Sequence record: OM632664.1 | Length of the DNA: 64,000 nt | Direction: 5' to 3' (one strand) | From: Escherichia phage BEU5 | Shown here: positions 1-64,000 of the stretch, piece after piece | How the letters are laid out: each line of letters begins with the position of its first letter | Position numbering within the stretch: the stretch's first letter is position 1 | The notes under the pieces: model-generated | What the model was told of the DNA's origin: nothing | The model's input: the letters and a program-made list of their open reading frames with translations, nothing else | Database searches by the model: none | Program-made: the position numbers and the translations under genes

Positions 1-8
1 TCCGTGAA

Positions 9-506
9 ATGACTAATAGTAGTGAACTAGTTCAGGAATTATTCTTAGCCGAGTTACGTCGGCTAGATAAAGTGCTGGATAGTATCATTACACGTAATGG
101 GGAAACATTCGCTGTATACAACTCAACAGGGTTTCTGTATTTAGGGGAGTTCTATTCGAGTTCCCGTTCATCACAACAACCCCCTTCTGGTCATCGTCTG
201 GCTCTGGCTAATCACCTACTGGATGATATGCGGGAGTATCTGGAACAAGCAGGTAAACTTCTGCTAGAAGTCCATATGGTGAATCAGATGGTCTTTCGTC
301 TGGTTCAGGGCTGTAAGACTTATCAAGACGTTCGTGATGCATTGCCAGAATGCCTCATTGCTATGGATAAACAGGGTCATCTGAAATCCTTACAGAGAAC
401 CAGAAAGGCAGCATTTACTCTGGATAATGATGCTATGGCTCTCCGTCAGTATGAGAAAATCTTGCCGATTATCGAATACTATGCGGGAACCCATCTTATC
501 TTTTGA
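9..506 (+). CDS. hypothetical protein (frame open to window edge; may be 5'-partial)
   Basis: 165-aa ORF in track, co-oriented with downstream replication genes; no stop between position 3 and the ATG at 9; no motif recognised. Confidence 0.45.
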   Translation: MTNSSELVQELFLAELRRLDKVLDSIITRNGETFAVYNSTGFLYLGEFYSSSRSSQQPPSGHRLALANHLLDDMREYLEQAGKLLLEVHMVNQMVFRLVQGCKTYQDVRDALPECLIAMDKQGHLKSLQRTRKAAFTLDNDAMALRQYEKILPIIEYYAGTHLIF

Positions 507-513
507 GGTCTGT

Positions 514-2478
514 ATGCGTCACATTACATTCAACAATGAGGGTATCTACCCTATTGCTATCCTTACTACAACGTTACGTAAGGATGATATTGTCAAAGCA
601 TACATGGAACCCTGGGATGTAGATAAAGATTCAGTAATGATTCTTGAACTTCATACAGCCCCAGGGAAAAAGAAAACTCCTGCTAAAGAGATGCAGGAGT
701 TTATTACCCAAGAATTAGTGCCAGCATTCGAAGCAGCACAAACTCAGTATATCATCTGTGGTGATTCTGAATATTACAAACAGCTAACCAAACAAGGTAA
801 AGCTGATGCCAATATTGGCTATGTAATGGATTGTGCTTATGGGAACCAGAAAGTTATTTACGTTCCCAATTACAGACAAATCTTTTATGACCCGGATAAG
901 GTAAAGACTAAGATTGCTTTATCCATGCAGGCTCTGATTGATTATGTCTCTGGTTCTTATGTTGAGCCAGGAACTAAGATTATCCACTATGCTGATTATC
1001 CATTAACTCCAGAAGCTATATCTAAGTGGTTAGATAAGTTACTGGAGATGAATGTTCCATTAGCAGTAGATATAGAAACCTTCAGTCTGAAGCATTATGA
1101 CTGTGGTATAGGCACTATTACATTCTGCTGGAACAAGCATGAAGGGATAGCATTCCCTGTGGATTATGAACCAATTGAGGGGGCTACTGAAGCTCCTTAT
1201 GGTAGACAAGTTCACAACATGCTTGTTCGTTCTATGCTCAGAGACTTTTTTATTAAGTATCTGAACAGGCAGATGTATCACAATATTGCCTTTGACGTAT
1301 ATGCACTCATTTACCAGTTATTTATGACAGACCTTCTGGATACGGAAGGGTTGTTGCATGGCATGAGTATCATGCTAAGAAACTGGGATTGCACTAAGTT
1401 AATTACCTATCTGGCTACTAACTCTTGTGCGGGTAATAAGCTAAGTCTTAAAGACCAGGCTCAGGAATATGCTGGTAACTATGCTCAAGAAGAAATCAAT
1501 GACATTACCAGAATCCCATTAGCAGAGTTGTTGGAATACAACTTAGTGGATGGATTATGTACCTGGTATGTCTATGAAAAGCATTGGGATACTCTGGTTA
1601 ATGACCAACAGTTAGATGTTTATACAAACATCTTCAAACCTGCATGTGAAGATATTATTCAAATGCAGTTAACTGGTATGCCTATCAATATGAAGACAGT
1701 ATTGGAGGTAGAAGAGGCATTAACCCAAGACTATAACAATGCGTTAAAAACAATTGCTGACAGTAAAGTAATCAAAGATTTCACCCGTCTTCTTAATGAA
1801 GAATGGGTAGAAAAACAGAACCAGATTCTGAAGAAGAAACGAGTGACTTTAGCTGATGCTAAAGAACAGTTTAACCCAAACTCAGGTATTCAATTACAGA
1901 AGCTACTTTTTGAGTTTCTGGAGTTACCTGTACTTGGTTTGACTGCAAGTAAACTACCTGCTACTGGCAGTGGCATACTCAAGTCTTTGAAGAACCATAC
2001 CCAAGATACCAGTATTCTGGAAATTCTTGATGCTCTGATTGATTACAAAGCTGTAGATAAAATTCTGACAGCATTTATTCCAGCATTAAAAAATGCCAGA
2101 CAAGGACCAGATGGTTGGCATTATCTCTTTGGTAATCTGAACTTAGGTGGGACTGTATCAGGCCGCCTATCCAGTAGTGAACCAAACCTACAGAACCTAC
2201 CTTCTGGTTCCAGATATGCCAAGATGATTAAAAAATGCTTTGAGGCTCCTCCTGGATGGATATTCTGTGGGCTAGACTTTGCTTCTCTCGAAGACCGTAT
2301 ATCTGCTTTAACAACCAAAGACCCTAACAAGCTGAAGGTGTACATGGGTGTGACTGTTTATACAGTTACTATAGAAGGAGTTGACCATCATATCCGAGAT
2401 GATGATACAATCGTTTATGATGGTAAAACTTATACCGGTGAGGAGTTCTATGACGCTTTTACCCGTGGCCTTCTATGA
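514..2478 (+). CDS. DNA polymerase family A, N-terminal fragment (3'-5' exonuclease plus palm motif A)
   Basis: Exo motifs LAVDIETFS and YNLVDGL; motif-A-like GLDFASLEDR near the C-terminus. Start moved to ATG 514 (GAGG 6 nt upstream) to avoid overlap with the upstream ORF. Ends at TGA 2476-2478. Confidence 0.8.
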   Translation: MRHITFNNEGIYPIAILTTTLRKDDIVKAYMEPWDVDKDSVMILELHTAPGKKKTPAKEMQEFITQELVPAFEAAQTQYIICGDSEYYKQLTKQGKADANIGYVMDCAYGNQKVIYVPNYRQIFYDPDKVKTKIALSMQALIDYVSGSYVEPGTKIIHYADYPLTPEAISKWLDKLLEMNVPLAVDIETFSLKHYDCGIGTITFCWNKHEGIAFPVDYEPIEGATEAPYGRQVHNMLVRSMLRDFFIKYLNRQMYHNIAFDVYALIYQLFMTDLLDTEGLLHGMSIMLRNWDCTKLITYLATNSCAGNKLSLKDQAQEYAGNYAQEEINDITRIPLAELLEYNLVDGLCTWYVYEKHWDTLVNDQQLDVYTNIFKPACEDIIQMQLTGMPINMKTVLEVEEALTQDYNNALKTIADSKVIKDFTRLLNEEWVEKQNQILKKKRVTLADAKEQFNPNSGIQLQKLLFEFLELPVLGLTASKLPATGSGILKSLKNHTQDTSILEILDALIDYKAVDKILTAFIPALKNARQGPDGWHYLFGNLNLGGTVSGRLSSSEPNLQNLPSGSRYAKMIKKCFEAPPGWIFCGLDFASLEDRISALTTKDPNKLKVYMGVTVYTVTIEGVDHHIRDDDTIVYDGKTYTGEEFYDAFTRGLL

Positions 2479-2995
2479 ACAACGGTATAAGATTTCCGAT
2501 GAAGGTTTCATCTTAAATCTTGCAAACAATCAACCCCTAAAACCGACTCTCAATCCTAATGGATACCTTAAGGTTGGATTAGCTAATGGCGATGGTACAC
2601 ATCACCAAGAGCTACTTCATATTCTGGTAGCTAAACACTTCATCCCTAATCCTTATGGCTATGAACAGGTAAACCATAAAGACGGTAATAAACTGCATTG
2701 TCATAAGGATAATCTGGAATGGTGCTCTGCTACTCAGAATGTTGAACATGCACTTAAAACAAAGCTACGTCCTGGTTACATGTCTGCTGACGATAAAGAG
2801 AAGTATCTCTTTGAGGTGCTGGCAGGTAAGCAAGTTAAAGACATTGCTTTTGAAATAGGTAGGCGTCCTGAAACTTTGCATAAGATGCTCAGAACTACTG
2901 CTGACCGACTTGGTGTTCGAAATGAGTGGGATGATGTTATGAGGAGAAATAGAAAAGATGTTGCTTTACGACAGCTTGCCAAAATCAACTCATGA
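2450..2995 (+). CDS. HNH homing endonuclease (I-HmuI-like) inserted in the DNA polymerase gene
   Basis: HNH motif VNHKDGNKLHCHKDNLEWCSATQN; N-terminus YEQRYKISDEGFILN typical of HNH_3 enzymes. AGGAG at 2441-2445 precedes ATG 2450. Different frame from both polymerase fragments. Confidence 0.8.
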   Translation: MTLLPVAFYEQRYKISDEGFILNLANNQPLKPTLNPNGYLKVGLANGDGTHHQELLHILVAKHFIPNPYGYEQVNHKDGNKLHCHKDNLEWCSATQNVEHALKTKLRPGYMSADDKEKYLFEVLAGKQVKDIAFEIGRRPETLHKMLRTTADRLGVRNEWDDVMRRNRKDVALRQLAKINS

Positions 2996-3788
2996 CTTCA
3001 CTGGCAAGAAAATTGACAACGTAGTCAAAGCTGGGAGTTCATCAGGTTACGATGGGCATAGTCTTCGTGCATATGCTTACTTCGGTGAGATGATGCCTGA
3101 CATTGAAGATACGGTAGAGTCTGTTAATTCTATTCAGGAGAAGTACAAAGCATATCGTCAGGATTCTAAAGCACCTACCTTTGCTCTTACCTATCAGGGC
3201 ACATACATCACTTTGATGAAGAACTGTGGTTTCTCTGAACAGAAAGCTCGAATGGTTGAAGAACGTTATCACACACTTTATAAGGTAAGTGATGACTGGG
3301 TTCAGGCTAAACTAGACCAAGCTGCAAAAGATGGTTATGTAACCGTAGCATTTGGCCTGAGAGTCAGAACCCCCTTACTTCAACAAGTTATCCGTGGAAC
3401 CAGTAAAACTCCTTATGAAGCTGAAGCTGAAGGACGTACTGCTGGTAATGCATTAGGCCAAAGTTGGTGTCTTCTGAATAACCGTGCTGGTTCAGAGTTC
3501 ATGCGTATGGTGCGGAATAGTAAGCATCGTCTTGATATTCGTCCAAGTACCCATATCCATGATGCTCAGTATTTCCTTATCCGTGATGATATGGATGTTG
3601 TGATATATACCAATACTCATTTGGTGAAAGCAGTACAATGGCAAGACCATCCTGATATTGCTCATCCAGATGTTCATTTGGGTGGGGAACTCTCCTTATT
3701 CTACCCAACGTGGGCTAACGAGATTGAGATTCCAAACTACGCTACGCCCGAACAAGTCCATGAAGCAATCCAAAAGGCATTTAAATGA
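2958..3788 (+). CDS. DNA polymerase family A, C-terminal fragment (motifs B and C)
   Basis: Motif-B-like RQDSKAPTFALTYQG and motif-C-like HIHDAQYF. Own GAGGAG (2941-2946) and ATG 2958. Frame closed by TGA at 2940-2942. Confidence 0.75.
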   Translation: MLLYDSLPKSTHDFTGKKIDNVVKAGSSSGYDGHSLRAYAYFGEMMPDIEDTVESVNSIQEKYKAYRQDSKAPTFALTYQGTYITLMKNCGFSEQKARMVEERYHTLYKVSDDWVQAKLDQAAKDGYVTVAFGLRVRTPLLQQVIRGTSKTPYEAEAEGRTAGNALGQSWCLLNNRAGSEFMRMVRNSKHRLDIRPSTHIHDAQYFLIRDDMDVVIYTNTHLVKAVQWQDHPDIAHPDVHLGGELSLFYPTWANEIEIPNYATPEQVHEAIQKAFK

Positions 3789-4123
3789 CCAAACAAATTG
3801 AAGAGAAAAAGCATCACTGGTTAGTAGCAGCTCAACTGACTTTTGTTATTCCTGATAACAAAGATGGTCAGGAAGGTGCTGTTATTGTTCAGAACACTAT
3901 GTTGCTTACTGAAGAGAAACAGGTAACTTTCCGTGACCTGGGACGTGCTCAGTCTGCTCTGTTTCAGAATCTGAATGACCGTTTTGGTCAAGTGGTAGAT
4001 GTACGGGATATTGTATTCCTGAACGTCAGCTACCTGGGTCATATGAGTCAGCCTGACTTTCAGCAAAATCTGGTAACTAAAGATACTGCTGCGAAGAAAG
4101 CTAAACTGAAAGCTGTGGAGTAA
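3785..4123 (+). CDS. hypothetical protein
   Basis: 112-aa ORF; ATGA overlap with polymerase stop; co-oriented. Confidence 0.55.
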   Translation: MTKQIEEKKHHWLVAAQLTFVIPDNKDGQEGAVIVQNTMLLTEEKQVTFRDLGRAQSALFQNLNDRFGQVVDVRDIVFLNVSYLGHMSQPDFQQNLVTKDTAAKKAKLKAVE

Positions 4124-4125
4124 TC

Positions 4126-4734
4126 ATGTCTGAAAAACTATCAGGTGGTTTTAATAACTACTATCTGGTTCAGGTAACCAACCCTCAACGTATGGAACAG
4201 CCTCCATATCAGGCCGAGTGTGAGGATATTATCCAAGCACTAAATATGACCTTTGATGAAGGGTGTCTGTTCAAGGCATTGTGGCGTAATGCTGCTGCTC
4301 GTTTAGGTAACGGTAAACCAGGTAACAATGCCGTTTATGATGCAGAGAAGATGGTTCATTATGCTAACCGTATTTTTATTAAAGAATCCGGTGGGCAGAA
4401 AAAAGAAGCAGAAGAACCAGTTTCTGAGGCTCTGAAGAAGGGTGAAGAGATTCATATGTCTCTGTCTGAATTATTCACCCTGTTAACTGGTGAAGCAGCA
4501 GAAGGTGAAGTAATGAGCCTTGCTGGTTGGCATACTCACGTACCAAACCGTTTGGGTGTTATGCCTATTGCTGTTGCAATGAGCAAAGCAGAACAAATTG
4601 ATGTAGTACGTGCCGATGGAACGACTATTACTCATGTATTTCCTCATGAGATTGACTGGTCTGATAAGATTGCCCCCTTTGCTCGAATCACTGCATGGCG
4701 TTTCAGTAACCCATCTAAGGTCGCTTCTAAATGA
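4126..4734 (+). CDS. hypothetical protein
   Basis: 202-aa ORF, tightly packed in operon. Confidence 0.55.
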   Translation: MSEKLSGGFNNYYLVQVTNPQRMEQPPYQAECEDIIQALNMTFDEGCLFKALWRNAAARLGNGKPGNNAVYDAEKMVHYANRIFIKESGGQKKEAEEPVSEALKKGEEIHMSLSELFTLLTGEAAEGEVMSLAGWHTHVPNRLGVMPIAVAMSKAEQIDVVRADGTTITHVFPHEIDWSDKIAPFARITAWRFSNPSKVASK

Positions 4735-5705
4735 AAATCACGAACAATCATGACGTGTCCTTGCCATTAGCTGTCTGGCTTTTGCATGACGAGTATGATT
4801 ACGTGAAGGATAAAAAGTATCTTTCTGTGACTACCTTGCTTAAGCCAATTAAGCACATTGTCATGAAGCATCGTGTAGACCTTTCTGTAGAAAGTATGGA
4901 CATCATGGATTTGGTGTCCACTTCTATGGGTACGGGCTTACATGATTCTATTGAGAAGGCATGGCATAACGGACACCACAATGCATTACGCAAGTTAGGG
5001 TATCCTGAGCGTGTCGTTCAGAATGTTGTCATCAATCCTACCCCTGAGCAGATTGCATCAAATCCAAACTTAATTCCTGTATGGATAGAACAACGAGCAA
5101 CTAAAAAGATTGCTGGTTGGACTATTGGGGGCAAGTTCGACATCGTTACTGAAGGTCTTCTTCAGGATGTAAAATCCACCTCCACTTACACATGGGTAAA
5201 GGGTGGACGTGATGAAGAACATAAACTTCAGGGGTCAATGTATCGTTGGTTACATGACGACAAGATTACCGAAGATGTGATTCGTATTAACTACATCTTC
5301 ACTGACTGGATGAAAGCACTAGCTACATCTCAAGAAAACTACCCAAAGCACCGTGTGCTGCATAAAGACATTCCATTGATGTCTTATGAAGCGACTGAAG
5401 AATGGATTAAAGCCAAGCTGGCTCTCATTGATAAGTACTGGGATGCTCCTGAAAACGAGATTCCAGAATGTACTGATGAAGAGTTATGGCGTTCTGACCC
5501 AGTGTTTAAATACTTTGCTGACCCAGAGAAGGCAAAGCAACCTGGTGCTCGTTCTACCAAAAACTTCCCTACTCTCTTTGAGGCTCGGAAGTTCATGGCA
5601 GAGAAAGGCAAAGGCACTATTCTTCATGTTCCTGGTGAACCTAAACGATGCAACTATTGCTCAATTTTTAACATCTGCGAACAAAGAAAGAGATATTTCC
5701 CATGA
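4731..5705 (+). CDS. PD-(D/E)xK nuclease, Cas4/RecB-like, with C-terminal Cys cluster
   Basis: GGKFDIVTEGLLQDVKSTSTY (D...QxK...Y nuclease motifs) and Cys pattern C-x36-CNYCSIFNIC resembling a Cas4-type Fe-S site. Confidence 0.5.
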   Translation: MKITNNHDVSLPLAVWLLHDEYDYVKDKKYLSVTTLLKPIKHIVMKHRVDLSVESMDIMDLVSTSMGTGLHDSIEKAWHNGHHNALRKLGYPERVVQNVVINPTPEQIASNPNLIPVWIEQRATKKIAGWTIGGKFDIVTEGLLQDVKSTSTYTWVKGGRDEEHKLQGSMYRWLHDDKITEDVIRINYIFTDWMKALATSQENYPKHRVLHKDIPLMSYEATEEWIKAKLALIDKYWDAPENEIPECTDEELWRSDPVFKYFADPEKAKQPGARSTKNFPTLFEARKFMAEKGKGTILHVPGEPKRCNYCSIFNICEQRKRYFP

Positions 5706-7849
5706 TTGACCTGACCGGAGTCTCACATCATCCGGCGATTGAAGAAATCGTTGATGTGTTATGTAACAAGACGCAAAACACTGACCGTGGTTTTTTCCGT
5801 GTAGAAGTGGCCTATTTCCTTGCGAAAATGGCTTCATGTATGGGTGCAACTATCATCACTAAAGACCGTGGTGAAATTCCAGTAAACATCTATGCAGTGG
5901 CTCTTGCTACTTCAGGCTTCGGTAAAGGCCATTCGGTCAACATTGTTGAAGACGGTTTTATGGCTGGCTTTAAGAAGCGGTTTATGGAAGACACCATGCC
6001 TGCTTTAGCAGAAGACCGTCTGTGGAAAATTGCTAACGAACGTTCTGCTCGTAATGCTACTGACCAGAAGGAAGAGTTTGACAAGGTGGAAGCTGAATAC
6101 AGACGTACGGGTGCTTATCCATTTACGTTTGACTCAGGTACACCTCCTGCTGTGAAACAGTTACGTCATAAACTCTTATTAGCTGGATGTGGTGCTATTA
6201 ACTTACAGATTGATGAGATTGGTTCAAACCTTCTCGCTAATGCTGATGTATTAACTGTGTTCCTTGAGTTGTACGACCAAGGCAAGATTAAACAGAAACT
6301 TACTAAGAATACTGCTGAAAGTATTCGTAGTGAGGAAGTTGATGGTAAAACTCCAGCTAACCTTCTTCTGTTTGGTACACCGAGCAAACTTCTCAATGGG
6401 AGCCAGACTGAGGAACTCTTCTATGACTTCCTTGATACTGGCTATTCTCGTCGTTGTCTGTTTGCTGTAGGTCAGGCAGATAAACGTGCATATCTGAGCC
6501 AGAGTGCTGAAGAAATCTATCGTAATCTGATTAAGCAGGATAACAATGCTGTTGTGAATAAGTGGGCTAACCACTTTCATAGCCTTGCAGATGCATCCAA
6601 GTTTGGTTGGAAAATGACAGTTGAAGATGATGTTGGTATTGCACTAATCGATTACAAGATTCAGTGTGAAAAACAAGCAGCAGCTTTAGCTGACCACGAA
6701 GAGATTCGTAAAGCAGAATTGGAACATCGCTATTTTAAAGCACTGAAATTGGCAGGTGCATTTGCATTTGTTGATAACAGTATTATGGTAGAGATGGAAC
6801 ATCTGAAGCAAGCAATCCTTCTGGTAGAAGAATCTGGTGTTGCATTCCAGACTATCCTCAATCGTGAAAAAGCCTACGTTAAATTAGCCAAGTATATTGC
6901 ATCTGTTGGTACTGAAGTTACTCATGCAGATTTGCTTGAGGCTTTACCATTCTATAAGAGTGGGAATGCTGCACGTAATGAGATGATGACTTTAGCTACT
7001 GCATGGGGCTATAAGCAGCATATCATCATTAAGAAGACATACAACGAAGGTATTGAGTTCTTCCGTGGTGAGACACTGAAAGAGACTGATACTAACGAAA
7101 TGATTGTTTCTTATGGTGAGAACTTTGCTTATGACTATATTGCAGAGAAAGTTCCATTTGACCAGTTACATGTACTAACCCAGCAAGCAGGTTATCACTG
7201 GGCTAACCACCATTTCCGTCGAGGGCATCGTGCTGAAGAGAATGCTATTGCTGGCTTCAATATGATTGTCATTGATGTGGATGGTACGTGTAGTTTGGAC
7301 GTGTGCCATGAATTGATGAAAGAATACCGATTCATGACATATACAACCAAACGCCATACTGATGAAGAAAACCGTTTCCGGTTAATTATTCCAATGAACT
7401 ATCAGCTTGAACTTGATGGCGCTGAATATAAAGAGTTCATGGATAACGTTATGGCATGGCTCCCATTTAAAACGGACGAGTCTGCTAATCAACGAGCCAA
7501 GAAATGGGAATCATGTGCTAAGGGTACGTATTACTACAATATGGATGCTCCCCTGCTAGACGTAAGAGATTTCATTCCTAGAACCAGTAAGAATGAGGCA
7601 TTCCAGCAAGGGATGCAGAAGGTTCAGAATCTGGATAATCTCGAACGTTGGTTTGCCCAACGAATTGCTACAGGCAATCGTAATAACCACATGATTAAGT
7701 ATGCTCTGGCTCTGGTAGATAGTGGTATAGGCTTCAATGAAGTTAAACAACGTGTGCATGAGTTCAATAAGAAACTCAGCAATCCCCTATCTGCTGATGA
7801 ACTGGATTCCACTGTAATGATTACTGTGGCTAAACGTTACACATCTTAA
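5702..7849 (+). CDS. putative replication protein (primase-like DxD motif)
   Basis: 715 aa; NMIVIDVDG motif; position matches the N4 gp43 primase slot (between polymerase and SSB). Family not verified. Confidence 0.4.
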   Translation: MIDLTGVSHHPAIEEIVDVLCNKTQNTDRGFFRVEVAYFLAKMASCMGATIITKDRGEIPVNIYAVALATSGFGKGHSVNIVEDGFMAGFKKRFMEDTMPALAEDRLWKIANERSARNATDQKEEFDKVEAEYRRTGAYPFTFDSGTPPAVKQLRHKLLLAGCGAINLQIDEIGSNLLANADVLTVFLELYDQGKIKQKLTKNTAESIRSEEVDGKTPANLLLFGTPSKLLNGSQTEELFYDFLDTGYSRRCLFAVGQADKRAYLSQSAEEIYRNLIKQDNNAVVNKWANHFHSLADASKFGWKMTVEDDVGIALIDYKIQCEKQAAALADHEEIRKAELEHRYFKALKLAGAFAFVDNSIMVEMEHLKQAILLVEESGVAFQTILNREKAYVKLAKYIASVGTEVTHADLLEALPFYKSGNAARNEMMTLATAWGYKQHIIIKKTYNEGIEFFRGETLKETDTNEMIVSYGENFAYDYIAEKVPFDQLHVLTQQAGYHWANHHFRRGHRAEENAIAGFNMIVIDVDGTCSLDVCHELMKEYRFMTYTTKRHTDEENRFRLIIPMNYQLELDGAEYKEFMDNVMAWLPFKTDESANQRAKKWESCAKGTYYYNMDAPLLDVRDFIPRTSKNEAFQQGMQKVQNLDNLERWFAQRIATGNRNNHMIKYALALVDSGIGFNEVKQRVHEFNKKLSNPLSADELDSTVMITVAKRYTS

Positions 7850-7907
7850 CAGAAACTATTCAGTCCTTTTCTTGGTTGAAGAGGACTGTTAGTTAAAAGA
7901 GGAAACT

Positions 7908-8663
7908 ATGTCAGAAGAATTTGAACATGGCGAAATGAATGACCAGCTAATCCTGATTGTAGGATTTTCTGCTGCTGGTAAATCGGCCTCACTTCGTAAC
8001 ATTCGTAACCAGGAACGTTGGGTATATCTGAATACAGAAGCTGGTAAACGTCTGCCATTTAAGAATAACTTCAATGGTGTTCGTATTACTGACCCATACC
8101 AAATTCTGGAATACTTTGACCAATGCATTGAACATCGTGATGACGTGGACGGAATCATTGTAGATTCCCTGACTTTCATGATGGATATGCTGGAAACTCA
8201 GTATGTACTCACTGCTGCAAACACTCAGAAGGCTTGGGGTGAATTTGCACAGTTCTTCAAAATTCTCCTTCAGGAGAAAGTAGTTAAATTTGCCAAGCCA
8301 GTTATTTTCACTGCTCACGTCAAAGACGAAGTAGATGAACGTGCAATGGAACTGAAGACTTTCGTTCCAGTAAAAGGTTCTCTGAAGAACAATGGTATTG
8401 AAGCATACTTCTCTACTGTTGTATCAGCAGAACGTATCGACCTTAAAGAACTTGAAAAGTATTCCAATGGAATGTTGGAAATTACTGAGGATGAACAAGA
8501 GTTAGGGTACAAACACGTATTCCAGACTCGACCTACTAAGAAAACAGTAGGTAAACGTATCCGTTCTCCTATGGGTATGTTCAGTAAGCAAGAGACTTAT
8601 ATGGACAATGACGCCCAAAAACTTCTCGACCATCTGGCAGAGTATTACTCTACCGGTGCTTAA
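7908..8663 (+). CDS. P-loop ATPase (RecA-like / AAA_24-like)
   Basis: Walker A GFSAAGKSAS and Walker-B-like GIIVDSLT; RBS-like AGAGGAAA upstream. Confidence 0.5.
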   Translation: MSEEFEHGEMNDQLILIVGFSAAGKSASLRNIRNQERWVYLNTEAGKRLPFKNNFNGVRITDPYQILEYFDQCIEHRDDVDGIIVDSLTFMMDMLETQYVLTAANTQKAWGEFAQFFKILLQEKVVKFAKPVIFTAHVKDEVDERAMELKTFVPVKGSLKNNGIEAYFSTVVSAERIDLKELEKYSNGMLEITEDEQELGYKHVFQTRPTKKTVGKRIRSPMGMFSKQETYMDNDAQKLLDHLAEYYSTGA

Positions 8664-8708
8664 TCTGGTTGTTAATCATTCATTAATTTAATTAAGTAGG
8701 AAATATAA

Positions 8709-9506
8709 ATGAGCAATTTATTCGGAAATCTGGCAGGTCAGGCAGCTAAAGCAGAGAAAGCAACGGATAACCTGGGTGGTGGATTTGGTGCAAAAGAATC
8801 TGATATTTATTTGGCTAACCTGAAAGTAGCTTATGCAGGTAAAGCAGCTTCTGGTGCTAACTTCATTCAGATTATTGCAGACCTGACTGACCTTAATGGA
8901 CACAGTGCTGGTGAATACCGTGAGCAACTGTACATCACTTCTGGTACTGAAAAAGGCTGCAAGTGTACTTATGAAAAGAATGGTAAGGAATACTTCCTGC
9001 CGGGCTACACTGTAATCAATGACATCCTGGTAATGACTTCTGGTGAGACTATTCCTGAAGCAGTCTTCGAAGAGAAAGTCGTTAACGTATATGACTTCGA
9101 TGAGAAGAAAGAAGTTGCCAAATCTGTCATGGTTCCAGTCAATGCTATCGGTGGTAAGTTTGCTGTAGCTATTCTGAAATCTGAAGAAGATAAGCAGACT
9201 AAAGATGGCTCCGGTAACTATGTGTCTACTGGTGAAACTCGCTTCACTAATACCATCGAAAAAGTATTCCATCCTGACCTGCATCTGACTGTTGTTGAAG
9301 CAGAAGAACTGACTGAACGTGGTAAAGAACTGACCGTTGAAGAAGCAGTCTTCTGGGACAAATGGCTGGAGAAAAACAAAGGCGTTACCCGTGATAAAAC
9401 CACTAAAGGCGGTGCTTCCGGTAAAGCTGGTCAGCCACCAAAACCAGGTGCTACTAACACTGGTGCGGGTGCTTCTGCTGCAAAATCTCTGTTCGGTAAG
9501 AAATAA
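8709..9506 (+). CDS. putative single-stranded DNA-binding protein (N4 SSB-like by position and size)
   Basis: 265 aa, Gly/Ala/Lys-rich; position between replication genes and resolvase as in N4. No OB-fold motif verifiable by eye. Confidence 0.45.
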   Translation: MSNLFGNLAGQAAKAEKATDNLGGGFGAKESDIYLANLKVAYAGKAASGANFIQIIADLTDLNGHSAGEYREQLYITSGTEKGCKCTYEKNGKEYFLPGYTVINDILVMTSGETIPEAVFEEKVVNVYDFDEKKEVAKSVMVPVNAIGGKFAVAILKSEEDKQTKDGSGNYVSTGETRFTNTIEKVFHPDLHLTVVEAEELTERGKELTVEEAVFWDKWLEKNKGVTRDKTTKGGASGKAGQPPKPGATNTGAGASAAKSLFGKK

Positions 9507-10063
9507 TGCAGATACCTGTGCTTGGAGTTGACCCCAGTTTTCGTAACTGGGGACTAGCACGGGGAATGCTCGACTTAGAGACGGGAATACTCTCTGGATT
9601 AAACCTGAAGCTGGTAGAAACCAAACCTGATGGAACCAAGCAAGTAAGGCAAAACAGCAAAGATATGCAAGCTGCCGAGGATATTACTGCTGGTGTCATC
9701 GACTGGTTCAAAGAAGCAAAGGTCATCTTTGTAGAGGTTCCCGTTGGTTCACAAAGTGCCAATGGAATGAAATCCTATGGTGTTTGTGTAGGCATCTTAG
9801 GAGCACTTAGGGCACTAGGACATGAGATTATTGAGGTTACTCCCATCGAGAACAAAGTAGCTCTGTCCGGTATTAAGACTGCTTCTAAAGATGTGATGAT
9901 TAGAGCAGCTACAGGATTTTATCCAGAGGCCAACTGGCTCAAGGATACCAAAGGTAGGCTACTCAATAAGAACGAGCATTTAGCTGATGCTGTAGGTGCT
10001 ATCCATGCAGGGGTACTCACTCCTGCTTTCCAGAATTTAATGAGAATTTTATCAAAGGTATAA
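9506..10063 (+). CDS. RuvC-like Holliday junction resolvase
   Basis: N-terminal VLGVDPSFRNWGLA matches the RuvC/YqgF catalytic-Asp motif; 185 aa. Confidence 0.6.
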   Translation: MQIPVLGVDPSFRNWGLARGMLDLETGILSGLNLKLVETKPDGTKQVRQNSKDMQAAEDITAGVIDWFKEAKVIFVEVPVGSQSANGMKSYGVCVGILGALRALGHEIIEVTPIENKVALSGIKTASKDVMIRAATGFYPEANWLKDTKGRLLNKNEHLADAVGAIHAGVLTPAFQNLMRILSKV

Positions 10064-10065
10064 CA

Positions 10066-18900: not shown

Positions 18901-21900
18901 TGGTATTAAACTCAACCATCATATCAATGGCTGGTTTCAGATTACCTTCCAGTAATTTAGTCAACTCGTCAGACATAACCTCACGAGTCATAGTATGGAC
19001 TTTAATGTCCAATGCCTGAGCCAGACCTAACTGGAATGCAGAGAAGTCTTCATTGTTCTGGTTCGATAAATCCAAAGTAGCTTTAGTAGGTAGGATAGCC
19101 TCACGAACCAGTTTGGCTGATTGAGGATTGTATTTACCTAACATCTGCATACGACCAACACGGGTCATATTATATGCATAGTGAATAGGCACAGTAGAGA
19201 TGTCTTCACTCTGTGCTCTTACCTGCTCAATGACGGAAAACAGTTGGTTGTAAGAGTCCTCTACTGAACGGTTCTTACCTTCCAGAGATTTAGCATGATT
19301 ATCATTAAGTAACTCTTTATTCAGAGTACCAGCACCCATCAGTTCGAGAATACGGTCTTTACCTAACGTCTCGTAGAATTGAACCATTGGAGTGTGTACA
19401 TAGAACTCTGTAGCCTGCTCTGCTTTCAATGCAGCCTTCTGTTCTGGAGTATTACGAACAGCAGGATTACGAAGCTGAGTATTAGCTACAGGAGGAATAT
19501 CATCACCAAAGAACATCTTCTCTGTAGGATTCACTAAAACAGCTTCTTCAATAGCAGTAGGGAAGCTATTAATTGGGTCGAAGGAATCCAGTTCAGTAAT
19601 GGTGTACAGACCAATAGTCTTCTTATTATCTGGGTCAATTTCTGACATATCCACGATGTTCTCTACAACATCAGTAGACTCTACAAATGCAGCCAGAATT
19701 TCCGCAGCCATTGCTGTAGGGATACCTTTGGTATAGCCCAATGGAGCATTTGGATTACGAGATAATCCCCAGTAAGACTCAATTTTCTGAGCCAGGGAAC
19801 TAACTGCTTCAGTGAGTGTCATACCAGTATCAAATTGCTCTACTAAACCTTCTGGCAGCAGAGCTTGGTCAATACCAGTAATAGCAGCAACATCTTTTGC
19901 ATCTTTGATAGCAGTATTGCTGGTAGCAGTAAGTCTCCACTGAAGACCTGCTAATACAGCAGTCTGTAGCAATTGCTCATTGTACTTAAAGGTATCCCCA
20001 TCCTGTTCAACGATGTTAAGTAACTTACCGCCTACCCAACGGTTGGCTTCTGTACCCTGAGCAAAACGTTTACCAACATCCTTAGTGTTAAGGAACTTAG
20101 CCAGACGGGAACGAAGAATATCAGCAATACCTTCCCCATGTTCCATGAGTTCTTTGTATCGCTTAATAACTTCCCCATTAAAAGCAGGATTAGCAACTTC
20201 TTTCTCAGTAAAGAGTTCATAACGAGCACGGGAAGACAGAGCTTGAGCTACATCTTTTAGAGGTGCTTCTGAACCAACAGTACGGGATTTCTGTTCTTCC
20301 GGTAAGGTAAAGGACAATTTGAAATAGTTCTTAATACCCTCTGCTTTAGAATCAGCAGTACCTACCAATGAGGGGTAAACAGCATCGATACCTTCTCTTA
20401 ATTCTTCTGTAACTGTGCTTTCTTTTGCAGAAGTTTCAGTTTCTTTAACAGATTCAGTAGGTTGCTTGATGGTGTCCTCATTAGTAAGGTTAACATCCTG
20501 TTTTTCAGACTGGTTCACAGGTTCTTTTATAGCCTGTGGGCTAGACTCTTTAGTAGTAGGTTCTGTTTTAACAGATTCACTAACAGGAGTCTTAGTCTGT
20601 ACAGTAGATGTAACTGGTTCCTGTTTTGTAACAGGAGTTTCTTTAACCTGATTCACGGAGTCAGCTTTCGGTTGAGAAGAAGCAACGTCTCGATTGCCTT
20701 GACGGAATGCCTTGACCACCTCAGCAGCAGGAGCGTTAAGACGTGAATCCAATGGAGTAACTTTTATATGACTGACCTTCAGTTCCGGGTAAGCCGAAGC
20801 GAGGGCATTAGCAATATCCGCTACCGTTTTCGCTTCAAGAGCAACTTGCTGGGCAAATTTAACCGACTTAGTGTCATAGGGATTGACCCCCAATCCGGTA
20901 CGGCTACGAACCCATTCTCTGTCAGCAGTAAGAGCTTGGTAGTGGACAGACTTATTCTTATCCGCATCCCCCGTAACAAGATGCTCATTCAACGCTCCAA
21001 CCTTATTCTGCATGTGCTGGGCGAACTGCATAAAGTCGTTCAGGTAAGCGGAGGCCAACTCGAAATTACCAGAGTTATACGCAGACCGAATCCTATTCGC
21101 ATGTTGCAACGCAGAGTATTGTCCTTCCTGAGTTCTGCTCTCATCCGTTTTAATCTGTTTACTCACAATGTCTTGAGGACGTAATCCAAGACGGGCAGCT
21201 TCTGCATCATATTCCCGTGCCCCCTTCAGGATTGCAGCAGCATTCTGAAGGGCAGCAATTTGGCGATTATTCAGTTTAATACGACCATCAGCAGCATGTT
21301 TAAGAACAACATTTACAGATTCTGGATTGAGCTTTTCAGGAGCTACTTCAGCAGCTAATGCTACGTTCTGCATTTCCTGTGGACTGGATTCTTCAGTCAC
21401 ATCCAAAGAACCATTCTGGGCAGATTCATTAATCATTCGATTAATAACATTCAGTGCACCAATTACTTTTGGTGTGTTCTGAATATTAGCTGTCAGATTT
21501 GTATAACGATTGAGTAACTCAATAGCCGGAGAATCTTTAGGAATGCTATCCAGTGCAGCAGGGTCACGGTTAATGAATTGCTCAAACTCTGAAACAGCAT
21601 CATACATATAAGATGCAGCTTCCATCAGTGCTTGAGGATTAGATTCATCTAATGTGTTAACTAGGTCTGCTAACTTTTGAATAACCTGTACTTGGTCAGT
21701 AGAACCAGCTACAGCATTACGAATATGCTCTGGTGCTTCCTGATAATTTTCAGGATTAAAACGAGTAGCATTCATTAAGTCAGAAACATACTGGTGTGCT
21801 GCAACTTTCTGTTCCGGAGTAGCATCAGTTGCTTCAACAGCATCACGAATAGTAACTTCTGCTTCTGGTGCTTGAGCCATAGCTTCTTGTGCTGCCTGTG

Positions 21901-23413
21901 CAACATAGTCATCAGCAACAGGAGATGCTTCTTCATTCTGCTTCATAACCCGCTCACCACGAGCTACCAAAGTGTTCTTAATAGGGGAAACAACCTTACC
22001 TGCTACACTACCAGCAGCTTTAACACCAGCCATTGTGGTACGCAATACAGGAGCAGTTGCAGCACCTGCTAAACGAGCAGCACCAGCCGGAGCCTGTACA
22101 ACACCAGCAGAACCAAAGCCATAAAGAGCACCTAAACCAGCTTGTGTACCGACACCTTTAAGCAAGTCTTGGTTCTTATCAATGTTTTGTTGCTGTGCAA
22201 TATTCTGAGCCAGTTGGCCTGTAGCACCCTGAACACCTTCTTCCACTGTTTCACGGGCAAGGTTCATACCTACAGCACCTAAAGAACCAGCACGGAAAGG
22301 AGCCATCTCAAAACGAGATACCAGAGGACCAGTTGCAGCAGCAATAGGTAATTGAATAGCAGCAGCAGTAAGACCAGTTTCAGATGCAGTCTGACGACGA
22401 GCCTGTTCTGGAGACATACCATCTTTAATATGTTGCTGATAAACAGGAGACTTCTCTAAGTCTTTAAGACTCATCTTCATAATTTCATCAGCAGTTTGTT
22501 GGTATGCACCACCAGCTTCCATTACACCAACACCAACCATACCTGGTGCAGCTCTGCCTACAGTAGAAGCAATACGAGCCAGGGACTGAGTACCAGTACC
22601 TGCATCAATAGCACCAGCCAATGCAGCACTACGAAGAGTATTTGCTGGAACAACTGCTTTACCCAGTAAAGATGCACCCTTTAATACAGGACCAGCACCT
22701 AATAGAGAACCTACCCCTTCTGCTAACCCATCAGAAATAATAGAGTCAGTTTGAGCAGCATTCTCAATTGAACCTACAAAATCACGTCCAAATTTAGATA
22801 AGGAAGCTACTATGTCATTAGTGCCTTCTTTCTTATCTGTTTGATACTGACGTTCACTCTCTACCTCACTCATTAAGTTACGAGCAGCGAAGAGCTTACG
22901 TTTATCTTGTAATGCTTGGCTTTGGGTAGCATGGACAGCATCATTAAACTTACTCAATTGTTGAGCAACAACAGCACCTGCGTCATCGTTGAGTAAGCCT
23001 GCCCCAAGAGCACCAATGCCCCCAAGGGTATTAACAAAACCAAGACCAACACCAGTAGCAATATCCCCCAGTTCTTCCCCAGGAGTTCTTGTAGTAACTG
23101 AATCATTGAATACCTGGTTCCCTGCATCAGCACGAGCGTTGATAAGTTGTAAGCCTTGCTCAACCCCATACTTATTCATGATTTGCATTGGAGTCAGATT
23201 CATGAAATCTGATTGCACTGTCCCTGGTTCAAATGCATTAGCCCCAACATTACCAGTACGGGCAGCTTGCATTTGATAAGCAGCATCAGGAGAAACAAGA
23301 GGAGTAGTGACACCTTGTTCAGCTTTCTTCTGGGCGGTTGCAGTAGAGACGTCAACTTGCTTTGCATTGGTTACGCTGTCTGCGAACCCAGCCAGTCTAT
23401 CAAATACTGACAT
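12911..23413 (-). CDS. virion-encapsidated RNA polymerase (N4 vRNAP/gp50-like), ~3,500 aa
   Basis: Single giant ORF (track 3,506 aa from TTG at 23431); ATG at 23413 with AGGAA RBS gives ~3,500 aa, the diagnostic size of the N4 vRNAP, which sits at the same boundary between middle and late genes. Confidence 0.8.
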   Translation of the reverse strand: MSVFDRLAGFADSVTNAKQVDVSTATAQKKAEQGVTTPLVSPDAAYQMQAARTGNVGANAFEPGTVQSDFMNLTPMQIMNKYGVEQGLQLINARADAGNQVFNDSVTTRTPGEELGDIATGVGLGFVNTLGGIGALGAGLLNDDAGAVVAQQLSKFNDAVHATQSQALQDKRKLFAARNLMSEVESERQYQTDKKEGTNDIVASLSKFGRDFVGSIENAAQTDSIISDGLAEGVGSLLGAGPVLKGASLLGKAVVPANTLRSAALAGAIDAGTGTQSLARIASTVGRAAPGMVGVGVMEAGGAYQQTADEIMKMSLKDLEKSPVYQQHIKDGMSPEQARRQTASETGLTAAAIQLPIAAATGPLVSRFEMAPFRAGSLGAVGMNLARETVEEGVQGATGQLAQNIAQQQNIDKNQDLLKGVGTQAGLGALYGFGSAGVVQAPAGAARLAGAATAPVLRTTMAGVKAAGSVAGKVVSPIKNTLVARGERVMKQNEEASPVADDYVAQAAQEAMAQAPEAEVTIRDAVEATDATPEQKVAAHQYVSDLMNATRFNPENYQEAPEHIRNAVAGSTDQVQVIQKLADLVNTLDESNPQALMEAASYMYDAVSEFEQFINRDPAALDSIPKDSPAIELLNRYTNLTANIQNTPKVIGALNVINRMINESAQNGSLDVTEESSPQEMQNVALAAEVAPEKLNPESVNVVLKHAADGRIKLNNRQIAALQNAAAILKGAREYDAEAARLGLRPQDIVSKQIKTDESRTQEGQYSALQHANRIRSAYNSGNFELASAYLNDFMQFAQHMQNKVGALNEHLVTGDADKNKSVHYQALTADREWVRSRTGLGVNPYDTKSVKFAQQVALEAKTVADIANALASAYPELKVSHIKVTPLDSRLNAPAAEVVKAFRQGNRDVASSQPKADSVNQVKETPVTKQEPVTSTVQTKTPVSESVKTEPTTKESSPQAIKEPVNQSEKQDVNLTNEDTIKQPTESVKETETSAKESTVTEELREGIDAVYPSLVGTADSKAEGIKNYFKLSFTLPEEQKSRTVGSEAPLKDVAQALSSRARYELFTEKEVANPAFNGEVIKRYKELMEHGEGIADILRSRLAKFLNTKDVGKRFAQGTEANRWVGGKLLNIVEQDGDTFKYNEQLLQTAVLAGLQWRLTATSNTAIKDAKDVAAITGIDQALLPEGLVEQFDTGMTLTEAVSSLAQKIESYWGLSRNPNAPLGYTKGIPTAMAAEILAAFVESTDVVENIVDMSEIDPDNKKTIGLYTITELDSFDPINSFPTAIEEAVLVNPTEKMFFGDDIPPVANTQLRNPAVRNTPEQKAALKAEQATEFYVHTPMVQFYETLGKDRILELMGAGTLNKELLNDNHAKSLEGKNRSVEDSYNQLFSVIEQVRAQSEDISTVPIHYAYNMTRVGRMQMLGKYNPQSAKLVREAILPTKATLDLSNQNNEDFSAFQLGLAQALDIKVHTMTREVMSDELTKLLEGNLKPAIDMMVEFNTTGSLPENAVGVLNTALGDRKSFVALMALMEYSRYLVAEDKSAFVTPLYVEADGVTNGPINAMMLMTGGLFTPDWIRNIAKGGLFIGSPNKTMNEHRSTADNNDLYQASTNALMESLGKLRSNYASNMPIQSQIDSLLSLMDLFLPDINLGENGALELKRGIAKNPLTITIYGSGARGIAGKLVSSVTDAIYERMSDVLKARAKDPNISAAMAMFGKQAASEAHAEELLARFLKDMETLTSTVPVKRKGVLELQSTGAGAKGKINPKTYTIKGEQLKALQENMLHFFVEPLRNGITQTVGESLVYSTEQLQKATQIQSVVLEDMFKQRVQEKLTEKAKDPTWKKGDFLTQKELNDIQASLNNLAPMIETGSQTFYIAGSENAEVANQVLATNLDDRMRVPMSIYAPAQAGVAGIPFMTIGTGDGMMMQTLSTMKGAPKNTLKIFDGMNIGLNDITDASRKANEAVYTSWQGNPIKNVYESYAKFMKNVDFSKLSPEALEAIGKSALEYDQRENATVDDIANAASLIERNLRNIALGVDIRHKVLDKVNLSIDQMAAVGAPYQNNGKIDLSNMTPEQQADELNKLFREELEARKQKVAKAKAEVKEETVSEKEPVNPDFGMVGREHKASGVRILSATAIRNLAKISNLPSTQAATLAEIQKSLAAKDYKIIYGTPTQVAEYARQKNVTELTSQEMEEAQAGNIYGWTNFDDKTIYLVSPSMETLIHELVHASTFEEVYSFYQGNEVSPTSKQAIENLEGLMEQFRSLDISKDSPEMREAYADAIATIEGHLSNGFVDPAISKAAALNEFMAWGLANRALAAKQKRTSSLVQMVKDVYQAIKKLIWGRKQAPALGEDMFSNLLFNSAILMRSQPTTQAVAKDGTLFHSKAYGNNERLSQLNQTFDKLVTDYLRTDPVTEVERRGNVANALMSATRLVRDVQSRGFNMTAQEQSVFQMVTAALATEAAIDPHAMARAQELYTHVMKHLTVEHFMADPDSTNPADRYYAQQKYDTISGANLVEVDAKGRTSLLPTFLGLAMVNEELRSIIKEMPVPKADKKLGNDVDTLLTNAGTQVMESLNRRMAGDQKATNVQDSIDALSETIMAAALKRESFYDAVATPTGNFIDRANQYVTDSIERLSETVIEKADKVIANPSNVAAKGVAHLAKLTAAIASEKQGEIVAQGIMTAMNQGKVWQPFHDLVNDIVGRTKTNANVYDLIKLVKSQISQDRQQFREHLPTVIAGKFSRKLTDTEWSAMHTGLGKTDLAVLRETMSMAEIRDLLSSFKKVKDEISTLEKEIQNQAGRNWNLVQKKSKQLAQYMITGEVGNNLLRNAHAISRLLGERITNGPVADVAAIDKLITLYSLELMNKSDRDLLSELAQSEVEGMEFSIAYMVGQRTEEMRKAKGDNRTLLNHFKGYIPVENQQGVNLIIADDKEFAKLNSQSFTRIGTYQGSTGFRTGSKGYYFSPVAARAPYSQGILQNVRNTAGGVDIGTGFTLGTMVAGRITDKPTVERITKALAKGERGREPLMPIYNSKGQVVAYEQSVDPNMLKHLNQDNHFAKMVGVWRGRQVEEAKAQRFNDILIEQLHAMYEKDIKDSNANKSQYVNLLGKIDDPVLADAINLMNIETRRKAEELFGKDELWVRRDMLNDALGYRAASIGDVWTGNSRWSSSTLDTVKKMFLGAFGNKAYHVVMNAENTIQNLVKDAKTVIVVKSVVVPAVNFLANIYQMIGRGVPVKDIAVNIPRKTSEINQYIKSRLRQIDAEAELRAAEGNPNLVRKLKTEIQSITDSHRRMSIWPLIEAGEFSSIADAGISRDDLLVAEGKIHEYMEKLANKLPEKVRNAGRYALIAKDTALFQGIQKTVEYSDFIAKAIIYDDLVKRKKKSSSEALGQVTEEFVNYDRLPGRFRGYMESMGLMWFYNFKIRSIKVAMSMIRNNPVHSLIATVVPAPAMFGNVGLPIQDNMLTMLAEGRLDYSLGFGQGLRAPTLNPWFNLTH

Positions 23414-23475
23414 AGTAGGTTTCCTATACAAACTTATATCTATTAGAAATCACACTATACCTAGTGTAAGGACGA

Positions 23476-23497
23476 GAAAAAAGCCCCGAAGGGCTTT
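23476..23497 (-). terminator. rho-independent terminator upstream of vRNAP
   Basis: Stem AGCCC/GGGCT with loop CGAA; A-run on plus strand gives T-run on the minus strand. Confidence 0.6.
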
Positions 23498-23513
23498 TGT
23501 ATTATGGTAGAAA

Positions 23514-25448
23514 TTAACGAGGAAATATATCAGGGATACCCAATCGACGTCCGGCATCTCTGCCTAAACTTCTCCGGTTTGCCTCGCTCTCTTCCTGTTT
23601 AATATTTTGTAGGCTCTTAATATCCAAATTCTGAGGGTCAGCAGCTACAGCACTACGAGCACCATCAAGAAGACGTTTAGCAGTATTAACTCGCTCCTGA
23701 TAGCGAGGTAGTACACTTCTAAGGTTTTCCTGACCGGTCTGAATACGACGCTGTACTTCACGTAAATCAGCAAGTGCAGTATCTAACGTATTCTGTGCTG
23801 CATAGATGTTTGATTGAATTTGTGCAGTAAGCTGATTACGAGCATTCTGTTCAATAGCAGTACCAGTAGTTGCAAGTTTTGCATTTGCTTCTACGGCTGC
23901 TTTATCCAGTTGGTAATCACCACCCAAATCAATAACATCAGTATCAAAGGCATTTCGAATACCACTAAACCATCCCTCTGGTTTACCAGTGATACTGCGT
24001 TGAATGATTGCTCCTGCCATAGCGGGAGAAATAGCATTCTGTTTTGCTACCTCATTGATTTGTCGAACCAGTGCACCTTGGTTAATGCCTTTCAGTTCAT
24101 TGTTATCAATAATACGTTTAGCCACCTGACCAGTCGTAGAAGGGTCAACAGTAGCAGCTTGGTATTCAGGCAGCAGAGTATTACCAATATTCTGCATATT
24201 ACGAGTACCAACAGTATTACCAGCAACAGAAGTGAATGCTTGTTCCTGTAATGGATTAATAGAATTACCTGTTTCTGCTTGAGCAATGTAATCCTTCATT
24301 TCATCCCATGACAGGTTCTTATAAGCACCCGGAGTATCATCTGGTAAAGCAGCCCATGTACTCTTCAGATTGCCATTCTTACGAGCATTAAAAATAGCTT
24401 CACCCAGTTTGTCTTGGTTCTCCGGAGACATAGGGATGTTCTGCCAATCTTCACCAAATACCTTTGGAGCAAAGTCTTTAAGGGTATCTTGGTTAATCTG
24501 GTATGCACCAACAGGAGAAGCACCTAGTGTCTTCTTCATAGTGTCTTGATGCTGAACCACCTGACCTAAGTTCATCTGAGTAATAGGTACATCAGTTGGT
24601 GTGAACTTATAGGTAGTGTCATATGCAGAACCATTCCGAGTACCCTGAGTACCAGGAGGAGATAGAGATGCAGAACCAGTTCCCGGAGTATATGCACCTG
24701 GGTATGCTCTATCTAACTGAGATAGTGCACGACTTACTGCTCCTGGTGACATTTGGTCGAACGTACCCTCTGCAAGCATACGAGCATCGTCAGCACTGTA
24801 TGCACCACGACGAATATTATTCAGTAACTGCATAGCAGCCTGAGTATCCGCATCGTTACGCATATCAACACCTAAGTTGAATAAGCTGCGACGTTGACCA
24901 ATACCAGCAGTACCCTGTCCTTGAAGGTTGTTCATGTAGTCCATAACAACACCAGCAGGAAGGGTTTTTAATACGTCTCCATACTGAGCCTGTGCTGCCT
25001 GAACCTTTCTTGGGTCACCAGATTGATAAGCCAGAGCCAATTCCTGCAATGCAGGAGCAGCAGCATCAGTAGCTGCATTTACCTTCATGGTTCTGTCATT
25101 ACTGTATCGAGTGAAATCCAGATTTTGTTGTTTAGATGCTTGGTCTAACAGATTGCCAGCACGATTATCTAAGTTCTCCATAGTACGAGAAGAAATTAGA
25201 GAAGGGTCATAGCCAGCAAATAATGCTCCAGAAGCTAAGGCATTACGATACTCATTAGGGTCTTGGTAACGCATGGCTTCAGCCATAATTGCATCACCAG
25301 CTTGCTGTCTTGCAGAGTCTCGAAAATCACCTAATGCATTACTCAATCCGGCAGTGGCATTACCCAGCATATTGGAGAAAGTACGAATACTATCCCCAAC
25401 ACCAGAGAAAGAAGGAGCATCAACATTACGCCATGTAATTTGAGCCAT
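23514..25448 (-). CDS. virion structural protein (N4 gp51 position)
   Basis: 644-aa ORF in the late block next to vRNAP. Confidence 0.5.
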   Translation of the reverse strand: MAQITWRNVDAPSFSGVGDSIRTFSNMLGNATAGLSNALGDFRDSARQQAGDAIMAEAMRYQDPNEYRNALASGALFAGYDPSLISSRTMENLDNRAGNLLDQASKQQNLDFTRYSNDRTMKVNAATDAAAPALQELALAYQSGDPRKVQAAQAQYGDVLKTLPAGVVMDYMNNLQGQGTAGIGQRRSLFNLGVDMRNDADTQAAMQLLNNIRRGAYSADDARMLAEGTFDQMSPGAVSRALSQLDRAYPGAYTPGTGSASLSPPGTQGTRNGSAYDTTYKFTPTDVPITQMNLGQVVQHQDTMKKTLGASPVGAYQINQDTLKDFAPKVFGEDWQNIPMSPENQDKLGEAIFNARKNGNLKSTWAALPDDTPGAYKNLSWDEMKDYIAQAETGNSINPLQEQAFTSVAGNTVGTRNMQNIGNTLLPEYQAATVDPSTTGQVAKRIIDNNELKGINQGALVRQINEVAKQNAISPAMAGAIIQRSITGKPEGWFSGIRNAFDTDVIDLGGDYQLDKAAVEANAKLATTGTAIEQNARNQLTAQIQSNIYAAQNTLDTALADLREVQRRIQTGQENLRSVLPRYQERVNTAKRLLDGARSAVAADPQNLDIKSLQNIKQEESEANRRSLGRDAGRRLGIPDIFPR

Positions 25449-25458
25449 GTGATACCTC

Positions 25459-25911
25459 TTAACGAGTTAAGCGATTAGCTGCAATGTAAGCATCAGCCGT
25501 AGATTGGTCACGATTTTCTGCAACAGCACGACTACGAGCACGGTCTTCCAGAGCAGTGTTATAGGACTTAATCTGGTTATTCAGATTAGTGTTAGTAACA
25601 TCTTTAGCAAAAGAGAACTGACTCTTAGCTAACTTGTTAGCCTGTAATGCACCATAGATATTACCCAGTGCGTTAAGACCACCTAACCCCAACTGGAAGG
25701 TAGGAATGTTCAGACCCAGTTGGTCAGTAAGCCCTTGAGTCTGCCCACCGGTATTCCCTGTAGCACCACCAGTAATATTCTGAAGCCAATCATTACTAAG
25801 GATGCCGGATTGCATAGGGTTATAGTTCATGGTTGGGGTATTAAAGGAACCATACCCATAGCCAAAATTGCTTTGTGCAGATGGGGTTCCAAAAAGGAAA
25901 TTAGTATCCAT
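25459..25911 (-). CDS. virion protein, Gly/Asn-rich (N4 gp52 position)
   Basis: 150-aa ORF. Confidence 0.5.
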   Translation of the reverse strand: MDTNFLFGTPSAQSNFGYGYGSFNTPTMNYNPMQSGILSNDWLQNITGGATGNTGGQTQGLTDQLGLNIPTFQLGLGGLNALGNIYGALQANKLAKSQFSFAKDVTNTNLNNQIKSYNTALEDRARSRAVAENRDQSTADAYIAANRLTR

Positions 25912-25924
25912 AAGGATTCTCCTG

Positions 25925-28582
25925 TTACGTATCTAAATCAAGCTGCAACGTTATATCTGCAAAGTTGGTAATCATGTTGTTAGACATGTCAGCTATATCA
26001 TGACCAGTCATAAGAGTACGGTTAAGGAATGAATCCAATGGCTCAAATTGTTGGCCTACATTAGTTAGGTTCATTGGGTCAATGTAACCCATGCCCTCAG
26101 TGCCAAACATTTCCTCGTACTTTTCCTGAATGGTTTTCATCTGGTCACGGTACTCTGCCATAAGTTTCTCTGTCTTTTTGACAGTTTCCATAGCAGAAGC
26201 ATTGATGTAATCACTTATGCCATTTCCTACAGATGAAGTGAGTTTAATGATGTTATCTGCTTTCATCATTTCACCCAGCATCGTAGACATGGATGAACCA
26301 GTGGATAAAGCTGTACCAACATTCATGGCTACCATAGAGGCAATGGTAGCAACAATGATTCCAATCTTATCCCCAAGCAGACTAACAGAGACTGTTTGAA
26401 TAATGGACATCAGAATCATAGCTGCAATGGCATTAGCCACAGCCCCAACGATAATAGCAGCTAACCCTGCAAAACCTAATGCAGCACCAATAGAAGCAGC
26501 AGTACCCATTACCCCAGCACCAGCAGCAGGAGTAAAGAACACAGACACTACTACTGCAACAACAACCACTACTACTTTAAAGATGCCAGACTGATACCAT
26601 TTCTTCTTAACTTTCTTATATGAGTTAAGAACCAGATAACAACATGCAGTAGATAACTGAGTACCATTTACCAAAGACATACTACGATAAATGTTGTTAT
26701 GAAGAGGGATGATAAATCCGGACTCTTCATCATCATTTAGTGCATCTACACCAGAAATGCTTACAGATTTATTCTTGTAAACATTATTGTTATGGTTCAG
26801 GCCATAGACAGAAATCTTCCTCCATGAATTATCCCCATCCTGCCAATACATTGTTATCTTATCTAGCCTGTAGATATTAAACCCAACTTTGTCATTACCC
26901 TTTTCAGAGTACATAACGGCTTTCTGCATAAGGACTACAGTACCTTCATAAGCAAACTTGAGCTGCCCTTTCTTGGCTCCAGAGAATGCTTTTCCCGAAC
27001 CAACTGACTCTTCAATGAAGTTCCAACTAATAGTCATGTTGTAACGGTATCCACCGTTAGAACGAATATTAATGGATTTAGAAGGTATTGTTGGATATAC
27101 GGGTCTTTTAGGGGGTTTCCCTATGGGAATATCCCTATTACCACTACGAGATTTCCACCATTCCTGGTAGGCATCAAAGTCCCTGTTAGCCTGAGCAAAG
27201 CCTTCTACCAAAGCATCCATAGTTGGGTAGTTTGGGTCAGCAGGCATTGACTGATTCACTAACTGGAAGAACCTGTATATGTACTCTTTAGCTGTATTTT
27301 CAGGACTGTTAAGAGAACAACCAAATACAGCATAGATATACTGAATATCACCAATATCTTTATTCTTCTTCAGGTCATCCATAATGTCAGAAATCTTACC
27401 CCCTGTAGCCTTCTTAAAGGCTTTCTTACAAAGAGTATATGTAGAACCAGAAATCCAGTTCTTATCACTACGGATAGGGATGAATGAATAGAATCTGTTA
27501 TTGGTTGTTTTATTAATAAACAAAGCATCAAGAACAGCATTACCACTATTCTGTTTATAAATAAACAGTTGAGGCATACCACCAGCAGACAGAGTAGTAA
27601 CTACATCTGTATTCTGATAAGACCATGTATAACCTAAAGTATCTGTAGTTACTGTAGTAGTTCTGGTTTCAGTAACCCCACCACCTAAATCAATAACTTC
27701 AGTGTTTGTAGTGGAACCAGTAGATACAGTACCAGTCTGTACCTGGGTCATTGTAGTCTTACGAATAATGATTAAGCCTACTTCACTTGGTTCACGAAAT
27801 TCTTTCTCGTAAACATCTGAGAAGTTAGTCCAACTAACCTGTTCTTCTTCAGTATTGGTACTTTCCTCATCAGGTCTACCATCAGAGAATACACTCTTAA
27901 TATGAGTAACTGTCTTCAGAGTAGCTGACTTAGGGGTATGGTTCTGAGATACCTGAGTCCATTCAGAAGTAGAAGGTAAGTCATCAGCAGATGATACAGA
28001 TACAACAGGATGAACCACTGGGTCTGCAACACTAGTAGGCTGTATGTAGTAATAATTCACATACAGATACATTGCATCCTGACTGTAATTCTTTGGATAA
28101 AAGGATAACTCACTACCATCAGTAGCAGTGAGTACAATCCTGTCATCATCCATGATGTCTATTTCAAACTCTTCAGTAATACGGTCTGGATAATTCTCAT
28201 AGAGGAATTTATCAGCCCATTCCTCAAAATCACCAAATCCAATCCTACTGCTCTGAACCTGTACCTCATAACCTGCTTTTTGAGGAACTTGCCATTTAAC
28301 TACTTCAGGGTCTATCTGAGACAGTACTGACAAGTTCCCATAAGCAATACCAATTGAAGGGTCATAGTTAGTTGCAGCCCAACCAGGGAATCTACGTAAA
28401 CGAATACCAGGTCCATTTAAATAAGAGTCAGTGATGGTATCACCCATACTAAAGTCAGATTTACTGACGATGTTACCAATCACCGTAGTCTTTAAATAAT
28501 TTGGACGTTTATGTATATCCCCTGCCAAATTGTAGACAGAGGATGCTACGTAGATTTTAGTCTTACTGCTAAACAGTCCCAT
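25925..28582 (-). CDS. large virion protein with hydrophobic membrane-like segment (N4 gp53 position)
   Basis: 885 aa; long hydrophobic stretch VVVVVVAVVVSVFFTPAAGAGVMGTAASIGAALGFAGLAAIIVGAV. Confidence 0.5.
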   Translation of the reverse strand: MGLFSSKTKIYVASSVYNLAGDIHKRPNYLKTTVIGNIVSKSDFSMGDTITDSYLNGPGIRLRRFPGWAATNYDPSIGIAYGNLSVLSQIDPEVVKWQVPQKAGYEVQVQSSRIGFGDFEEWADKFLYENYPDRITEEFEIDIMDDDRIVLTATDGSELSFYPKNYSQDAMYLYVNYYYIQPTSVADPVVHPVVSVSSADDLPSTSEWTQVSQNHTPKSATLKTVTHIKSVFSDGRPDEESTNTEEEQVSWTNFSDVYEKEFREPSEVGLIIIRKTTMTQVQTGTVSTGSTTNTEVIDLGGGVTETRTTTVTTDTLGYTWSYQNTDVVTTLSAGGMPQLFIYKQNSGNAVLDALFINKTTNNRFYSFIPIRSDKNWISGSTYTLCKKAFKKATGGKISDIMDDLKKNKDIGDIQYIYAVFGCSLNSPENTAKEYIYRFFQLVNQSMPADPNYPTMDALVEGFAQANRDFDAYQEWWKSRSGNRDIPIGKPPKRPVYPTIPSKSINIRSNGGYRYNMTISWNFIEESVGSGKAFSGAKKGQLKFAYEGTVVLMQKAVMYSEKGNDKVGFNIYRLDKITMYWQDGDNSWRKISVYGLNHNNNVYKNKSVSISGVDALNDDEESGFIIPLHNNIYRSMSLVNGTQLSTACCYLVLNSYKKVKKKWYQSGIFKVVVVVVAVVVSVFFTPAAGAGVMGTAASIGAALGFAGLAAIIVGAVANAIAAMILMSIIQTVSVSLLGDKIGIIVATIASMVAMNVGTALSTGSSMSTMLGEMMKADNIIKLTSSVGNGISDYINASAMETVKKTEKLMAEYRDQMKTIQEKYEEMFGTEGMGYIDPMNLTNVGQQFEPLDSFLNRTLMTGHDIADMSNNMITNFADITLQLDLDT

Positions 28583-28585
28583 GTA

Positions 28586-29494
<909 letters not shown>

Positions 29495-29504
29495 TCATTG
29501 GTTC

Positions 29505-29544
29505 ATTAAAAGAAAACGGCTCACGGTTTTACCCAGTGAGCCGT
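29505..29544 (-). terminator. intra-operon hairpin terminator/attenuator
   Basis: 9-bp stem ACGGCTCAC/GTGAGCCGT; T-run on the minus strand. Confidence 0.5.
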
Positions 29545-29564
29545 GCTGACTTACAGATTAACTC

Positions 29565-30191
29565 TTATTGAGAGTCTACGCTACCAGCAGCAATCTGAGC
29601 AGCAGCCAGAGTTTGTAATTCTTCCTTAGTCAGTGGAGGCAGAACTTCAATGGCAAACTCACGTACCCATGCAGACGTAATATTAGGCTGACCATTCTTA
29701 CCTTTGGTAACTCGAATGTTCAGGAACTTACGTTCTTTGAGGAAATTATAAATACAGTAAGGGATGTGATAGCCCTCATCAGTAGCTTCACCAAATGGAA
29801 CGAATTTACGAACAGTACCAATATATTCGTTAGCTACTGTAATAATCTCACCAGGCAGGTCTTTCTTCTTAGGGTCAAGGTTCTGAATACGTACTCGAAC
29901 CAGCTTTAATTGTTCTAAGCGTTGCTGGTGACGTAAAGAAGTTGCCGTAGTTACTGTACCTGTAGACAGAGCCAGAGGATTAGGCTGAGGTTCTACTGGT
30001 TCCTGAGCTTTATTTTCCTGTGCTGCTTCAATCTTCTTACGAAGAGTTTCAGCACTAATATTATTTGAGTATGAAATACCCATCATATTAGCTCGTTGTT
30101 TCAGCAGAGAAAGTTCATCAACCTTAACTTCATCAACGGTGTCATCGTTGCCCTGAGTTAAATCAGCGGTCGGTTTATCGTTAATGCTCAT
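29565..30191 (-). CDS. hypothetical late protein (N4 gp55 position)
   Basis: 208-aa ORF. Confidence 0.5.
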   Translation of the reverse strand: MSINDKPTADLTQGNDDTVDEVKVDELSLLKQRANMMGISYSNNISAETLRKKIEAAQENKAQEPVEPQPNPLALSTGTVTTATSLRHQQRLEQLKLVRVRIQNLDPKKKDLPGEIITVANEYIGTVRKFVPFGEATDEGYHIPYCIYNFLKERKFLNIRVTKGKNGQPNITSAWVREFAIEVLPPLTKEELQTLAAAQIAAGSVDSQ

Positions 30192-30207
30192 GTGTATATA
30201 TCCTATT

Positions 30208-30236
30208 CATAAAGTAAGGGGAGGTTTCCCTCCCCC
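30208..30236 (-). terminator. terminator downstream of major capsid gene
   Basis: Stem GGGGAGG/CCTCCCC with loop TTTC; T-rich on the minus strand. Confidence 0.55.
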
Positions 30237-30253
30237 TGATGTTAGCCCAACTA

Positions 30254-31459
30254 TTACAGCGGAGCTACAGTTTTAATAAGAGCCAGACGTTCTGGACGTT
30301 TAACCAGAATACCGTAGTACCATTTGATGCTGGAGAAACCAGTTTCACCATATGGGTCATTACGGTCAGCAGTTTCTTTACCAGGCATCTTAGTCATAAC
30401 GGTAAATTTAAGTGACTTACCATCAGTCTGGAAGCCAATAGAGGTAAAGGAATCATCACCTACTACCAGCATTGGGTAAACGTCATAGTGCTCCTGACCA
30501 GATACCATAGAGGTACGGTAACCAGGGTTAGCTCCAGTAGCCTGTGCACCAGCACCTGCCCAGTGCAGCATCTCCGGAACCTGAATGATACGGAACTTAT
30601 CAATAGAACCGACTTCACCATTCATGATAGTACCTGCATCAGCATAGTGCTGAGTTTCGATAAAGGCTTTATTACCGAACAAGTCTCTCATTGCTTTCAG
30701 TTCTGGAACCAGTTCAGAACCTACATACATAACACGAGTAGCACCGATGACTTTAGTATCAATCATACGGGAACCAGTGATGATGGTAGTCTGAGTAGGA
30801 GTACGGTTCTCTGTCAGAATCTGGTCAAGACGCATCAGGTTCTTATAAGAAACGATAGACGGAGTAGAACCTTCACCAGTGATGGTGGCATCAGAAGTAG
30901 CAGCACCAGCATACAGAACAGTACCAGCAGCAGCCAGCAAGTCTTTTTGCAGTACAGCTTCAGTAATCTGAGTAGCACCATTCATCAGTTCACGGGACAG
31001 GTGTTCCATCAGGCCATCGTCAGAATCGAAATCAATAGATTCCTGAGTGAACTCATAGAAGAAGCCAAACTTGTGAATAGAACCTTCACGAGCAATACGA
31101 GTAAAACCAACACGGTTAACTCGACCGCCGTTTTCAGTCAGTAGAGGCAATTTGGAAGTAATGTTACCGATGTCTTTGCTGGAACCATACAGGTTACCGT
31201 TAACGATGGTAGCACCACTTGCATCAATACCCTGGTCATTGATGTTACGGTCATCCAGCAGAGGAACATATTCATATACCTTGATGGTCTTACCGTAATG
31301 CTTCGGCATGTTAGTTACAGAGGCCAGTGGCATGAAGTACTGCTCTTTACGGGCAGTGATGATTGCTTTCTTCAGCCAGAAGAAGGTTTGCATCTGGTCA
31401 GAGTTAGCACCATCAATACTAGATTTCTGACCGTCAGTAGGAGCGTTATAGTTCAACAT
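30254..31459 (-). CDS. major capsid protein (by position and size; N4 gp56-like)
   Basis: 401 aa; followed by a strong hairpin; sits between scaffold-like acidic protein and portal as in N4. Confidence 0.5.
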
Positions 31460-31470
31460 GTCTCAATTCC

Positions 31471-32688
31471 TTATAGGCCGTTCAGCCGAGGTAGTTTCAT
31501 AAAGTCCTCGTCACTCATTGCAAGAGGATTAACAAGGACTTCTGTCTTACGCGGTGTAACCCGTGATGGGGATGCCGCTGCTGCCTGTTGAGTATTAGTG
31601 ATTTCAGACTTAGGAGTTGCAACACGAGTTGCTACTGGCTGAACCACTGGTTTAGGTTGTTCAACAGGTTTCTGCTTAATCAAATCATTAAAACCACCAT
31701 TAGCAGCAAGGTAGTTACCGACTTGATTATAAGCATCCAGGAATGCTGTACCGATTGGGATTTGGCCTAAGATTTTGAGTCGTTCAATTTCAGAAACAAT
31801 ACGGTCGTAAATACCGTTAGCTTTCTGTTCAACGATGGTATTAACCAGACCACGATTTTCCAGCAATGCCTGTTTGCTGTGGTCATCCCACGTAGTCGAA
31901 ATTAACTGAAGAGTAGCTTGTCCTTCTGGAGTGGATTTAGCATCTTCCAGTTCGGTTGCAAATGCTGCTTCAGCATCTGACACACGGTGATTACCAGCTT
32001 GGTATTTAACTTCCTCTTCCGGATTAATATCCAGAACATCAATACCAGATTCTTTAACCAACTTCTTAATAGCATCAGGATTCCCTTTAACTAAATCGAT
32101 AGCATAAGAGAGTTGCCCTTCATCTAATAATCCGTTGTTTTCTAACATCAGGAGATACTTACGATACGGCTGAATCTCCTGCATTTTACGGGTATAGTTA
32201 GCTCCCATTTGCATCAGGCTAATGACCTCTTCAGGACTTTGAGGAGTAATCATTTTGCCGTTAGCTTTAAACGGAGCCATTATCCGTTCATAACCAGCCT
32301 TATAGTCGAAGTCAGTTTTCTGGTCTGATACCTGCTTGTCTTCTTCTACTTTTGCTTGGCCTTGCTCAGTAGTAGAAGGTGCATTATCAGTAGCAGGCTT
32401 ACTGTTGCTGTCAACCTTATTTGGGTCAACTGTAGCACTATCATTACCAGTTGTGAATGCATCTGAATTGCTTTCTGATTCAGAAGTATTTTCTACTTCA
32501 GTTGGTTCAGTAGTTACTTCTGGTTCATCAGTTTGTTCAACTTCAACAATTGGGTCTGGTTGTGCAGGAGTATTATTTTCTACCGGTTCCGGGTTGTTCT
32601 GAATGCTTGATGGACCAGGCATGTTCAGAATCTCTTCATCCGACATTTTAAAAATGTCGGAAGCTGTTTTTGCAGCTTCCGTAGTCAT
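31471..32688 (-). CDS. acidic protein, possible scaffolding protein
   Basis: 405 aa with very acidic Thr/Glu/Pro-rich N-terminal region. Confidence 0.35.
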   Translation of the reverse strand: MTTEAAKTASDIFKMSDEEILNMPGPSSIQNNPEPVENNTPAQPDPIVEVEQTDEPEVTTEPTEVENTSESESNSDAFTTGNDSATVDPNKVDSNSKPATDNAPSTTEQGQAKVEEDKQVSDQKTDFDYKAGYERIMAPFKANGKMITPQSPEEVISLMQMGANYTRKMQEIQPYRKYLLMLENNGLLDEGQLSYAIDLVKGNPDAIKKLVKESGIDVLDINPEEEVKYQAGNHRVSDAEAAFATELEDAKSTPEGQATLQLISTTWDDHSKQALLENRGLVNTIVEQKANGIYDRIVSEIERLKILGQIPIGTAFLDAYNQVGNYLAANGGFNDLIKQKPVEQPKPVVQPVATRVATPKSEITNTQQAAAASPSRVTPRKTEVLVNPLAMSDEDFMKLPRLNGL

Positions 32689-32713
32689 GGGAGTATCTCC
32701 GAGTTAGGATTAA

Positions 32714-33061
32714 TTAAACTTCTTCAGGTTCACCACGAGCAACATCCAATGCATTCTCAATATCTGATTGGACACCTACCAGTGTTTCTGCTTTCTGAAG
32801 AGTAATTTCCAGATAACGTTTTAAACAACCAGCAGCTTGAGCCATAGCAAGAGCATCAGCACGTTGACGGTCTTCAAGTAATGGGTCACAGGATTCTTGT
32901 ACATAACGAGCACAGTCTACAGTACAGAATTGCTCAAGAATTACTTTACGGAAAAGGGAATTACCCATCAGCTTACGAACATCTTCTGCATAAGCACGAG
33001 CAGCTTTAATACCCTTCAGTTGGTGTTCCAGTCCTTCAATTTCTTTTTCTTTGCTGTACAT
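32714..33061 (-). CDS. hypothetical late protein
   Basis: 115-aa ORF. Confidence 0.5.
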   Translation of the reverse strand: MYSKEKEIEGLEHQLKGIKAARAYAEDVRKLMGNSLFRKVILEQFCTVDCARYVQESCDPLLEDRQRADALAMAQAAGCLKRYLEITLQKAETLVGVQSDIENALDVARGEPEEV

Positions 33062-33063
33062 AA

Positions 33064-35847
<2,784 letters not shown>

Positions 35848-35867
<20 letters not shown>

Positions 35868-36474
35868 TACACCTCTCCAGAGGGACATTACCAATACGGT
35901 TAGCAATCCATCCTGTAGTGTACTCAGGCATATTAAGAGATAAATAGTAGTTTAACTGTTTACCATCCAGAGACTTCAAAATGAGCTTACAGGCTTCTAC
36001 TTTGCCTCGTTTATTCTGAAGGCTCTTATATGCACTTAGAGTTCCAGAACCGACTTTACCATCAACTTGTATTTTAGGGTAGTCTTTGCCATTTCTGGAG
36101 AAAGCATTAAGAGATTCTTGTAACCAACGAGATGGTCTTGCAGGTCCAGTATTAACACCAGCATCTACTAGTTTTTCTGTTACCGCCGGTGATACATCTG
36201 CAAACTTAACAAAGCCAGGCTTCAAGATGTAATCGTTGTAATAAATACTTGATGCCATTTCCTGAGTTAAGTTCTTCATTGAACCATCCCAGTTATACAT
36301 CGACTCTAGTTCTTGCTTATGCTTTTGAGCAACCTGAATAGTTACACCATGATTAGTTTCACCTCCTGGGTCTTTGGGGTCATTAACGTATCCACCCTCA
36401 ACAGCAAATACAGCAGCAATGATTGCTGCAATAACTCCTCCAACACCACCAACTTTCTTCTTACTTATTGCCAC
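35848..36474 (-). CDS. endolysin, GH108-type N-acetylmuramidase with N-terminal signal-anchor (SAR-like)
   Basis: EGGYVNDPKDPGGETNHGVT GH108 motif preceded by hydrophobic GGVGGVIAAIIAAVFAV. Confidence 0.7.
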
Positions 36475-36724
36475 ACCAATCCTCCTTTGGTTTCAAACGA
36501 ACCAGTCGGCAAATAATATTCAGCACAAAGAGTGCTATAGCAATGTTATTGCCATGTGGAATATCTTTGAGGATATGTTGGGGTAATGCAGAGAAAGAAC
36601 TGGATAAGGCATCCACACAAGAGAAGAACAATATTGCTAATGTGCTAATCTGAATAGATGCCCATTTCCAACAACGTTTCCAATTAGGAACCATTTCCAC
36701 ATGTTTGGTTAACTTGCGAACCAT
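36461..36724 (-). CDS. holin-like small membrane protein (2 TM)
   Basis: Internal ATG 36724 with GGGAG RBS; two hydrophobic helices; adjacent to endolysin. Confidence 0.45.
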   Translation of the reverse strand: MVRKLTKHVEMVPNWKRCWKWASIQISTLAILFFSCVDALSSSFSALPQHILKDIPHGNNIAIALFVLNIICRLVRLKPKEDWCGNK

Positions 36725-37041
36725 GCAAAAATCTCCCGTCTGGCAGCAGCCAGTATACCAATAATGATACCTGCTCCAGCCCATACCCATTTACCAAACA
36801 ATCCAGCACCAACAACTTTATGTTTGATGGTAATGAACTCTTCAATAGTAGGGGCAGACTCAGCCAGAGACTTTTCTACATTCTCCAGTCGAGTGTCCAT
36901 CTTATTAATAGACAGTTGAAGGTTACGTACAGCATCATCTAAATCTTGCCGAGATTTAGCATCACGGGCATTATTTTCGAAGAGTGTCTTCATACGTTCC
37001 TCCATTCGAGCTAGGAGCACCTCTACGGATTCATGACTCAT
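36709..37041 (-). CDS. membrane-anchored protein (C-terminal TM), lysis-cassette member
   Basis: 110 aa; coiled-coil N-terminal part plus C-terminal TM. Confidence 0.45.
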   Translation of the reverse strand: MSHESVEVLLARMEERMKTLFENNARDAKSRQDLDDAVRNLQLSINKMDTRLENVEKSLAESAPTIEEFITIKHKVVGAGLFGKWVWAGAGIIIGILAAARREIFAWFAS

Positions 37042-37051
37042 GCTAAATCCT

Positions 37052-37078
37052 TATTGAAAAAGCCGGGTATCCCCGGCT
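37052..37078 (-). terminator. hairpin terminator
   Basis: Stem AGCCGGG/CCCGGCT with loop TATC; T-run on the minus strand. Confidence 0.55.
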
Positions 37079-37144
37079 CTGTTAGTCCTAATGAACAGAG
37101 AGTGTGTTTATACACCCGTCAAATAGTACCGATATTTACTAGTA

Positions 37145-38401
<1,257 letters not shown>

Positions 38402-38430
38402 TTAATACCCCCATTGCTGGGGGTTCCTTG

Positions 38431-45004
<6,574 letters not shown>

Positions 45005-46597
45005 TCACACAATATATGAAGAGAGTGGGTTAACACTTCCAGTATCATCACCATCATCCCACAATGGGTCACCTGATGTATTAACTGGAACCATACCTGC
45101 TTGTGGTTTCCACGGGTTCAGGTAGCCAAGCATTGAAATGGTATCAATACAGTCATCCTTACCTTTAAGACCATTGATAGTGGCTAAACGAATTTGCCCC
45201 ATAAAGAGTGTCATGATTGGGCTATCTTTCATCTCAGCAGGAAAATACATCTTACCAGCTTTGAACCAGGGAACCACGAGGTTAAACCTTGATAGCTTAC
45301 TGGTTACAGGATGAATACCCGGTTGGCCTCCACGACTGGATGCAAAGTTAAAGAACACATTACGGTTAAGCATTTCCTTCTGAAGAAGAGAAATAAAACC
45401 ACCTTGCTGTCCGGTAGTTTCTACACCAACTTGTTGTGGTTGGTATTCCTGAACCAGACGGAATAAGTCATCAAAGTTCTTATCCATAGTTTGACGGCAA
45501 GCAATACCATCTACCCAGAACCAGTCACCGTTAGAACCATATGCCCATACTGATATTACAGAGTAGTCAGATACCTGCTTCTCACTAGTAGCAAAGTCAG
45601 TAGTGATATAAAAGTTATAACAAGAACGTAGACGTAATAGCTGCGTACGGGAATACCATTTAATCTCTGAATCTTGAATCAGACGTTCATCTTCAGAGCT
45701 GATACGTAACATCAATTCCTGATAAAAGGATGCCAGCTTACCTGTCTTCAATGCCATCTGGTATTGGTCATTGATGTAGTCATAGGAGAAACGGTCTTCC
45801 CAAGCACCTTGAAATTCTTCTCGCGTACATGGGAATTTCTCACATACAGGCCATACGTTGACATCCCAAGCACCGGATTCAACTGCTTCAATAAGAATAT
45901 CTTCCTTATTAAAGGGAGTACCATTAAAGATTACCTTACGTCTTGTTGGGTCGAGAGCATGGTTCACACCCTTATATACCGTGTCTTTAATGGCTTCCAT
46001 TGATGTACGTGAGCGAGCATCATCATCACTAACTAAGTCATCCAGTACACACAGAACAGGACGTTTACCAAAAATCTTAGTACCGCGAAGACCCGTCTTA
46101 GCACCAAACATCTTCACACCAAGACGGTGACCTTCAGCATTTACAAACTCAAGGTAGTTATCTGTGAAGGTAGCTTTAGGAATCCATTGTTGCAGGAATG
46201 GTGAATTGTTGTATCGAAACTCAATGTTCTTACGGGCAGACTTAACACCGTTATCCATAGAGTCAGACACATAAATCATTCCTTCTACTTTACCCAAGCT
46301 AGGTAGATGCCCAAACACTGCTAAGAACAAAGTAAAGTATTCCATGAACAGAGTTGTCTTTGCTGCACCACGGAAACATAAGTTAGCAATGTACTGATTC
46401 TTACTGGTTATCTTATCCAGCATTTTTAAGTGAACAGGAGGGGTTTTGTTTGATTCCCCCTCCTTACCATTAACCAGCTTAATAAAGTTAGCAAAGGTCA
46501 GTGCAAACTCGGTTGGTATATACGTAGGGGTATTCAGAACGGAATAGTCCACTTGGTCTAGCCATTCATCCAACTCCTGTTTAATTAGTTCAGACAT
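45005..46597 (-). CDS. terminase large subunit
   Basis: Walker-A-like CFRGAAKTTLF and Walker-B-like VLCVLDDLVSDDD; start placed at ATG 46597 (GAGGA RBS), coupled to the upstream stop. Confidence 0.7.
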   Translation of the reverse strand: MSELIKQELDEWLDQVDYSVLNTPTYIPTEFALTFANFIKLVNGKEGESNKTPPVHLKMLDKITSKNQYIANLCFRGAAKTTLFMEYFTLFLAVFGHLPSLGKVEGMIYVSDSMDNGVKSARKNIEFRYNNSPFLQQWIPKATFTDNYLEFVNAEGHRLGVKMFGAKTGLRGTKIFGKRPVLCVLDDLVSDDDARSRTSMEAIKDTVYKGVNHALDPTRRKVIFNGTPFNKEDILIEAVESGAWDVNVWPVCEKFPCTREEFQGAWEDRFSYDYINDQYQMALKTGKLASFYQELMLRISSEDERLIQDSEIKWYSRTQLLRLRSCYNFYITTDFATSEKQVSDYSVISVWAYGSNGDWFWVDGIACRQTMDKNFDDLFRLVQEYQPQQVGVETTGQQGGFISLLQKEMLNRNVFFNFASSRGGQPGIHPVTSKLSRFNLVVPWFKAGKMYFPAEMKDSPIMTLFMGQIRLATINGLKGKDDCIDTISMLGYLNPWKPQAGMVPVNTSGDPLWDDGDDTGSVNPLSSYIV

Positions 46598-47282
46598 CAA
46601 TAATATCCTCGTCTTCTCGAACCAGTGTGGAACCTGCAATTACTTTAGTAGGTGTACCAGCTTCAATAGCTGCTTTCTGAGCTTCAGCCAACTGGGTTAG
46701 TGTATTCTTGAGTTCAGTCAATCCAGAGTTTTCTCTCAAATCCAGATTGATATTAGTAACAGCATCCTTCGGTTTCTGGAGGTGAGTAAGGATAGAGTTG
46801 GCAGCATCACACTGTACCTTCTCACTGGTAGCATTCTTCATGAGCCATGCCTGATGGTTCAATGCTTCCTGAAACAAATCCTGATTAACAATCCATACTG
46901 GAATCAGTGATTGTTCCATAATGAGGTTTACTAACTTACCTCTATGGTAAGCAGATACATAAGCAGAGATGTCCTTCTCACTGGTTCCTCTTGCTACTAA
47001 TTCAGCTTGTCTGTTGGGGAATGTTTTGAAATAAGCATCTTTGTTACTATACCCCATGTGTTTGTAAGTAACATATTGAACAGCATTAAGATAATCCTGG
47101 GTCTTAAACTTCCCATCCTTCATCACCCCAGCATAAGTCACAAAGTTATTTCTAATTTGCTCTGCTGCTGTCTGGTCTTGGGTCACATTGTTAATCATGT
47201 TTACCAGTTGGTCAGTAACACTGCTTTTAAACTGGGGAGGCAATGCAGAAACAATGTCTTTCTTAGTCAGTAGTGTGCTCAT
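46590..47282 (-). CDS. hypothetical protein, possible small terminase (by position only)
   Basis: 230-aa ORF directly upstream of the large terminase. Confidence 0.35.
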   Translation of the reverse strand: MSTLLTKKDIVSALPPQFKSSVTDQLVNMINNVTQDQTAAEQIRNNFVTYAGVMKDGKFKTQDYLNAVQYVTYKHMGYSNKDAYFKTFPNRQAELVARGTSEKDISAYVSAYHRGKLVNLIMEQSLIPVWIVNQDLFQEALNHQAWLMKNATSEKVQCDAANSILTHLQKPKDAVTNINLDLRENSGLTELKNTLTQLAEAQKAAIEAGTPTKVIAGSTLVREDEDIIDV

Positions 47283-47409
47283 AGTCTTCCTACAAATTAT
47301 CTAGAGTGAAGAGGATTCTTTTCTTGGGGTTAGCACCCCTTGCAGAAACCTATACATAGATTTAGACTTTAGACTTTCTTTAGTCTCCTTACAATAGTAA
47401 GACAGAGAC

Positions 47410-47751
47410 ATGGGGAGCCTATTGCCCAAAGGAACCAGTAACATGAGGCTATTCTATAGTTTTGACGGTAATGACCAATGGAATGAGATAGACTTCAGTA
47501 AAATAGGTGGAGCTATCCCAGTTGGAGGGGCTATACCAGGTGACCATATCTTATGTCACGATGAGGAGTCTTTCCATTACATCTCAGGTATGATGTTAAT
47601 CAATAACGTCACTGGGTTTACTGTCCATAAACCTGCACCAGTACGTGTCATTACCAAGCCTATCGAGGGTCTTGCATTCTTTACAAGAATACCTCAAAGT
47701 ATCTCTATCAAACGACAGCGTGACGCCATCGAGATGACCGTGGTTGCTTGA
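47410..47751 (+). CDS. hypothetical protein
   Basis: 113-aa ORF, first plus-strand gene after the divergent junction. Confidence 0.45.
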   Translation: MGSLLPKGTSNMRLFYSFDGNDQWNEIDFSKIGGAIPVGGAIPGDHILCHDEESFHYISGMMLINNVTGFTVHKPAPVRVITKPIEGLAFFTRIPQSISIKRQRDAIEMTVVA

Positions 47752-47914
47752 TAAGCCATTGCCCGCCCAGGAGTTGGTGGCGGGAAACAGGGAACTGTTT
47801 GAATAACCACTTCAGCTACATTCACCTATCTCCAAGACACCTTTGTTATCTGCCATTGGGTGATGAGTAGTATCAGAGAGAACTGATTTAACAAACACAC
47901 TCGGTATAGGAATT

Positions 47915-47942
47915 GGGAGCCATTTGGCTCCCTTTTTCTTTT
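47915..47942 (+). terminator. rho-independent terminator
   Basis: Stem GGGAGCC/GGCTCCC with loop ATTT, then TTTTTCTTTT. Confidence 0.65.
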
Positions 47943-47961
47943 ATGAACCAAGGAGTTCTAT

Positions 47962-48327
47962 ATGAACATTCGTCCTAATGAAGTCTATGGTATCAACCTA
48001 GAGTACACTACAAACAAACCTGCTCTATTTCACTGTGGTTCCACCAATCTATTCCATGCTATGTGTGGTAATACCAAACCTCTTTACTTACCTGAATCGG
48101 ATGATACCCATGCTCTACTAGGTAACTGGTTCTTAGAAGGTAAAGACATTAGTACCATTCTTCTTGAACCAAGGAAGAAAGTGGCAATACCTACTAATGC
48201 ATGGAATAACGAAGTCATTTACTTCCTGGCACCAAAAGGCTTTGAACCAGTGGTAGAACAGAATCACTTTAATCATGCAGTTACTTTCTACTTCAGAGAG
48301 ACTTCAAAGTTATCTGCTTATAAATAA
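47962..48327 (+). CDS. hypothetical protein
   Basis: 121-aa ORF with AAGGAG RBS. Confidence 0.55.
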   Translation: MNIRPNEVYGINLEYTTNKPALFHCGSTNLFHAMCGNTKPLYLPESDDTHALLGNWFLEGKDISTILLEPRKKVAIPTNAWNNEVIYFLAPKGFEPVVEQNHFNHAVTFYFRETSKLSAYK

Positions 48328-48335
48328 GGAAAGCT

Positions 48336-48473
48336 ATGTGGTATATAACAGTTAAAGGTTTATCCGAACCAGTGATGATAGATAGCCTGGCCTTCATAGA
48401 AGTAGGTCATCCTATTCTTATAGAAGGTAAGTTGTATGAAGTTGTTAGTATTTATAAGAGATAAATAGGAAGT
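48336..48473 (+). CDS. possible small protein (45 aa), not in ORF track
   Basis: ATG preceded by AAGGA; ends TAA at 48471-48473. Confidence 0.25.
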
Positions 48474-48630
48474 CTATTAGATAGATACCCTATAATTTTT
48501 TTCTTAGTGAAAATAGTCATAGTTACTTGTGAGTTTAGTATTTGGTGGGGCTACACCCCTTACACCATAAGCACCCCCCCCGGTCTTTACTAGTGTAGCC
48601 TTAGCCTACCCCACCTTGTACACGTTACAC

Positions 48631-48650
48631 GTTGCTTCGCAACTTATGGA
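48631..48650 (+). promoter_or_regulatory. hairpin promoter candidate (N4 vRNAP early-promoter type)
   Basis: GTTGC-TTC-GCAAC (5-bp stem, 3-nt loop; template-strand loop GAA) followed by TTATGGA; a G lies 11 nt downstream of loop centre. Confidence 0.5.
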
Positions 48651-48694
48651 CATGTTGTCCGTATCTTATCAATCAACTATTGGAGGCTAATACT

Positions 48695-49021
48695 ATGACT
48701 ACTCAGGCTAACGTTCGTATGACTGTAGGAACTCTGTTGGGTACTGTTAATGAAGCAGCAACTACTGTAGCTGATACATTCGGTACTGCTACTAAAGCAG
48801 TAGGTATGCTTAATCGTTATGTAACTAAACAAGCAGATAAACAAATCATTCGTGACAAATTAGAAATGCATGAGTTTACCAATAAACTTATTGAAGAAAC
48901 TGCAATGCAAGAAGCTATTCGTCAGAAACAAATCTTAGACTTCTGCAAAGATGAACAAAACAAAGAATTGTTCTCTAATGCCTATGACCGTCTTAGCAAA
49001 ATCTTAGCAGACTCTAAATAA
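48695..49021 (+). CDS. early protein, hypothetical
   Basis: Start at ATG 48695 (GGAGG RBS) downstream of the hairpin promoter; 108 aa. Confidence 0.55.
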   Translation: MTTQANVRMTVGTLLGTVNEAATTVADTFGTATKAVGMLNRYVTKQADKQIIRDKLEMHEFTNKLIEETAMQEAIRQKQILDFCKDEQNKELFSNAYDRLSKILADSK

Positions 49022-49097
49022 TAACAAACAAATGGAGGCTCCTCGGAGTCTCCTTTTACATAGAACCGATAGTTCAATAACTATCTACTTTAAAGAT

Positions 49098-49119
49098 AAG
49101 AAGCTCCGCTTCTTTTGGA
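49098..49119 (+). promoter_or_regulatory. hairpin promoter candidate (N4 vRNAP early-promoter type)
   Basis: AAGAAGC-TCC-GCTTCTT (7-bp stem, 3-nt loop; template loop GGA) followed by TTGGAT; G at +11 from loop centre. Confidence 0.5.
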
Positions 49120-49225
49120 TGAAGTAATGCATCCAATCCTGTATGAAATCTTAACCTTTTGTCTGGGATTACTTACCGACAAAGTAGTCTCAACTAATCA
49201 AAATCAACTATCTGGAGAGTACAAA

Positions 49226-49612
49226 ATGGCTATCACTACTTTTGCTAAAACCTTTGGTCAGGCTTCTACTAAAACTGAATCCAACAATGGTTCTCGCCCG
49301 AAAGCTCAGTTCTGGATTAACGTTGGCTATGTAGCTAATGAAGGCACTGAAGATGAACGTTTCATCTCTCTGCCTACTGGTATTCCACTGGATACTCAGG
49401 AGCATCTGCCAACCAATTCCTCTAACGAAGACTTCCGTGCAATGCGTTGTGCACAGAACGATTTGTTAGACCAACTGATGGAATTTGCTAAGACTCTGGA
49501 ACCAGGTCAGGAAGGAGTTATCTCACTGCAAGTTCAACTTCGTCGAGTTAAAGAAGAAGCTCCTGCTATCTCAGCAAGTGAGAATAAATATGCTCGTAAA
49601 CTGACTTTCTAA
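49226..49612 (+). CDS. early protein, hypothetical
   Basis: Start at ATG 49226 (GGAGAG RBS); the track start at 49115 would precede the predicted transcription start. Confidence 0.5.
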
Positions 49613-49620
49613 TCTCTATA

Positions 49621-49650
49621 GGACTACCTTCGGGTAGTCCTTTTTAATTT
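49621..49650 (+). terminator. rho-independent terminator
   Basis: Stem GGACTACC/GGTAGTCC with loop TTCG, then TTTTTAATTTT. Confidence 0.75.
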
Positions 49651-49754
49651 TAACTATCTAAATACTAAAGTAGAGATTTTGACCCTTTTCGACGAAGGGA
49701 TACTAAAAAGTAATGGATAGTTTGAGCAGATGTTTTAGAAGAAGGAGTATACAG

Positions 49755-50069
49755 ATGCATCCTCTTATAAAACGATTCCTGATGGACTATCAGGAGTGGT
49801 TAGATAATGGAGCCAGTGAACCTCATTACCTGTTTGATAGGGGTAGTGGACTGTGTGTTCAACTAGGCAAGTATCTTAGAAGACAGCCAATCAGTGAAGA
49901 AACAGTAGATGCTCTGTGTAAGAGCTTTACTCATTTACTTCCTGATAATGATACAAATCTACCATTCAATGTAGATGTTCTCGACTACATGATGGAGTGT
50001 TCTGATGGAAGATGTCATCTGAACCAAAGTCGAATTAATTGGATTAAGAGTCAGTTGGAGAGTAAGTAA
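49755..50069 (+). CDS. hypothetical protein
   Basis: ATG 49755 with AAGGAG RBS; 104 aa. Confidence 0.5.
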   Translation: MHPLIKRFLMDYQEWLDNGASEPHYLFDRGSGLCVQLGKYLRRQPISEETVDALCKSFTHLLPDNDTNLPFNVDVLDYMMECSDGRCHLNQSRINWIKSQLESK

Positions 50070-50072
50070 ATT

Positions 50073-58478: not shown

Positions 58479-59537
58479 ATGGCTAGTATTGATTCTATTG
58501 CCGTATGTAATCCACGGCAGGTACGTAAATTTGTTGAACACTGTATCCGTTCAGGATTGGTTCCATTTATCACTTCATCTCCTGGTATGGGTAAATCTGC
58601 AATTGTTCATCAGATTGCAGAAGACTTTGGCCTGAAACTGATTGACCATCGTCTGTCTACTTCAGCACCAGAAGACCTGTCAGGTCTGCCTCGTTTTAAA
58701 GAAAATGGTCGTGCTGAATTTGCTCCATTTGACGAGCTATTCCCACTGGAAGGGGATACTGTACCTGAAGGATTTAATGGCTGGCTTCTCTTTCTCGATG
58801 AGTTTAACTCTGCTCGTAAAGAGATTCAGGCTGCTGCTTATAAATTGGTACTCGACCGTATGACTGGTCAGAAGAAGCTACATCCTTATGTAGCTATCGT
58901 ATGTGCTGGTAACAAAGCAACTGACCGTGCCATTACTAATAACCTGTCTACAGCTATGCAATCACGTCTTATTCATCTGGAAATGGAGACTGATTTTGAT
59001 GTCTTTATGGAAGATGTAGCTATCCCTAACAAATGGGATGAGCGTGTAATTGCATTCCTGAATGCTAACCCAAATAAACTGAATGATTTTGAACCAGACC
59101 ATCAAGAGAAGACTTTCTGTTGTTCTCGTACATGGGAGTTCGTTAACAAGATTGTTTCCATTCTCCCACCGGGACCGATTGATAGTGAAATGACTCTGCT
59201 ATTAGCAGGCACTATCACCTCTGGTGTAGCAACATCATTCGTCCAGTTTACTCAGGTCTATAGCAACATGGTGTCTTTGAATGAGATTTTGGATAATCCT
59301 AAGAAAGCTCGTATGCCTGAAGACAATAACCTGTTGTGGGCTGTAGTCACTTCACTGATTAACAATACTGACGAAGATAATCATTCGAAAATCTTTGATT
59401 ACGTTGAACGTATGCCATTTACGTTCAAGGTTTTGTACTACCGTTCCGTAGGTAGTCTGGTTCCAGCTTTGGTTAAATTACCGAACTGGCGTGTTGCTGC
59501 AATCACATTATCTAAATACGTTCATGGTTCCAATTAA
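58479..59537 (+). CDS. MoxR-like AAA+ ATPase
   Basis: Walker A SSPGMGKSAIV, Walker B LLFLDEFNSA (MoxR-type DExN), sensor VCAGNKATD. Confidence 0.65.
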   Translation: MASIDSIAVCNPRQVRKFVEHCIRSGLVPFITSSPGMGKSAIVHQIAEDFGLKLIDHRLSTSAPEDLSGLPRFKENGRAEFAPFDELFPLEGDTVPEGFNGWLLFLDEFNSARKEIQAAAYKLVLDRMTGQKKLHPYVAIVCAGNKATDRAITNNLSTAMQSRLIHLEMETDFDVFMEDVAIPNKWDERVIAFLNANPNKLNDFEPDHQEKTFCCSRTWEFVNKIVSILPPGPIDSEMTLLLAGTITSGVATSFVQFTQVYSNMVSLNEILDNPKKARMPEDNNLLWAVVTSLINNTDEDNHSKIFDYVERMPFTFKVLYYRSVGSLVPALVKLPNWRVAAITLSKYVHGSN

Positions 59538-59703
59538 CAAGAAAGGAGTTACAGACCTCCTGTATGTTGCTGGCTTTAACGGTGAAAAAATTACCGTATA
59601 TGCCCCAAGTCTGGCTGCTGCTAAACAAAAGGCAGTTGAATACTTTCGTCCAAAGAAACGTGTAGCCCATACCATTTGGGTTCATCTCGCAGAGGAAAAC
59701 TGA
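59524..59703 (+). CDS. hypothetical small protein
   Basis: Internal Met of track ORF 59491..59703, chosen to limit overlap; no clear RBS. Confidence 0.3.
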   Translation: MVPINKKGVTDLLYVAGFNGEKITVYAPSLAAAKQKAVEYFRPKKRVAHTIWVHLAEEN

Positions 59704-59704
59704 T

Positions 59705-60847
59705 ATGTCCATGACAGATGCTCAATTAACCCGTGAATATGACAGATGTCAGGCTAAAGCCTTTATGGGCAAAACTGCTGCATTCTTTGGTTCACTGTTA
59801 TGTTCTCTGAAGTTCCGTTGGGTAAAAGATGGCTGTGATACAGCACAAACCGATGGTGAGCATCTCGAATGGAATCCTGATTGGTTTGAGAGTCTATTAC
59901 CTGAATCTCGTGTAACAGTACTCATGCATGAACTATGGCATGTCGGCTTACTGCATTCTGTTCGTATGGGTTCTCGTGACCCAGAAGTATGGAATTATGC
60001 CTGTGATATTTATATCAACAATCAGCTTATTCAGGATGGCTACAGCTTTATAGGAATCGAAAATTGCTGGAAAGACTCTAAGTATGCTGGTTGGGCTGAA
60101 GAACAAATCTATGATGACCTCATGAGCAAACAGATACGTCCTCCTAAAGCATCAGGTGCTTTTGGGGCTGGCTCAGGTGGTGACATGAAACCTTCCACTT
60201 CGAAGGCTAGTCAGGTAAATATTGTCAATAATGTAGTAAGAGCCATGCACCAACAGAAACTATCTGGTGGTTCTTTGCCTGGGGTATTACCTGGAAAAAT
60301 GGAAGAAGTTATTACTCAATTCCTGAAACCAGTAGTACCGTGGCAGGTCTTACTTGAACGCTTCTTCAATGACCTGCAAGAAACTTACTACTCATGGCAA
60401 CGGCCTAATCGTAGATACCCTGATATGTACCTACCATCTCCTATGGATGATGACGGTAGACTGGAACATCTGGCTTATTTCCTCGATACATCTGGCTCCA
60501 TTAAACCTAAAGATGCTTTACGCTTTAGCTCTGAAGTGGCCTATGTAAAAGAGAAATACCAGCCTCAGAAGATGACTCTAGTTCAGTTCACTACAGAGAT
60601 TGTAGATGAACAAGTCATTGAAGATGGTGATAAGTTTACTGATGTCACTATCAAAGGACGGGGTGGTACTAGTCTGGTTCCTGTACGTGAGTGGATTATT
60701 AAGCATAAGCCTACTGCTGCCATTATCTTTACTGACTTAGAAGTCAGACCGATGGAGCCATTGCCATTTGACATTCCTGTCATATGGGTAGTTATTCGTA
60801 ACCCTGGTGCACAAGTTCCATTTGGGAAAGTTATTAACATTACATGA
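59705..60847 (+). CDS. VWA-domain protein with N-terminal HExxH metallopeptidase-like motif
   Basis: LMHELWHVGLLH (HExxH) in the N-terminal half; MIDAS-like FLDTSGSI in the C-terminal half; directly downstream of the MoxR-like ATPase. Confidence 0.55.
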   Translation: MSMTDAQLTREYDRCQAKAFMGKTAAFFGSLLCSLKFRWVKDGCDTAQTDGEHLEWNPDWFESLLPESRVTVLMHELWHVGLLHSVRMGSRDPEVWNYACDIYINNQLIQDGYSFIGIENCWKDSKYAGWAEEQIYDDLMSKQIRPPKASGAFGAGSGGDMKPSTSKASQVNIVNNVVRAMHQQKLSGGSLPGVLPGKMEEVITQFLKPVVPWQVLLERFFNDLQETYYSWQRPNRRYPDMYLPSPMDDDGRLEHLAYFLDTSGSIKPKDALRFSSEVAYVKEKYQPQKMTLVQFTTEIVDEQVIEDGDKFTDVTIKGRGGTSLVPVREWIIKHKPTAAIIFTDLEVRPMEPLPFDIPVIWVVIRNPGAQVPFGKVINIT

Positions 60848-60853
60848 GGTTTT

Positions 60854-61360
60854 ATGGTTGTTAATGGAAAACTATTGTTAGGTGCTATACCCATTAAGGG
60901 CATGGTTAACAGTAAACTCAGTTCAGGTGAGACTACATTTGGACTGGGAGAAGCTGGTTATGACATCCGTATTAAACAGGATGTTACCTTCTACCGATTT
61001 CTTGGTTTGATTCCCTGCATCAAGATTAAGGATGAAGGAAAGACCAAGTGGAAGTTTGGCACTTTCACATTAGCTTCTGCAATGGAACGTTTCAATGTAC
61101 CTGCTGGCCTAGTGGGTATTGTCCATGACAAATCTACATGGGCAAGGCGTACATTATCTGTATTTAATACCGTTATTGAACCAGGATGGTCAGGCTATCT
61201 GACTTTAGAACTGGTTTATCACGGTCGTAAAAAACTTCATATCCCTGCTGGTTCAGGTATTGCTCAGGTCATCTTCCATGAGACAGTAGAGAATACTACC
61301 TACAATGGACGATACCAGAACCAGCCTAATCAACCTGTAGCTGCTAAGTCAGCTCGTTAA
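60854..61360 (+). CDS. dcd: dCTP deaminase (dUTPase-fold)
   Basis: GLVGIVHDKSTWARRTLSVFNTVIEPGWSGYLTLELV and IPAGSGIAQVIFHE match dCTP deaminase signatures. Confidence 0.65.
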   Translation: MVVNGKLLLGAIPIKGMVNSKLSSGETTFGLGEAGYDIRIKQDVTFYRFLGLIPCIKIKDEGKTKWKFGTFTLASAMERFNVPAGLVGIVHDKSTWARRTLSVFNTVIEPGWSGYLTLELVYHGRKKLHIPAGSGIAQVIFHETVENTTYNGRYQNQPNQPVAAKSAR

Positions 61361-61373
61361 TTAAGGAAATATC

Positions 61374-61574
61374 ATGTCTATCTTTACTACTAAGGTTAAT
61401 GGTCAGAAAGTTACTGTTGTTGCTCGTAACGTAGCTTACGTTACTGAAAACAGTGAAGGCCGTGGTGTAATTACTTTTACTAACGGTGATTCCATTGATA
61501 CCCAGGTAGGTTATGACTCTATCCGTCGTAACGTAGCTAAAGCACTTGATGGTGCTAAAGACATCGCAGAGTAA
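61374..61574 (+). CDS. hypothetical protein
   Basis: 66-aa ORF; TTAATTAAGGAAAT upstream. Confidence 0.45.
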   Translation: MSIFTTKVNGQKVTVVARNVAYVTENSEGRGVITFTNGDSIDTQVGYDSIRRNVAKALDGAKDIAE

Positions 61575-61649
61575 GGTGTTTACAGTAATGGGGCTATATA
61601 GTAGCCCCATTTATGGAAATTCCTTTCTCCATTGCTTAGTCCCAACTAT

Positions 61650-61672
61650 GCCCACTTTATGTGGGCTTTTTT
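61650..61672 (+). terminator. rho-independent terminator
   Basis: Stem GCCCAC/GTGGGC with loop TTTAT, then TTTTTT. Confidence 0.75.
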
Positions 61673-61687
61673 AATTAGAGACTATGT

Positions 61688-61930
61688 ATGAGCAAACTAG
61701 GTATACACGTTTACATAGATGAAGCCGAGAAGATATACCCCTATACATTATTTAGTTCCAGTGATTTACTTCAGATGAAGGTAAACTCCATCATCGTAAA
61801 CTACTGGTATAACGATAAGAATTGGGATTACTGGGCTGCACGACAGAAGAGTAAGAACAAGAAAGATATATTCAAAAGCAAATCAACTCCACATATGTTT
61901 CCTTGGTATCACAGAAACCGGAGATATTGA
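61688..61930 (+). CDS. hypothetical protein
   Basis: 80-aa ORF. Confidence 0.45.
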   Translation: MSKLGIHVYIDEAEKIYPYTLFSSSDLLQMKVNSIIVNYWYNDKNWDYWAARQKSKNKKDIFKSKSTPHMFPWYHRNRRY

Positions 61931-62391
61931 TGACAAGAATACCATTTTTAAAACCTAGAAAACGAACACCAAAGCTGTATCAAAAGACCTCAGAAGACGG
62001 TTTAGCCTTGAACCAGAAAGCTATTAAGGCCGTTAGTACACTGGTTCAAGGTAAACAGGATGCTGTTGCTTTACGTCTTGTTGTTGAGCAAATCTTAGTT
62101 GCTCTGACACTGGCTCAAGTAGCTAAACAAGAAGGTAAACAAGAAACCTGTAAAACAGCATTAGGTGCTTTGTACTGGTTGTATAAAGACCTTGCTGACA
62201 ACTTTGAAATGTCTATGGATAAGTGGCAGGGCATTTCTTGTGTACTTGCTCTTAGAGAAGGACAGGAATTACTGTCTACTCTACCAAAAGCAGAATTTAA
62301 ACTAGCCTACACTGGAGCACATAAGATTGTTCTTGGTTCCAGTAAGGACATCTTTAACCACCTCAAGCTATTCAAGGCTTTCTATGATTAA
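61930..62391 (+). CDS. hypothetical protein
   Basis: ATG 61930 in a TGATG overlap with the upstream stop; GGAG RBS; 153 aa. Confidence 0.45.
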   Translation: MTRIPFLKPRKRTPKLYQKTSEDGLALNQKAIKAVSTLVQGKQDAVALRLVVEQILVALTLAQVAKQEGKQETCKTALGALYWLYKDLADNFEMSMDKWQGISCVLALREGQELLSTLPKAEFKLAYTGAHKIVLGSSKDIFNHLKLFKAFYD

Positions 62392-63325
62392 TGCAAAAAT
62401 CCTCGCTGATAGTATTACTCTTTCTGGTGACCGTCTGGTAACAATGGAGCTGGTTTATCCGCGTTTTATTCATTCAGAATTTATGACTCACCGAGCACTT
62501 AATCGTAATGCTTCCAGTAGTCGTGCTATTCCTACCCAACGCCTTATTGAGCAAGTTCGTAATGAACCAGTAATGCCAGTACATTGGGGTAAGAACCAGA
62601 AAGGAATGCAGGCAAGTGAAGAACTCACTCCTATGGAGATTAAGGATGCTGAGTTCATTTGGGAAAATGCTGCCTCTGCTGCTGCTGTGTATGCTGAACA
62701 ACTTCGTCGTGGACAAGTACATAAGCAGATTGTTAATCGTATTCTGGAACCATTCACGCATATCCGTGTAGTAGTGACAGCTACTCAATGGAATAACTTC
62801 TTTGGTTTACGTATCCATCCCGATGCTCAACCAGAGATTTGTGAATTGGCTACTAAGATGAAGGAACAGTATGACCAATCAAAACCCCGTACCTTGTTGG
62901 CTGGGGAATGGCATTTGCCGTACATTACTAATAGTGATTACCTCGATGCTTACGATTATTGCAAACATCAACGAATTACTCGTGATGAACCAAGTAGTGA
63001 TGAAATTAATTGCCTGTTAGTAAAAATCTCTGCTGCTCGTTGTGCCCGTGCTTCTTATAACAACTTTAAAGGCACTCCTTCTACTATCGAAGAAGACCTG
63101 CGTTTGTTCTCTAAATTGGTTGAAAGTAAGCCTGTTCACGCAAGTCCTACTGAACATCAAGCAACTCCTCAGCATGTAATGAGTAAAGGCTTAAATGAGC
63201 CTACTGACCCATCTACATGGGAAAATGGCATTAGCCACATGGACAGAAATTTACGTTTATACTCAGGTAATCTGTGTGGCTGGATTCAATTCCGTAAGCT
63301 GCTTGCAGATGAATGCATCCACTAA
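62384..63325 (+). CDS. thyX: ThyX-like flavin-dependent thymidylate synthase (candidate)
   Basis: HSEFMTHRALNRNASSSR and WNNFFGLRIHPDAQPEICELA resemble ThyX RHR...S..R and W..F..LR...AQ.EIRE motifs; neighbour of dCTP deaminase. Start at internal ATG 62384. Confidence 0.5.
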   Translation: MINAKILADSITLSGDRLVTMELVYPRFIHSEFMTHRALNRNASSSRAIPTQRLIEQVRNEPVMPVHWGKNQKGMQASEELTPMEIKDAEFIWENAASAAAVYAEQLRRGQVHKQIVNRILEPFTHIRVVVTATQWNNFFGLRIHPDAQPEICELATKMKEQYDQSKPRTLLAGEWHLPYITNSDYLDAYDYCKHQRITRDEPSSDEINCLLVKISAARCARASYNNFKGTPSTIEEDLRLFSKLVESKPVHASPTEHQATPQHVMSKGLNEPTDPSTWENGISHMDRNLRLYSGNLCGWIQFRKLLADECIH

Positions 63326-63370
63326 GTAGGTCTTTTGTGGGTGTAGACCACTCATAATAAACTCCGCTAT

Positions 63371-63398
63371 TTGCCTCCTACATGGAGGCAATTTTTTT
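63371..63398 (+). terminator. rho-independent terminator
   Basis: Stem TTGCCTCC/GGAGGCAA with loop TACAT, then TTTTTTT. Confidence 0.75.
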
Positions 63399-63422
63399 GA
63401 TTCCATGTACATAGGAGGCCAT

Positions 63423-63656
63423 ATGGCTAAACCACGTAAATTTCGTATTAAGGGTAAGCCTGTAATGGGTAGTGCTGCTGGTCAGTCACATGAGAAAGGA
63501 GACATTGTTTATGAATGCCTTCAGTATGATTACGGCGTTGCTCATGATGACACTCGTGCTACTGGTGTCCCACATACCTCAGTAACTCTTGAGGAAGATG
63601 GTAGCTACCCATTCTTCACTGTTCCTACTCATAACCTGGAAGAAATTCATGATTGA
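63423..63656 (+). CDS. hypothetical protein
   Basis: ATG 63423 with AGGAGG RBS; 77 aa. Confidence 0.5.
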   Translation: MAKPRKFRIKGKPVMGSAAGQSHEKGDIVYECLQYDYGVAHDDTRATGVPHTSVTLEEDGSYPFFTVPTHNLEEIHD

Positions 63657-63975
63657 CCCAAATATCATCCATGCCAAAACAGGCGAATCCCATAAGCTGT
63701 CTGAATATTCCAAAGTAGAAGATATTGCAGTTTGTCCTGCAAATATTGCTTCTCTTTGTATCTGTATTGCAGAGCTATCTAAAGAACGCCAACTATGGCT
63801 ATCTCCTAATAAAACAATGGTTCAGGCAGGTCTGGCAGAAGTACAACGTATGCTGGATGAATGGTCTGAAGACCAGATGTTCATTGATGGCAATGCAGAA
63901 GCAATAACCGATGACATGGCCTCTGATATGGCTGTGTTTGTATTACAAGCAATGGCTGAAAAGCGTAGTAGTTAA
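63649..63975 (+). CDS. hypothetical protein
   Basis: ATG 63649 overlapping the upstream stop; 108 aa. Confidence 0.45.
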   Translation: MIDPNIIHAKTGESHKLSEYSKVEDIAVCPANIASLCICIAELSKERQLWLSPNKTMVQAGLAEVQRMLDEWSEDQMFIDGNAEAITDDMASDMAVFVLQAMAEKRSS

Positions 63976-64000
63976 TTAATAATTTACTGGAGAAAATTCG

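What the first reader, a model, noticed from the sequence alone, without database searches (positions are those of the whole stretch)
514..3788. Family-A DNA polymerase gene interrupted by an HNH endonuclease ORF between motif A and motif B
Exo motifs and motif A are in ORF 514-2478 and motifs B and C in ORF 2958-3788, in a different frame. An I-HmuI-like HNH ORF (2450-2995) fills the gap, with its own AGGAG RBS. Each polymerase half also has its own stop or RBS/ATG. Two hypotheses: (a) a homing-endonuclease-containing group I intron, as in the SPO1 polymerase/I-HmuI case, which splicing would repair; (b) a free-standing HNH insertion giving a split polymerase made as two polypeptides. The frame stop at 2940-2942, just before the C-fragment ATG, leaves little room for a 3' intron core, which favours (b) but does not exclude (a).
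Basis: partly seen in the sequence, partly recalled or inferred. Interest (0 to 1): 0.7.

Follow-up and report, generated by a model that had tools for sequence, protein, structure and literature searches.

The report
Endonuclease-split phage N4 DNA polymerase
A selfish HNH endonuclease gene has cut this N4-type phage's DNA polymerase gene into two separately translated halves; the cassette also supplies conserved peptide tails, and there is no sign of the intron that published annotations of related phages assume.

Summary
The window is an N4-type coliphage, 100% identical to phages BEU13/42/44/51. Compared with the uninterrupted phage N4 polymerase (gp39), it carries a 695-nt cassette (2344-3038) between codons Y and TD of KVY|TD|GYDGH. 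The polymerase is therefore split into an N-fragment (514-2478) and a C-fragment (2958-3788), with an I-HmuI-like NUMOD4/HNH gene (2450-2995) overlapping both.

It is not a group I intron. Rfam finds nothing in the window, in four other lineages, or in an HNH-deleted relative, yet it detects a real intron at another site in PhAPEC7. The only sequence outside the HNH ORF encodes two tails: 44 aa ending the N-fragment and about 27 aa starting the C-fragment. The N-tail shows strong codon periodicity (p = 3e-5). The stop codon and ATG are conserved in every lineage examined, and an AGGAG ribosome-binding site in all five HNH-bearing lineages.

Best reading: a free-standing homing endonuclease and a two-polypeptide polymerase docked by element-borne tails, as in Aeh1 NrdA/mobE.

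The parts
514..2343 (+). Native part of the polymerase N-fragment (exonuclease, thumb, palm with motif A), ending ...DFASLEDRISALTTKDPNKLKVY
   Evidence: About 98% identical to N4 gp39 up to 2343. Pfam DNA_pol_A profile positions 12-180. Identity to N4 falls to 83-93% in the last ~80 nt, and SP5M versus unsplit KKP3715 shows the same dip; this is read as a co-conversion tract.
2344..2478 (+). N-tail: 44 codons (MGVTVYTVTIEGVDHHIRDDDTIVYDGKTYTGEEFYDAFTRGLL) plus a TGA stop. It is fused in frame to the N-fragment, acidic (pI 4.3), and absent from N4.
   Evidence: In 7 lineages the variable columns by codon position are 17/35, 13/35 and 31/35 (chi-square p 2.8e-5), with minimum substitutions 19/19/52. 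Synonymous:non-synonymous counts are 13:9 in frame versus 2:21 out of frame. A profile search found 57 50%-identity cluster representatives at E<=1e-10, about 50 of which cover the tail; nearly all of those are N-fragments or shorter ORFs that end just after it.
2440..2445 (+). Shine-Dalgarno-like GAGGAG for the HNH gene, 4 nt before its ATG and inside the N-tail codons G-E-E
   Evidence: Read from the sequence. The ATG at 2450 is conserved in Pollock, Pylas and L009, and shifted by one codon in SP5M.
2450..2995 (+). Free-standing HNH homing endonuclease gene (181 aa; NUMOD4 + HNH_3, with a weak helix-turn-helix-like C-terminus). It overlaps the N-fragment end by 29 nt and the C-fragment start by 38 nt.
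   Evidence: Pfam. I-HmuI 1U3E at E 8.7e-10 over residues 6-103, and a weak LuxR-type HTH match over 114-160. Purifying selection in its own frame: 60 synonymous versus 47 non-synonymous codons between the window and Pylas.
2943..2947 (+). AGGAG ribosome-binding site for the C-fragment, 10 nt before the ATG at 2958 and embedded in the HNH coding sequence
   Evidence: AGGAG is kept in the window, Pollock, SP5M, Pylas and L009, although the HNH residues it encodes differ (MRR in the window versus MKE in Pylas).
2958..3038 (+). C-tail: the ATG plus about 26 more codons (MLLYDSLPKSTHDFTGKKIDNVVKAGS). It is fused in frame to the C-fragment and is neutral to basic (pI 8.2 here, up to 11.2 in relatives).
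   Evidence: Homologous C-tails (M.QF.TL.KST.EIP.GA..SIK.VGN|TDGYDGH) head 64 of the top 120 C-fragment relatives; 63 of the 64 start with Met. The tail aligns to the C-terminal hairpin of the contiguous domain in P0179 and P0168.
3039..3788 (+). Native part of the polymerase C-fragment (fingers with motif B, RQDSKAPTFALTYQG; palm with motif C, HIHDAQ). Codons SS at 3039-3044 stand in for TD of N4.
   Evidence: 98-100% identical to N4 from 3045 onward. Pfam DNA_pol_A profile positions 200-303.
2344..3038 (+). The mobile cassette as a whole (695 nt): N-tail, HNH, C-tail
   Evidence: It is the single gap in the alignment to N4 and KKP3715. It is 88-93% identical to Pollock, where the surrounding polymerase is only about 55% identical, which indicates horizontal transfer of the cassette.

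Best explanation
A free-standing I-HmuI-type HNH homing endonuclease cassette sits inside the N4-type family A DNA polymerase gene, between helix-M-equivalent KVY and TDGYDGH at the palm/fingers junction. The cassette brings a 44-codon tail plus a stop codon for the upstream half. It also brings its own endonuclease gene, and a ribosome-binding site, ATG and ~27-codon tail for the downstream half. The three ORFs are read from one transcript in three frames with short overlaps. The polymerase is made as two polypeptides, of 654 aa (exonuclease, thumb, motif A) and 276 aa (motifs B and C), which reassemble non-covalently. The acidic N-tail and basic C-tail are the two halves of one small beta-rich domain and most likely dock or stabilise the two fragments. 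The endonuclease presumably nicks or cuts cassette-free alleles such as N4's during co-infection, and spreads the cassette by recombinational repair with co-conversion of neighbouring polymerase sequence. SHOWN here: the anatomy, the exact insertion point, the absence of a detectable intron, protein-level selection on the N-tail, conservation of the stop codon and start codon in every lineage examined (and of the AGGAG site in the HNH-bearing ones), horizontal transfer, persistence of the split after HNH loss, and contiguity of the tails in some unsplit polymerases. INFERRED: fragment assembly, the docking role of the tails, and endonuclease target and activity.
For: Insertion point and uninterrupted allele.
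No group I intron: at E<=10 in the window and in HNH-deleted L016 and contiguous L013; at E<=1 in SP5M and Pollock and in L009. The same model scores the different PhAPEC7 intron at E 9e-7.
RNAalifold over five lineages gives an unfavourable covariation term, +13.96.
Only about 155 nt lie outside the HNH ORF, and they are codons: N-tail periodicity p 2.8e-5, synonymous excess only in frame.
The TGA stop and the ATG are conserved in every lineage examined; AGGAG before the ATG is conserved in the five HNH-bearing lineages even where the overlapping HNH residues change.
L016/L017: the N-fragment and C-fragment keep their tails, stop and ATG but are separated by 36 nt, and only about 10 + 15 HNH codons remain.
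P0179 (947 aa, 63-kb N4-like contig) and P0168 carry N-tail + linker + C-tail in frame, and the split point falls in the linker.
AlphaFold2 models this region at pLDDT 74-85 in the whole protein and about 90 as an isolated domain, with 6 strands and 1 helix.
Tail charges: N -5 to -6, C +0.5 to +4.6.
Cassette versus flanks identity to Pollock is 88-93% versus about 55%, and identity dips next to the insert against N4 and KKP3715.
No promoter-like or terminator-like site lies inside the cassette.
Viable isolates carry the cassette: BEU13, VEc25, AlfredRasser, PMBT57 and others.
Precedent for element-derived tails that are essential for a split enzyme: Crona et al. 2010, PMC3045599.
Against: There is no transcript or protein data, so splicing has not been excluded experimentally. 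Rfam's group I model is imperfect: the PhAPEC7 control scored only 38 bits, below the gathering score of 50. Several U...G splice-site pairs that would restore the frame do exist, for example 2351/3046. The part of the C-tail outside the HNH overlap is weakly constrained (variable columns 10/16, 9/16, 15/17). Contact between N-tail and C-tail therefore rests on their being one confidently predicted domain in the contiguous homologues. L016 lacks an obvious AGGAG before its C-fragment ATG.
Confidence: 0.8

Rival explanations
1. The insertion is a mobile group I intron carrying the HNH ORF, as in the SPO1 polymerase/I-HmuI case and as stated for Pollock and Pylas. RNA splicing would restore one continuous polymerase mRNA.
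For: The Pollock genome announcement calls the HNH 'intron-encoded' (PMC4319500), and the Pylas annotation joins the two halves as exons. A genuine group I intron with an HNH ORF does exist in the same gene of PhAPEC7 at another site. The HNH-less remnant (tails + spacer, about 250 nt) has the size of an ORF-less group I intron. Frame-restoring U...G boundary pairs can be found in the sequence.
Against: No Intron_gpI match at E<=10 in the window or in the HNH-less L016, nor at E<=1 in three further cassette-bearing lineages (SP5M, Pollock, L009), while the control scores. There is no covariation support. The would-be intron 5' arm evolves with 3-nt periodicity and an excess of synonymous changes. 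The same sequence is an in-frame translated domain in P0179 and P0168. Stop codon and ATG are conserved throughout, and AGGAG in the HNH-bearing lineages. The literature statements cite no experiment.
Confidence: 0.07
2. The tails are an active split intein. The two translated halves would be joined covalently by protein trans-splicing, a 'fractured gene' in the sense of Dassa et al. 2009.
Confidence: 0.04
3. The polymerase gene is simply inactivated by the insertion, and the phage replicates with another polymerase.
For: None found. It is considered only because a split active site is unusual.
Against: Both halves stay intact and under purifying selection over lineages about 45% diverged in nucleotide sequence (window versus Pollock polymerase flanks ~55% identical). 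64 of the 120 closest C-fragment clusters have this split. The split persists after HNH loss with ORFs intact. Many viable isolates carry it. N4 gp39 is the phage replicase (established knowledge).
Confidence: 0.02

Closest known systems
Aeromonas phage Aeh1 nrdA-a / mobE / nrdA-b (Friedrich et al. 2007; Crona et al. 2010, PMC3045599)
   Same: A free-standing HNH homing endonuclease gene splits an essential DNA-metabolism gene into two independently translated genes within one operon. Unique C- and N-terminal tails that came in with the element sit at the break, have opposite charge, and in Aeh1 are essential for activity. There is no RNA or protein splicing.
   Different: The host gene here is a family A DNA polymerase, split between motifs A and B. 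Charge polarity is reversed (N-tail acidic). The tails are the halves of a conserved domain that is confidently predicted to fold, are found in many lineages and at two sites, and are contiguous in some unsplit genes. No function has been tested here.
Fractured genes: split intein + free-standing endonuclease (Dassa et al. 2009, PMC2677866)
   Same: The gene order is the same (N-part with tail, endonuclease, tail with C-part), with overlapping frames and control elements brought in by the element. HEG-less derivatives also exist (their 'step III', equivalent to L016 here). The fold resemblance to Hint is weak.
   Different: The tails are about half the size of an intein, lack the catalytic Cys/Ser1 and a conserved terminal Asn, and match no intein profile. 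The endonuclease is HNH rather than GIY-YIG or Vsr-like.
SPO1/SP82 DNA polymerase group I introns encoding I-HmuI/I-HmuII, and the T7-like PhiI/W31 polymerase intron (recalled from memory, not read here)
   Same: A family A phage polymerase is interrupted near conserved motifs by an I-HmuI-family HNH gene. The endonuclease here is a detectable I-HmuI homologue.
   Different: Those ORFs lie inside self-splicing ribozymes. No ribozyme is detectable here, and the flanking insert sequence is protein-coding.
Group I intron in the PhAPEC5/PhAPEC7 (Gamaleyavirus) polymerase gene
   Same: Same gene and same phage family, with an HNH ORF inside.
   Different: It lies about 100 nt upstream (before PSGSKYAK), carries an unrelated HNH, and is recognised by Rfam Intron_gpI. 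It served as the positive control.
Split gp43 PolB of some T4-like phages and T4 topoisomerase gp39/gp60 with mobA (as cited)
   Same: Replication enzymes of phages made from two genes separated by a homing endonuclease gene. Tail-like extensions have been noted for gp39/gp60.

Membership tests
Family A DNA polymerase (phage N4 gp39 type), split | Colinear Pol A motifs across the two ORFs and orthology to an uninterrupted gp39 | tested here: met
   Pfam DNA_pol_A profile positions 12-180 and 200-303 in the two ORFs. About 98% nucleotide identity to N4 gp39 on both sides of a single 695-nt gap.
I-HmuI-like HNH homing endonuclease (NUMOD4 + HNH_3) | NUMOD4 and HNH domains, with homology to I-HmuI | tested here: met
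   Pfam matches above the curated cut-offs: HNH_3 26.1 bits versus 24.8, NUMOD4 23.8 versus 23.4. 1U3E at E 8.7e-10, with the HKDGNK...NL.W...N motif aligned.
I-HmuI-like HNH homing endonuclease (NUMOD4 + HNH_3) | Site-specific nicking or cleavage of the cassette-free allele, and homing | not testable with these tools
   Only indirect signs: presence/absence polymorphism within one species (N4 versus VEc25/BEU13), a cassette far more similar than its flanks between genera, and identity dips next to the insert.
Group I intron with nested HEG | Conserved ribozyme core (P3-P9, G-binding site) detectable by covariance model | tested here: not met
   No RF00028 match at E<=10 in the window, L016 (HNH-less) or L013, nor at E<=1 in SP5M, Pollock or L009. 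The PhAPEC7 control scores E 9e-7.
Group I intron with nested HEG | Non-ORF intron arms evolve as structured RNA (covariation, no codon periodicity) | tested here: not met
   Covariation term +13.96. The 5' arm shows codon periodicity at p 2.8e-5.
Group I intron with nested HEG | 5' exon ends in U, the intron ends in G, and excision restores the frame | tested here: inconclusive
   Several such pairs exist by inspection, for example exon end 2351 with intron end 3046 giving KVYMGVYDGH. Pairs like these arise by chance, so they do not discriminate.
Group I intron with nested HEG | Splicing in vivo or in vitro | not testable with these tools
   Needs RT-PCR or a self-splicing assay.
Gene fragmented by a free-standing HEG with element-derived tails (Aeh1 nrdA/mobE type) | An endonuclease ORF with its own start lies between two colinear halves, and each half has its own stop or its own ribosome-binding site and ATG | tested here: met
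   Stop and ATG are conserved in all lineages aligned; AGGAG before the C-fragment ATG is conserved in the five HNH-bearing lineages.
Gene fragmented by a free-standing HEG with element-derived tails (Aeh1 nrdA/mobE type) | Junction tails are absent from uninterrupted orthologues and are inherited with the element | tested here: met
   The tails are absent from N4, KKP3715 and most unsplit polymerases. By tblastn the N-tail occurs only in cassette-bearing phage records. A homologous tail + NUMOD4 ORF occurs at a second site. Caveat: two unsplit polymerases carry the tails as one in-frame domain.
Gene fragmented by a free-standing HEG with element-derived tails (Aeh1 nrdA/mobE type) | Fragments assemble into an active enzyme, and the tails are required | not testable with these tools
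   Inferred from viability of isolates, purifying selection and persistence after HNH loss.
Split intein / fractured gene | Hint fold of the joined tails | tested here: inconclusive
   [not shown]
Split intein / fractured gene | Catalytic residues: Cys/Ser/Thr at position 1, terminal Asn, +1 nucleophile | tested here: not met
   The window has Met1 and terminal Ser. In the family, position 1 is not conserved and Asn is present in 31/64. Only the +1 Thr/Ser is conserved, and it is the native polymerase residue.

The most novel reading that the evidence does not exclude
The two tails are the halves of a miniaturised, catalytically dead Hint-like (intein-derived) domain. It no longer splices but still snaps together, acidic N half with basic C half, so it acts as a portable non-covalent docking clamp. 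An HNH homing endonuclease would carry this clamp from site to site and from phage to phage, making its own insertion into an essential polymerase harmless. This would be the degenerate-intein origin of 'tails' that Crona et al. only speculated about. It would also be a natural split-domain tag usable for protein engineering.
Probability: 0.3. Interest if true: 0.75.

Novelty: new member of a known kind. Interest (0 to 1): 0.55.

Why it matters
Published descriptions of this arrangement call it an intron: the Pollock announcement, and the Pylas annotation, which joins the two halves as exons. That leads to wrong joined-CDS annotations and wrong polymerase proteins in databases. The data here indicate a second, much more widespread case of the Aeh1 NrdA solution, in which a selfish endonuclease splits an essential enzyme and supplies the peptides that hold the pieces together.

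This case differs in three ways. The split runs through a DNA polymerase active site, with motif A on one chain and motifs B and C on the other. The tails are a conserved, foldable, transferable module. And nature provides a full series of states: unsplit without the domain (N4), unsplit with the domain (P0179), split with the endonuclease (this window), and split after endonuclease loss (L016).

That series makes the evolution of fragmented genes, and possibly of split inteins, directly testable in an easy E. coli phage system. It also offers a candidate small split-domain pair for protein engineering.

Tried and rejected
Contiguous natural homologues were used instead.
2. The first large MSA (A3) misplaced the tails. 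A tails-only MAFFT run (A5) aligned C-tails onto N-tails and suggested an N-tail/C-tail duplication (YDGK versus YDGH). I reject this as an alignment artefact: about 4/33 identities, and it vanished once exon anchors were added (A6).
3. Pfam on the tails found nothing credible.
5. Foldseek against PDB and BFVD gave no significant hit. The afdb_sample library was unavailable.
6. The word-indexed protein search with the N-tail returned only six short ORFs and missed the known 654-aa proteins. The exhaustive HMMER search was needed.
7. An 11-bp complementarity between 2385-2395 (CCATCATATCC) and 3045-3055 (GGTTACGATGG) appears in the RNAalifold consensus. It lies in conserved coding sequence with no compensatory changes (two of its 11 pairs are broken in two sequences), and a match of this length is expected by chance in 755 nt, so it is not taken as evidence.
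8. Translational bypass or frameshifting across 695 nt that contain an intact conserved ORF was rejected as implausible.
9. The sigma-70 promoter and terminator scan found nothing inside the cassette. N4 middle genes use the phage RNA polymerase anyway.
Full report
**1. What is in the window**

- 514-2478, 654 aa from the ATG that corresponds to the N4 gp39 start.
- 2450-2995, 181 aa.
- 2958-3788, 276 aa.

Pfam places DNA_pol_A profile positions 12-180 in the first ORF (E 2.7e-25) and positions 200-303 in the third (E 9.6e-9). The middle ORF matches NUMOD4 plus HNH_3, both above the curated cut-offs. It is a detectable homologue of I-HmuI (PDB 1U3E, E 8.7e-10) and has a weak helix-turn-helix-like C-terminal part.

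The ribosome-binding sites are visible in the sequence: GAGGAG at 2440-2445 and AGGAG at 2943-2947. So are the overlaps, of 29 nt between the N-fragment and the HNH gene and 38 nt between the HNH gene and the C-fragment. No promoter-like or terminator-like site lies inside.

**2. Where the window comes from and the exact insertion point**

Megablast shows the window is an Enquatrovirus. It is 100% identical to phages BEU13, BEU42, BEU44 and BEU51, and 98-99% identical to VEc25, SPSP, AlfredRasser, AL25, Jura and PMBT57. All of these carry the same three ORFs.

Phage N4 itself, 3HA13 and OLB145 are about 98% identical but lack about 695 nt. N4's gp39 DNAP is one 859-aa ORF.

The pairwise alignment has a single gap. 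N4 reads GTG TAT | ACC GAT | GGT TAC (KVY-TD-GYDGH). The window reads GTG TAC | ATG GGT ... TCA TCA | GGT TAC. Taking SS (3039-3044) as the counterpart of TD, the cassette is 2344-3038, which is 695 nt and not a multiple of three.

The site aligns with the loop just before the conserved (G)xD(I)H helix of Pol I enzymes. That places it after motif A and before motif B, at the palm-to-fingers transition (helix naming rests on established Pol I structures).

**3. Is it an intron?**

Rfam with permissive thresholds finds no group I (or any credible) family in 2100-3400. It also finds none in the homologous loci of SP5M and Pollock or in a more distant metagenomic copy, L009.

The test has a positive control. 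PhAPEC7, another N4-like phage, has a different insertion about 100 nt upstream, before PSGSKYAK. Its depositors annotate it as an intron, and Rfam scores it as Intron_gpI at E 9e-7.

One objection is that the large ORF could hide a ribozyme from the covariance model. Relatives L016/L017 answer this. There the HNH gene has been deleted, leaving about 10 first and 15 last codons, so that only about 250 nt separate the native polymerase parts. These give no hit at E<=10 either.

RNAalifold over five lineages gives an unfavourable covariation term of +13.96 kcal/mol.

Most tellingly, the only insert sequence outside the HNH ORF (2344-2449 and 2996-3038) evolves as codons:
- In seven lineages the N-tail has variable columns of 17/35, 13/35 and 31/35 at codon positions 1, 2 and 3 (chi-square p 2.8e-5), with minimum substitutions of 19, 19 and 52.
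- Synonymous changes outnumber replacements only in the polymerase frame: 13:9 for the window versus Pylas, against 2:21 and 3:16 in the other frames.
- The TGA ending the N-fragment and the ATG of the C-fragment are kept in every lineage examined. An AGGAG 9-11 nt upstream of that ATG is kept in the window, Pollock, SP5M, Pylas and L009 (not in HNH-less L016), although the HNH residues encoded by those bases differ.

Frame-restoring U...G boundary pairs can be found by eye. They are expected by chance and carry no weight.

I conclude that an intron is unlikely (about 7%). The statements 'intron-encoded HNH' for Pollock (PMC4319500) and the joined-exon annotation of Pylas are unsupported assumptions.

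**4. The tails are a conserved, mobile module**

The 44-aa N-tail is MGVTVYTVTIEGVDHHIRDDDTIVYDGKTYTGEEFYDAFTRGLL. By tblastn against 50,697 phage records it occurs only in the 17 cassette-bearing ones: Enquatrovirus, the Gamaleyavirus phages SP5M and PD205, Pollock, and Klebsiella phage Pylas.

An exhaustive HMMER search of 1.84 billion cluster representatives, using a tail profile, finds 57 representatives at E<=1e-10. About 50 of them cover the tail. Nearly all of these are N-fragments of 620-690 aa, or shorter ORFs, that end 0-8 residues after the tail. The core HHIRDD.TI.(Y/F)DGK.YTGEEFY is nearly invariant.

Searching with the C-fragment gave 64 proteins of 269-288 aa among the 120 best 90%-identity clusters. 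These begin with a homologous C-tail, M.QF.TL.(K/R)ST.EIP.GA..SIK.VG(N)-TDGYDGH, and 63 of the 64 start with Met. This split is therefore the commonest state of the gene among the closest metagenomic relatives, not a rare accident.

Four further observations define the module.
- **(a) Horizontal transfer.** The cassette is 88-93% identical between the window and Pollock, whereas the surrounding polymerase is about 55% identical. Next to the insert, identity to the cassette-free alleles drops: window versus N4 to 83-93% over the last ~80 nt, and SP5M versus KKP3715 from 99% to 72-87%. This is as expected for co-conversion.
- **(b) Persistence without the endonuclease.** In L016/L017 the HNH is deleted, yet the N-fragment plus tail plus stop, and the ATG plus tail plus C-fragment, remain intact 36 nt apart.
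- **(c) A second site.** About 25 codons downstream, after ...YF..MPDI, another set of N-fragments ends in a recognisably related tail (..CYSAKVGGTEIRF..DTIEHNGKTFTGREFYEAF*). It is followed by a NUMOD4-type ORF with the same 29-nt overlap. The matching C-fragments of 244-253 aa start with a related ..KPGAK(I/V)EEI.. tail.
- **(d) A contiguous version.** Two unsplit polymerases carry N-tail, a ~20-aa linker and C-tail as one in-frame insertion of about 80 aa at exactly this site. They are P0179 (947 aa, on a 63-kb contig with N4-like gene order, seen on three contigs) and P0168. The endonuclease insertion point of the split genes maps to the linker.

**5. Structure prediction**

AlphaFold2 on P0179 with an 81-row alignment gives mean pLDDT 93. 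The insertion has four strands and a helix (pLDDT 82-85, the N-tail equivalent), a less certain linker (58-71), and a beta-hairpin (74-81, the C-tail equivalent).

Modelled alone, with a correctly anchored alignment of 16 N-tails and 17 C-tails, the domain reaches pLDDT of about 90 over residues 21-90 and pTM 0.67. I could not inspect coordinates. That the two tails pack together is inferred from their forming one confidently predicted compact unit.

The N-tails are acidic (pI 4.2-4.6, net -5 to -6). The C-tails are neutral to basic (pI 8.2-11.2).

**6. What fold, and is it an intein relic?**

Against this:
- Foldseek finds nothing significant in the PDB or BFVD.
- No tail sequence touches a Pfam Hint or intein model.
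- hhalign against five inteins is non-significant.
- The 71 residues are about half a minimal intein.
- The catalytic positions are not conserved. The first tail residue is T/M/V/L/Q/I/S/A/E, and is Met in the window. The last is Asn in only 31 of 64, and is Ser in the window.

Canonical protein splicing is therefore excluded for this window and is not the conserved function. A degenerate, non-splicing Hint origin remains an attractive but unproven reading (about 30%). Crona et al. raised the same idea for the Aeh1 tails.

**7. Mechanism proposed**

Shown:
- The anatomy of the cassette.
- Independent translation signals for each half.
- Protein-level constraint on the N-tail.
- Mobility of the cassette.

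Inferred:
- The two polypeptides assemble into an active polymerase whose catalytic carboxylates and fingers lie on different chains.
- The tails, as two halves of one small domain with complementary charge, dock or stabilise the junction.
- The HNH enzyme targets the intact KVYTDGYDGH-coding sequence of cassette-free phages in mixed infection and spreads the cassette by recombinational repair.
- The short spacing of the HNH ribosome-binding site, and its occlusion by ribosomes finishing the N-fragment, probably keep endonuclease expression low.

**8. Comparison with known systems and novelty**

The closest experimentally characterised system is Aeh1 nrdA-a/mobE/nrdA-b, where element-derived, oppositely charged tails are essential (PMC3045599). 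The gene order also mirrors the 'fractured genes' of Dassa et al. (PMC2677866), including HEG-less derivatives.

The feature itself is already annotated in GenBank as two 'DNA polymerase' CDSs around an 'HNH homing endonuclease'. I found no paper in the searchable library that analyses it beyond calling it an intron. I therefore rate it a new member of a known kind.

The added value is threefold:
- It corrects the intron assumption.
- The tails are a conserved, foldable, site-hopping module.
- A complete natural series of states is available in an easy E. coli phage system.

Noticed in passing
L006 (PhAPEC7, KF562340) about 1990-2680; HNH ORF at 2056-2586: The same polymerase gene in PhAPEC5/PhAPEC7 carries a different insertion about 100 nt upstream, before PSGSKYAK. 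It has an unrelated HNH ORF, and Rfam scores the insertion as a group I intron (E 9e-7, 38 bits). N4-like polymerase genes therefore host both true introns and free-standing cassettes.
   Followed up: partly
L009 1758-6546 (also L010, L011; Logan metagenome assemblies): In this N4-like metagenomic phage the polymerase is in at least five pieces: 533 aa; a 193-aa unknown ORF; 66 aa; an HNH with about 100-nt and 200-nt non-coding flanks; a 79-aa ORF holding only motif A plus the N-tail; the orthologous HNH; 78 aa; and the remainder. Rfam finds no intron anywhere in it.
   Followed up: partly
L009 5953-5970: Inside motif B the reading frame breaks: ...TTT GCT CTT ACG TAA CA TAT CAA GGT... (FALT* then YQG in the -1 frame). 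Either a -1 frameshift (giving FALTVTYQG) or a 5-nt hop from ACG to ACA over the stop (giving the native FALTYQG) would restore the motif. The same gene calls occur in three assemblies, so this may be a recoding site rather than an error.
   Followed up: no
L016 4840-5110 (also L017): An HNH-deleted derivative of the cassette. The N-tail, stop, 36-nt spacer and ATG + C-tail are kept, and the remnant still encodes the first ~10 (YEGRYPINE) and last ~15 (NRQYDALRNLRKIS) HNH codons. There is no AGGAG before the C-fragment ATG here, so its initiation mechanism is unclear.
   Followed up: partly
P0164, P0176, P0183, P0184, P0187, P0189, P0203, P0257, P0273; L015 2886-3050; C-fragments P0078, P0096, P0101; P0061: A second split site about 25 codons downstream (after MPDI) uses a homologous N-tail, often starting with a conserved Cys (CY.AKVG...), a NUMOD4-type ORF with the same 29-nt overlap, and a related C-tail. 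P0061 combines a site-1 C-tail with an in-frame site-2 mini-domain.
   Followed up: partly
L013 4001-6844 (P0179) and P0168: Unsplit 947-aa N4-like polymerases carry the tail module as one in-frame domain of about 80 aa. The HH of the HHIRDD motif is lost, but RDD.T(I/V) and the terminal GN(S/T) are kept. Whether this state is ancestral or results from endonuclease loss is open.
   Followed up: partly
window 2385-2395 and 3045-3055: CCATCATATCC (codons HHI of the N-tail) is almost the reverse complement of GGTTACGATGG (codons GYDG at the 3' junction), and the pairing is largely kept in all five lineages. Both sites are conserved coding sequence and no compensatory change is seen, so it is uninformative, but it would bring the two cassette ends together in RNA or single-stranded DNA.
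   Followed up: no
L008 (Pylas) 4276-4794: Pylas has a further HNH gene between the gp40-like gene and thymidylate synthase, also annotated as 'intron'. This suggests several free-standing endonucleases in the replication module.
   Followed up: no
[not shown]
   Followed up: no

What the first reader, a model, noticed from the sequence alone, without database searches (positions are those of the whole stretch)
47283..48694. Late/early divergence zone with poly-C tract and tandem repeats: likely physical genome terminus joined in this contig
Late genes end at 47282 on the minus strand. Only three short plus-strand ORFs follow, then an ORF-poor 360 bp containing a C8 homopolymer (48574-48581), tandem ACACGTT x2 (48622-48635) and AGACTTT x2 (47364-47377) before the first hairpin promoter. 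In N4-like phages the linear ends with direct terminal repeats sit between the late and early regions, so a contig continuous through here suggests a collapsed terminal repeat or concatemer junction.
Basis: inference. Interest (0 to 1): 0.4.

Follow-up and report, generated by a model that had tools for sequence, protein, structure and literature searches.

The report
Coliphage N4 genome end, terminal repeat collapsed
This stretch is the already well-known place where the linear DNA of coliphage N4 begins and ends; the assembly has merged the roughly 410-base repeat found at both ends into one copy, so the finding is correct but ordinary.

Summary
The window is an isolate of coliphage N4 (100% identical to phages BEU44/BEU13, 98.3% to N4). 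The N4 reference record ends at window 48542 and starts at 48543, inside the flagged interval. Five relatives have known direct terminal repeats (DTR): KP8 404 bp, PBM-2 401, 24-32N 402, UE-S5a 401, and IME11 401 bp by read-start pile-up. All five repeats align to window 48541-48543 through 48952-48953. The window holds only one copy, so the repeat is collapsed, which is also the concatemer-junction form.

- The repeat runs about 258 bp past the interval, through early promoter P1 and 86 of the 108 codons of gp1.
- gp70-72 sit at the far right end of the virion DNA, so this is not a true late/early divergence.
- The C8 tract and the ACACGTT repeat lie inside the repeat. C8 is conserved across three genera and its length varies from C8 to C12. 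ACACGTT x2 sits just upstream of the P1 hairpin.
- AGACTTT x2 is a promoter-region element of gp70, 1.17 kb away, with no link to the ends.

No reads were available, so the ends are placed by homology only. This is already known biology (Ohmori et al. 1988) and of low interest.

The parts
46590..47282 (-). gp69, the first gene of the leftward late/packaging operon, directly upstream of the large terminase gp68 (45005-46639). Candidate small terminase subunit.
   Evidence: ORF list. N4 annotation gp69. phrog_2109, unknown function, E 5.5e-102; gp68 hits phrog_38, terminase large subunit. The KP8 homologue is annotated 'small terminase subunit'. That is the depositors' annotation only.
47283..47442 (.). 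Divergent gp69/gp70 intergenic region.
   Evidence: No variable site among 8 Enquatrovirus isolates. The repeat plus TACAAT is conserved in KP8 but not in Gamaleyavirus.
47443..47751 (+). gp70, a small ORF of unknown function at the right end of the virion genome. A longer reading starts at the ATG at 47410.
   Evidence: N4 annotation mapped onto the window. phrog_7213, E 4.6e-38.
47915..47942 (+). Intrinsic-terminator-like hairpin GGGAGCCATTTGGCTCCC followed by a T run, between gp70 and gp71.
   Evidence: Annotated as a terminator in the Jura, AL25 and SPSP records.
47962..48327 (+). gp71, a small ORF of unknown function.
   Evidence: phrog_9160, E 4.2e-48.
48336..48464 (+). gp72, a 42-aa ORF and the last gene before the right-hand copy of the terminal repeat.
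   Evidence: phrog_19797, E 9.5e-31.
48465..48542 (.). Right-end unique non-coding stretch immediately upstream of the left-end cut site. Contains a perfect TATAAT (48491-48496) and a T7 run (48496-48502). Position 48542 corresponds to the last base of the N4 record (70153).
48543..48952 (.). Predicted direct terminal repeat, present once here (collapsed, or concatemer-junction form). The left genome terminus is at 48543 (+/-2). The right terminus is at about 48952. The published N4 repeat length of 390-440 bp corresponds to 48932-48982.
   Evidence: N4 record position 1 maps to 48543. DTRs of KP8, PBM-2, 24-32N, UE-S5a and IME11 map to 48541-48543 through 48952-48953. IME11 ends come from read-start pile-up (PMC3896407). 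N4 DTR of 390-440 bp is cited in PMC3715699. Single copy in the window.
48543..48567 (.). Terminal 25 nt, TGGTGGGGCTACACCCCTTACACCA. An imperfect inverted repeat that can fold back so that the end base is paired. Contains the motif TGGGG-N5-CCCCTT.
   Evidence: -5.1 and -5.3 kcal/mol, z about -1.2, not significant on its own. The core GGGGCTACACCC is invariant in 8 genomes of 3 genera. Motif statistics.
48574..48581 (+). Poly-C tract (C8), 32 nt inside the left end.
   Evidence: Only C/G run of 7 or more in 64 kb. At least C7 in Gamaleyavirus and Kaypoctavirus. Length C8-C12 among 8 Enquatrovirus records.
48619..48633 (+). TACACGT/ACACGTT x2 tandem repeat at about -29 to -15 of early promoter P1, overlapping the 5' arm of the hairpin.
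   Evidence: TACACnnTACAC is conserved in all relatives.
48631..48648 (+). Early promoter P1 for the virion RNA polymerase: hairpin GTTGC-TTC-GCAAC (48631-48643), with the predicted start (+1) at G 48648.
   Evidence: Sequence. Fold z = -3.0. Template-strand -11A, -10G, -8G and +1C match the published determinants (PMC4496689). The homologous KP8 site is annotated as early promoter P1.
48648..48660 (+). Second hairpin GGACA-TGT-TGTCC at the very 5' end of the predicted P1 transcript.
   Evidence: TATGGACATGTyGTCC is invariant in 8 genomes. Its role, possibly a 5' stem-loop on the mRNA, is inferred.
48695..49021 (+). gp1, the first early gene (108 aa). The repeat ends in about codon 86, so the right-end copy carries a truncated gp1.
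   Evidence: phrog_5020, E 1.3e-46. gp1 is described as a cofactor of RNAPII in PMC4496689. Boundary mapping.
49034..49063 (+). Intrinsic terminator after gp1, outside the repeat.
49100..49117 (+). Early promoter P2 hairpin GAAGC-TCC-GCTTC, with predicted +1 at G 49117. Outside the repeat.
   Evidence: Sequence. Determinants per PMC4496689.

Best explanation
The window is a circularly permuted assembly of an N4-species phage (Enquatrovirus).

Shown by homology:
- The left physical end of the virion DNA corresponds to window 48543 (+/-2 nt).
- The right physical end corresponds to about 48952. Published right-end heterogeneity in N4 would spread it over about 48932-48982.
- The stretch 48543 to about 48952 is therefore the roughly 410-bp direct terminal repeat. 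It is present twice in virion DNA and once in replicative concatemers and in this contig.
- In the virion, gp69 reads leftward, gp70-72 read rightward, and the right repeat copy forms the right end. The left repeat copy, holding the poly-C tract, promoter P1 and gp1 codons 1-86, forms the left end, which enters the cell first.

Inferred:
- The N4 terminase (gp68 large subunit, probably with gp69) cuts concatemers precisely at 48542|48543 and less precisely about 410 bp downstream.
- The repeat is duplicated by strand-displacement synthesis, as in T7-type phages.
- The invariant block TGGGGCTACACCC at the end and the poly-C tract belong to the cis signals for cutting or end-replication.
- The ACACGTT repeat belongs to the upstream part of the P1 promoter region.
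For: - Identity: 100% to BEU44/BEU13 and 98.3% to N4 over 3.1 kb.
- The N4 record (linear, 70153 bp) has no repeat between its two ends. Its end/start junction maps to 48542|48543.
- Exact repeats between the two ends of the records: KP8 404 bp, PBM-2 401 bp, 24-32N 402 bp, UE-S5a 401 bp. KP8's 404-bp repeat is stated in PMC6950046.
- IME11: 401 bp from read-start pile-ups, at 62722 (forward) and 63123/63124 (reverse) (PMC3896407).
- All five repeats align to window 48541-48543 through 48952-48953.
- At least 16 listed records from three genera begin or end within about 10 nt of the homologous position.
- Cross-genus DNA homology starts at query base 1-6, which is the terminus, and stops at base 409-419.
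- Literature: N4 has DTRs of 390-440 bp, a unique left end and several right ends (Ohmori 1988, cited in PMC3715699, PMC5557969, PMC3896407).
- vRNAP promoters lie at the left end, which is injected first (PMC4496689).
- There is one copy only in the window and in the BEU44/BEU13 records.
- gp68 is a large terminase.
Against: - There is no direct evidence for this isolate. No reads, coverage or end-sequencing data are available, so the placement rests on homology to a 98%-identical reference and to relatives about 76-79% identical.
- I could not read Ohmori et al. 1988. That N4 record position 1 is the experimentally determined left end is inferred from convention, from the IME11 data and from the agreement of many records.
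- How the DTRs of PBM-2, 24-32N and UE-S5a were determined was not checked.
- The G7C record annotates a 1160-bp stretch as 'contains terminal repeat', so repeat length can be uncertain or different in some relatives.
- The mechanistic steps (who cuts, how the repeat is duplicated, roles of the poly-C and terminal motif) are inference. The terminal fold-back is not statistically significant.
Confidence: 0.9

Rival explanations
1. The terminus sits at the true strand-divergence point (gp69/gp70 intergenic, 47283-47442), and the AGACTTT repeat marks it.
For: The strand switch and GC-skew turn fall here. There is a tandem repeat and a conserved hairpin whose motif resembles the terminal motif.
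Against: The N4 record and every relative with a defined DTR carry gp70-72 or their homologues between gp69 and the right repeat. No record starts or ends here. The repeat overlaps a sigma-70-like promoter for gp70 that is conserved in KP8.
Confidence: 0.02
2. This isolate has no fixed ends (headful, circularly permuted packaging). The region is simply an intergenic regulatory zone, and the contig is continuous because the genome is permuted.
For: The contig reads through without a break. Several close relatives were deposited with arbitrary start points.
Against: N4 and IME11 have experimentally fixed ends with short DTRs. The isolate is 98.3% identical to N4 through the terminase and the junction. 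Assemblers routinely collapse short DTRs into apparently circular contigs (established knowledge).
Confidence: 0.03
3. The ends are where proposed on the left, but the repeat in this isolate differs substantially in length from about 410 bp. It could reach toward P2/gp2, as the 1160-bp 'contains terminal repeat' annotation of G7C might suggest.
For: G7C annotation. The N4 right end is heterogeneous in the literature.
Against: Five relatives, including close relatives of G7C, give 401-404 bp ending at the same aligned position. Cross-genus homology drops at base 409-419. The published N4 range is 390-440 bp.
Confidence: 0.05

Closest known systems
Genome ends of coliphage N4 (Ohmori, Haynes & Rothman-Denes 1988, J Mol Biol 202:1; record EF056009/NC_008720)
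   Same: 98.3% identical sequence across the junction. The same gene order: gp69, gp70-72, end, P1, gp1, P2, gp2. The N4 record's first base aligns to window 48543.
   Different: Poly-C is C8 followed by G here, against C9 followed by T in N4. There are a few SNPs. Here the two ends are joined with one repeat copy because the contig is permuted. The ends of this isolate have not been measured.
401-404-bp direct terminal repeats of other Enquatrovirinae: IME11 (read pile-up), KP8, PBM-2, 24-32N, UE-S5a
   Same: The repeat starts at the homologous TGG(C)TGGGGCTACACCC motif. It contains poly-C, P1 and most of gp1, and ends at the homologous ...TTCTGCAAAGAT inside gp1.
   Different: Only about 75-79% DNA identity. 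Poly-C is C7. The flanking right-end ORFs differ in number.
T7/T3-type short exact direct terminal repeats
   Same: Non-permuted linear genome. A short repeat that is present once per unit in concatemers and must be duplicated at packaging (PMC5557969).
   Different: N4-type ends are reported to have one precise end and one heterogeneous end, and 3' extensions. The repeat is longer (about 400 bp against 160-230 bp) and carries a promoter for a virion-borne RNA polymerase plus a partial gene.
N4 virion RNA polymerase hairpin promoters (P1, P2, P3)
   Same: 5-bp stem and 3-nt loop centred at -11. Template-strand -11 purine, -10G, -8G and +1C, at 48631-48648 and 49100-49117.
   Different: None detected. 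These are the N4 promoters themselves.

Membership tests
N4-type (Enquatrovirinae) genome terminus with short direct terminal repeat | Sequence homologous to the experimentally defined N4 left end at the junction | tested here: met
   The N4 record's end/start maps to 48542|48543 at 98% identity. The terminal motif GGGGCTACACCC is invariant in 8 genomes.
N4-type (Enquatrovirinae) genome terminus with short direct terminal repeat | The same roughly 400-bp stretch is present at both ends of virion DNA | not testable with these tools
   Only an assembled contig is available, with one copy. The repeat is inferred from relatives whose records carry both copies and from the IME11 read data.
N4-type (Enquatrovirinae) genome terminus with short direct terminal repeat | Position: between the small rightward ORFs downstream of gp69 and early gene gp1, with early promoter P1 inside the repeat | tested here: met
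N4-type (Enquatrovirinae) genome terminus with short direct terminal repeat | One unique end, one heterogeneous end, and 3' single-stranded extensions | not testable with these tools
   Needs virion DNA or reads. Literature only.
N4-type (Enquatrovirinae) genome terminus with short direct terminal repeat | N4-type large terminase encoded next to the junction | tested here: met
   gp68 at 45005-46639 hits phrog_38, terminase large subunit, E 6e-106. It is 98% identical to N4 gp68.
N4 vRNAP hairpin promoter | 5-7 bp stem and 3-nt loop centred at -11. Template-strand -11 A/G, -10 G, -8 G and +1 C | tested here: met
   P1 at 48631-48648 and P2 at 49100-49117, read directly from the sequence. Fold z = -3.0. 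Criteria from PMC4496689.
Headful (pac) circularly permuted genome | No fixed ends; terminal redundancy of variable sequence | not testable with these tools
   No reads. Argued against by homology to phages with fixed ends.

The most novel reading that the evidence does not exclude
The conserved non-coding elements around the cut are cis-acting parts of the N4-type packaging or end-replication signal that have not been dissected. They are:
- the invariant terminal motif TGGGG-N5-CCCCTT;
- its only other copy in the genome, 1.2 kb upstream in the gp69/gp70 intergenic region;
- the poly-C tract 32 nt inside the end, which varies in length from C8 to C12.

For example, the two motif copies could be binding sites for the small terminase, and the poly-C could be a slippage-prone spacer that tunes cutting or priming.
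Probability: 0.1. Interest if true: 0.35.

Novelty: already known. Interest (0 to 1): 0.1.

Why it matters
The value is practical. It tells an annotator where to open this contig (base 48543) and that about 410 bp should be added at the right end, giving a virion genome of about 71.27 kb for a 70,857-bp assembly. It also shows that ORFs called across 48542|48543 (as in one relative's annotation) do not exist on virion DNA, and that the right end carries a second P1 promoter and a truncated gp1. It adds no new biology: the N4 ends have been known since 1988 and have been re-found by sequencing in relatives.

Tried and rejected
- Rfam scan of 46500-50500 at E<=1: only a sub-threshold L20_leader match (25.5 bits against a 58.7-bit gathering score) over the gp2 terminator. 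I treat it as chance.
- tRNA scan: none.
- Pfam on gp69, gp70, gp71, gp72, gp1 and gp68: no hits. PHROGs gives only 'unknown function' for the small ORFs.
- Fold-back of the terminal 30 nt: it folds with the end base paired but is not better than shuffles (z -1.2). I do not rely on it.
- Fold of the right-end region 48920-48960: nothing (z +0.3).
- Search for a second repeat copy in the window: none.
- Attempt to read Ohmori et al. 1988 by PubMed id: not held. Its content is cited second-hand only.
- Number of 7-mer tandem duplications against shuffles: not enriched.
- AGACTTT repeat as a terminus feature: rejected because of its distance, its overlap with a promoter-like site, and conservation with a -10 element in KP8.

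Full report
**What the window is.** A 3.1-kb query across the finding matches Escherichia phages BEU44 and BEU13 at 100% identity. It matches PMBT57, Jura, AL25 and coliphage N4 (EF056009) at 98-99%. The window is therefore an isolate of Enquatrovirus N4. Compared with the N4 record, it is a permuted stretch. Window 1 corresponds to N4 22308, window 48543-64000 to N4 1-15459, and window 44888-48542 to N4 66500-70153.

**Check of the observation.** Details are in the observation check; in short:
- gp69 (46590-47282, minus strand) starts at 47282. It is followed on the plus strand by gp70 (47443-47751, or from 47410), gp71 (47962-48327) and gp72 (48336-48464), as in the N4 annotation.
- The non-coding gap before gp1 (48695-49021) is 230 bp (48465-48694).
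- C8 is at 48574-48581, as stated. AGACTTT x2 is at 47364-47377, as stated. ACACGTT x2 is at 48620-48633, 2 nt left of the stated position.
- C8 is the only C or G run of 7 or more in the 64 kb, against about 0.17 expected.
- The two exact 7-mer tandem duplications are the only ones in the window, but 3.5 +/- 2.1 are expected by chance. As a count they are unremarkable.

**Where the ends are.**
- The N4 record is linear and has no repeat between its two ends. Its last base aligns to window 48542 and its first base to 48543, inside the flagged interval.
- Four relatives carry both repeat copies in their records: KP8 404 bp, PBM-2 401 bp, 24-32N 402 bp and UE-S5a 401 bp. KP8's repeat is stated in PMC6950046.
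- For IME11, read-start pile-ups at 62722 (forward) and 63123/63124 (reverse) gave a 401-bp repeat (PMC3896407).
- I aligned all of these to the window. The first repeat base falls at 48541-48543 and the last at 48952-48953.
- In a sensitive search with 48543-48982, cross-genus homology begins at query base 1-6 and ends at 409-419. At least 16 listed records begin or end within about 10 nt of the homologous position.
- N4 itself is described as having repeats of 390-440 bp, one precise end and several alternative positions for the other. This is Ohmori et al. 1988 as cited in PMC3715699, PMC5557969 and PMC3896407. That range corresponds to window 48932-48982.
- The window and the BEU44/BEU13 records contain only one copy of this stretch. 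The repeat is collapsed, which is also the form expected at a concatemer junction.

- Poly-C lies 32 nt inside the left end and within the repeat. It is at least C7 in Gamaleyavirus and Kaypoctavirus genomes. Among eight Enquatrovirus records its length is C8, C9, C10 or C12. It is the main indel site of the 1.85-kb alignment. I cannot tell whether this is real slippage or homopolymer sequencing error.
- The ACACGTT repeat lies at about -29 to -15 of early promoter P1. The form TACACnnTACAC is conserved in all relatives.
- P1 is the hairpin GTTGC-TTC-GCAAC (48631-48643), with predicted +1 at 48648. On the template strand it has -11A, -10G, -8G and +1C, the published determinants for the virion RNA polymerase (PMC4496689). 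The region folds significantly better than shuffles (z -3.0). The homologous KP8 site is annotated as P1.
- P2 (GAAGC-TCC-GCTTC, 49100-49112, +1 at 49117) lies outside the repeat.
- AGACTTT x2 (TTTAGAC x2 in another register) lies 1.17 kb from the end, in the gp69/gp70 intergenic region. It overlaps the -35 of a sigma-70-like site, TTTAGA-16-TACAAT (47368-47395). It is conserved together with that -10 element in KP8 but not in Gamaleyavirus. I read it as a promoter or operator element of gp70, unrelated to the ends.

**Consequences of the mapping.**
- The repeat contains P1 and gp1 codons 1-86 of 108. The right end of the virion DNA therefore carries a second P1 pointing off the end, plus a truncated gp1 (sequence; inference).
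- gp70-72 belong to the extreme right end and gp1 to the extreme left end. The 'late/early divergence zone' exists only in the permuted contig or in the concatemer.
- The physical genome of a 70,857-bp assembly would be about 71.27 kb (inference).

**Mechanism.**
- Shown by homology: the position of the ends, the extent of the repeat, the promoter, and the large terminase next door (gp68, phrog_38).
- Inferred from established knowledge of phages with short exact repeats (PMC5557969): concatemers carry one repeat per unit; the terminase cuts precisely at 48542|48543 and about 410 bp downstream; the repeat is duplicated by synthesis from staggered nicks.
- gp69 sits directly upstream of the large terminase and is annotated as the small subunit in KP8. 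It is a candidate recognition subunit, but it has no family assignment here.
- The terminal 25 nt can fold back with the last base paired. This fits second-hand statements that inverted repeats at the 3' ends may prime replication (PMC3896407). The fold is not statistically distinguishable from shuffles.

**Comparison with the known, and verdict.** This is the N4 genome terminus itself, in a 98%-identical isolate. Membership features that can be tested on sequence are met. Features that need virion DNA (two copies, overhangs, end heterogeneity) cannot be tested here. The repeat boundary and the role of the listed repeats needed correcting. Novelty: already known. Interest: low.

**Side observations.**
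- The motif TGGGG-N5/6-CCCCTT occurs exactly twice in the 64 kb, at the left end and in the gp69/gp70 intergenic region. About 0.05 matches are expected, and 0 of 100 shuffles gave two. Both copies are present in Enquatrovirus and Gamaleyavirus.
- A 702-bp insertion carrying an HNH/NUMOD4 endonuclease ORF splits the DNA polymerase gene relative to N4.

Noticed in passing
window 2343-3044 (ORF 2381-2995): A 702-bp insertion relative to N4 lies inside the DNA polymerase gene (N4 gp39). The polymerase reads as two ORFs (427-2478 and 2958-3788). The insert encodes a 204-aa protein with HNH_3 and NUMOD4 motifs, a homing endonuclease. There is no Rfam intron hit. The insertion accounts for the 70,857-bp against 70,153-bp genome size.
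   Followed up: partly
window 47325-47341 and 48546-48561: TGGGG-N5/6-CCCCTT occurs only twice in the 64 kb, both on the plus strand: 4 nt inside the left genome end, and in the gp69/gp70 intergenic region. About 0.05 matches are expected, and 0 of 100 shuffles gave two or more. Both copies are conserved in Enquatrovirus and Gamaleyavirus. The intergenic copy is degenerate in KP8. Function unknown.
   Followed up: partly
window 48574-48582 and 48496-48502: Poly-C length differs among eight near-identical isolates: C8, C9, C10 and C12. The following base is G in the window and BEU13, and T in the others. The T run upstream is T7 in the window and BEU13 and T6 in the others. This could be real slippage or homopolymer sequencing error.
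   Followed up: partly
window 48648-48660: A second 5-bp-stem, 3-nt-loop hairpin, GGACA-TGT-TGTCC, starts exactly at the predicted +1 of P1. It is invariant across three genera. It may be a 5' stem-loop of the first early mRNA.
   Followed up: partly
window 48491-48496: A perfect TATAAT with no recognisable -35 lies about 50 nt upstream of the left-end cut, pointing toward the junction. CTATAAT plus a T run is conserved in Gamaleyavirus. It was not picked up by the promoter scan.
   Followed up: no
L011 (IME11 62722-63124) against window 48541-48952: In N4 gene orientation, IME11's single sharp read-start peak is at the right end of the repeat, and the double peak 1 nt apart is at the left end. 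This is the opposite of how N4 is described (left unique, right heterogeneous). The paper labels ends in its own contig orientation.
   Followed up: no
Closely related Gamaleyavirus genomes have repeats of 401-402 bp that start at the same motif. The G7C annotation is probably an upper bound, not the true repeat.
   Followed up: no
L016 (AlfredRasser locus 1224-1409): One relative has an annotated 186-nt ORF spanning the position homologous to the physical genome end. Such an ORF would be interrupted on virion DNA.
   Followed up: no

What the first reader, a model, noticed from the sequence alone, without database searches (positions are those of the whole stretch)
48631..48650. Hairpin promoter candidate 1: 5-bp stem, 3-nt loop, G start 11 nt downstream
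This matches the known architecture of N4 virion-RNAP early promoters, which are template-strand hairpins with a 3-nt purine-rich loop and a start site about 11 nt from the loop centre. All three candidates in this window share a TT-x-TGG element right after the stem.
Basis: partly seen in the sequence, partly recalled or inferred. Interest (0 to 1): 0.5.

Follow-up and report, generated by a model that had tools for sequence, protein, structure and literature searches.

The report
Known phage N4 early promoter P1

Summary
Window 48631-48643 is GTTGC-TTC-GCAAC (5-bp stem, 3-nt loop), followed by TTATGG, and the G at 48648 lies 11 nt from the loop centre.

The window is a circularly permuted N4-type coliphage genome. 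It is 100% identical to phages BEU44/BEU13 and 98.5% to N4 over 48000-50000. N4 genome base 1 corresponds to window 48543, so the hairpin sits about 90 nt from the physical left end, upstream of gp1.

The published 81-nt "native N4 P1" template used for virion-RNAP run-off transcription matches the window's minus strand 48599-48679 with no mismatch. Every published determinant is present on the template strand: -11A/G, -10G, -8G, +1C, the G:C loop-closing pair, and the loop's 3'A and 5'G.

A determinant-based scan finds exactly three sites in 64 kb, against 0.095 expected. These are P1, P2 (+1 at 49117) and P3 (+1 at 53106). All three face rightward in the early region.

The window also encodes the 3,500-aa virion RNAP with all nine named promoter-contact residues. 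Orthologous P1 sites in relatives keep the stem through two compensatory pair changes.

Verdict: interpretation supported, already known, low interest.

The parts
48631..48643 (+). P1 promoter hairpin: arms 48631-48635 GTTGC and 48639-48643 GCAAC, loop 48636-48638 TTC. Transcription runs rightward. The functional hairpin forms on the minus (template) strand as 5'-GTTGC-GAA-GCAAC-3'. Positions -17 to -5.
   Evidence: folds as a 5-bp/3-nt hairpin on both strands. Exact reverse complement of the published P1 hairpin GTTGCGAAGCAAC.
48634..48640 (+). GC-rich heptamer GCTTCGC centred at -11. On the template strand it carries -13G:-9C (loop-closing pair), -12A, -11A, -10G and -8G.
   Evidence: Determinants are listed in PMC4496689.
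48644..48647 (+). Four-nucleotide single-stranded spacer (-4 to -1, TTAT; template AATA) between the stem base and the start site.
   Evidence: PMC4496689 describes these bases as a molecular ruler that sets the start eight nucleotides downstream of -8. T at -3 and -1 is conserved in 26 of 27 related sites.
48648..48648 (+). Transcription start +1 (G in the RNA, C in the template). The transcript begins GGACAUG.
   Evidence: Position follows from the loop centre at 48637 being -11. +1C is a recognised determinant. G at +1 in 26/27 and G at +2 in 27/27 related sites. The 5' end was not mapped here.
48648..48694 (+). Inferred 47-nt 5' leader of the gp1 mRNA, with a Shine-Dalgarno GGAGG at 48682-48686.
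   Evidence: gp1 coordinates transferred from the N4 annotation using the alignment.
48695..49021 (+). gp1, the first early gene and a cofactor of N4 RNAPII. The mechanical ORF from TTG at 48632 only over-extends it across the hairpin.
   Evidence: Role of gp1 from PMC4496689 and PMC13434306.
49034..49053 (+). Terminator-like GC-rich hairpin followed by a T-run after gp1. Probable end of the P1 transcript (inferred).
49098..49117 (+). P2 promoter: 7-bp stem AAGAAGC / GCTTCTT, loop TCC (49105-49107), +1 G at 49117, immediately upstream of gp2.
   Evidence: The core of the published P2 oligo matches 49100-49118 on the minus strand exactly.
53087..53106 (+). P3 promoter: 7-bp stem AAGCTGC / GCAGCTT, loop TCC (53094-53096), +1 G at 53106, upstream of the RNAPII subunit gene at 53144.
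   Evidence: Identical in N4 with +1 at nt 4565. Gene context.
12911..23431 (-). Virion RNA polymerase gene (3,506-aa mechanical ORF from TTG; 3,500 aa match), encoding the enzyme that reads P1-P3.
   Evidence: Full-length match to PDB N4 vRNAP chains. K114, R119, W129, K267, K268, K849, K850, D901 and R904 (mini-vRNAP numbering) are all present.
48543..48630 (.). [quoted passage not shown] The whole 158 bp queried (48543-48700, this stretch plus P1 and the gp1 leader) matches at 75-80% identity in three other genera.

Best explanation
This is promoter P1 of a coliphage N4-type genome. It is the first of three early promoters used by the virion-packaged, single-subunit RNA polymerase (vRNAP, gp50) that is injected with the DNA.

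Mechanism as established for N4 in the literature: the left end of the genome enters the cell first. Host DNA gyrase supercoils it, and the inverted repeat at -17 to -5 extrudes as a cruciform. E. coli SSB melts the non-template hairpin and leaves the unusually stable template-strand hairpin (5'-GTTGC-GAA-GCAAC-3') intact.

vRNAP then binds that hairpin. It stacks W129 on the -11 purine, contacts -10G and -8G, and its beta-intercalating hairpin fixes the double-strand to single-strand junction between -5 and -4. The four-base spacer places template +1C in the active site.

RNA starts with G at window 48648 and runs rightward through gp1 (48695-49021), probably ending at the terminator-like hairpin at 49034-49053. 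gp1 and gp2 are cofactors of the phage's second polymerase, which is expressed from P3, so P1 helps start the transcription cascade.

Shown here: sequence identity to P1, all determinants present, position and orientation, the cognate enzyme with its contact residues, and conservation with compensatory stem changes.

Taken from the literature or inferred: extrusion, the SSB role, the exact 5' end in this isolate, and the termination point.
For: (1) The window is 98.5% identical to N4 and 100% to BEU44/BEU13 around the site. N4 nt 1 = window 48543.
(2) The published 81-nt native P1 run-off template matches minus strand 48599-48679 with 0 mismatches. The P1 hairpin oligo used for cryo-EM carries the same 13-mer.
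(3) The template strand shows -13G:-9C, -12A, -11A, -10G, -8G and +1C. These are exactly the determinants listed in PMC4496689.
(4) The heptamer with a stem of at least 5 bp occurs 3 times in the window, against 0.095 expected. All three are on the + strand in the early region with G at +1. They lie just upstream of gp1, gp2 and the RNAPII gene, and the same three sites occur in N4.
(5) vRNAP is encoded in the window and has all nine named contact residues.
(6) The orthologous site was found by homology of the whole 158-bp end region, not by motif. Between lineages the stem changes from GTTGC/GCAAC to CATGC/GCATG, two pairs changed on both sides, while the heptamer and TATGGACATGT stay fixed.
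(7) KP8 annotates the orthologous site as early promoter P1.
Against: No transcript data exist for this isolate, so the 5' end at 48648 is transferred from N4.

Generic thermodynamic folding does not single the hairpin out (z = -1.64; 19 of 200 shuffles fold as well). Plain 5-bp/3-nt hairpins are common in the window (112). The case therefore rests on the specific determinants and on identity to P1, not on the hairpin alone.

The original mapping papers (Haynes and Rothman-Denes 1985; Glucksmann 1992; Dai 1998; Davydova 2007; Gleghorn 2008) were not held in the library. P1's identity rests on the 2015 review and on two 2026 structural papers.
Confidence: 0.97

Rival explanations
1. The hairpin is primarily, or additionally, part of a genome-end cis element. 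It would serve terminus recognition for packaging or priming of DNA replication at the ends, and its conservation would reflect that role rather than transcription of gp1 alone.
For: It lies only about 90 nt from the physical left end. The whole 158-bp end region is conserved at 75-80% across Enquatrovirus, Gamaleyavirus, Kaypoctavirus and Moovirus. N4 has 390-440-bp direct terminal repeats (PMC3715699), so a second P1 copy should sit at the right end. In G7C the right terminal repeat does carry one.
Against: P1 is an experimentally used vRNAP promoter. P2 and P3 share the same determinants far from the ends. Nothing examined here links the hairpin to packaging or replication. This reading could only add to the promoter role, not replace it.
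Confidence: 0.06
2. It is a chance inverted repeat with no function in this particular phage.
For: 112 perfect 5-bp/3-nt hairpins occur in the window, and the folding z-score is only -1.64.
Against: It is identical to the experimentally defined P1. The determinant motif occurs 3 times against 0.095 expected, all at early gene starts. There are compensatory stem changes in orthologues. The cognate polymerase is intact.
Confidence: 0.01
3. It is a host sigma-70 promoter region, or an intrinsic terminator or RNA-level hairpin.
For: It is a GC-containing stem-loop in an intergenic stretch.
Against: The consensus scan lists no sigma-70-like site and no terminator-like site at 48600-48660. The stem is followed by TTATGGAC, not a T-run. 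[quoted passage not shown]
Confidence: 0.01

Closest known systems
Coliphage N4 early promoter P1 (vRNAP hairpin promoter)
   Same: Identical sequence over at least 81 nt, including hairpin, spacer and start. Same distance from the genome left end, same downstream gene gp1, and same cognate enzyme.
   Different: Nothing within the promoter. The window's phage differs from N4 nearby: a C-run/indel at 48574-48583 and one base in the gp1 ribosome-binding site.
N4 early promoters P2 and P3 (window +1 at 49117 and 53106)
   Same: Same heptamer frame, same -12/-10/-8/+1 determinants, same TT-N-TGG initiation region, and the same 11-nt spacing from loop centre to start.
   Different: P1 has a 5-bp stem that cannot extend (a C/T mismatch flanks it), whereas P2 and P3 can form 7 bp. 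P1 has -11A (loop GAA), whereas they have -11G (loop GGA). P1's predicted hairpin is the weakest: -3.7 against -5.3 and -6.7 kcal/mol.
Predicted early promoters of other Enquatrovirinae (KP8 P1-P4 annotated; sites found here in G7C, PhAPEC7, Moo19, pSb-1, AN24P2, U1G)
   Same: Same heptamer, stem-loop geometry, start-site GG and order along the early region.
   Different: All 26 sites in these relatives have loop TCC (template -11G). Only the N4-type P1 has TTC. The stem sequence differs, with compensation, in the Gamaleyavirus/Moovirus P1. Some genomes have four sites.
T7-type single-subunit RNAP promoters
   Same: They are read by a homologous polymerase using the same three motifs: specificity loop, intercalating hairpin and upstream recognition element. 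They cover -17 to about +6.
   Different: T7 promoters are recognised as double-stranded sequence. This one is recognised as an extruded single-strand hairpin and needs supercoiling and SSB.

Membership tests
N4 vRNAP hairpin early promoter | Inverted repeat giving a 5-7-bp stem and a 3-nt loop centred at -11 | tested here: met
   GTTGC-TTC-GCAAC at 48631-48643. Predicted fold is a 5-bp/3-nt hairpin on both strands.
N4 vRNAP hairpin early promoter | GC-rich heptamer centred at -11, with template -13G:-9C closing pair, loop 3'A (-12) and loop 5'G (-10) | tested here: met
   Non-template GCTTCGC at 48634-48640, i.e. template 3'-CGAAGCG-5'. Requirement stated in PMC4496689.
N4 vRNAP hairpin early promoter | Template-strand contacts -11 purine (A/G), -10G, -8G and +1C | tested here: met
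   -11A (48637 T on +), -10G (48638 C), -8G (48640 C), +1C (48648 G).
N4 vRNAP hairpin early promoter | [quoted passage not shown] | tested here: met
   +1 is at about nt 106-107 from the N4 left end and 47 nt upstream of gp1.
N4 vRNAP hairpin early promoter | Cognate virion RNAP present with its promoter-recognition residues | tested here: met
   ORF 12911-23431(-) matches PDB vRNAP chains over 3,500 aa. K114, R119, W129, K267, K268, K849, K850, D901 and R904 are present.
N4 vRNAP hairpin early promoter | Sequence identity to an experimentally transcribed promoter | tested here: met
   The 81-nt native P1 run-off template from PMC13434306 equals minus strand 48599-48679, 0 mismatches.
N4 vRNAP hairpin early promoter | Stem maintained by compensatory change, with contact bases invariant in relatives | tested here: met
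   Orthologous P1 stems are GTTGC/GCAAC versus CATGC/GCATG. The heptamer is invariant except -11 Y. The orthologues were found by blastn of the whole end region.
N4 vRNAP hairpin early promoter | Rifampicin-resistant transcript 5' end at +1 in vivo and in vitro | not testable with these tools
   Reported for N4 P1-P3 at nucleotide resolution (PMC4496689). There are no RNA data for this isolate.
N4 vRNAP hairpin early promoter | Gyrase/supercoil-dependent hairpin extrusion and activation by E. coli SSB | not testable with these tools
   Literature only.
Intrinsic (rho-independent) terminator | GC-rich stem followed by a T-run | tested here: not met
   The stem is followed by TTATGGAC. It is not listed by the terminator scan, which does list 49034, 49620 and 51063.
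Sigma-70 promoter | -35/-10 hexamers with 16-18-nt spacing on the + strand upstream of gp1 | tested here: not met
   No site between 48300 and 48990 on the + strand. The region has fewer sigma-70-like sites than shuffles (8 against 16.6).

The most novel reading that the evidence does not exclude
P1 lies inside the terminal direct repeat, so virion DNA would carry a second P1 copy about 300-350 nt from the right end, pointing off the end. This is inferred for N4 from its 390-440-bp repeats and seen directly in the G7C record.

The most novel reading not excluded is that vRNAP initiation at these terminal P1 copies also primes or activates DNA replication, or processes the ends. On that reading, the N4-specific -11A loop (GAA, against GGA at all 26 sites in the seven relatives) would tune P1 for this separate role.

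The idea that vRNAP is needed for N4 replication is my recollection of older genetics. It was not checked here.
Probability: 0.08. Interest if true: 0.4.

Novelty: already known. Interest (0 to 1): 0.07.

Why it matters
It matters mainly as annotation. It fixes the physical left end of this circularly permuted record at 48543, identifies the three vRNAP promoters and their start sites, and corrects the over-long mechanical ORF that runs across the hairpin. It also shows that the first-stage reader can recognise a non-canonical, structure-dependent promoter from raw sequence. Biologically the element is a textbook case: a DNA-hairpin promoter read by an injected polymerase. It has been mapped, mutagenised, and solved by crystallography and cryo-EM, so no open question is advanced.

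Tried and rejected
(1) I tried to read the primary papers (PMC317147, PMC1855362, PMC20060, PMC2639713). None is held, so I relied on the 2015 review and on sequence strings found in two 2026 papers.

(2) Generic hairpin statistics and the folding z-score do not distinguish the site, so I set them aside as evidence.

(3) I looked for a fourth promoter, because PMC13492108 speaks of P1-P4. A relaxed loop/stem scan and a 2-mismatch motif search gave only sites outside the early region or on the wrong strand, at about the chance rate (5 extra against 4.3 expected). I rejected them.

(4) The heptamer alone is not enriched (4 observed, 4.1 expected). The fourth copy, at 30259-30265 on the minus strand, has only a 3-bp stem inside a late gene, so I rejected it.

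(5) Covariation counted across all 30 motif-selected sites would be circular, because the stem was part of the selection. I used only the homology-defined P1 orthologues for that argument.

(6) The MAFFT alignment of the orthologues put a gap inside the 5' arm. I therefore read the register from the fixed-frame extraction.

Full report
**What is in the sequence**

Window 48631-48650 reads GTTGC TTC GCAAC TTATGG A. It has a perfect 5-bp stem (48631-48635 and 48639-48643) and a 3-nt loop (48636-48638). On the minus strand the loop is 5'-GAA-3', all purines. The loop centre is 48637.

Both strands are predicted to fold into this hairpin as single-stranded DNA: -3.7 kcal/mol for the minus strand and -3.3 for the plus strand.

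All three carry TT-N-TGG directly after a 5-bp stem. In the second and third, the first TT can pair with an upstream AA, giving 7-bp stems.

**Is it more than chance?**

The hairpin alone is not. The window holds 112 perfect 5-bp/3-nt hairpins, against 74 +/- 9 in dinucleotide-preserving shuffles. They are scattered along the whole window. The P1 fold energy has z = -1.64, and 19 of 200 shuffles fold as well.

The specific form is far beyond chance. The GC-rich heptamer GCTYCGC occurs four times on both strands, about as often as expected (4.1). With a stem of at least 5 bp around it, it occurs three times against 0.095 expected, with a maximum of 1 in 200 shuffles. All three sites are on the plus strand between 48.6 and 53.1 kb, and each has G at the position 11 nt from the loop centre. 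The fourth heptamer (30259-30265, minus strand) has only a 3-bp stem and lies inside a late gene.

**Where the window comes from**

Megablast of 48000-50000 gives 100% identity to Escherichia phages BEU44 and BEU13 and 98.5% to coliphage N4 (EF056009/NC_008720). The N4 match begins at N4 nt 1 = window 48543. The right end of the N4 record (gp72, then 77 nt) abuts it on the other side. The window is therefore a circularly permuted record of an N4-type genome, and the junction of the physical ends is at 48542/48543.

The hairpin lies at N4 nt 90-102, in a stretch identical in N4. It is 47 nt upstream of the gp1 start codon (ATG at 48695, preceded by GGAGG at 48682-48686). The mechanical ORF starting at TTG 48632 is just gp1 over-extended. 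The hairpin is intergenic.

**Identity with the experimentally defined promoter**

The review of the N4 polymerases (PMC4496689) states several points:
[quoted passage not shown] - vRNAP specifically recognises -11A/G, -10G, -8G and +1C on the template strand.

Reading the window's minus strand 3' to 5' gives -13G, -12A, -11A, -10G, -9C, -8G and +1C. Every determinant is met.

A full-text search for the hairpin string found it in PMC13434306. That paper's cryo-EM "P1" oligo ends in GTTGCGAAGCAAC. Its run-off transcription template is described as the P1 promoter with 30 bp of native sequence on either side. That 81-mer matches the window's minus strand 48599-48679 with no mismatch.

The core of the P2 oligo used in PMC13492108 matches 49100-49118 on the minus strand exactly. 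The same three sites occur in the N4 record, with +1 at nt 107, 576 and 4565.

**The enzyme**

The 3,506-codon ORF at 12911-23431 (minus strand) matches PDB chains of the N4 virion RNA polymerase over all 3,500 residues. With an offset of 1003, which places mini-vRNAP residue 1 at vRNAP 998 and allows for six extra codons from the upstream TTG, the residues named in the review as promoter contacts are all present: K114, R119, W129, K267, K268, K849, K850, D901 and R904. Neighbouring offsets do not give this result.

**Conservation**

A blastn search with the 158 bp from the left end through the gp1 start finds 78 phage records, in Enquatrovirus, Gamaleyavirus, Kaypoctavirus and Moovirus. Most of them match at 75-80% identity. 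In KP8 the orthologous site is annotated, and published, as early promoter P1.

I examined eight further records: the N4 record itself and seven relatives from other species and genera. In all eight, the determinant scan finds three or four sites in the early region, in the same order.

The P1 orthologue was located by homology of the whole end region, not by motif. It keeps the heptamer and the downstream TATGGACATGT. Its outer stem changes from GTTGC/GCAAC (N4, KP8, G7C) to CATGC/GCATG (PhAPEC7, Moo19, pSb-1, AN24P2, U1G). That is two base pairs changed on both sides.

Positions that the scan did not constrain are also nearly invariant over 27 sites: T at -3 (26), T at -1 (26), G at +1 (26) and G at +2 (27). 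The N4-type P1 is the only site with loop TTC (template -11A). All 26 sites in the seven relatives have TCC (-11G). This agrees with the "-11A/G" rule.

**Mechanism**

The steps are established for N4 in the literature and were not tested here:
1. The left end enters the cell first.
2. Gyrase-driven negative supercoiling extrudes the inverted repeat.
3. E. coli SSB melts the non-template hairpin but leaves the template hairpin. That hairpin is unusually stable because of a sheared G:A pair and base stacking in the loop.
4. vRNAP binds the hairpin, which unlocks its active site.
5. The beta-intercalating hairpin sets the junction between -5 and -4.
6. The four-base spacer acts as a ruler, so synthesis starts eight nucleotides downstream of -8.

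In the window this predicts an RNA starting GGACAUG at 48648 and covering gp1. A terminator-like hairpin with a T-run at 49034-49053 probably ends it. P2 then serves gp2, and P3 serves the RNAPII subunit genes at 53144 and 53965.

**Rivals**

Four rival readings were considered:
- A sigma-70 promoter is excluded by the consensus scan.
- An intrinsic terminator is excluded by the same scan and by the sequence after the stem.
- A chance repeat is excluded by identity to P1 and by the motif statistics.
- An additional role as a genome-end element cannot be excluded. The site is about 90 nt from the terminus, in a block conserved across genera.

On the last point, N4 has 390-440-bp terminal repeats, so a second copy should lie at the right end. 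The G7C record shows such a copy in its right terminal repeat. That would add to the promoter role, not replace it.

**Verdict**

The element is N4 promoter P1, one of the best-characterised phage promoters, so it is already known and of low interest. What remains untested for this isolate is only the physical 5' end of the transcript.

Noticed in passing
window 48542/48543: The physical ends of the N4 genome are joined here: the right end after gp72 and the left end at N4 nt 1. The record is a circularly permuted assembly, and its terminal repeat is collapsed to one copy.
   Followed up: partly
window 48574-48583: A poly-C tract about 30-40 nt from the left end differs between this phage (C8 then GG) and N4 (one more C, then TG). 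KP8 differs again. It looks like a hypervariable homopolymer in the terminal region.
   Followed up: no
L011 450-465 (G7C record about 71849-71864): The right-hand terminal repeat of phage G7C carries a second copy of the P1 motif. Because N4's repeats are 390-440 bp, N4-type virion DNA should likewise have a P1 copy pointing off the right end.
   Followed up: partly
whole window; PMC13492108 Discussion: A 2026 paper speaks of four early promoters, P1-P4. Only three sites in this window and in the first 5.5 kb of N4 meet the determinants. KP8 and U1G do have four. The fourth N4 site may be the right-end copy of P1, or a degenerate site.
   Followed up: partly
L004 about 500-520 (G7C): A hairpin with the full heptamer and a 5-bp stem (AAACGC-TCC-GCGTT) has C, not G, at the position 11 nt from the loop centre, and no GG. 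It may be a shifted-start or inactive promoter.
   Followed up: no
window 49034-49053, 49620-49641, 51063-51088 (+): Three strong terminator-like hairpins with T-runs follow gp1, gp2 and a later early gene. The early region has 8 such sites against 3.0 +/- 2.1 expected, and fewer sigma-70-like sites than expected (8 against 16.6).
   Followed up: no
window 49117-49129: The P2 start at 49117 leaves only a 10-nt leader (GGAUGAAGUA) before the annotated gp2 ATG at 49127. An ATG-AAG-TAA mini-ORF begins at +3. This is an unusually short leader for translation initiation.
   Followed up: no
window 48687: The gp1 ribosome-binding site reads GGAGG here and GGAGA in N4, the only substitution between P1 and the gp1 start.
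   Followed up: no
whole window: Perfect 5-bp/3-nt hairpins are about 50% more frequent than in dinucleotide shuffles (112 against 74 +/- 9) and are spread evenly along the window. No common motif was seen apart from P1-P3.
   Followed up: partly

Follow-up and report, generated by a model that had tools for sequence, protein, structure and literature searches.

The hairpin at positions 49098–49114 of the DNA from Escherichia phage BEU5 (OM632664.1; the whole 64 kb stretch analysed is referred to as the window) is almost certainly the orthologue of the N4 early promoter P2, identical to it in sequence and predicted to be read by the virion RNA polymerase (vRNAP). The label P2 was assigned on the basis of an oligonucleotide sequence in a 2026 paper (PMC13492108) together with a review (PMC4496689). 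From the predicted start at 49117 the promoter would drive gp2, whose conserved core begins at Met 49226.

Sequence and folding of the hairpin

A reading made from the letters alone (the sequence-only reading) had described a 7-bp stem, a TCC loop and TTGGAT downstream, and all three were found letter for letter at 49098–49120. The elements of the promoter are as follows:

49098–49114, + strand: P2 promoter hairpin, arms AAGAAGC (49098–49104) and GCTTCTT (49108–49114), loop TCC (49105–49107, -12 to -10)
49113–49116, + strand: TTTT spacer, read from the sequence (template AAAA, -4 to -1)
49117, + strand: predicted transcription start +1 (RNA G, template C), 11 nt past the loop centre and eight past -8

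The stem is perfect over its 7 bp, the 3-nt loop is centred at 49106 (-11) and TTGGAT follows directly 3' of the hairpin at 49115–49120 (TTGGATG on the + strand). Transcription runs rightward on the + strand, and the template strand reads 5'-AAGAAGC GGA GCTTCTT-3' with a GCGNAGC mini-hairpin core. The template loop region, GCGGAGC, agrees with this motif, which is termed a 'mini-hairpin' in PMC13037366. Folding of the template strand as single-stranded DNA gave exactly the P2 hairpin as the minimum-energy structure (-5.3 kcal/mol, z = -3.1), with 1 of 200 shuffles as good. The sequence GAAGCNNNGCTTC occurred a single time in the 64 kb window, compared to 0.03 expected occurrences.

Genomic context

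A 2-kb query round the hairpin matched the Escherichia phages BEU44 and BEU13 at 100% and coliphage N4 (EF056009 / NC_008720) at 98.2%. Judged by its sequence, the window is that of an N4-type coliphage. N4 position 1 corresponds to window position 48543 and the offset near the hairpin is 48541, window 49117 being N4 576. The hairpin is identical to N4 557–573, and only two aligned positions, neither of them within the hairpin, differ from N4 between 49020 and 49240. The P2 site as a whole corresponds to N4 557–576 of 70,153 bp and lies in the gp1/gp2 interval, as required of P2 by position. The left end of N4 maps within the window at approximately 48543, right behind homologues of gp70–72, and this internal location indicates that the record is a circularly permuted assembly in which the terminal repeat was collapsed. 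GC skew and the layout of open reading frames also agree with N4, with early and middle genes running rightward from ~48.6 kb and late genes on the minus strand.

A hairpin promoter of this kind calls for its cognate polymerase, and the same genome encodes it:

12911–23431, - strand: virion RNA polymerase gene, an ORF of 3506 aa (PHROG 2206 'virion RNA polymerase', E = 0, profile positions 5–3405 of 3406)

Recognition determinants and the predicted start

N4 early promoters are conserved from -17 to +1 and contain a GC-rich heptamer centred at -11 with inverted repeats on both sides (PMC4496689). According to the same review, vRNAP recognizes -11A/G, -10G, -8G and +1C of the template, the template loop follows the rule 3'-A(-12) R(-11) G(-10)-5' with a closing pair 3'G:C5' (-13:-9), and four template A's serve as a 'molecular ruler' from -8 to +1. 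The published range of stem lengths is 5–7 bp. All published determinants were found at the P2 site, where the template strand has -13G, -12A, -11G, -10G, -9C, -8G, AAAA at -4 to -1 and +1C. The non-template bases C(-13) T C C G(-9) at 49104–49108 give template G, A, G, G, C, while template -8G pairs with non-template C 49109, a position that was invariant in 17/17 aligned promoters. Furthermore, the reverse complement of 49100–49118, CCAAAAGAAGCGGAGCTTC (19 nt), equals positions -17 to +2 in the oligonucleotide that goes by the name of 'hairpin P2 promoter' in the 2026 cryo-EM study (PMC13492108). The proposal that the hairpin is a promoter was therefore upheld by its identity to N4, by the P2 oligonucleotide core and by the full set of published determinants. 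The proposed start at about 49117 likewise agrees with the position predicted from the sequence (loop centre 49106 plus 11 nt), and centre+11 was the first G of GGAT in 15/15 distinct orthologous promoters.

The orthologous promoter of one metagenomic relative (L065, SKEF01003253.1) has the loop TAC, not TCC. This results in a pyrimidine at template -11, against the published purine requirement, and reflects a sequencing error, a naturally occurring down-mutation or a recognition rule that is not absolute.

Promoter-type hairpins within the window

The promoter-type motif was defined as a stem of at least 5 bp round the core GC-TYC-GC, with G at centre+11. A scan of the window for perfect hairpins (stem of 5 bp or longer, loop of 3 nt) gave 112. 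Three of these carried the motif, centred at 48637, 49106 and 53095, all on the + strand and within 4.5 kb. The mean count in dinucleotide-preserving shuffles was 0.0145, and three or more were reached in 0/2000. The three sites sit 5' of gp1, gp2 and RNAP1/gp15, all early genes on the coding strand, which fits the positions of N4 P1, P2 and P3. A brief reference to 'four early promoters (P1-P4)' is made in a 2026 paper; a fourth site with the promoter-type motif was not present in the 64 kb window.

At the P1 site (48632–48642) GTTGC-TTC-GCAAC is followed by TTAT-GG, with the centre at 48637, +1 at 48648 and the start of gp1 roughly 45 nt downstream; its template strand contains GCGAAGC. The P3 site (53088–53102) consists of AAGCTGC-TCC-GCAGCTT followed by TTTT-GG, with the centre at 53095 and +1 at 53106, and is located 38 nt 5' of the RNAP1 (gp15) start at 53144. 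Both resemble P2 in the core GC-TYC-GC, in G:C at -17:-5, in GG at +1/+2 eleven nt past the centre, and in lying on the same strand in the same left-end region. P1 differs from P2 by its 5-bp stem, the loop TTC (template GAA), the spacer TTAT and the gene that it drives, gp1, whereas P3, with its TTTT spacer, differs by the stem AAGCTGC and in driving the RNAP II subunit genes.

Conservation and covariation of the stem

Sequences upstream of gp2 homologues were gathered from phages in GenBank, from IMG/VR and from metagenome contigs. Every Enquatrovirinae member examined (N4, KP8, Gamaleyavirus and Moovirus types) has a hairpin with this core in the same place, and the GenBank record of KP8 labels the orthologous 22 nt 'early promoter'. 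The stems themselves vary and include AAGAAGC, GGCTGC, AGACGC, AAGATGC and TAGCTGC.

Covariation was analysed in 17 promoters, namely 15 orthologues and the P1 and P3 sites of the window. The inner 5 bp were paired in 17/17. Pairs -13:-9, -14:-8 and -17:-5 were invariant, while -15:-7 was seen as CG, UA and AU and -16:-6 as AU, CG and UA. This gave a stem covariation score of 0.424 versus 0.143 in shuffles, a value reached by 0/500, and 92.4% paired cells versus 77.7% in shuffles, with two-sided changes in 18 cells. Sliding the register brought pairing down to 25–50% in all cases. Compensatory changes hence maintain the stem while the contacted bases stay invariant. As the sixth pair was formed in 14/17 and the seventh in 11/17 promoters, the 7-bp stem represents the long end of the 5–7 bp range and is no requirement.

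These results bear on two other readings of the inverted repeat. Together with the T's behind it, the repeat could be a rho-independent terminator or a 3' RNA element of the gp1 transcript and no promoter at all, a reading suggested by a 7-bp stem followed by TTTT. The terminator scan, however, omitted the P2 hairpin and placed a far stronger GC-rich terminator 45 nt upstream, right behind gp1, and the hairpins of relatives lead into AAA, TTAT or TTGA and not into a T-run. Invariant loop and closing bases combined with covarying stem bases follow the rules of vRNAP, unlike a terminator, and the hairpin sequence is that of the P2 promoter used in biochemical work. A terminator at this site is accordingly very improbable. 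The large number of perfect hairpins in the window might also suggest a functionless chance palindrome, but only three of the 112 have the GC-TYC-GC core with G at +1, far above the shuffle expectation, all three lie 5' of early genes on the coding strand, and 15 distinct orthologous sequences retain the P2 site with changes that compensate each other. Conservation and statistics effectively refute this reading, whose probability we consider negligible. A sigma-70 promoter scan returned no candidate at the P2 site.

Start of gp2

The features downstream of the promoter are as follows:

49117–49134, + strand: 5'-terminal RNA stem-loop, GGAUG (49117–49121), 8-nt loop, CAUCC (49130–49134), from the RNA fold
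49127–49129, + strand: in-frame ATG, 10 nt past +1, the gp2 start in the N4 GenBank record (N4 position 586, 161 aa)
49164–49192, + strand: ACCGAC stem-loop, stem of ~10 bp, loop ACCGACA (49175–49181), from per-sequence folds and an arm-swap test
49214–49219, + strand: Shine-Dalgarno sequence GGAGAG, 6 nt 5' of ATG 49226
49226–49612, + strand: gp2 core gene, 128 aa, 100% identical to N4 gp2 residues 34–161 (tblastn), with a coding signature by codon position

The open reading frame track starts the gene at TTG 49115, a start that the sequence-only reading had taken to be unused. This was confirmed, since TTG 49115–49117 spans -2 to +1 and is devoid of a ribosome-binding site; the codon is an artefact of the ORF finder. 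The further claim that the gene begins at 49226 behind a leader of ~109 nt stood with respect to Met 49226, which has the GGAGAG sequence, the PHROG 4099 match and the tblastn alignments in its favour. It fell short in that the ATG at 49127 had been overlooked and the leader is not featureless.

PHROG 4099 matched the long ORF with E = 6e-50, profile positions 1–134 of 134 being aligned to residues 34–161 and position 1 to Met 49226. Homology in tblastn started at residues 1–7 of the short form in Pseudomonas, Erwinia, Achromobacter, Stenotrophomonas and other phages, and in several of these phages only 40–70 nt separate a hairpin promoter from the homologous Met. The 19-nt block ATCTGGAGAGTA(C/T)AAAATG, which encloses the GGAGAG, was unchanged in 13 aligned relatives save for one C/T change (Moo19). 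A match to TCTGGAGAGTA(C/T)AAAATG was the selection criterion for a set of 30 relatives and is no independent evidence there. The ribosome-binding site CTGGAGAGTA recurs at 58466–58481, 5' of another N4 gene. On these comparative data, Met 49226 is well supported as the start of the conserved core and as the family-wide start. Neither a Pfam family nor a solved structure was found for the gp2 family.

Across more than 80 related phages the public records are inconsistent with regard to the gp2 start and give a long form, a short form or a frameshifted pseudogene. The homologue is split into two CDS in pSb-1, is a pseudogene in phage Jura, and is widely mislabelled in GenBank as 'RNA polymerase RNAP1 subunit A' or 'integrase'.

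With the promoter being real, gp2 might still be translated wholly or partly from ATG 49127, which would yield a protein of 161 aa with a hydrophobic N-terminal extension and turn most of the leader into coding sequence. The N4 GenBank record, which comes from the laboratory that characterised gp2, starts the gene at 586, corresponding to 49127. The codon at this position was ATG or GTG in 30/30 distinct relatives despite a variable surrounding loop, and the extension measured 93, 99 or 132 nt in these relatives, all multiples of 3, with zero in-frame stops. This open frame makes an N-terminally extended isoform conceivable and again speaks against a featureless leader. In a set of 17 sequences the extension frame had zero stops, compared to 29 and 42 stop triplets when the two alternative frames were read, and non-synonymous replacements were milder in it (mean BLOSUM62 -0.02 versus -0.99 and -0.77). 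The architecture of the extension peptide is also conserved, a hydrophobic stretch of 14 residues (Kyte-Doolittle about +2) preceding a polar linker, and gp2 is found in the membrane fraction (review PMC4496689).

Several observations weigh against translation from 49127. The ATG has no Shine-Dalgarno sequence, is 10 nt from the 5' end of the transcript and is placed within a stem-loop, at the 3' end of its loop, whereas a strong and invariant ribosome-binding site precedes the internal Met 49226. The extension lacks the third-position excess of a coding sequence, diversity at the three codon positions being 0.276/0.176/0.258 as opposed to 0.135/0.080/0.260 in the gp2 body, and its synonymous fraction of 0.16 equals the wrong-frame value. 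The variable part of the extension covaries as an RNA stem, so that its conservation is explained without translation, and U-rich sequence gives rise to hydrophobic codons anyway. PHROG 4099 and homologues from Erwinia, Pseudomonas Zuri and others begin at the short-form Met behind short leaders. The pI of 5.20 reported for gp2 (Boon et al.) equals that of the short form (5.20) and differs only slightly from that of the long form (5.24), which makes it a weak argument. Taken together, translation wholly or partly from 49127 is plausible but doubtful, and a longer isoform made in addition to the 128-aa protein is a sizeable minority possibility. Scans of IMG/VR and metagenome contigs for further relatives yielded only close variants, with no decisive frameshift or stop. 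One IMG/VR relative (L027, 3300045988_012650) has a 33-nt insertion in the leader comprising two GAA-loop hairpins, GTCGC-GAA-GCGAC and CCATAC-GAA-GTATGG, and its upstream frame stays open.

Structure of the leader

Relatives retain the 5'-terminal stem with loops of 5–9 nt, one of them with the compensated stem GGAUUC/GAAUCC in the alignments. The 5' end of the P1 transcript forms a stem-loop as well, GGACA-UGU-UGUCC (48648–48660).

In the second stem-loop, the loop ACCGAC was invariant in 11 distinct sequences while the seventh loop base varied and the arms differed and covaried. The hairpin is common to Enquatrovirinae, Pseudomonas phage inbricus and Achromobacter phage Axy22, the last two belonging to another subfamily (at least two Rothmandenesvirinae). 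When arms were swapped between sequences, native hairpins had a mean of -12.5 kcal/mol compared to -7.0 for the chimeras, and the native mean was reached by 0/98. G-U pairs in the arms indicate that the structure forms on the RNA (+) strand. Among the ACCGAC sites of the window only 49164–49192 forms a strong hairpin. From an ungapped alignment of this hairpin, RNAalifold recovered nothing but the outer stem, as loop length and bulges shift the register. The fold of the whole leader was no more stable than shuffles (z = -0.8), the two local hairpins alone standing out. A conserved complement to the ACCGAC loop (GUYGGY) was not found nearby, and an Rfam E-value scan of 48400–53500 returned nothing relevant, its one match, to the L20 leader, being below threshold and located at the gp2 terminator. 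A further exact match to CTTTTGTYTGGG at 58406 lies inside a small hydrophobic ORF without the rest of the element and was dismissed as coincidence.

The 5' stem-loop with ATG or GTG in its loop, the covarying ACCGAC hairpin and the maintained open frame together suggest that the interval separating P2 from the gp2 core could be a post-transcriptional control region and not a passive leader, a tentative reading that we regard as rather unlikely. If it were true, the amount of gp2 could be set there, e.g. autogenously, with gp2 as a single-strand-binding protein attaching to the mRNA that encodes it. The region could also set how much of a short soluble isoform is made relative to a long one with a hydrophobic N-terminus, and this ratio would tune the switch from early to middle transcription. 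Autoregulation by gp2 and control of isoform choice are put forward as hypotheses only for the role of the ACCGAC hairpin.

Transcription unit and proposed mechanism

The terminator scan yielded two sites flanking P2 and gp2:

49034–49057, + strand: intrinsic terminator after gp1, stem GGAGGCTC / GAGTCTCC, 4-nt loop, TTTT
49620–49651, + strand: intrinsic terminator downstream of gp2, stem of 9 bp AGGACTACC / GGTAGTCCT, then a T-run

The gp1 terminator stands between the P1-gp1 unit and P2, and the hairpin after gp2 is marked as a terminator in the record of phage Jura. The two terminators delimit P2 and gp2 as a compact early transcription unit, which may get read-through from P1 as well. In the interval between the gp1 terminator and P2 an inverted repeat, GATAGTT-caat-AACTATC, followed by TACTTTA, was observed at 49068–49092. 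GATAG...CTACTT(T) motifs occupy the same place in Gamaleyavirus, Moovirus, inbricus, Axy22 and Erwinia phages, and words resembling TATCTACTTTA (at most 2 mismatches) were mildly enriched in the window (46 versus 33 expected). This inverted repeat may be a middle-promoter or regulator site.

Based on the N4 literature, the following sequence of events is proposed. After injection, host DNA gyrase would supercoil the left genome end, whereupon the inverted repeat would extrude as a cruciform. E. coli SSB would then melt the non-template hairpin while the unusually stable template hairpin 5'-GAAGC GGA GCTTC-3' would remain, to be bound via -11G, -10G and -8G by the polymerase carried in the virion (gp50, encoded at 12911–23431). 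Initiation with GTP would take place at the template C 11 nt past the loop centre, i.e. at 49117, and the transcript, which would encode gp2, the single-stranded-DNA-binding cofactor of N4 RNA polymerase II, would end at the terminator at 49620–49651. The 128-aa core would be translated from ATG 49226 behind GGAGAG, with the preceding 109 nt forming the 5'-terminal stem-loop and the ACCGAC-loop hairpin. The extrusion dependent on supercoiling and SSB, the binding of vRNAP and a rifampicin-resistant start in vivo were demonstrated for N4 according to the literature, and for the isolate at hand we infer them from its sequence identity to N4.

Comparison with known systems

The hairpin is a correct rediscovery of an early promoter already known from N4, whose P2 is the promoter used when vRNAP structures were determined by crystallography and cryo-EM. 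The hairpin rule proved to work on this DNA, selecting exactly three sites that match the positions of N4 P1–P3. With regard to annotation, the position of P2 excludes any gp2 start upstream of 49117 and the comparative data give Met 49226, while the conserved leader structures offer a small lead on the control of RNAP II cofactor levels.

The P2 sites of N4 and the window are identical from -19 to beyond +100 and agree in position, determinants and downstream gene. The only difference is the base at -20, T here and G in N4, which is outside the stem. At the level of the genome, the isolate is ~98% identical to N4 and was assembled in permuted orientation. Another known system also has a structured 5' leader located before the gene of a single-stranded nucleic-acid-binding protein, but the gp2 leader has neither sequence nor structural similarity to it; that system supplies no more than a hypothesis for the ACCGAC hairpin.

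The early promoters of Klebsiella phage KP8, known from annotation, and of Pseudomonas phage LUZ7, mapped by ONT-cappable-seq, likewise have a short stem, a 3-nt loop and a G start. In both phages such hairpin promoters stand directly 5' of the gene for an RNAP II cofactor, gp2 in KP8 and Drc in LUZ7. Drc is a functional analogue of gp2 and is expressed from strong early hairpin promoters, located by cappable-seq (PMC9163698). The LUZ7 promoters differ from P2 in that the start is 13–14 bp from the hairpin centre and the stem has at least 4 bp, and Drc is unrelated to gp2 in sequence.

What the first reader, a model, noticed from the sequence alone, without database searches (positions are those of the whole stretch)
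58479..60847. MoxR-type AAA+ ATPase paired with a VWA protein carrying an HExxH motif
MoxR and VWA proteins are classic functional partners, with the ATPase acting on the VWA protein via its MIDAS site. Here the VWA protein also has a metallopeptidase-like HExxH segment, and a small ORF separates the pair. This could be a chaperone/maturation or conflict-type module.
Basis: partly seen in the sequence, partly recalled or inferred. Interest (0 to 1): 0.55.

Follow-up and report, generated by a model that had tools for sequence, protein, structure and literature searches.

The report
Phage N4 gp24–gp25: ATPase plus zincin-VWA pair
This is the already catalogued gp24/gp25 gene pair of coliphage N4, a MoxR/midasin-like AAA+ ATPase next to a protein that fuses a zinc-peptidase-like domain to a VWA domain; it is real and strongly conserved, its architecture is already described, and its function has never been tested.

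Summary
The window is an Enquatrovirus, 97.9% identical to phage N4 over this stretch. The ORFs are N4 gp24 (58479-59537), an unannotated 59-aa gene (59524-59703) and gp25 (59705-60847).

gp25 matches Pfam DUF2201_N ("putative metallopeptidase", 2.6e-86) and DUF2201 (VWA-like, 1.4e-46). HExxHx4H, WNxACDxxIN and a complete MIDAS (DxSxS…T…D) are invariant or nearly so from phages to bacteria.

gp24 is an intact AAA+ ATPase. A family profile hits midasin AAA modules (7e-36), NorQ and CbbQ, so "MoxR-type" holds at clade level.

The two genes are adjacent in every informative phage locus and in about 66 of 80 bacterial loci. The bacterial copies sit among conjugative-element or prophage genes, often with a DUF3150-like third gene. 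The small ORF is real but is a lineage-variable insert.

None of this is new. gp24 and gp25 are listed core genes of N4-like phages, and Iyer et al. 2021 described the same MoxR plus metallopeptidase-vWA pair in jumbo phages.

Most likely this is an ATP-driven, MIDAS-targeted protein remodelling and cleavage machine. Middle-operon placement and presence in capsid-less conjugative elements argue against a virion-only role. The substrate is unknown.

The parts
58479..59537 (+). gp24: AAA+ ATPase of the MoxR/AAA_5/midasin-like clade (352 aa)
   Evidence: ORF. PHROG 1297 'ATPase', E 1.3e-136. 99-100% identical to N4 gp24. A phage plus bacterial family profile hits midasin AAA modules at E 7e-36, NorQ at 1.8e-6 and CbbQ at 1.5e-5. 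Family members match Pfam AAA_5 (25/30), AAA_3 (9/30) and bpMoxR (4/30).
58578..58598 (+). gp24 Walker A / P-loop (S34-P-G-M-G-K-S40)
   Evidence: G38, K39 and S40 are invariant in 53 phage homologues. G38 and K39 are invariant across phage and bacterial homologues.
58797..58802 (+). gp24 Walker B (D107-E108, in LFLDEFNSA)
   Evidence: D107 and E108 are invariant in phage homologues. D107 is invariant across all 30 sequences of A3. The segment aligns with the DELN Walker B of midasin.
58911..59129 (+). gp24 sensor-1 N145, putative arginine finger R163 and sensor-2 R217
   Evidence: N145, R163 and R217 are invariant across phage and bacterial homologues. The functional assignment is by position relative to the midasin and MoxR alignments and is an inference.
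59524..59703 (+). Small gene (59 aa from ATG 59524; 70 aa if GTG 59491). It is not annotated in the N4 reference genome.
   Evidence: ORF. PHROG 19202, E 1.5e-33. Annotated in phages AL25 and PMBT57 but not in NC_008720. Homologues of 33-63% identity lie between the gp24 and gp25 homologues in about 16 of 78 phage loci. No Pfam, NCBIfam or PADLOC assignment.
59705..60847 (+). gp25: zincin-like N-terminal domain fused to a C-terminal VWA/MIDAS domain (380 aa)
   Evidence: Pfam DUF2201_N at 2.6e-86 and DUF2201 at 1.4e-46. AlphaFold2 model built on 69 homologues has mean pLDDT 82.8. 99% identical to N4 gp25.
59927..59956 (+). gp25 HExxHxxxxH motif (H75 E76 L W H79 V G L L H84), on predicted helix 66-81
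   Evidence: Invariant in 69 phage homologues. H75 and H79 are invariant and E76 and H84 are >=90% conserved once bacterial homologues are included. The motif aligns with the catalytic HExxH of HtpX (hhalign 86%, E 5e-6), SprT (67%, E 5e-5; the third His also aligns) and the minigluzincin MJ1213.
59990..60019 (+). gp25 WNxACDxxIN motif (W96-N105), on the helix after the HExxH helix. D101 is a possible further metal ligand.
   Evidence: A99, D101, I104 and N105 are invariant and W96 and N97 are >=90% conserved across phages and bacteria. In homologues P0244 and P0249 an intein is inserted exactly between A99 and C100.
60485..60736 (+). gp25 MIDAS residues: D261-x-S263-x-S265, T322 and D344
57640..61666 (+). 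Transcription unit holding the pair: terminator-like hairpins at 57640-57662 and 61650-61666 bracket gp21, gp22 (HNH), gp23, gp24, the small ORF, gp25, gp26 (dCTP deaminase) and gp27
   Evidence: Terminator scan. Gene content. N4 gp24 and gp25 are described as middle transcripts in PMC4193335.

Best explanation
The region encodes phage N4's conserved two-protein machine.

gp24 is a MoxR/midasin-like AAA+ ATPase. It presumably forms a hexameric ring whose conserved loop (P64-x-D66-L-x-G69-L-P71) faces the pore.

gp25 is its adaptor and effector. Its C-terminal VWA domain uses a complete MIDAS metal site to grip an acidic residue, either of a substrate protein or of the ATPase. Its N-terminal SprT/M48-like zincin domain (HExxHx4H plus an invariant Asp) cleaves that substrate.

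The proposed cycle is as follows. MIDAS-dependent capture comes first. ATP-driven pulling or remodelling by the gp24 ring follows. Zinc-dependent cleavage then takes place.

The genes are expressed in the middle phase, in one operon with nucleotide-metabolism genes. The most likely substrate is therefore a cytoplasmic protein, host-encoded or bound to the incoming or replicating DNA, rather than a virion component.

Shown here: the domain identities, the conservation of the catalytic and MIDAS residues, the gene linkage and the genomic contexts.

Inferred: the physical interaction, the proteolytic activity, the order of events and the nature of the substrate.

For: Zincin relationship. All ten best PDB profile hits of the N-domain are zincins: MJ1213, HtpX, an M48 peptidase and BepA. 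Each aligns across the strand plus the HExxH helix. hhalign gives 86% to HtpX and 67% to SprT, with the third His aligned. Bacterial homologues give weak SprT and LoiP hits in NCBIfam.

ATPase. Walker A, Walker B, sensor and Arg residues are intact. The family profile hits midasin at E 7e-36 (best single domain 5e-12), NorQ and CbbQ.

Linkage. A gp24 homologue lies upstream on the same strand in all 78 phage loci that have upstream sequence and in about 66 of 80 bacterial loci. It is also present in the jumbo phages BF and Deifobo.

Importance. Both genes are among the 14 core genes of N4-like phages (PMC4193335). The family has 21,976 representatives at 50% identity. Inteins sit in the invariant WNxA|CD motif.

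Non-virion context. The genes lie in the middle operon with dCTP deaminase. Bacterial homologues sit among TraM, TraN, RadC, ParB, ThiF/PRTRC, a VirB11-like ATPase, a DUF3854 primase, Rad52, RecT and RNase H.
Against: There is no experimental evidence for ATPase activity, proteolysis, zinc binding or a gp24-gp25 interaction.

The N-domain fold could not be tested by structure search, because VWA hits filled the result lists. Its links to zincins are individually weak (E 0.05-0.3 against the PDB; hhalign 67-86%).

gp24 alone is below the Pfam thresholds.

One bacterial homologue, from Desulfobacter (L008), has HTxxH. Catalysis is therefore not universally retained.

The DUF3150-like third component common in bacteria is absent from the phage, so the bacterial context may not transfer.

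In Serratia phage BF the pair lies next to genes annotated as structural.

The neighbourhood census found no single recurrent functional neighbour.
Confidence: 0.5

Rival explanations
1. Virion assembly and maturation chaperone-protease. The MoxR-vWA pair helps to fold or assemble a virion structure, and the fused peptidase trims structural proteins. This was proposed for the same architecture in group 2.2 jumbo phages, by analogy with the MoxR/VWA proteins p618 and p892 of Acidianus two-tailed virus.
For: The proposal is published in PMC7824862. ATV ORF892 is recovered as a VWA structural relative (rank 42). In Serratia phage BF the pair lies beside genes annotated as structural proteins. The window and N4 annotations seen here list no dedicated prohead protease (and my own knowledge; not checked systematically).
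Against: In N4 the genes sit in the middle operon with dCTP deaminase, on the strand and in the region of the replication genes, not among the late structural genes (PMC4193335). The gp24/gp25 homologues were not among the virion proteins found by mass spectrometry in N4-like roseophages (PMC4193335 Table 4). The same module is frequent in conjugative elements, which make no capsids.
Confidence: 0.2
2. Dedicated counter-defence effector. The module recognises and destroys a host immunity or restriction protein, much as the metalloprotease domain of ArdC helps conjugative plasmids to overcome restriction.
For: The module is shared by virulent phages and conjugative elements, that is, by invading DNA. 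It sits near RadC, ParB, PRTRC and methyltransferase genes, which are typical of establishment regions. The zincin domain resembles SprT. The ArdC parallel is from my own knowledge.
Against: Counter-defence genes are usually accessory and fast-evolving. This pair is a universal, well-conserved core gene set across N4-like phages of very different hosts (PMC4193335). There are no PADLOC or anti-defence family matches. No host-specific pattern was seen.
Confidence: 0.15
3. Metal-cofactor insertion or enzyme activation rather than proteolysis, as in NorQ-NorD, CbbQ-CbbO, CoxD-CoxE or the CobS-CobT and BchI-BchD chelatases. On this reading the His-rich HExxH segment serves as a metal-handling site for maturing a phage or host metalloenzyme.
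For: The nearest solved MoxR-type relatives after midasin are NorQ and CbbQ. NorD and BchD appear among the VWA structural matches. gp24 gives a weak hit to PHROG 249, the CobS-like 'porphyrin biosynthesis' family. The neighbours include nucleotide-metabolism enzymes.
Against: The invariant Glu of HExxH, the strand-helix context and the similarities to M48 and SprT point to a hydrolytic zincin. No candidate client metalloenzyme is consistently linked to the pair in phages or bacteria.
Confidence: 0.08

Closest known systems
MoxR AAA+ ATPase plus metallopeptidase-vWA pair of group 2.2 jumbo phages (Iyer, Anantharaman, Krishnan, Burroughs & Aravind 2021, Viruses 13:63; PMC7824862)
   Same: The architecture is the same: a MoxR-like ATPase gene next to a gene for an N-terminal metallopeptidase domain fused to vWA. 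Jumbo-phage proteins match the profiles built here. For Serratia phage BF the ATPase scores E 4.5e-55 and the zincin-VWA protein 5.8e-79. For Deifobo the zincin-VWA protein scores 2.2e-97.
   Different: Here the pair is in a 70-kb podovirus (Schitoviridae), where it is a core gene pair of the middle operon. The published functional proposal (virion assembly) is not supported by the N4 and conjugative-element context. I did not check that the exact accessions cited in that paper (ASV44729.1, ASV44728.2) belong to this family.
Cellular MoxR-VWA systems: NorQ-NorD, CbbQ-CbbO, RavA-ViaA, CoxD-CoxE
   Different: Those partners have no peptidase domain and act in cofactor insertion or enzyme reactivation. 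gp24 does not reach the thresholds of the Pfam MoxR (AAA_3) or CbbQ-type models.
Midasin / Rea1 (Mdn1)
   Different: Midasin is a single 5,000-residue eukaryotic polypeptide with six fused AAA modules. It removes ribosome assembly factors and has no protease.
Acidianus two-tailed virus p618 (MoxR-type ATPase) and p892 (VWA protein)
   Same: This is the only virus-encoded MoxR/VWA pair with experimental data, as cited in PMC7824862. ORF892 shares the VWA fold.
   Different: It is an archaeal virus and has no peptidase domain. Its role is in extracellular tail growth, and its sequences are not detectably related beyond the VWA fold.
SprT/Wss1/SPRTN-type zincins working with the AAA+ ATPase Cdc48/p97, and the ArdC metalloprotease domain of conjugative plasmids
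   Same: These are small zincins with HExxH followed by a third His 4-5 residues on. The third His of E. coli SprT aligns with H84. They show the same logic of an AAA+ unfoldase plus a metalloprotease acting on protein obstacles, and ArdC also occurs on mobile DNA (my own knowledge).
   Different: Similarity is weak (hhalign 67%), and the M48/HtpX match is at least as good (86%). No DNA-binding domain was identified in gp25. Any relationship to DNA-protein crosslink repair is speculation.

Membership tests
Pfam DUF2201_N + DUF2201 two-domain family (COG3864-type 'predicted metal-dependent peptidase') | Significant match to both Pfam models, above their gathering scores and in N-to-C order | tested here: met
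   PF13203 scores 290 bits (cut-off 23.2) over residues 10-245. PF09967 scores 158 bits (cut-off 26.4) over residues 256-380.
VWA / MIDAS domain | Rossmann-like VWA fold | tested here: met
VWA / MIDAS domain | Complete MIDAS motif: DxSxS, a downstream Thr and a downstream Asp | tested here: met
   D261, S263, S265, T322 and D344 are invariant in 69 phage homologues and in 27 phage plus bacterial homologues.
Zincin metallopeptidases (HExxH; Pfam clan Peptidase_MA) | HExxH on a helix, with both His and the catalytic Glu conserved | tested here: met
   H75 and H79 are invariant and E76 is >=90% conserved. The motif lies in predicted helix 66-81.
Zincin metallopeptidases (HExxH; Pfam clan Peptidase_MA) | A third zinc ligand | tested here: inconclusive
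   The candidates are H84 (>=90% conserved; Asp in Mesorhizobium locus L003; aligns with the third His of SprT) and the invariant D101.
Zincin metallopeptidases (HExxH; Pfam clan Peptidase_MA) | Zincin fold: a beta-sheet with an edge strand above the active-site helix | tested here: inconclusive
   The predicted topology is helix-helix-strand-strand-strand-helix-HExxH helix-helix, which fits. The profile hits only zincins, but weakly (E 0.05-0.3). hhalign gives 86% to HtpX and 67% to SprT. Fold searches of the whole model returned only VWA matches.
Zincin metallopeptidases (HExxH; Pfam clan Peptidase_MA) | Zinc-dependent peptide-bond hydrolysis | not testable with these tools
   This needs biochemistry.
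MoxR-type AAA+ ATPases (AAA_3/AAA_5/CbbQ-NorQ clade) | Intact AAA+ motifs: Walker A, Walker B, sensor 1, Arg finger, sensor 2 | tested here: met
   G38-K39-S40, D107-E108, N145, R163 and R217 are conserved. The motif roles are assigned by alignment and are an inference.
MoxR-type AAA+ ATPases (AAA_3/AAA_5/CbbQ-NorQ clade) | Match to curated MoxR-clade models above threshold | tested here: not met
   The window protein scores AAA_5 19.3 bits against a cut-off of 22, and gives no AAA_3 or bpMoxR hit. NCBIfam gives no hit. Relatives do match at E<0.01: AAA_5 25/30, AAA_3 9/30, bpMoxR 4/30.
MoxR-type AAA+ ATPases (AAA_3/AAA_5/CbbQ-NorQ clade) | Closest characterised relatives belong to the helix-2-insert clade (midasin/dynein-related, MoxR, NtrC) | tested here: met
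   The family profile hits midasin at 7e-36, NorQ at 1.8e-6, NtrC1 at 3.9e-6 and CbbQ at 1.5e-5. The conserved P-x-DL-x-GLP segment aligns with the corresponding midasin segment.
MoxR-type AAA+ ATPases (AAA_3/AAA_5/CbbQ-NorQ clade) | Genomic pairing with a VWA-domain gene | tested here: met
   78 of 78 informative phage loci and about 66 of 80 bacterial loci show the pairing.
MoxR-type AAA+ ATPases (AAA_3/AAA_5/CbbQ-NorQ clade) | Hexameric ring, and physical binding of the VWA partner | not testable with these tools
VMAP / beta-propeller MoxR-vWA ternary conflict systems (Kaur et al. 2020, PMC7159879) | A third VMAP or beta-propeller component and effector domains in the effector position | tested here: not met
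   No such gene lies in the window operon. Only 4 of 30 family ATPases touch the bpMoxR model weakly. The third gene in bacterial relatives is DUF3150-like, not VMAP.
HNH endonuclease (RefSeq and PHROG 1314 label for gp25) | An HNH/His-Me finger domain | tested here: not met
   Pfam finds only DUF2201_N and DUF2201 in gp25. The label in NC_008720 and many other records follows the PHROG 1314 name and looks like a propagated misannotation.

The most novel reading that the evidence does not exclude
The AAA+ plus zincin-VWA module (with a DUF3150-like third protein in cellular versions) may be a general 'invading-DNA' tool shared by virulent phages and conjugative elements. On this reading it is an ATP-driven segregase-protease that strips or destroys proteins blocking the establishment or replication of the incoming DNA. 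Those proteins could be DNA-bound host proteins, covalent protein-DNA adducts or defence factors. It would be a prokaryotic mobile-element analogue of the Wss1/SPRTN-Cdc48/p97 system, not a virion-assembly chaperone.
Probability: 0.25. Interest if true: 0.7.

Novelty: already known. Interest (0 to 1): 0.3.

Why it matters
gp24 and gp25 are two of only 14 genes shared by all N4-like phages, and they are among the few of those without an assigned function. Their family is large: about 22,000 clusters at 50% identity, spanning many phage groups and conjugative elements. Finding the substrate of this ATPase-protease pair would fill a real gap in the biology of N4, a classic model phage. It could also reveal a common requirement of mobile DNA. 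As a sequence observation, however, nothing here is new. The genes, their domains and their pairing are already in the databases and in the literature.

Tried and rejected
- Single-sequence AlphaFold2 of gp25 gave an unusable model (pLDDT 34). It was repeated with 69 homologues (pLDDT 82.8).
- Single-sequence phmmer of gp24 and gp25 against the PDB gave only noise. The phage-only gp25 profile found nothing. The phage-only gp24 profile gave just a marginal midasin hit (E 0.0055). Adding bacterial homologues was needed to reach significance.
- NCBIfam and PADLOC gave no meaningful hits for any of the three proteins.
- I tested whether the phage has a DUF3150-like partner like the bacterial triads. 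An HMM built from 37 bacterial proteins found nothing in the 64-kb window or in 80 phage loci.
- I tested whether the small ORF is a conserved third component. This was rejected: it is present in only about 16 of 78 loci, and the slot is variable.
- A census of 150 neighbouring ORFs from bacterial loci found mobile-element genes but no recurrent functional partner beyond the ATPase and DUF3150.
- Literature searches for DUF2201, COG3864, DUF3150, N4 gp24/gp25 and Schitoviridae plus metallopeptidase found no functional study.
- The RefSeq label 'HNH endonuclease' for gp25 was considered and rejected.
Full report
**Identity of the region.** The window is a phage N4-type genome. The stretch 58279-61360 is 100% identical to Escherichia phages BEU13, BEU42, BEU44 and BEU51, and 97.9% identical to phage N4. 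In the N4 reference the two large ORFs of the finding are gp24 ('ATPase') and gp25. The depositors noted there that the two are similar to two Streptomyces coelicolor proteins, so a cellular counterpart of the pair was already recognised. The ORFs lie exactly at the stated coordinates: 58479-59537 (352 aa) and 59705-60847 (380 aa).

**The small ORF.** Between the two lies a small ORF. From ATG 59524 it encodes 59 aa. It overlaps the end of gp24 by 14 nt and stops 1 nt before the gp25 start codon. It matches PHROG 19202 (E 1.5e-33). It is annotated in phages AL25 and PMBT57 but not in the N4 reference.

**The operon.** Terminator-like hairpins at 57640-57662 and 61650-61666 bracket one co-directional gene block. 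The block holds gp21, gp22 (an HNH endonuclease), gp23, gp24, the small ORF, gp25, gp26 (dCTP deaminase) and gp27. N4 gp24 and gp25 are described as middle transcripts (PMC4193335).

**gp25 domains and motifs.** Pfam assigns residues 10-245 to DUF2201_N, 'putative metallopeptidase domain' (E 2.6e-86), and residues 256-380 to DUF2201, 'VWA-like domain' (E 1.4e-46).
- In 69 phage homologues of 51-85% identity the invariant residues include H75, E76, H79 and H84 (HExxHx4H), N97, A99 and D101, and the full MIDAS set D261, S263, S265, T322 and D344.
- When bacterial homologues of 26-32% identity are added, H75, H79, R87, A99, D101, I104, N105 and all five MIDAS residues stay invariant, and E76, H84, W96 and N97 stay at 90% or more.

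**Is the HExxH in a peptidase-like setting?** The indirect evidence agrees that it is.
- The predicted topology is helix-helix-three strands-helix-HExxH helix-helix.
- A profile of the N-domain core hits only zincins among solved structures. These are the minigluzincin MJ1213, HtpX, an M48 peptidase and BepA. All are aligned through the strand and the HExxH helix, though only at E 0.05-0.3.
- hhalign against E. coli HtpX gives 86% probability.
- hhalign against E. coli SprT gives 67%, with the third His of SprT aligned to H84.
- Bacterial homologues give weak SprT and LoiP hits in NCBIfam.

I therefore regard the HExxH as sitting in a zincin-like domain. The third ligand (H84 or D101) and the activity itself remain unproven.

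**gp24.** Alone it gives only sub-threshold Pfam hits: AAA_5 19.3 bits against 22, and AAA 19.6 against 21.2. NCBIfam gives none. The AAA+ motifs are intact and conserved: Walker A S34-PGMGKS-40, Walker B D107-E108, N145, R163 and R217. A profile of 30 phage and bacterial family members hits the AAA modules of midasin/Rea1 at E 7e-36 (best single module 5e-12). It then hits NorQ (1.8e-6), NtrC1 (3.9e-6) and CbbQ (1.5e-5). Scanned one by one, 25 of 30 members match AAA_5, 9 match AAA_3 (the MoxR model) and 4 match bpMoxR. 'MoxR-type' is thus justified at the level of the clade (MoxR, CbbQ/NorQ, midasin/dynein-related), not as membership of a curated MoxR family.

**Linkage in phages.** In 80 related viral contigs, every one of the 78 with sequence upstream of the gp25 homologue has a gp24 homologue upstream on the same strand. 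In many the two genes are 11-90 nt apart with nothing between. Others hold one or more small ORFs. Clustering shows that the family of the window's small ORF is the commonest occupant (11 clustered, about 16 by tblastn). Most other occupants are singletons. The small ORF is therefore a real gene, but it is a lineage-variable insert and not a defining third component.

**Spread among other phages.** gp25 homologues occur in 683 of 50,697 phage records. Beyond N4-like phages these include jumbo phages (Serratia BF, Pseudomonas Deifobo, Escherichia fEgEco12, Enterobacter SonariX), rV5-like phages and Campylobacter phages. BF and Deifobo also have the ATPase nearby. No ATPase of this family was detected within 3.5 kb of the gp25 homologue of the rV5-like phage V18. 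Structure search of viral models finds full-length relatives in Pseudomonas phage Zuri, cyanophage S-TIM5, Bacillus phage PBS1 and others. Across 1.84 billion representative proteins the family has 21,976 members at E<=1e-3 and 5,402 at E<=1e-30.

**Bacterial relatives.** About 66 of 80 bacterial loci carry a gp24 homologue upstream on the same strand. It is either adjacent or separated by a protein of about 280-390 aa. Several of these intervening proteins match DUF3150 weakly. In Bacteroidota the DUF3150-like gene lies downstream instead, and in Pseudovibrio it lies upstream. No such protein is encoded in the window or in the phage loci.

The neighbourhoods are those of mobile elements:
- TraM, TraN (DUF4138), a RadC-like JAB protein and ParB in Chitinophaga
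- ThiF, PRTRC protein E, RNase H and Sipho_Gp157 in Terriglobus
- a VirB11-like ATPase, a DUF3854/CHC2 primase, Rad52, a helicase and a deoxynucleotidase elsewhere
- RecT, recombination directionality factors, UvrD, AbiEii and methyltransferases in a census of 150 neighbouring ORFs, with no single recurrent partner

**What is already known.** gp24 ('unknown' or 'putative AAA ATPase') and gp25 ('vWFA domain', 'pfam13203 putative metallopeptidase') are listed among the 14 core genes of N4-like phages. They appear in several genome papers (PMC4193335, PMC2784036, PMC6992544, PMC11934525).

Iyer et al. [quoted passage not shown] They propose a role in virion assembly with proteolytic processing, by analogy with Acidianus two-tailed virus.

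I found no experimental study of the N4 proteins or of the family. The finding is therefore an already known gene pair and an already described architecture, with an unknown function.

**Mechanism.**
- *Shown:* domain identities, conserved catalytic, MIDAS and ATPase residues, tight gene linkage, middle-operon placement, and presence in phages and conjugative elements.
- *Inferred from established knowledge of MoxR-VWA systems and midasin:* the VWA MIDAS binds an acidic residue of a client, and the AAA+ ring supplies mechanical work.
- *Inferred from the zincin features:* the client is cleaved.

My best reading is an ATP-driven, MIDAS-targeted remodelling and cleavage machine acting in the cytoplasm during the replication phase. 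The published virion-assembly idea remains possible. It fits poorly with the operon position in N4, with the absence of the homologues from roseophage virion proteomes (PMC4193335), and with the module's frequency in conjugative elements, which build no capsids. A dedicated counter-defence role is hard to square with the pair being a universal, well-conserved core gene set. A cofactor-insertion role like NorQD or CbbQO is hard to square with the conserved catalytic Glu and the M48/SprT-like context. The substrate is unknown.

**Verdict.** In novelty terms this is already known. Interest is modest (0.3) and comes from the fact that a core gene pair of a classic phage still lacks a function.

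Noticed in passing
P0244 and P0249 (homologues of window 59705-60847); insertion point corresponds to window 60001/60002, between A99 and C100 of gp25: Some gp25 homologues carry an intein inserted exactly in the invariant WNxA|CDxxIN motif. The junctions read ...WNDA|CISGES...VVHN|CDYVINN and ...WNFA|CVAKGT...VVHN|CDIRINN, and Pfam finds Hint, Vint and Intein_splicing hits. Inteins usually sit in critical sites of important proteins. Intein-borne endonucleases might also explain the 'HNH endonuclease' label of PHROG 1314; I did not test that idea.
   Followed up: partly
window 59705-60847 (N4 gp25; NC_008720 11164-12306): RefSeq N4 and many other phage records annotate this protein as 'HNH endonuclease' or 'homing endonuclease', following the PHROG 1314 label. 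Pfam finds only the metallopeptidase-like and VWA-like domains. This looks like a widely propagated misannotation.
   Followed up: yes
window 59524-59703: A conserved 59-aa gene (PHROG 19202) lies between gp24 and gp25 and is missing from the N4 reference annotation. It has no assignable domain. Homologues sit in the same slot in distant N4-like phages.
   Followed up: partly
L010, L011, L015, L019, L021, L023, L024, L052, L057 (between the pair); L025, L054 (downstream); L005 (upstream): Bacterial versions of the module usually include a third protein of about 280-390 aa. Several of these match DUF3150 weakly. It is absent from the phage versions. Its function is unknown, and no literature on it was found.
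   Followed up: partly
L003 (Mesorhizobium yinganensis NZ_JBEBMH010000002.1, 434974-448110 of a 727-kb contig): A bacterial chromosomal contig carries N4-like gp24, gp25, dCTP deaminase (gp26) and a gp30-like ThyX gene in N4 order, at 36-54% identity. This may be an integrated N4-like element or a remnant, which would be unusual for a phage group regarded as strictly lytic.
   Followed up: partly
window 60176-60187 (gp25 residues 158-161, G-G-D-M) within the low-confidence linker, residues ~145-165: A short G-[DE]-hydrophobic motif is conserved inside an otherwise variable, Gly/Pro/acidic and probably disordered linker. D160 is >=90% conserved in phage homologues, and the motif aligns with GEVRD and GDVxD in bacteria. 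It could be an internal acidic ligand for the MIDAS or the zinc site (autoinhibition). That idea is pure speculation.
   Followed up: no
L008:5956-7230 (Desulfobacter vibrioformis): This homologue has HTVMH instead of HExxH, so the catalytic Glu is lost, while its MIDAS is intact. Some family members may therefore act without proteolysis.
   Followed up: no
window 57922-58278: An HNH endonuclease gene (Pfam HNH_3, E 8.6e-20; N4 gp22) lies in the same operon, two genes upstream of gp24. It is a genuine HNH protein, unlike gp25.
   Followed up: no
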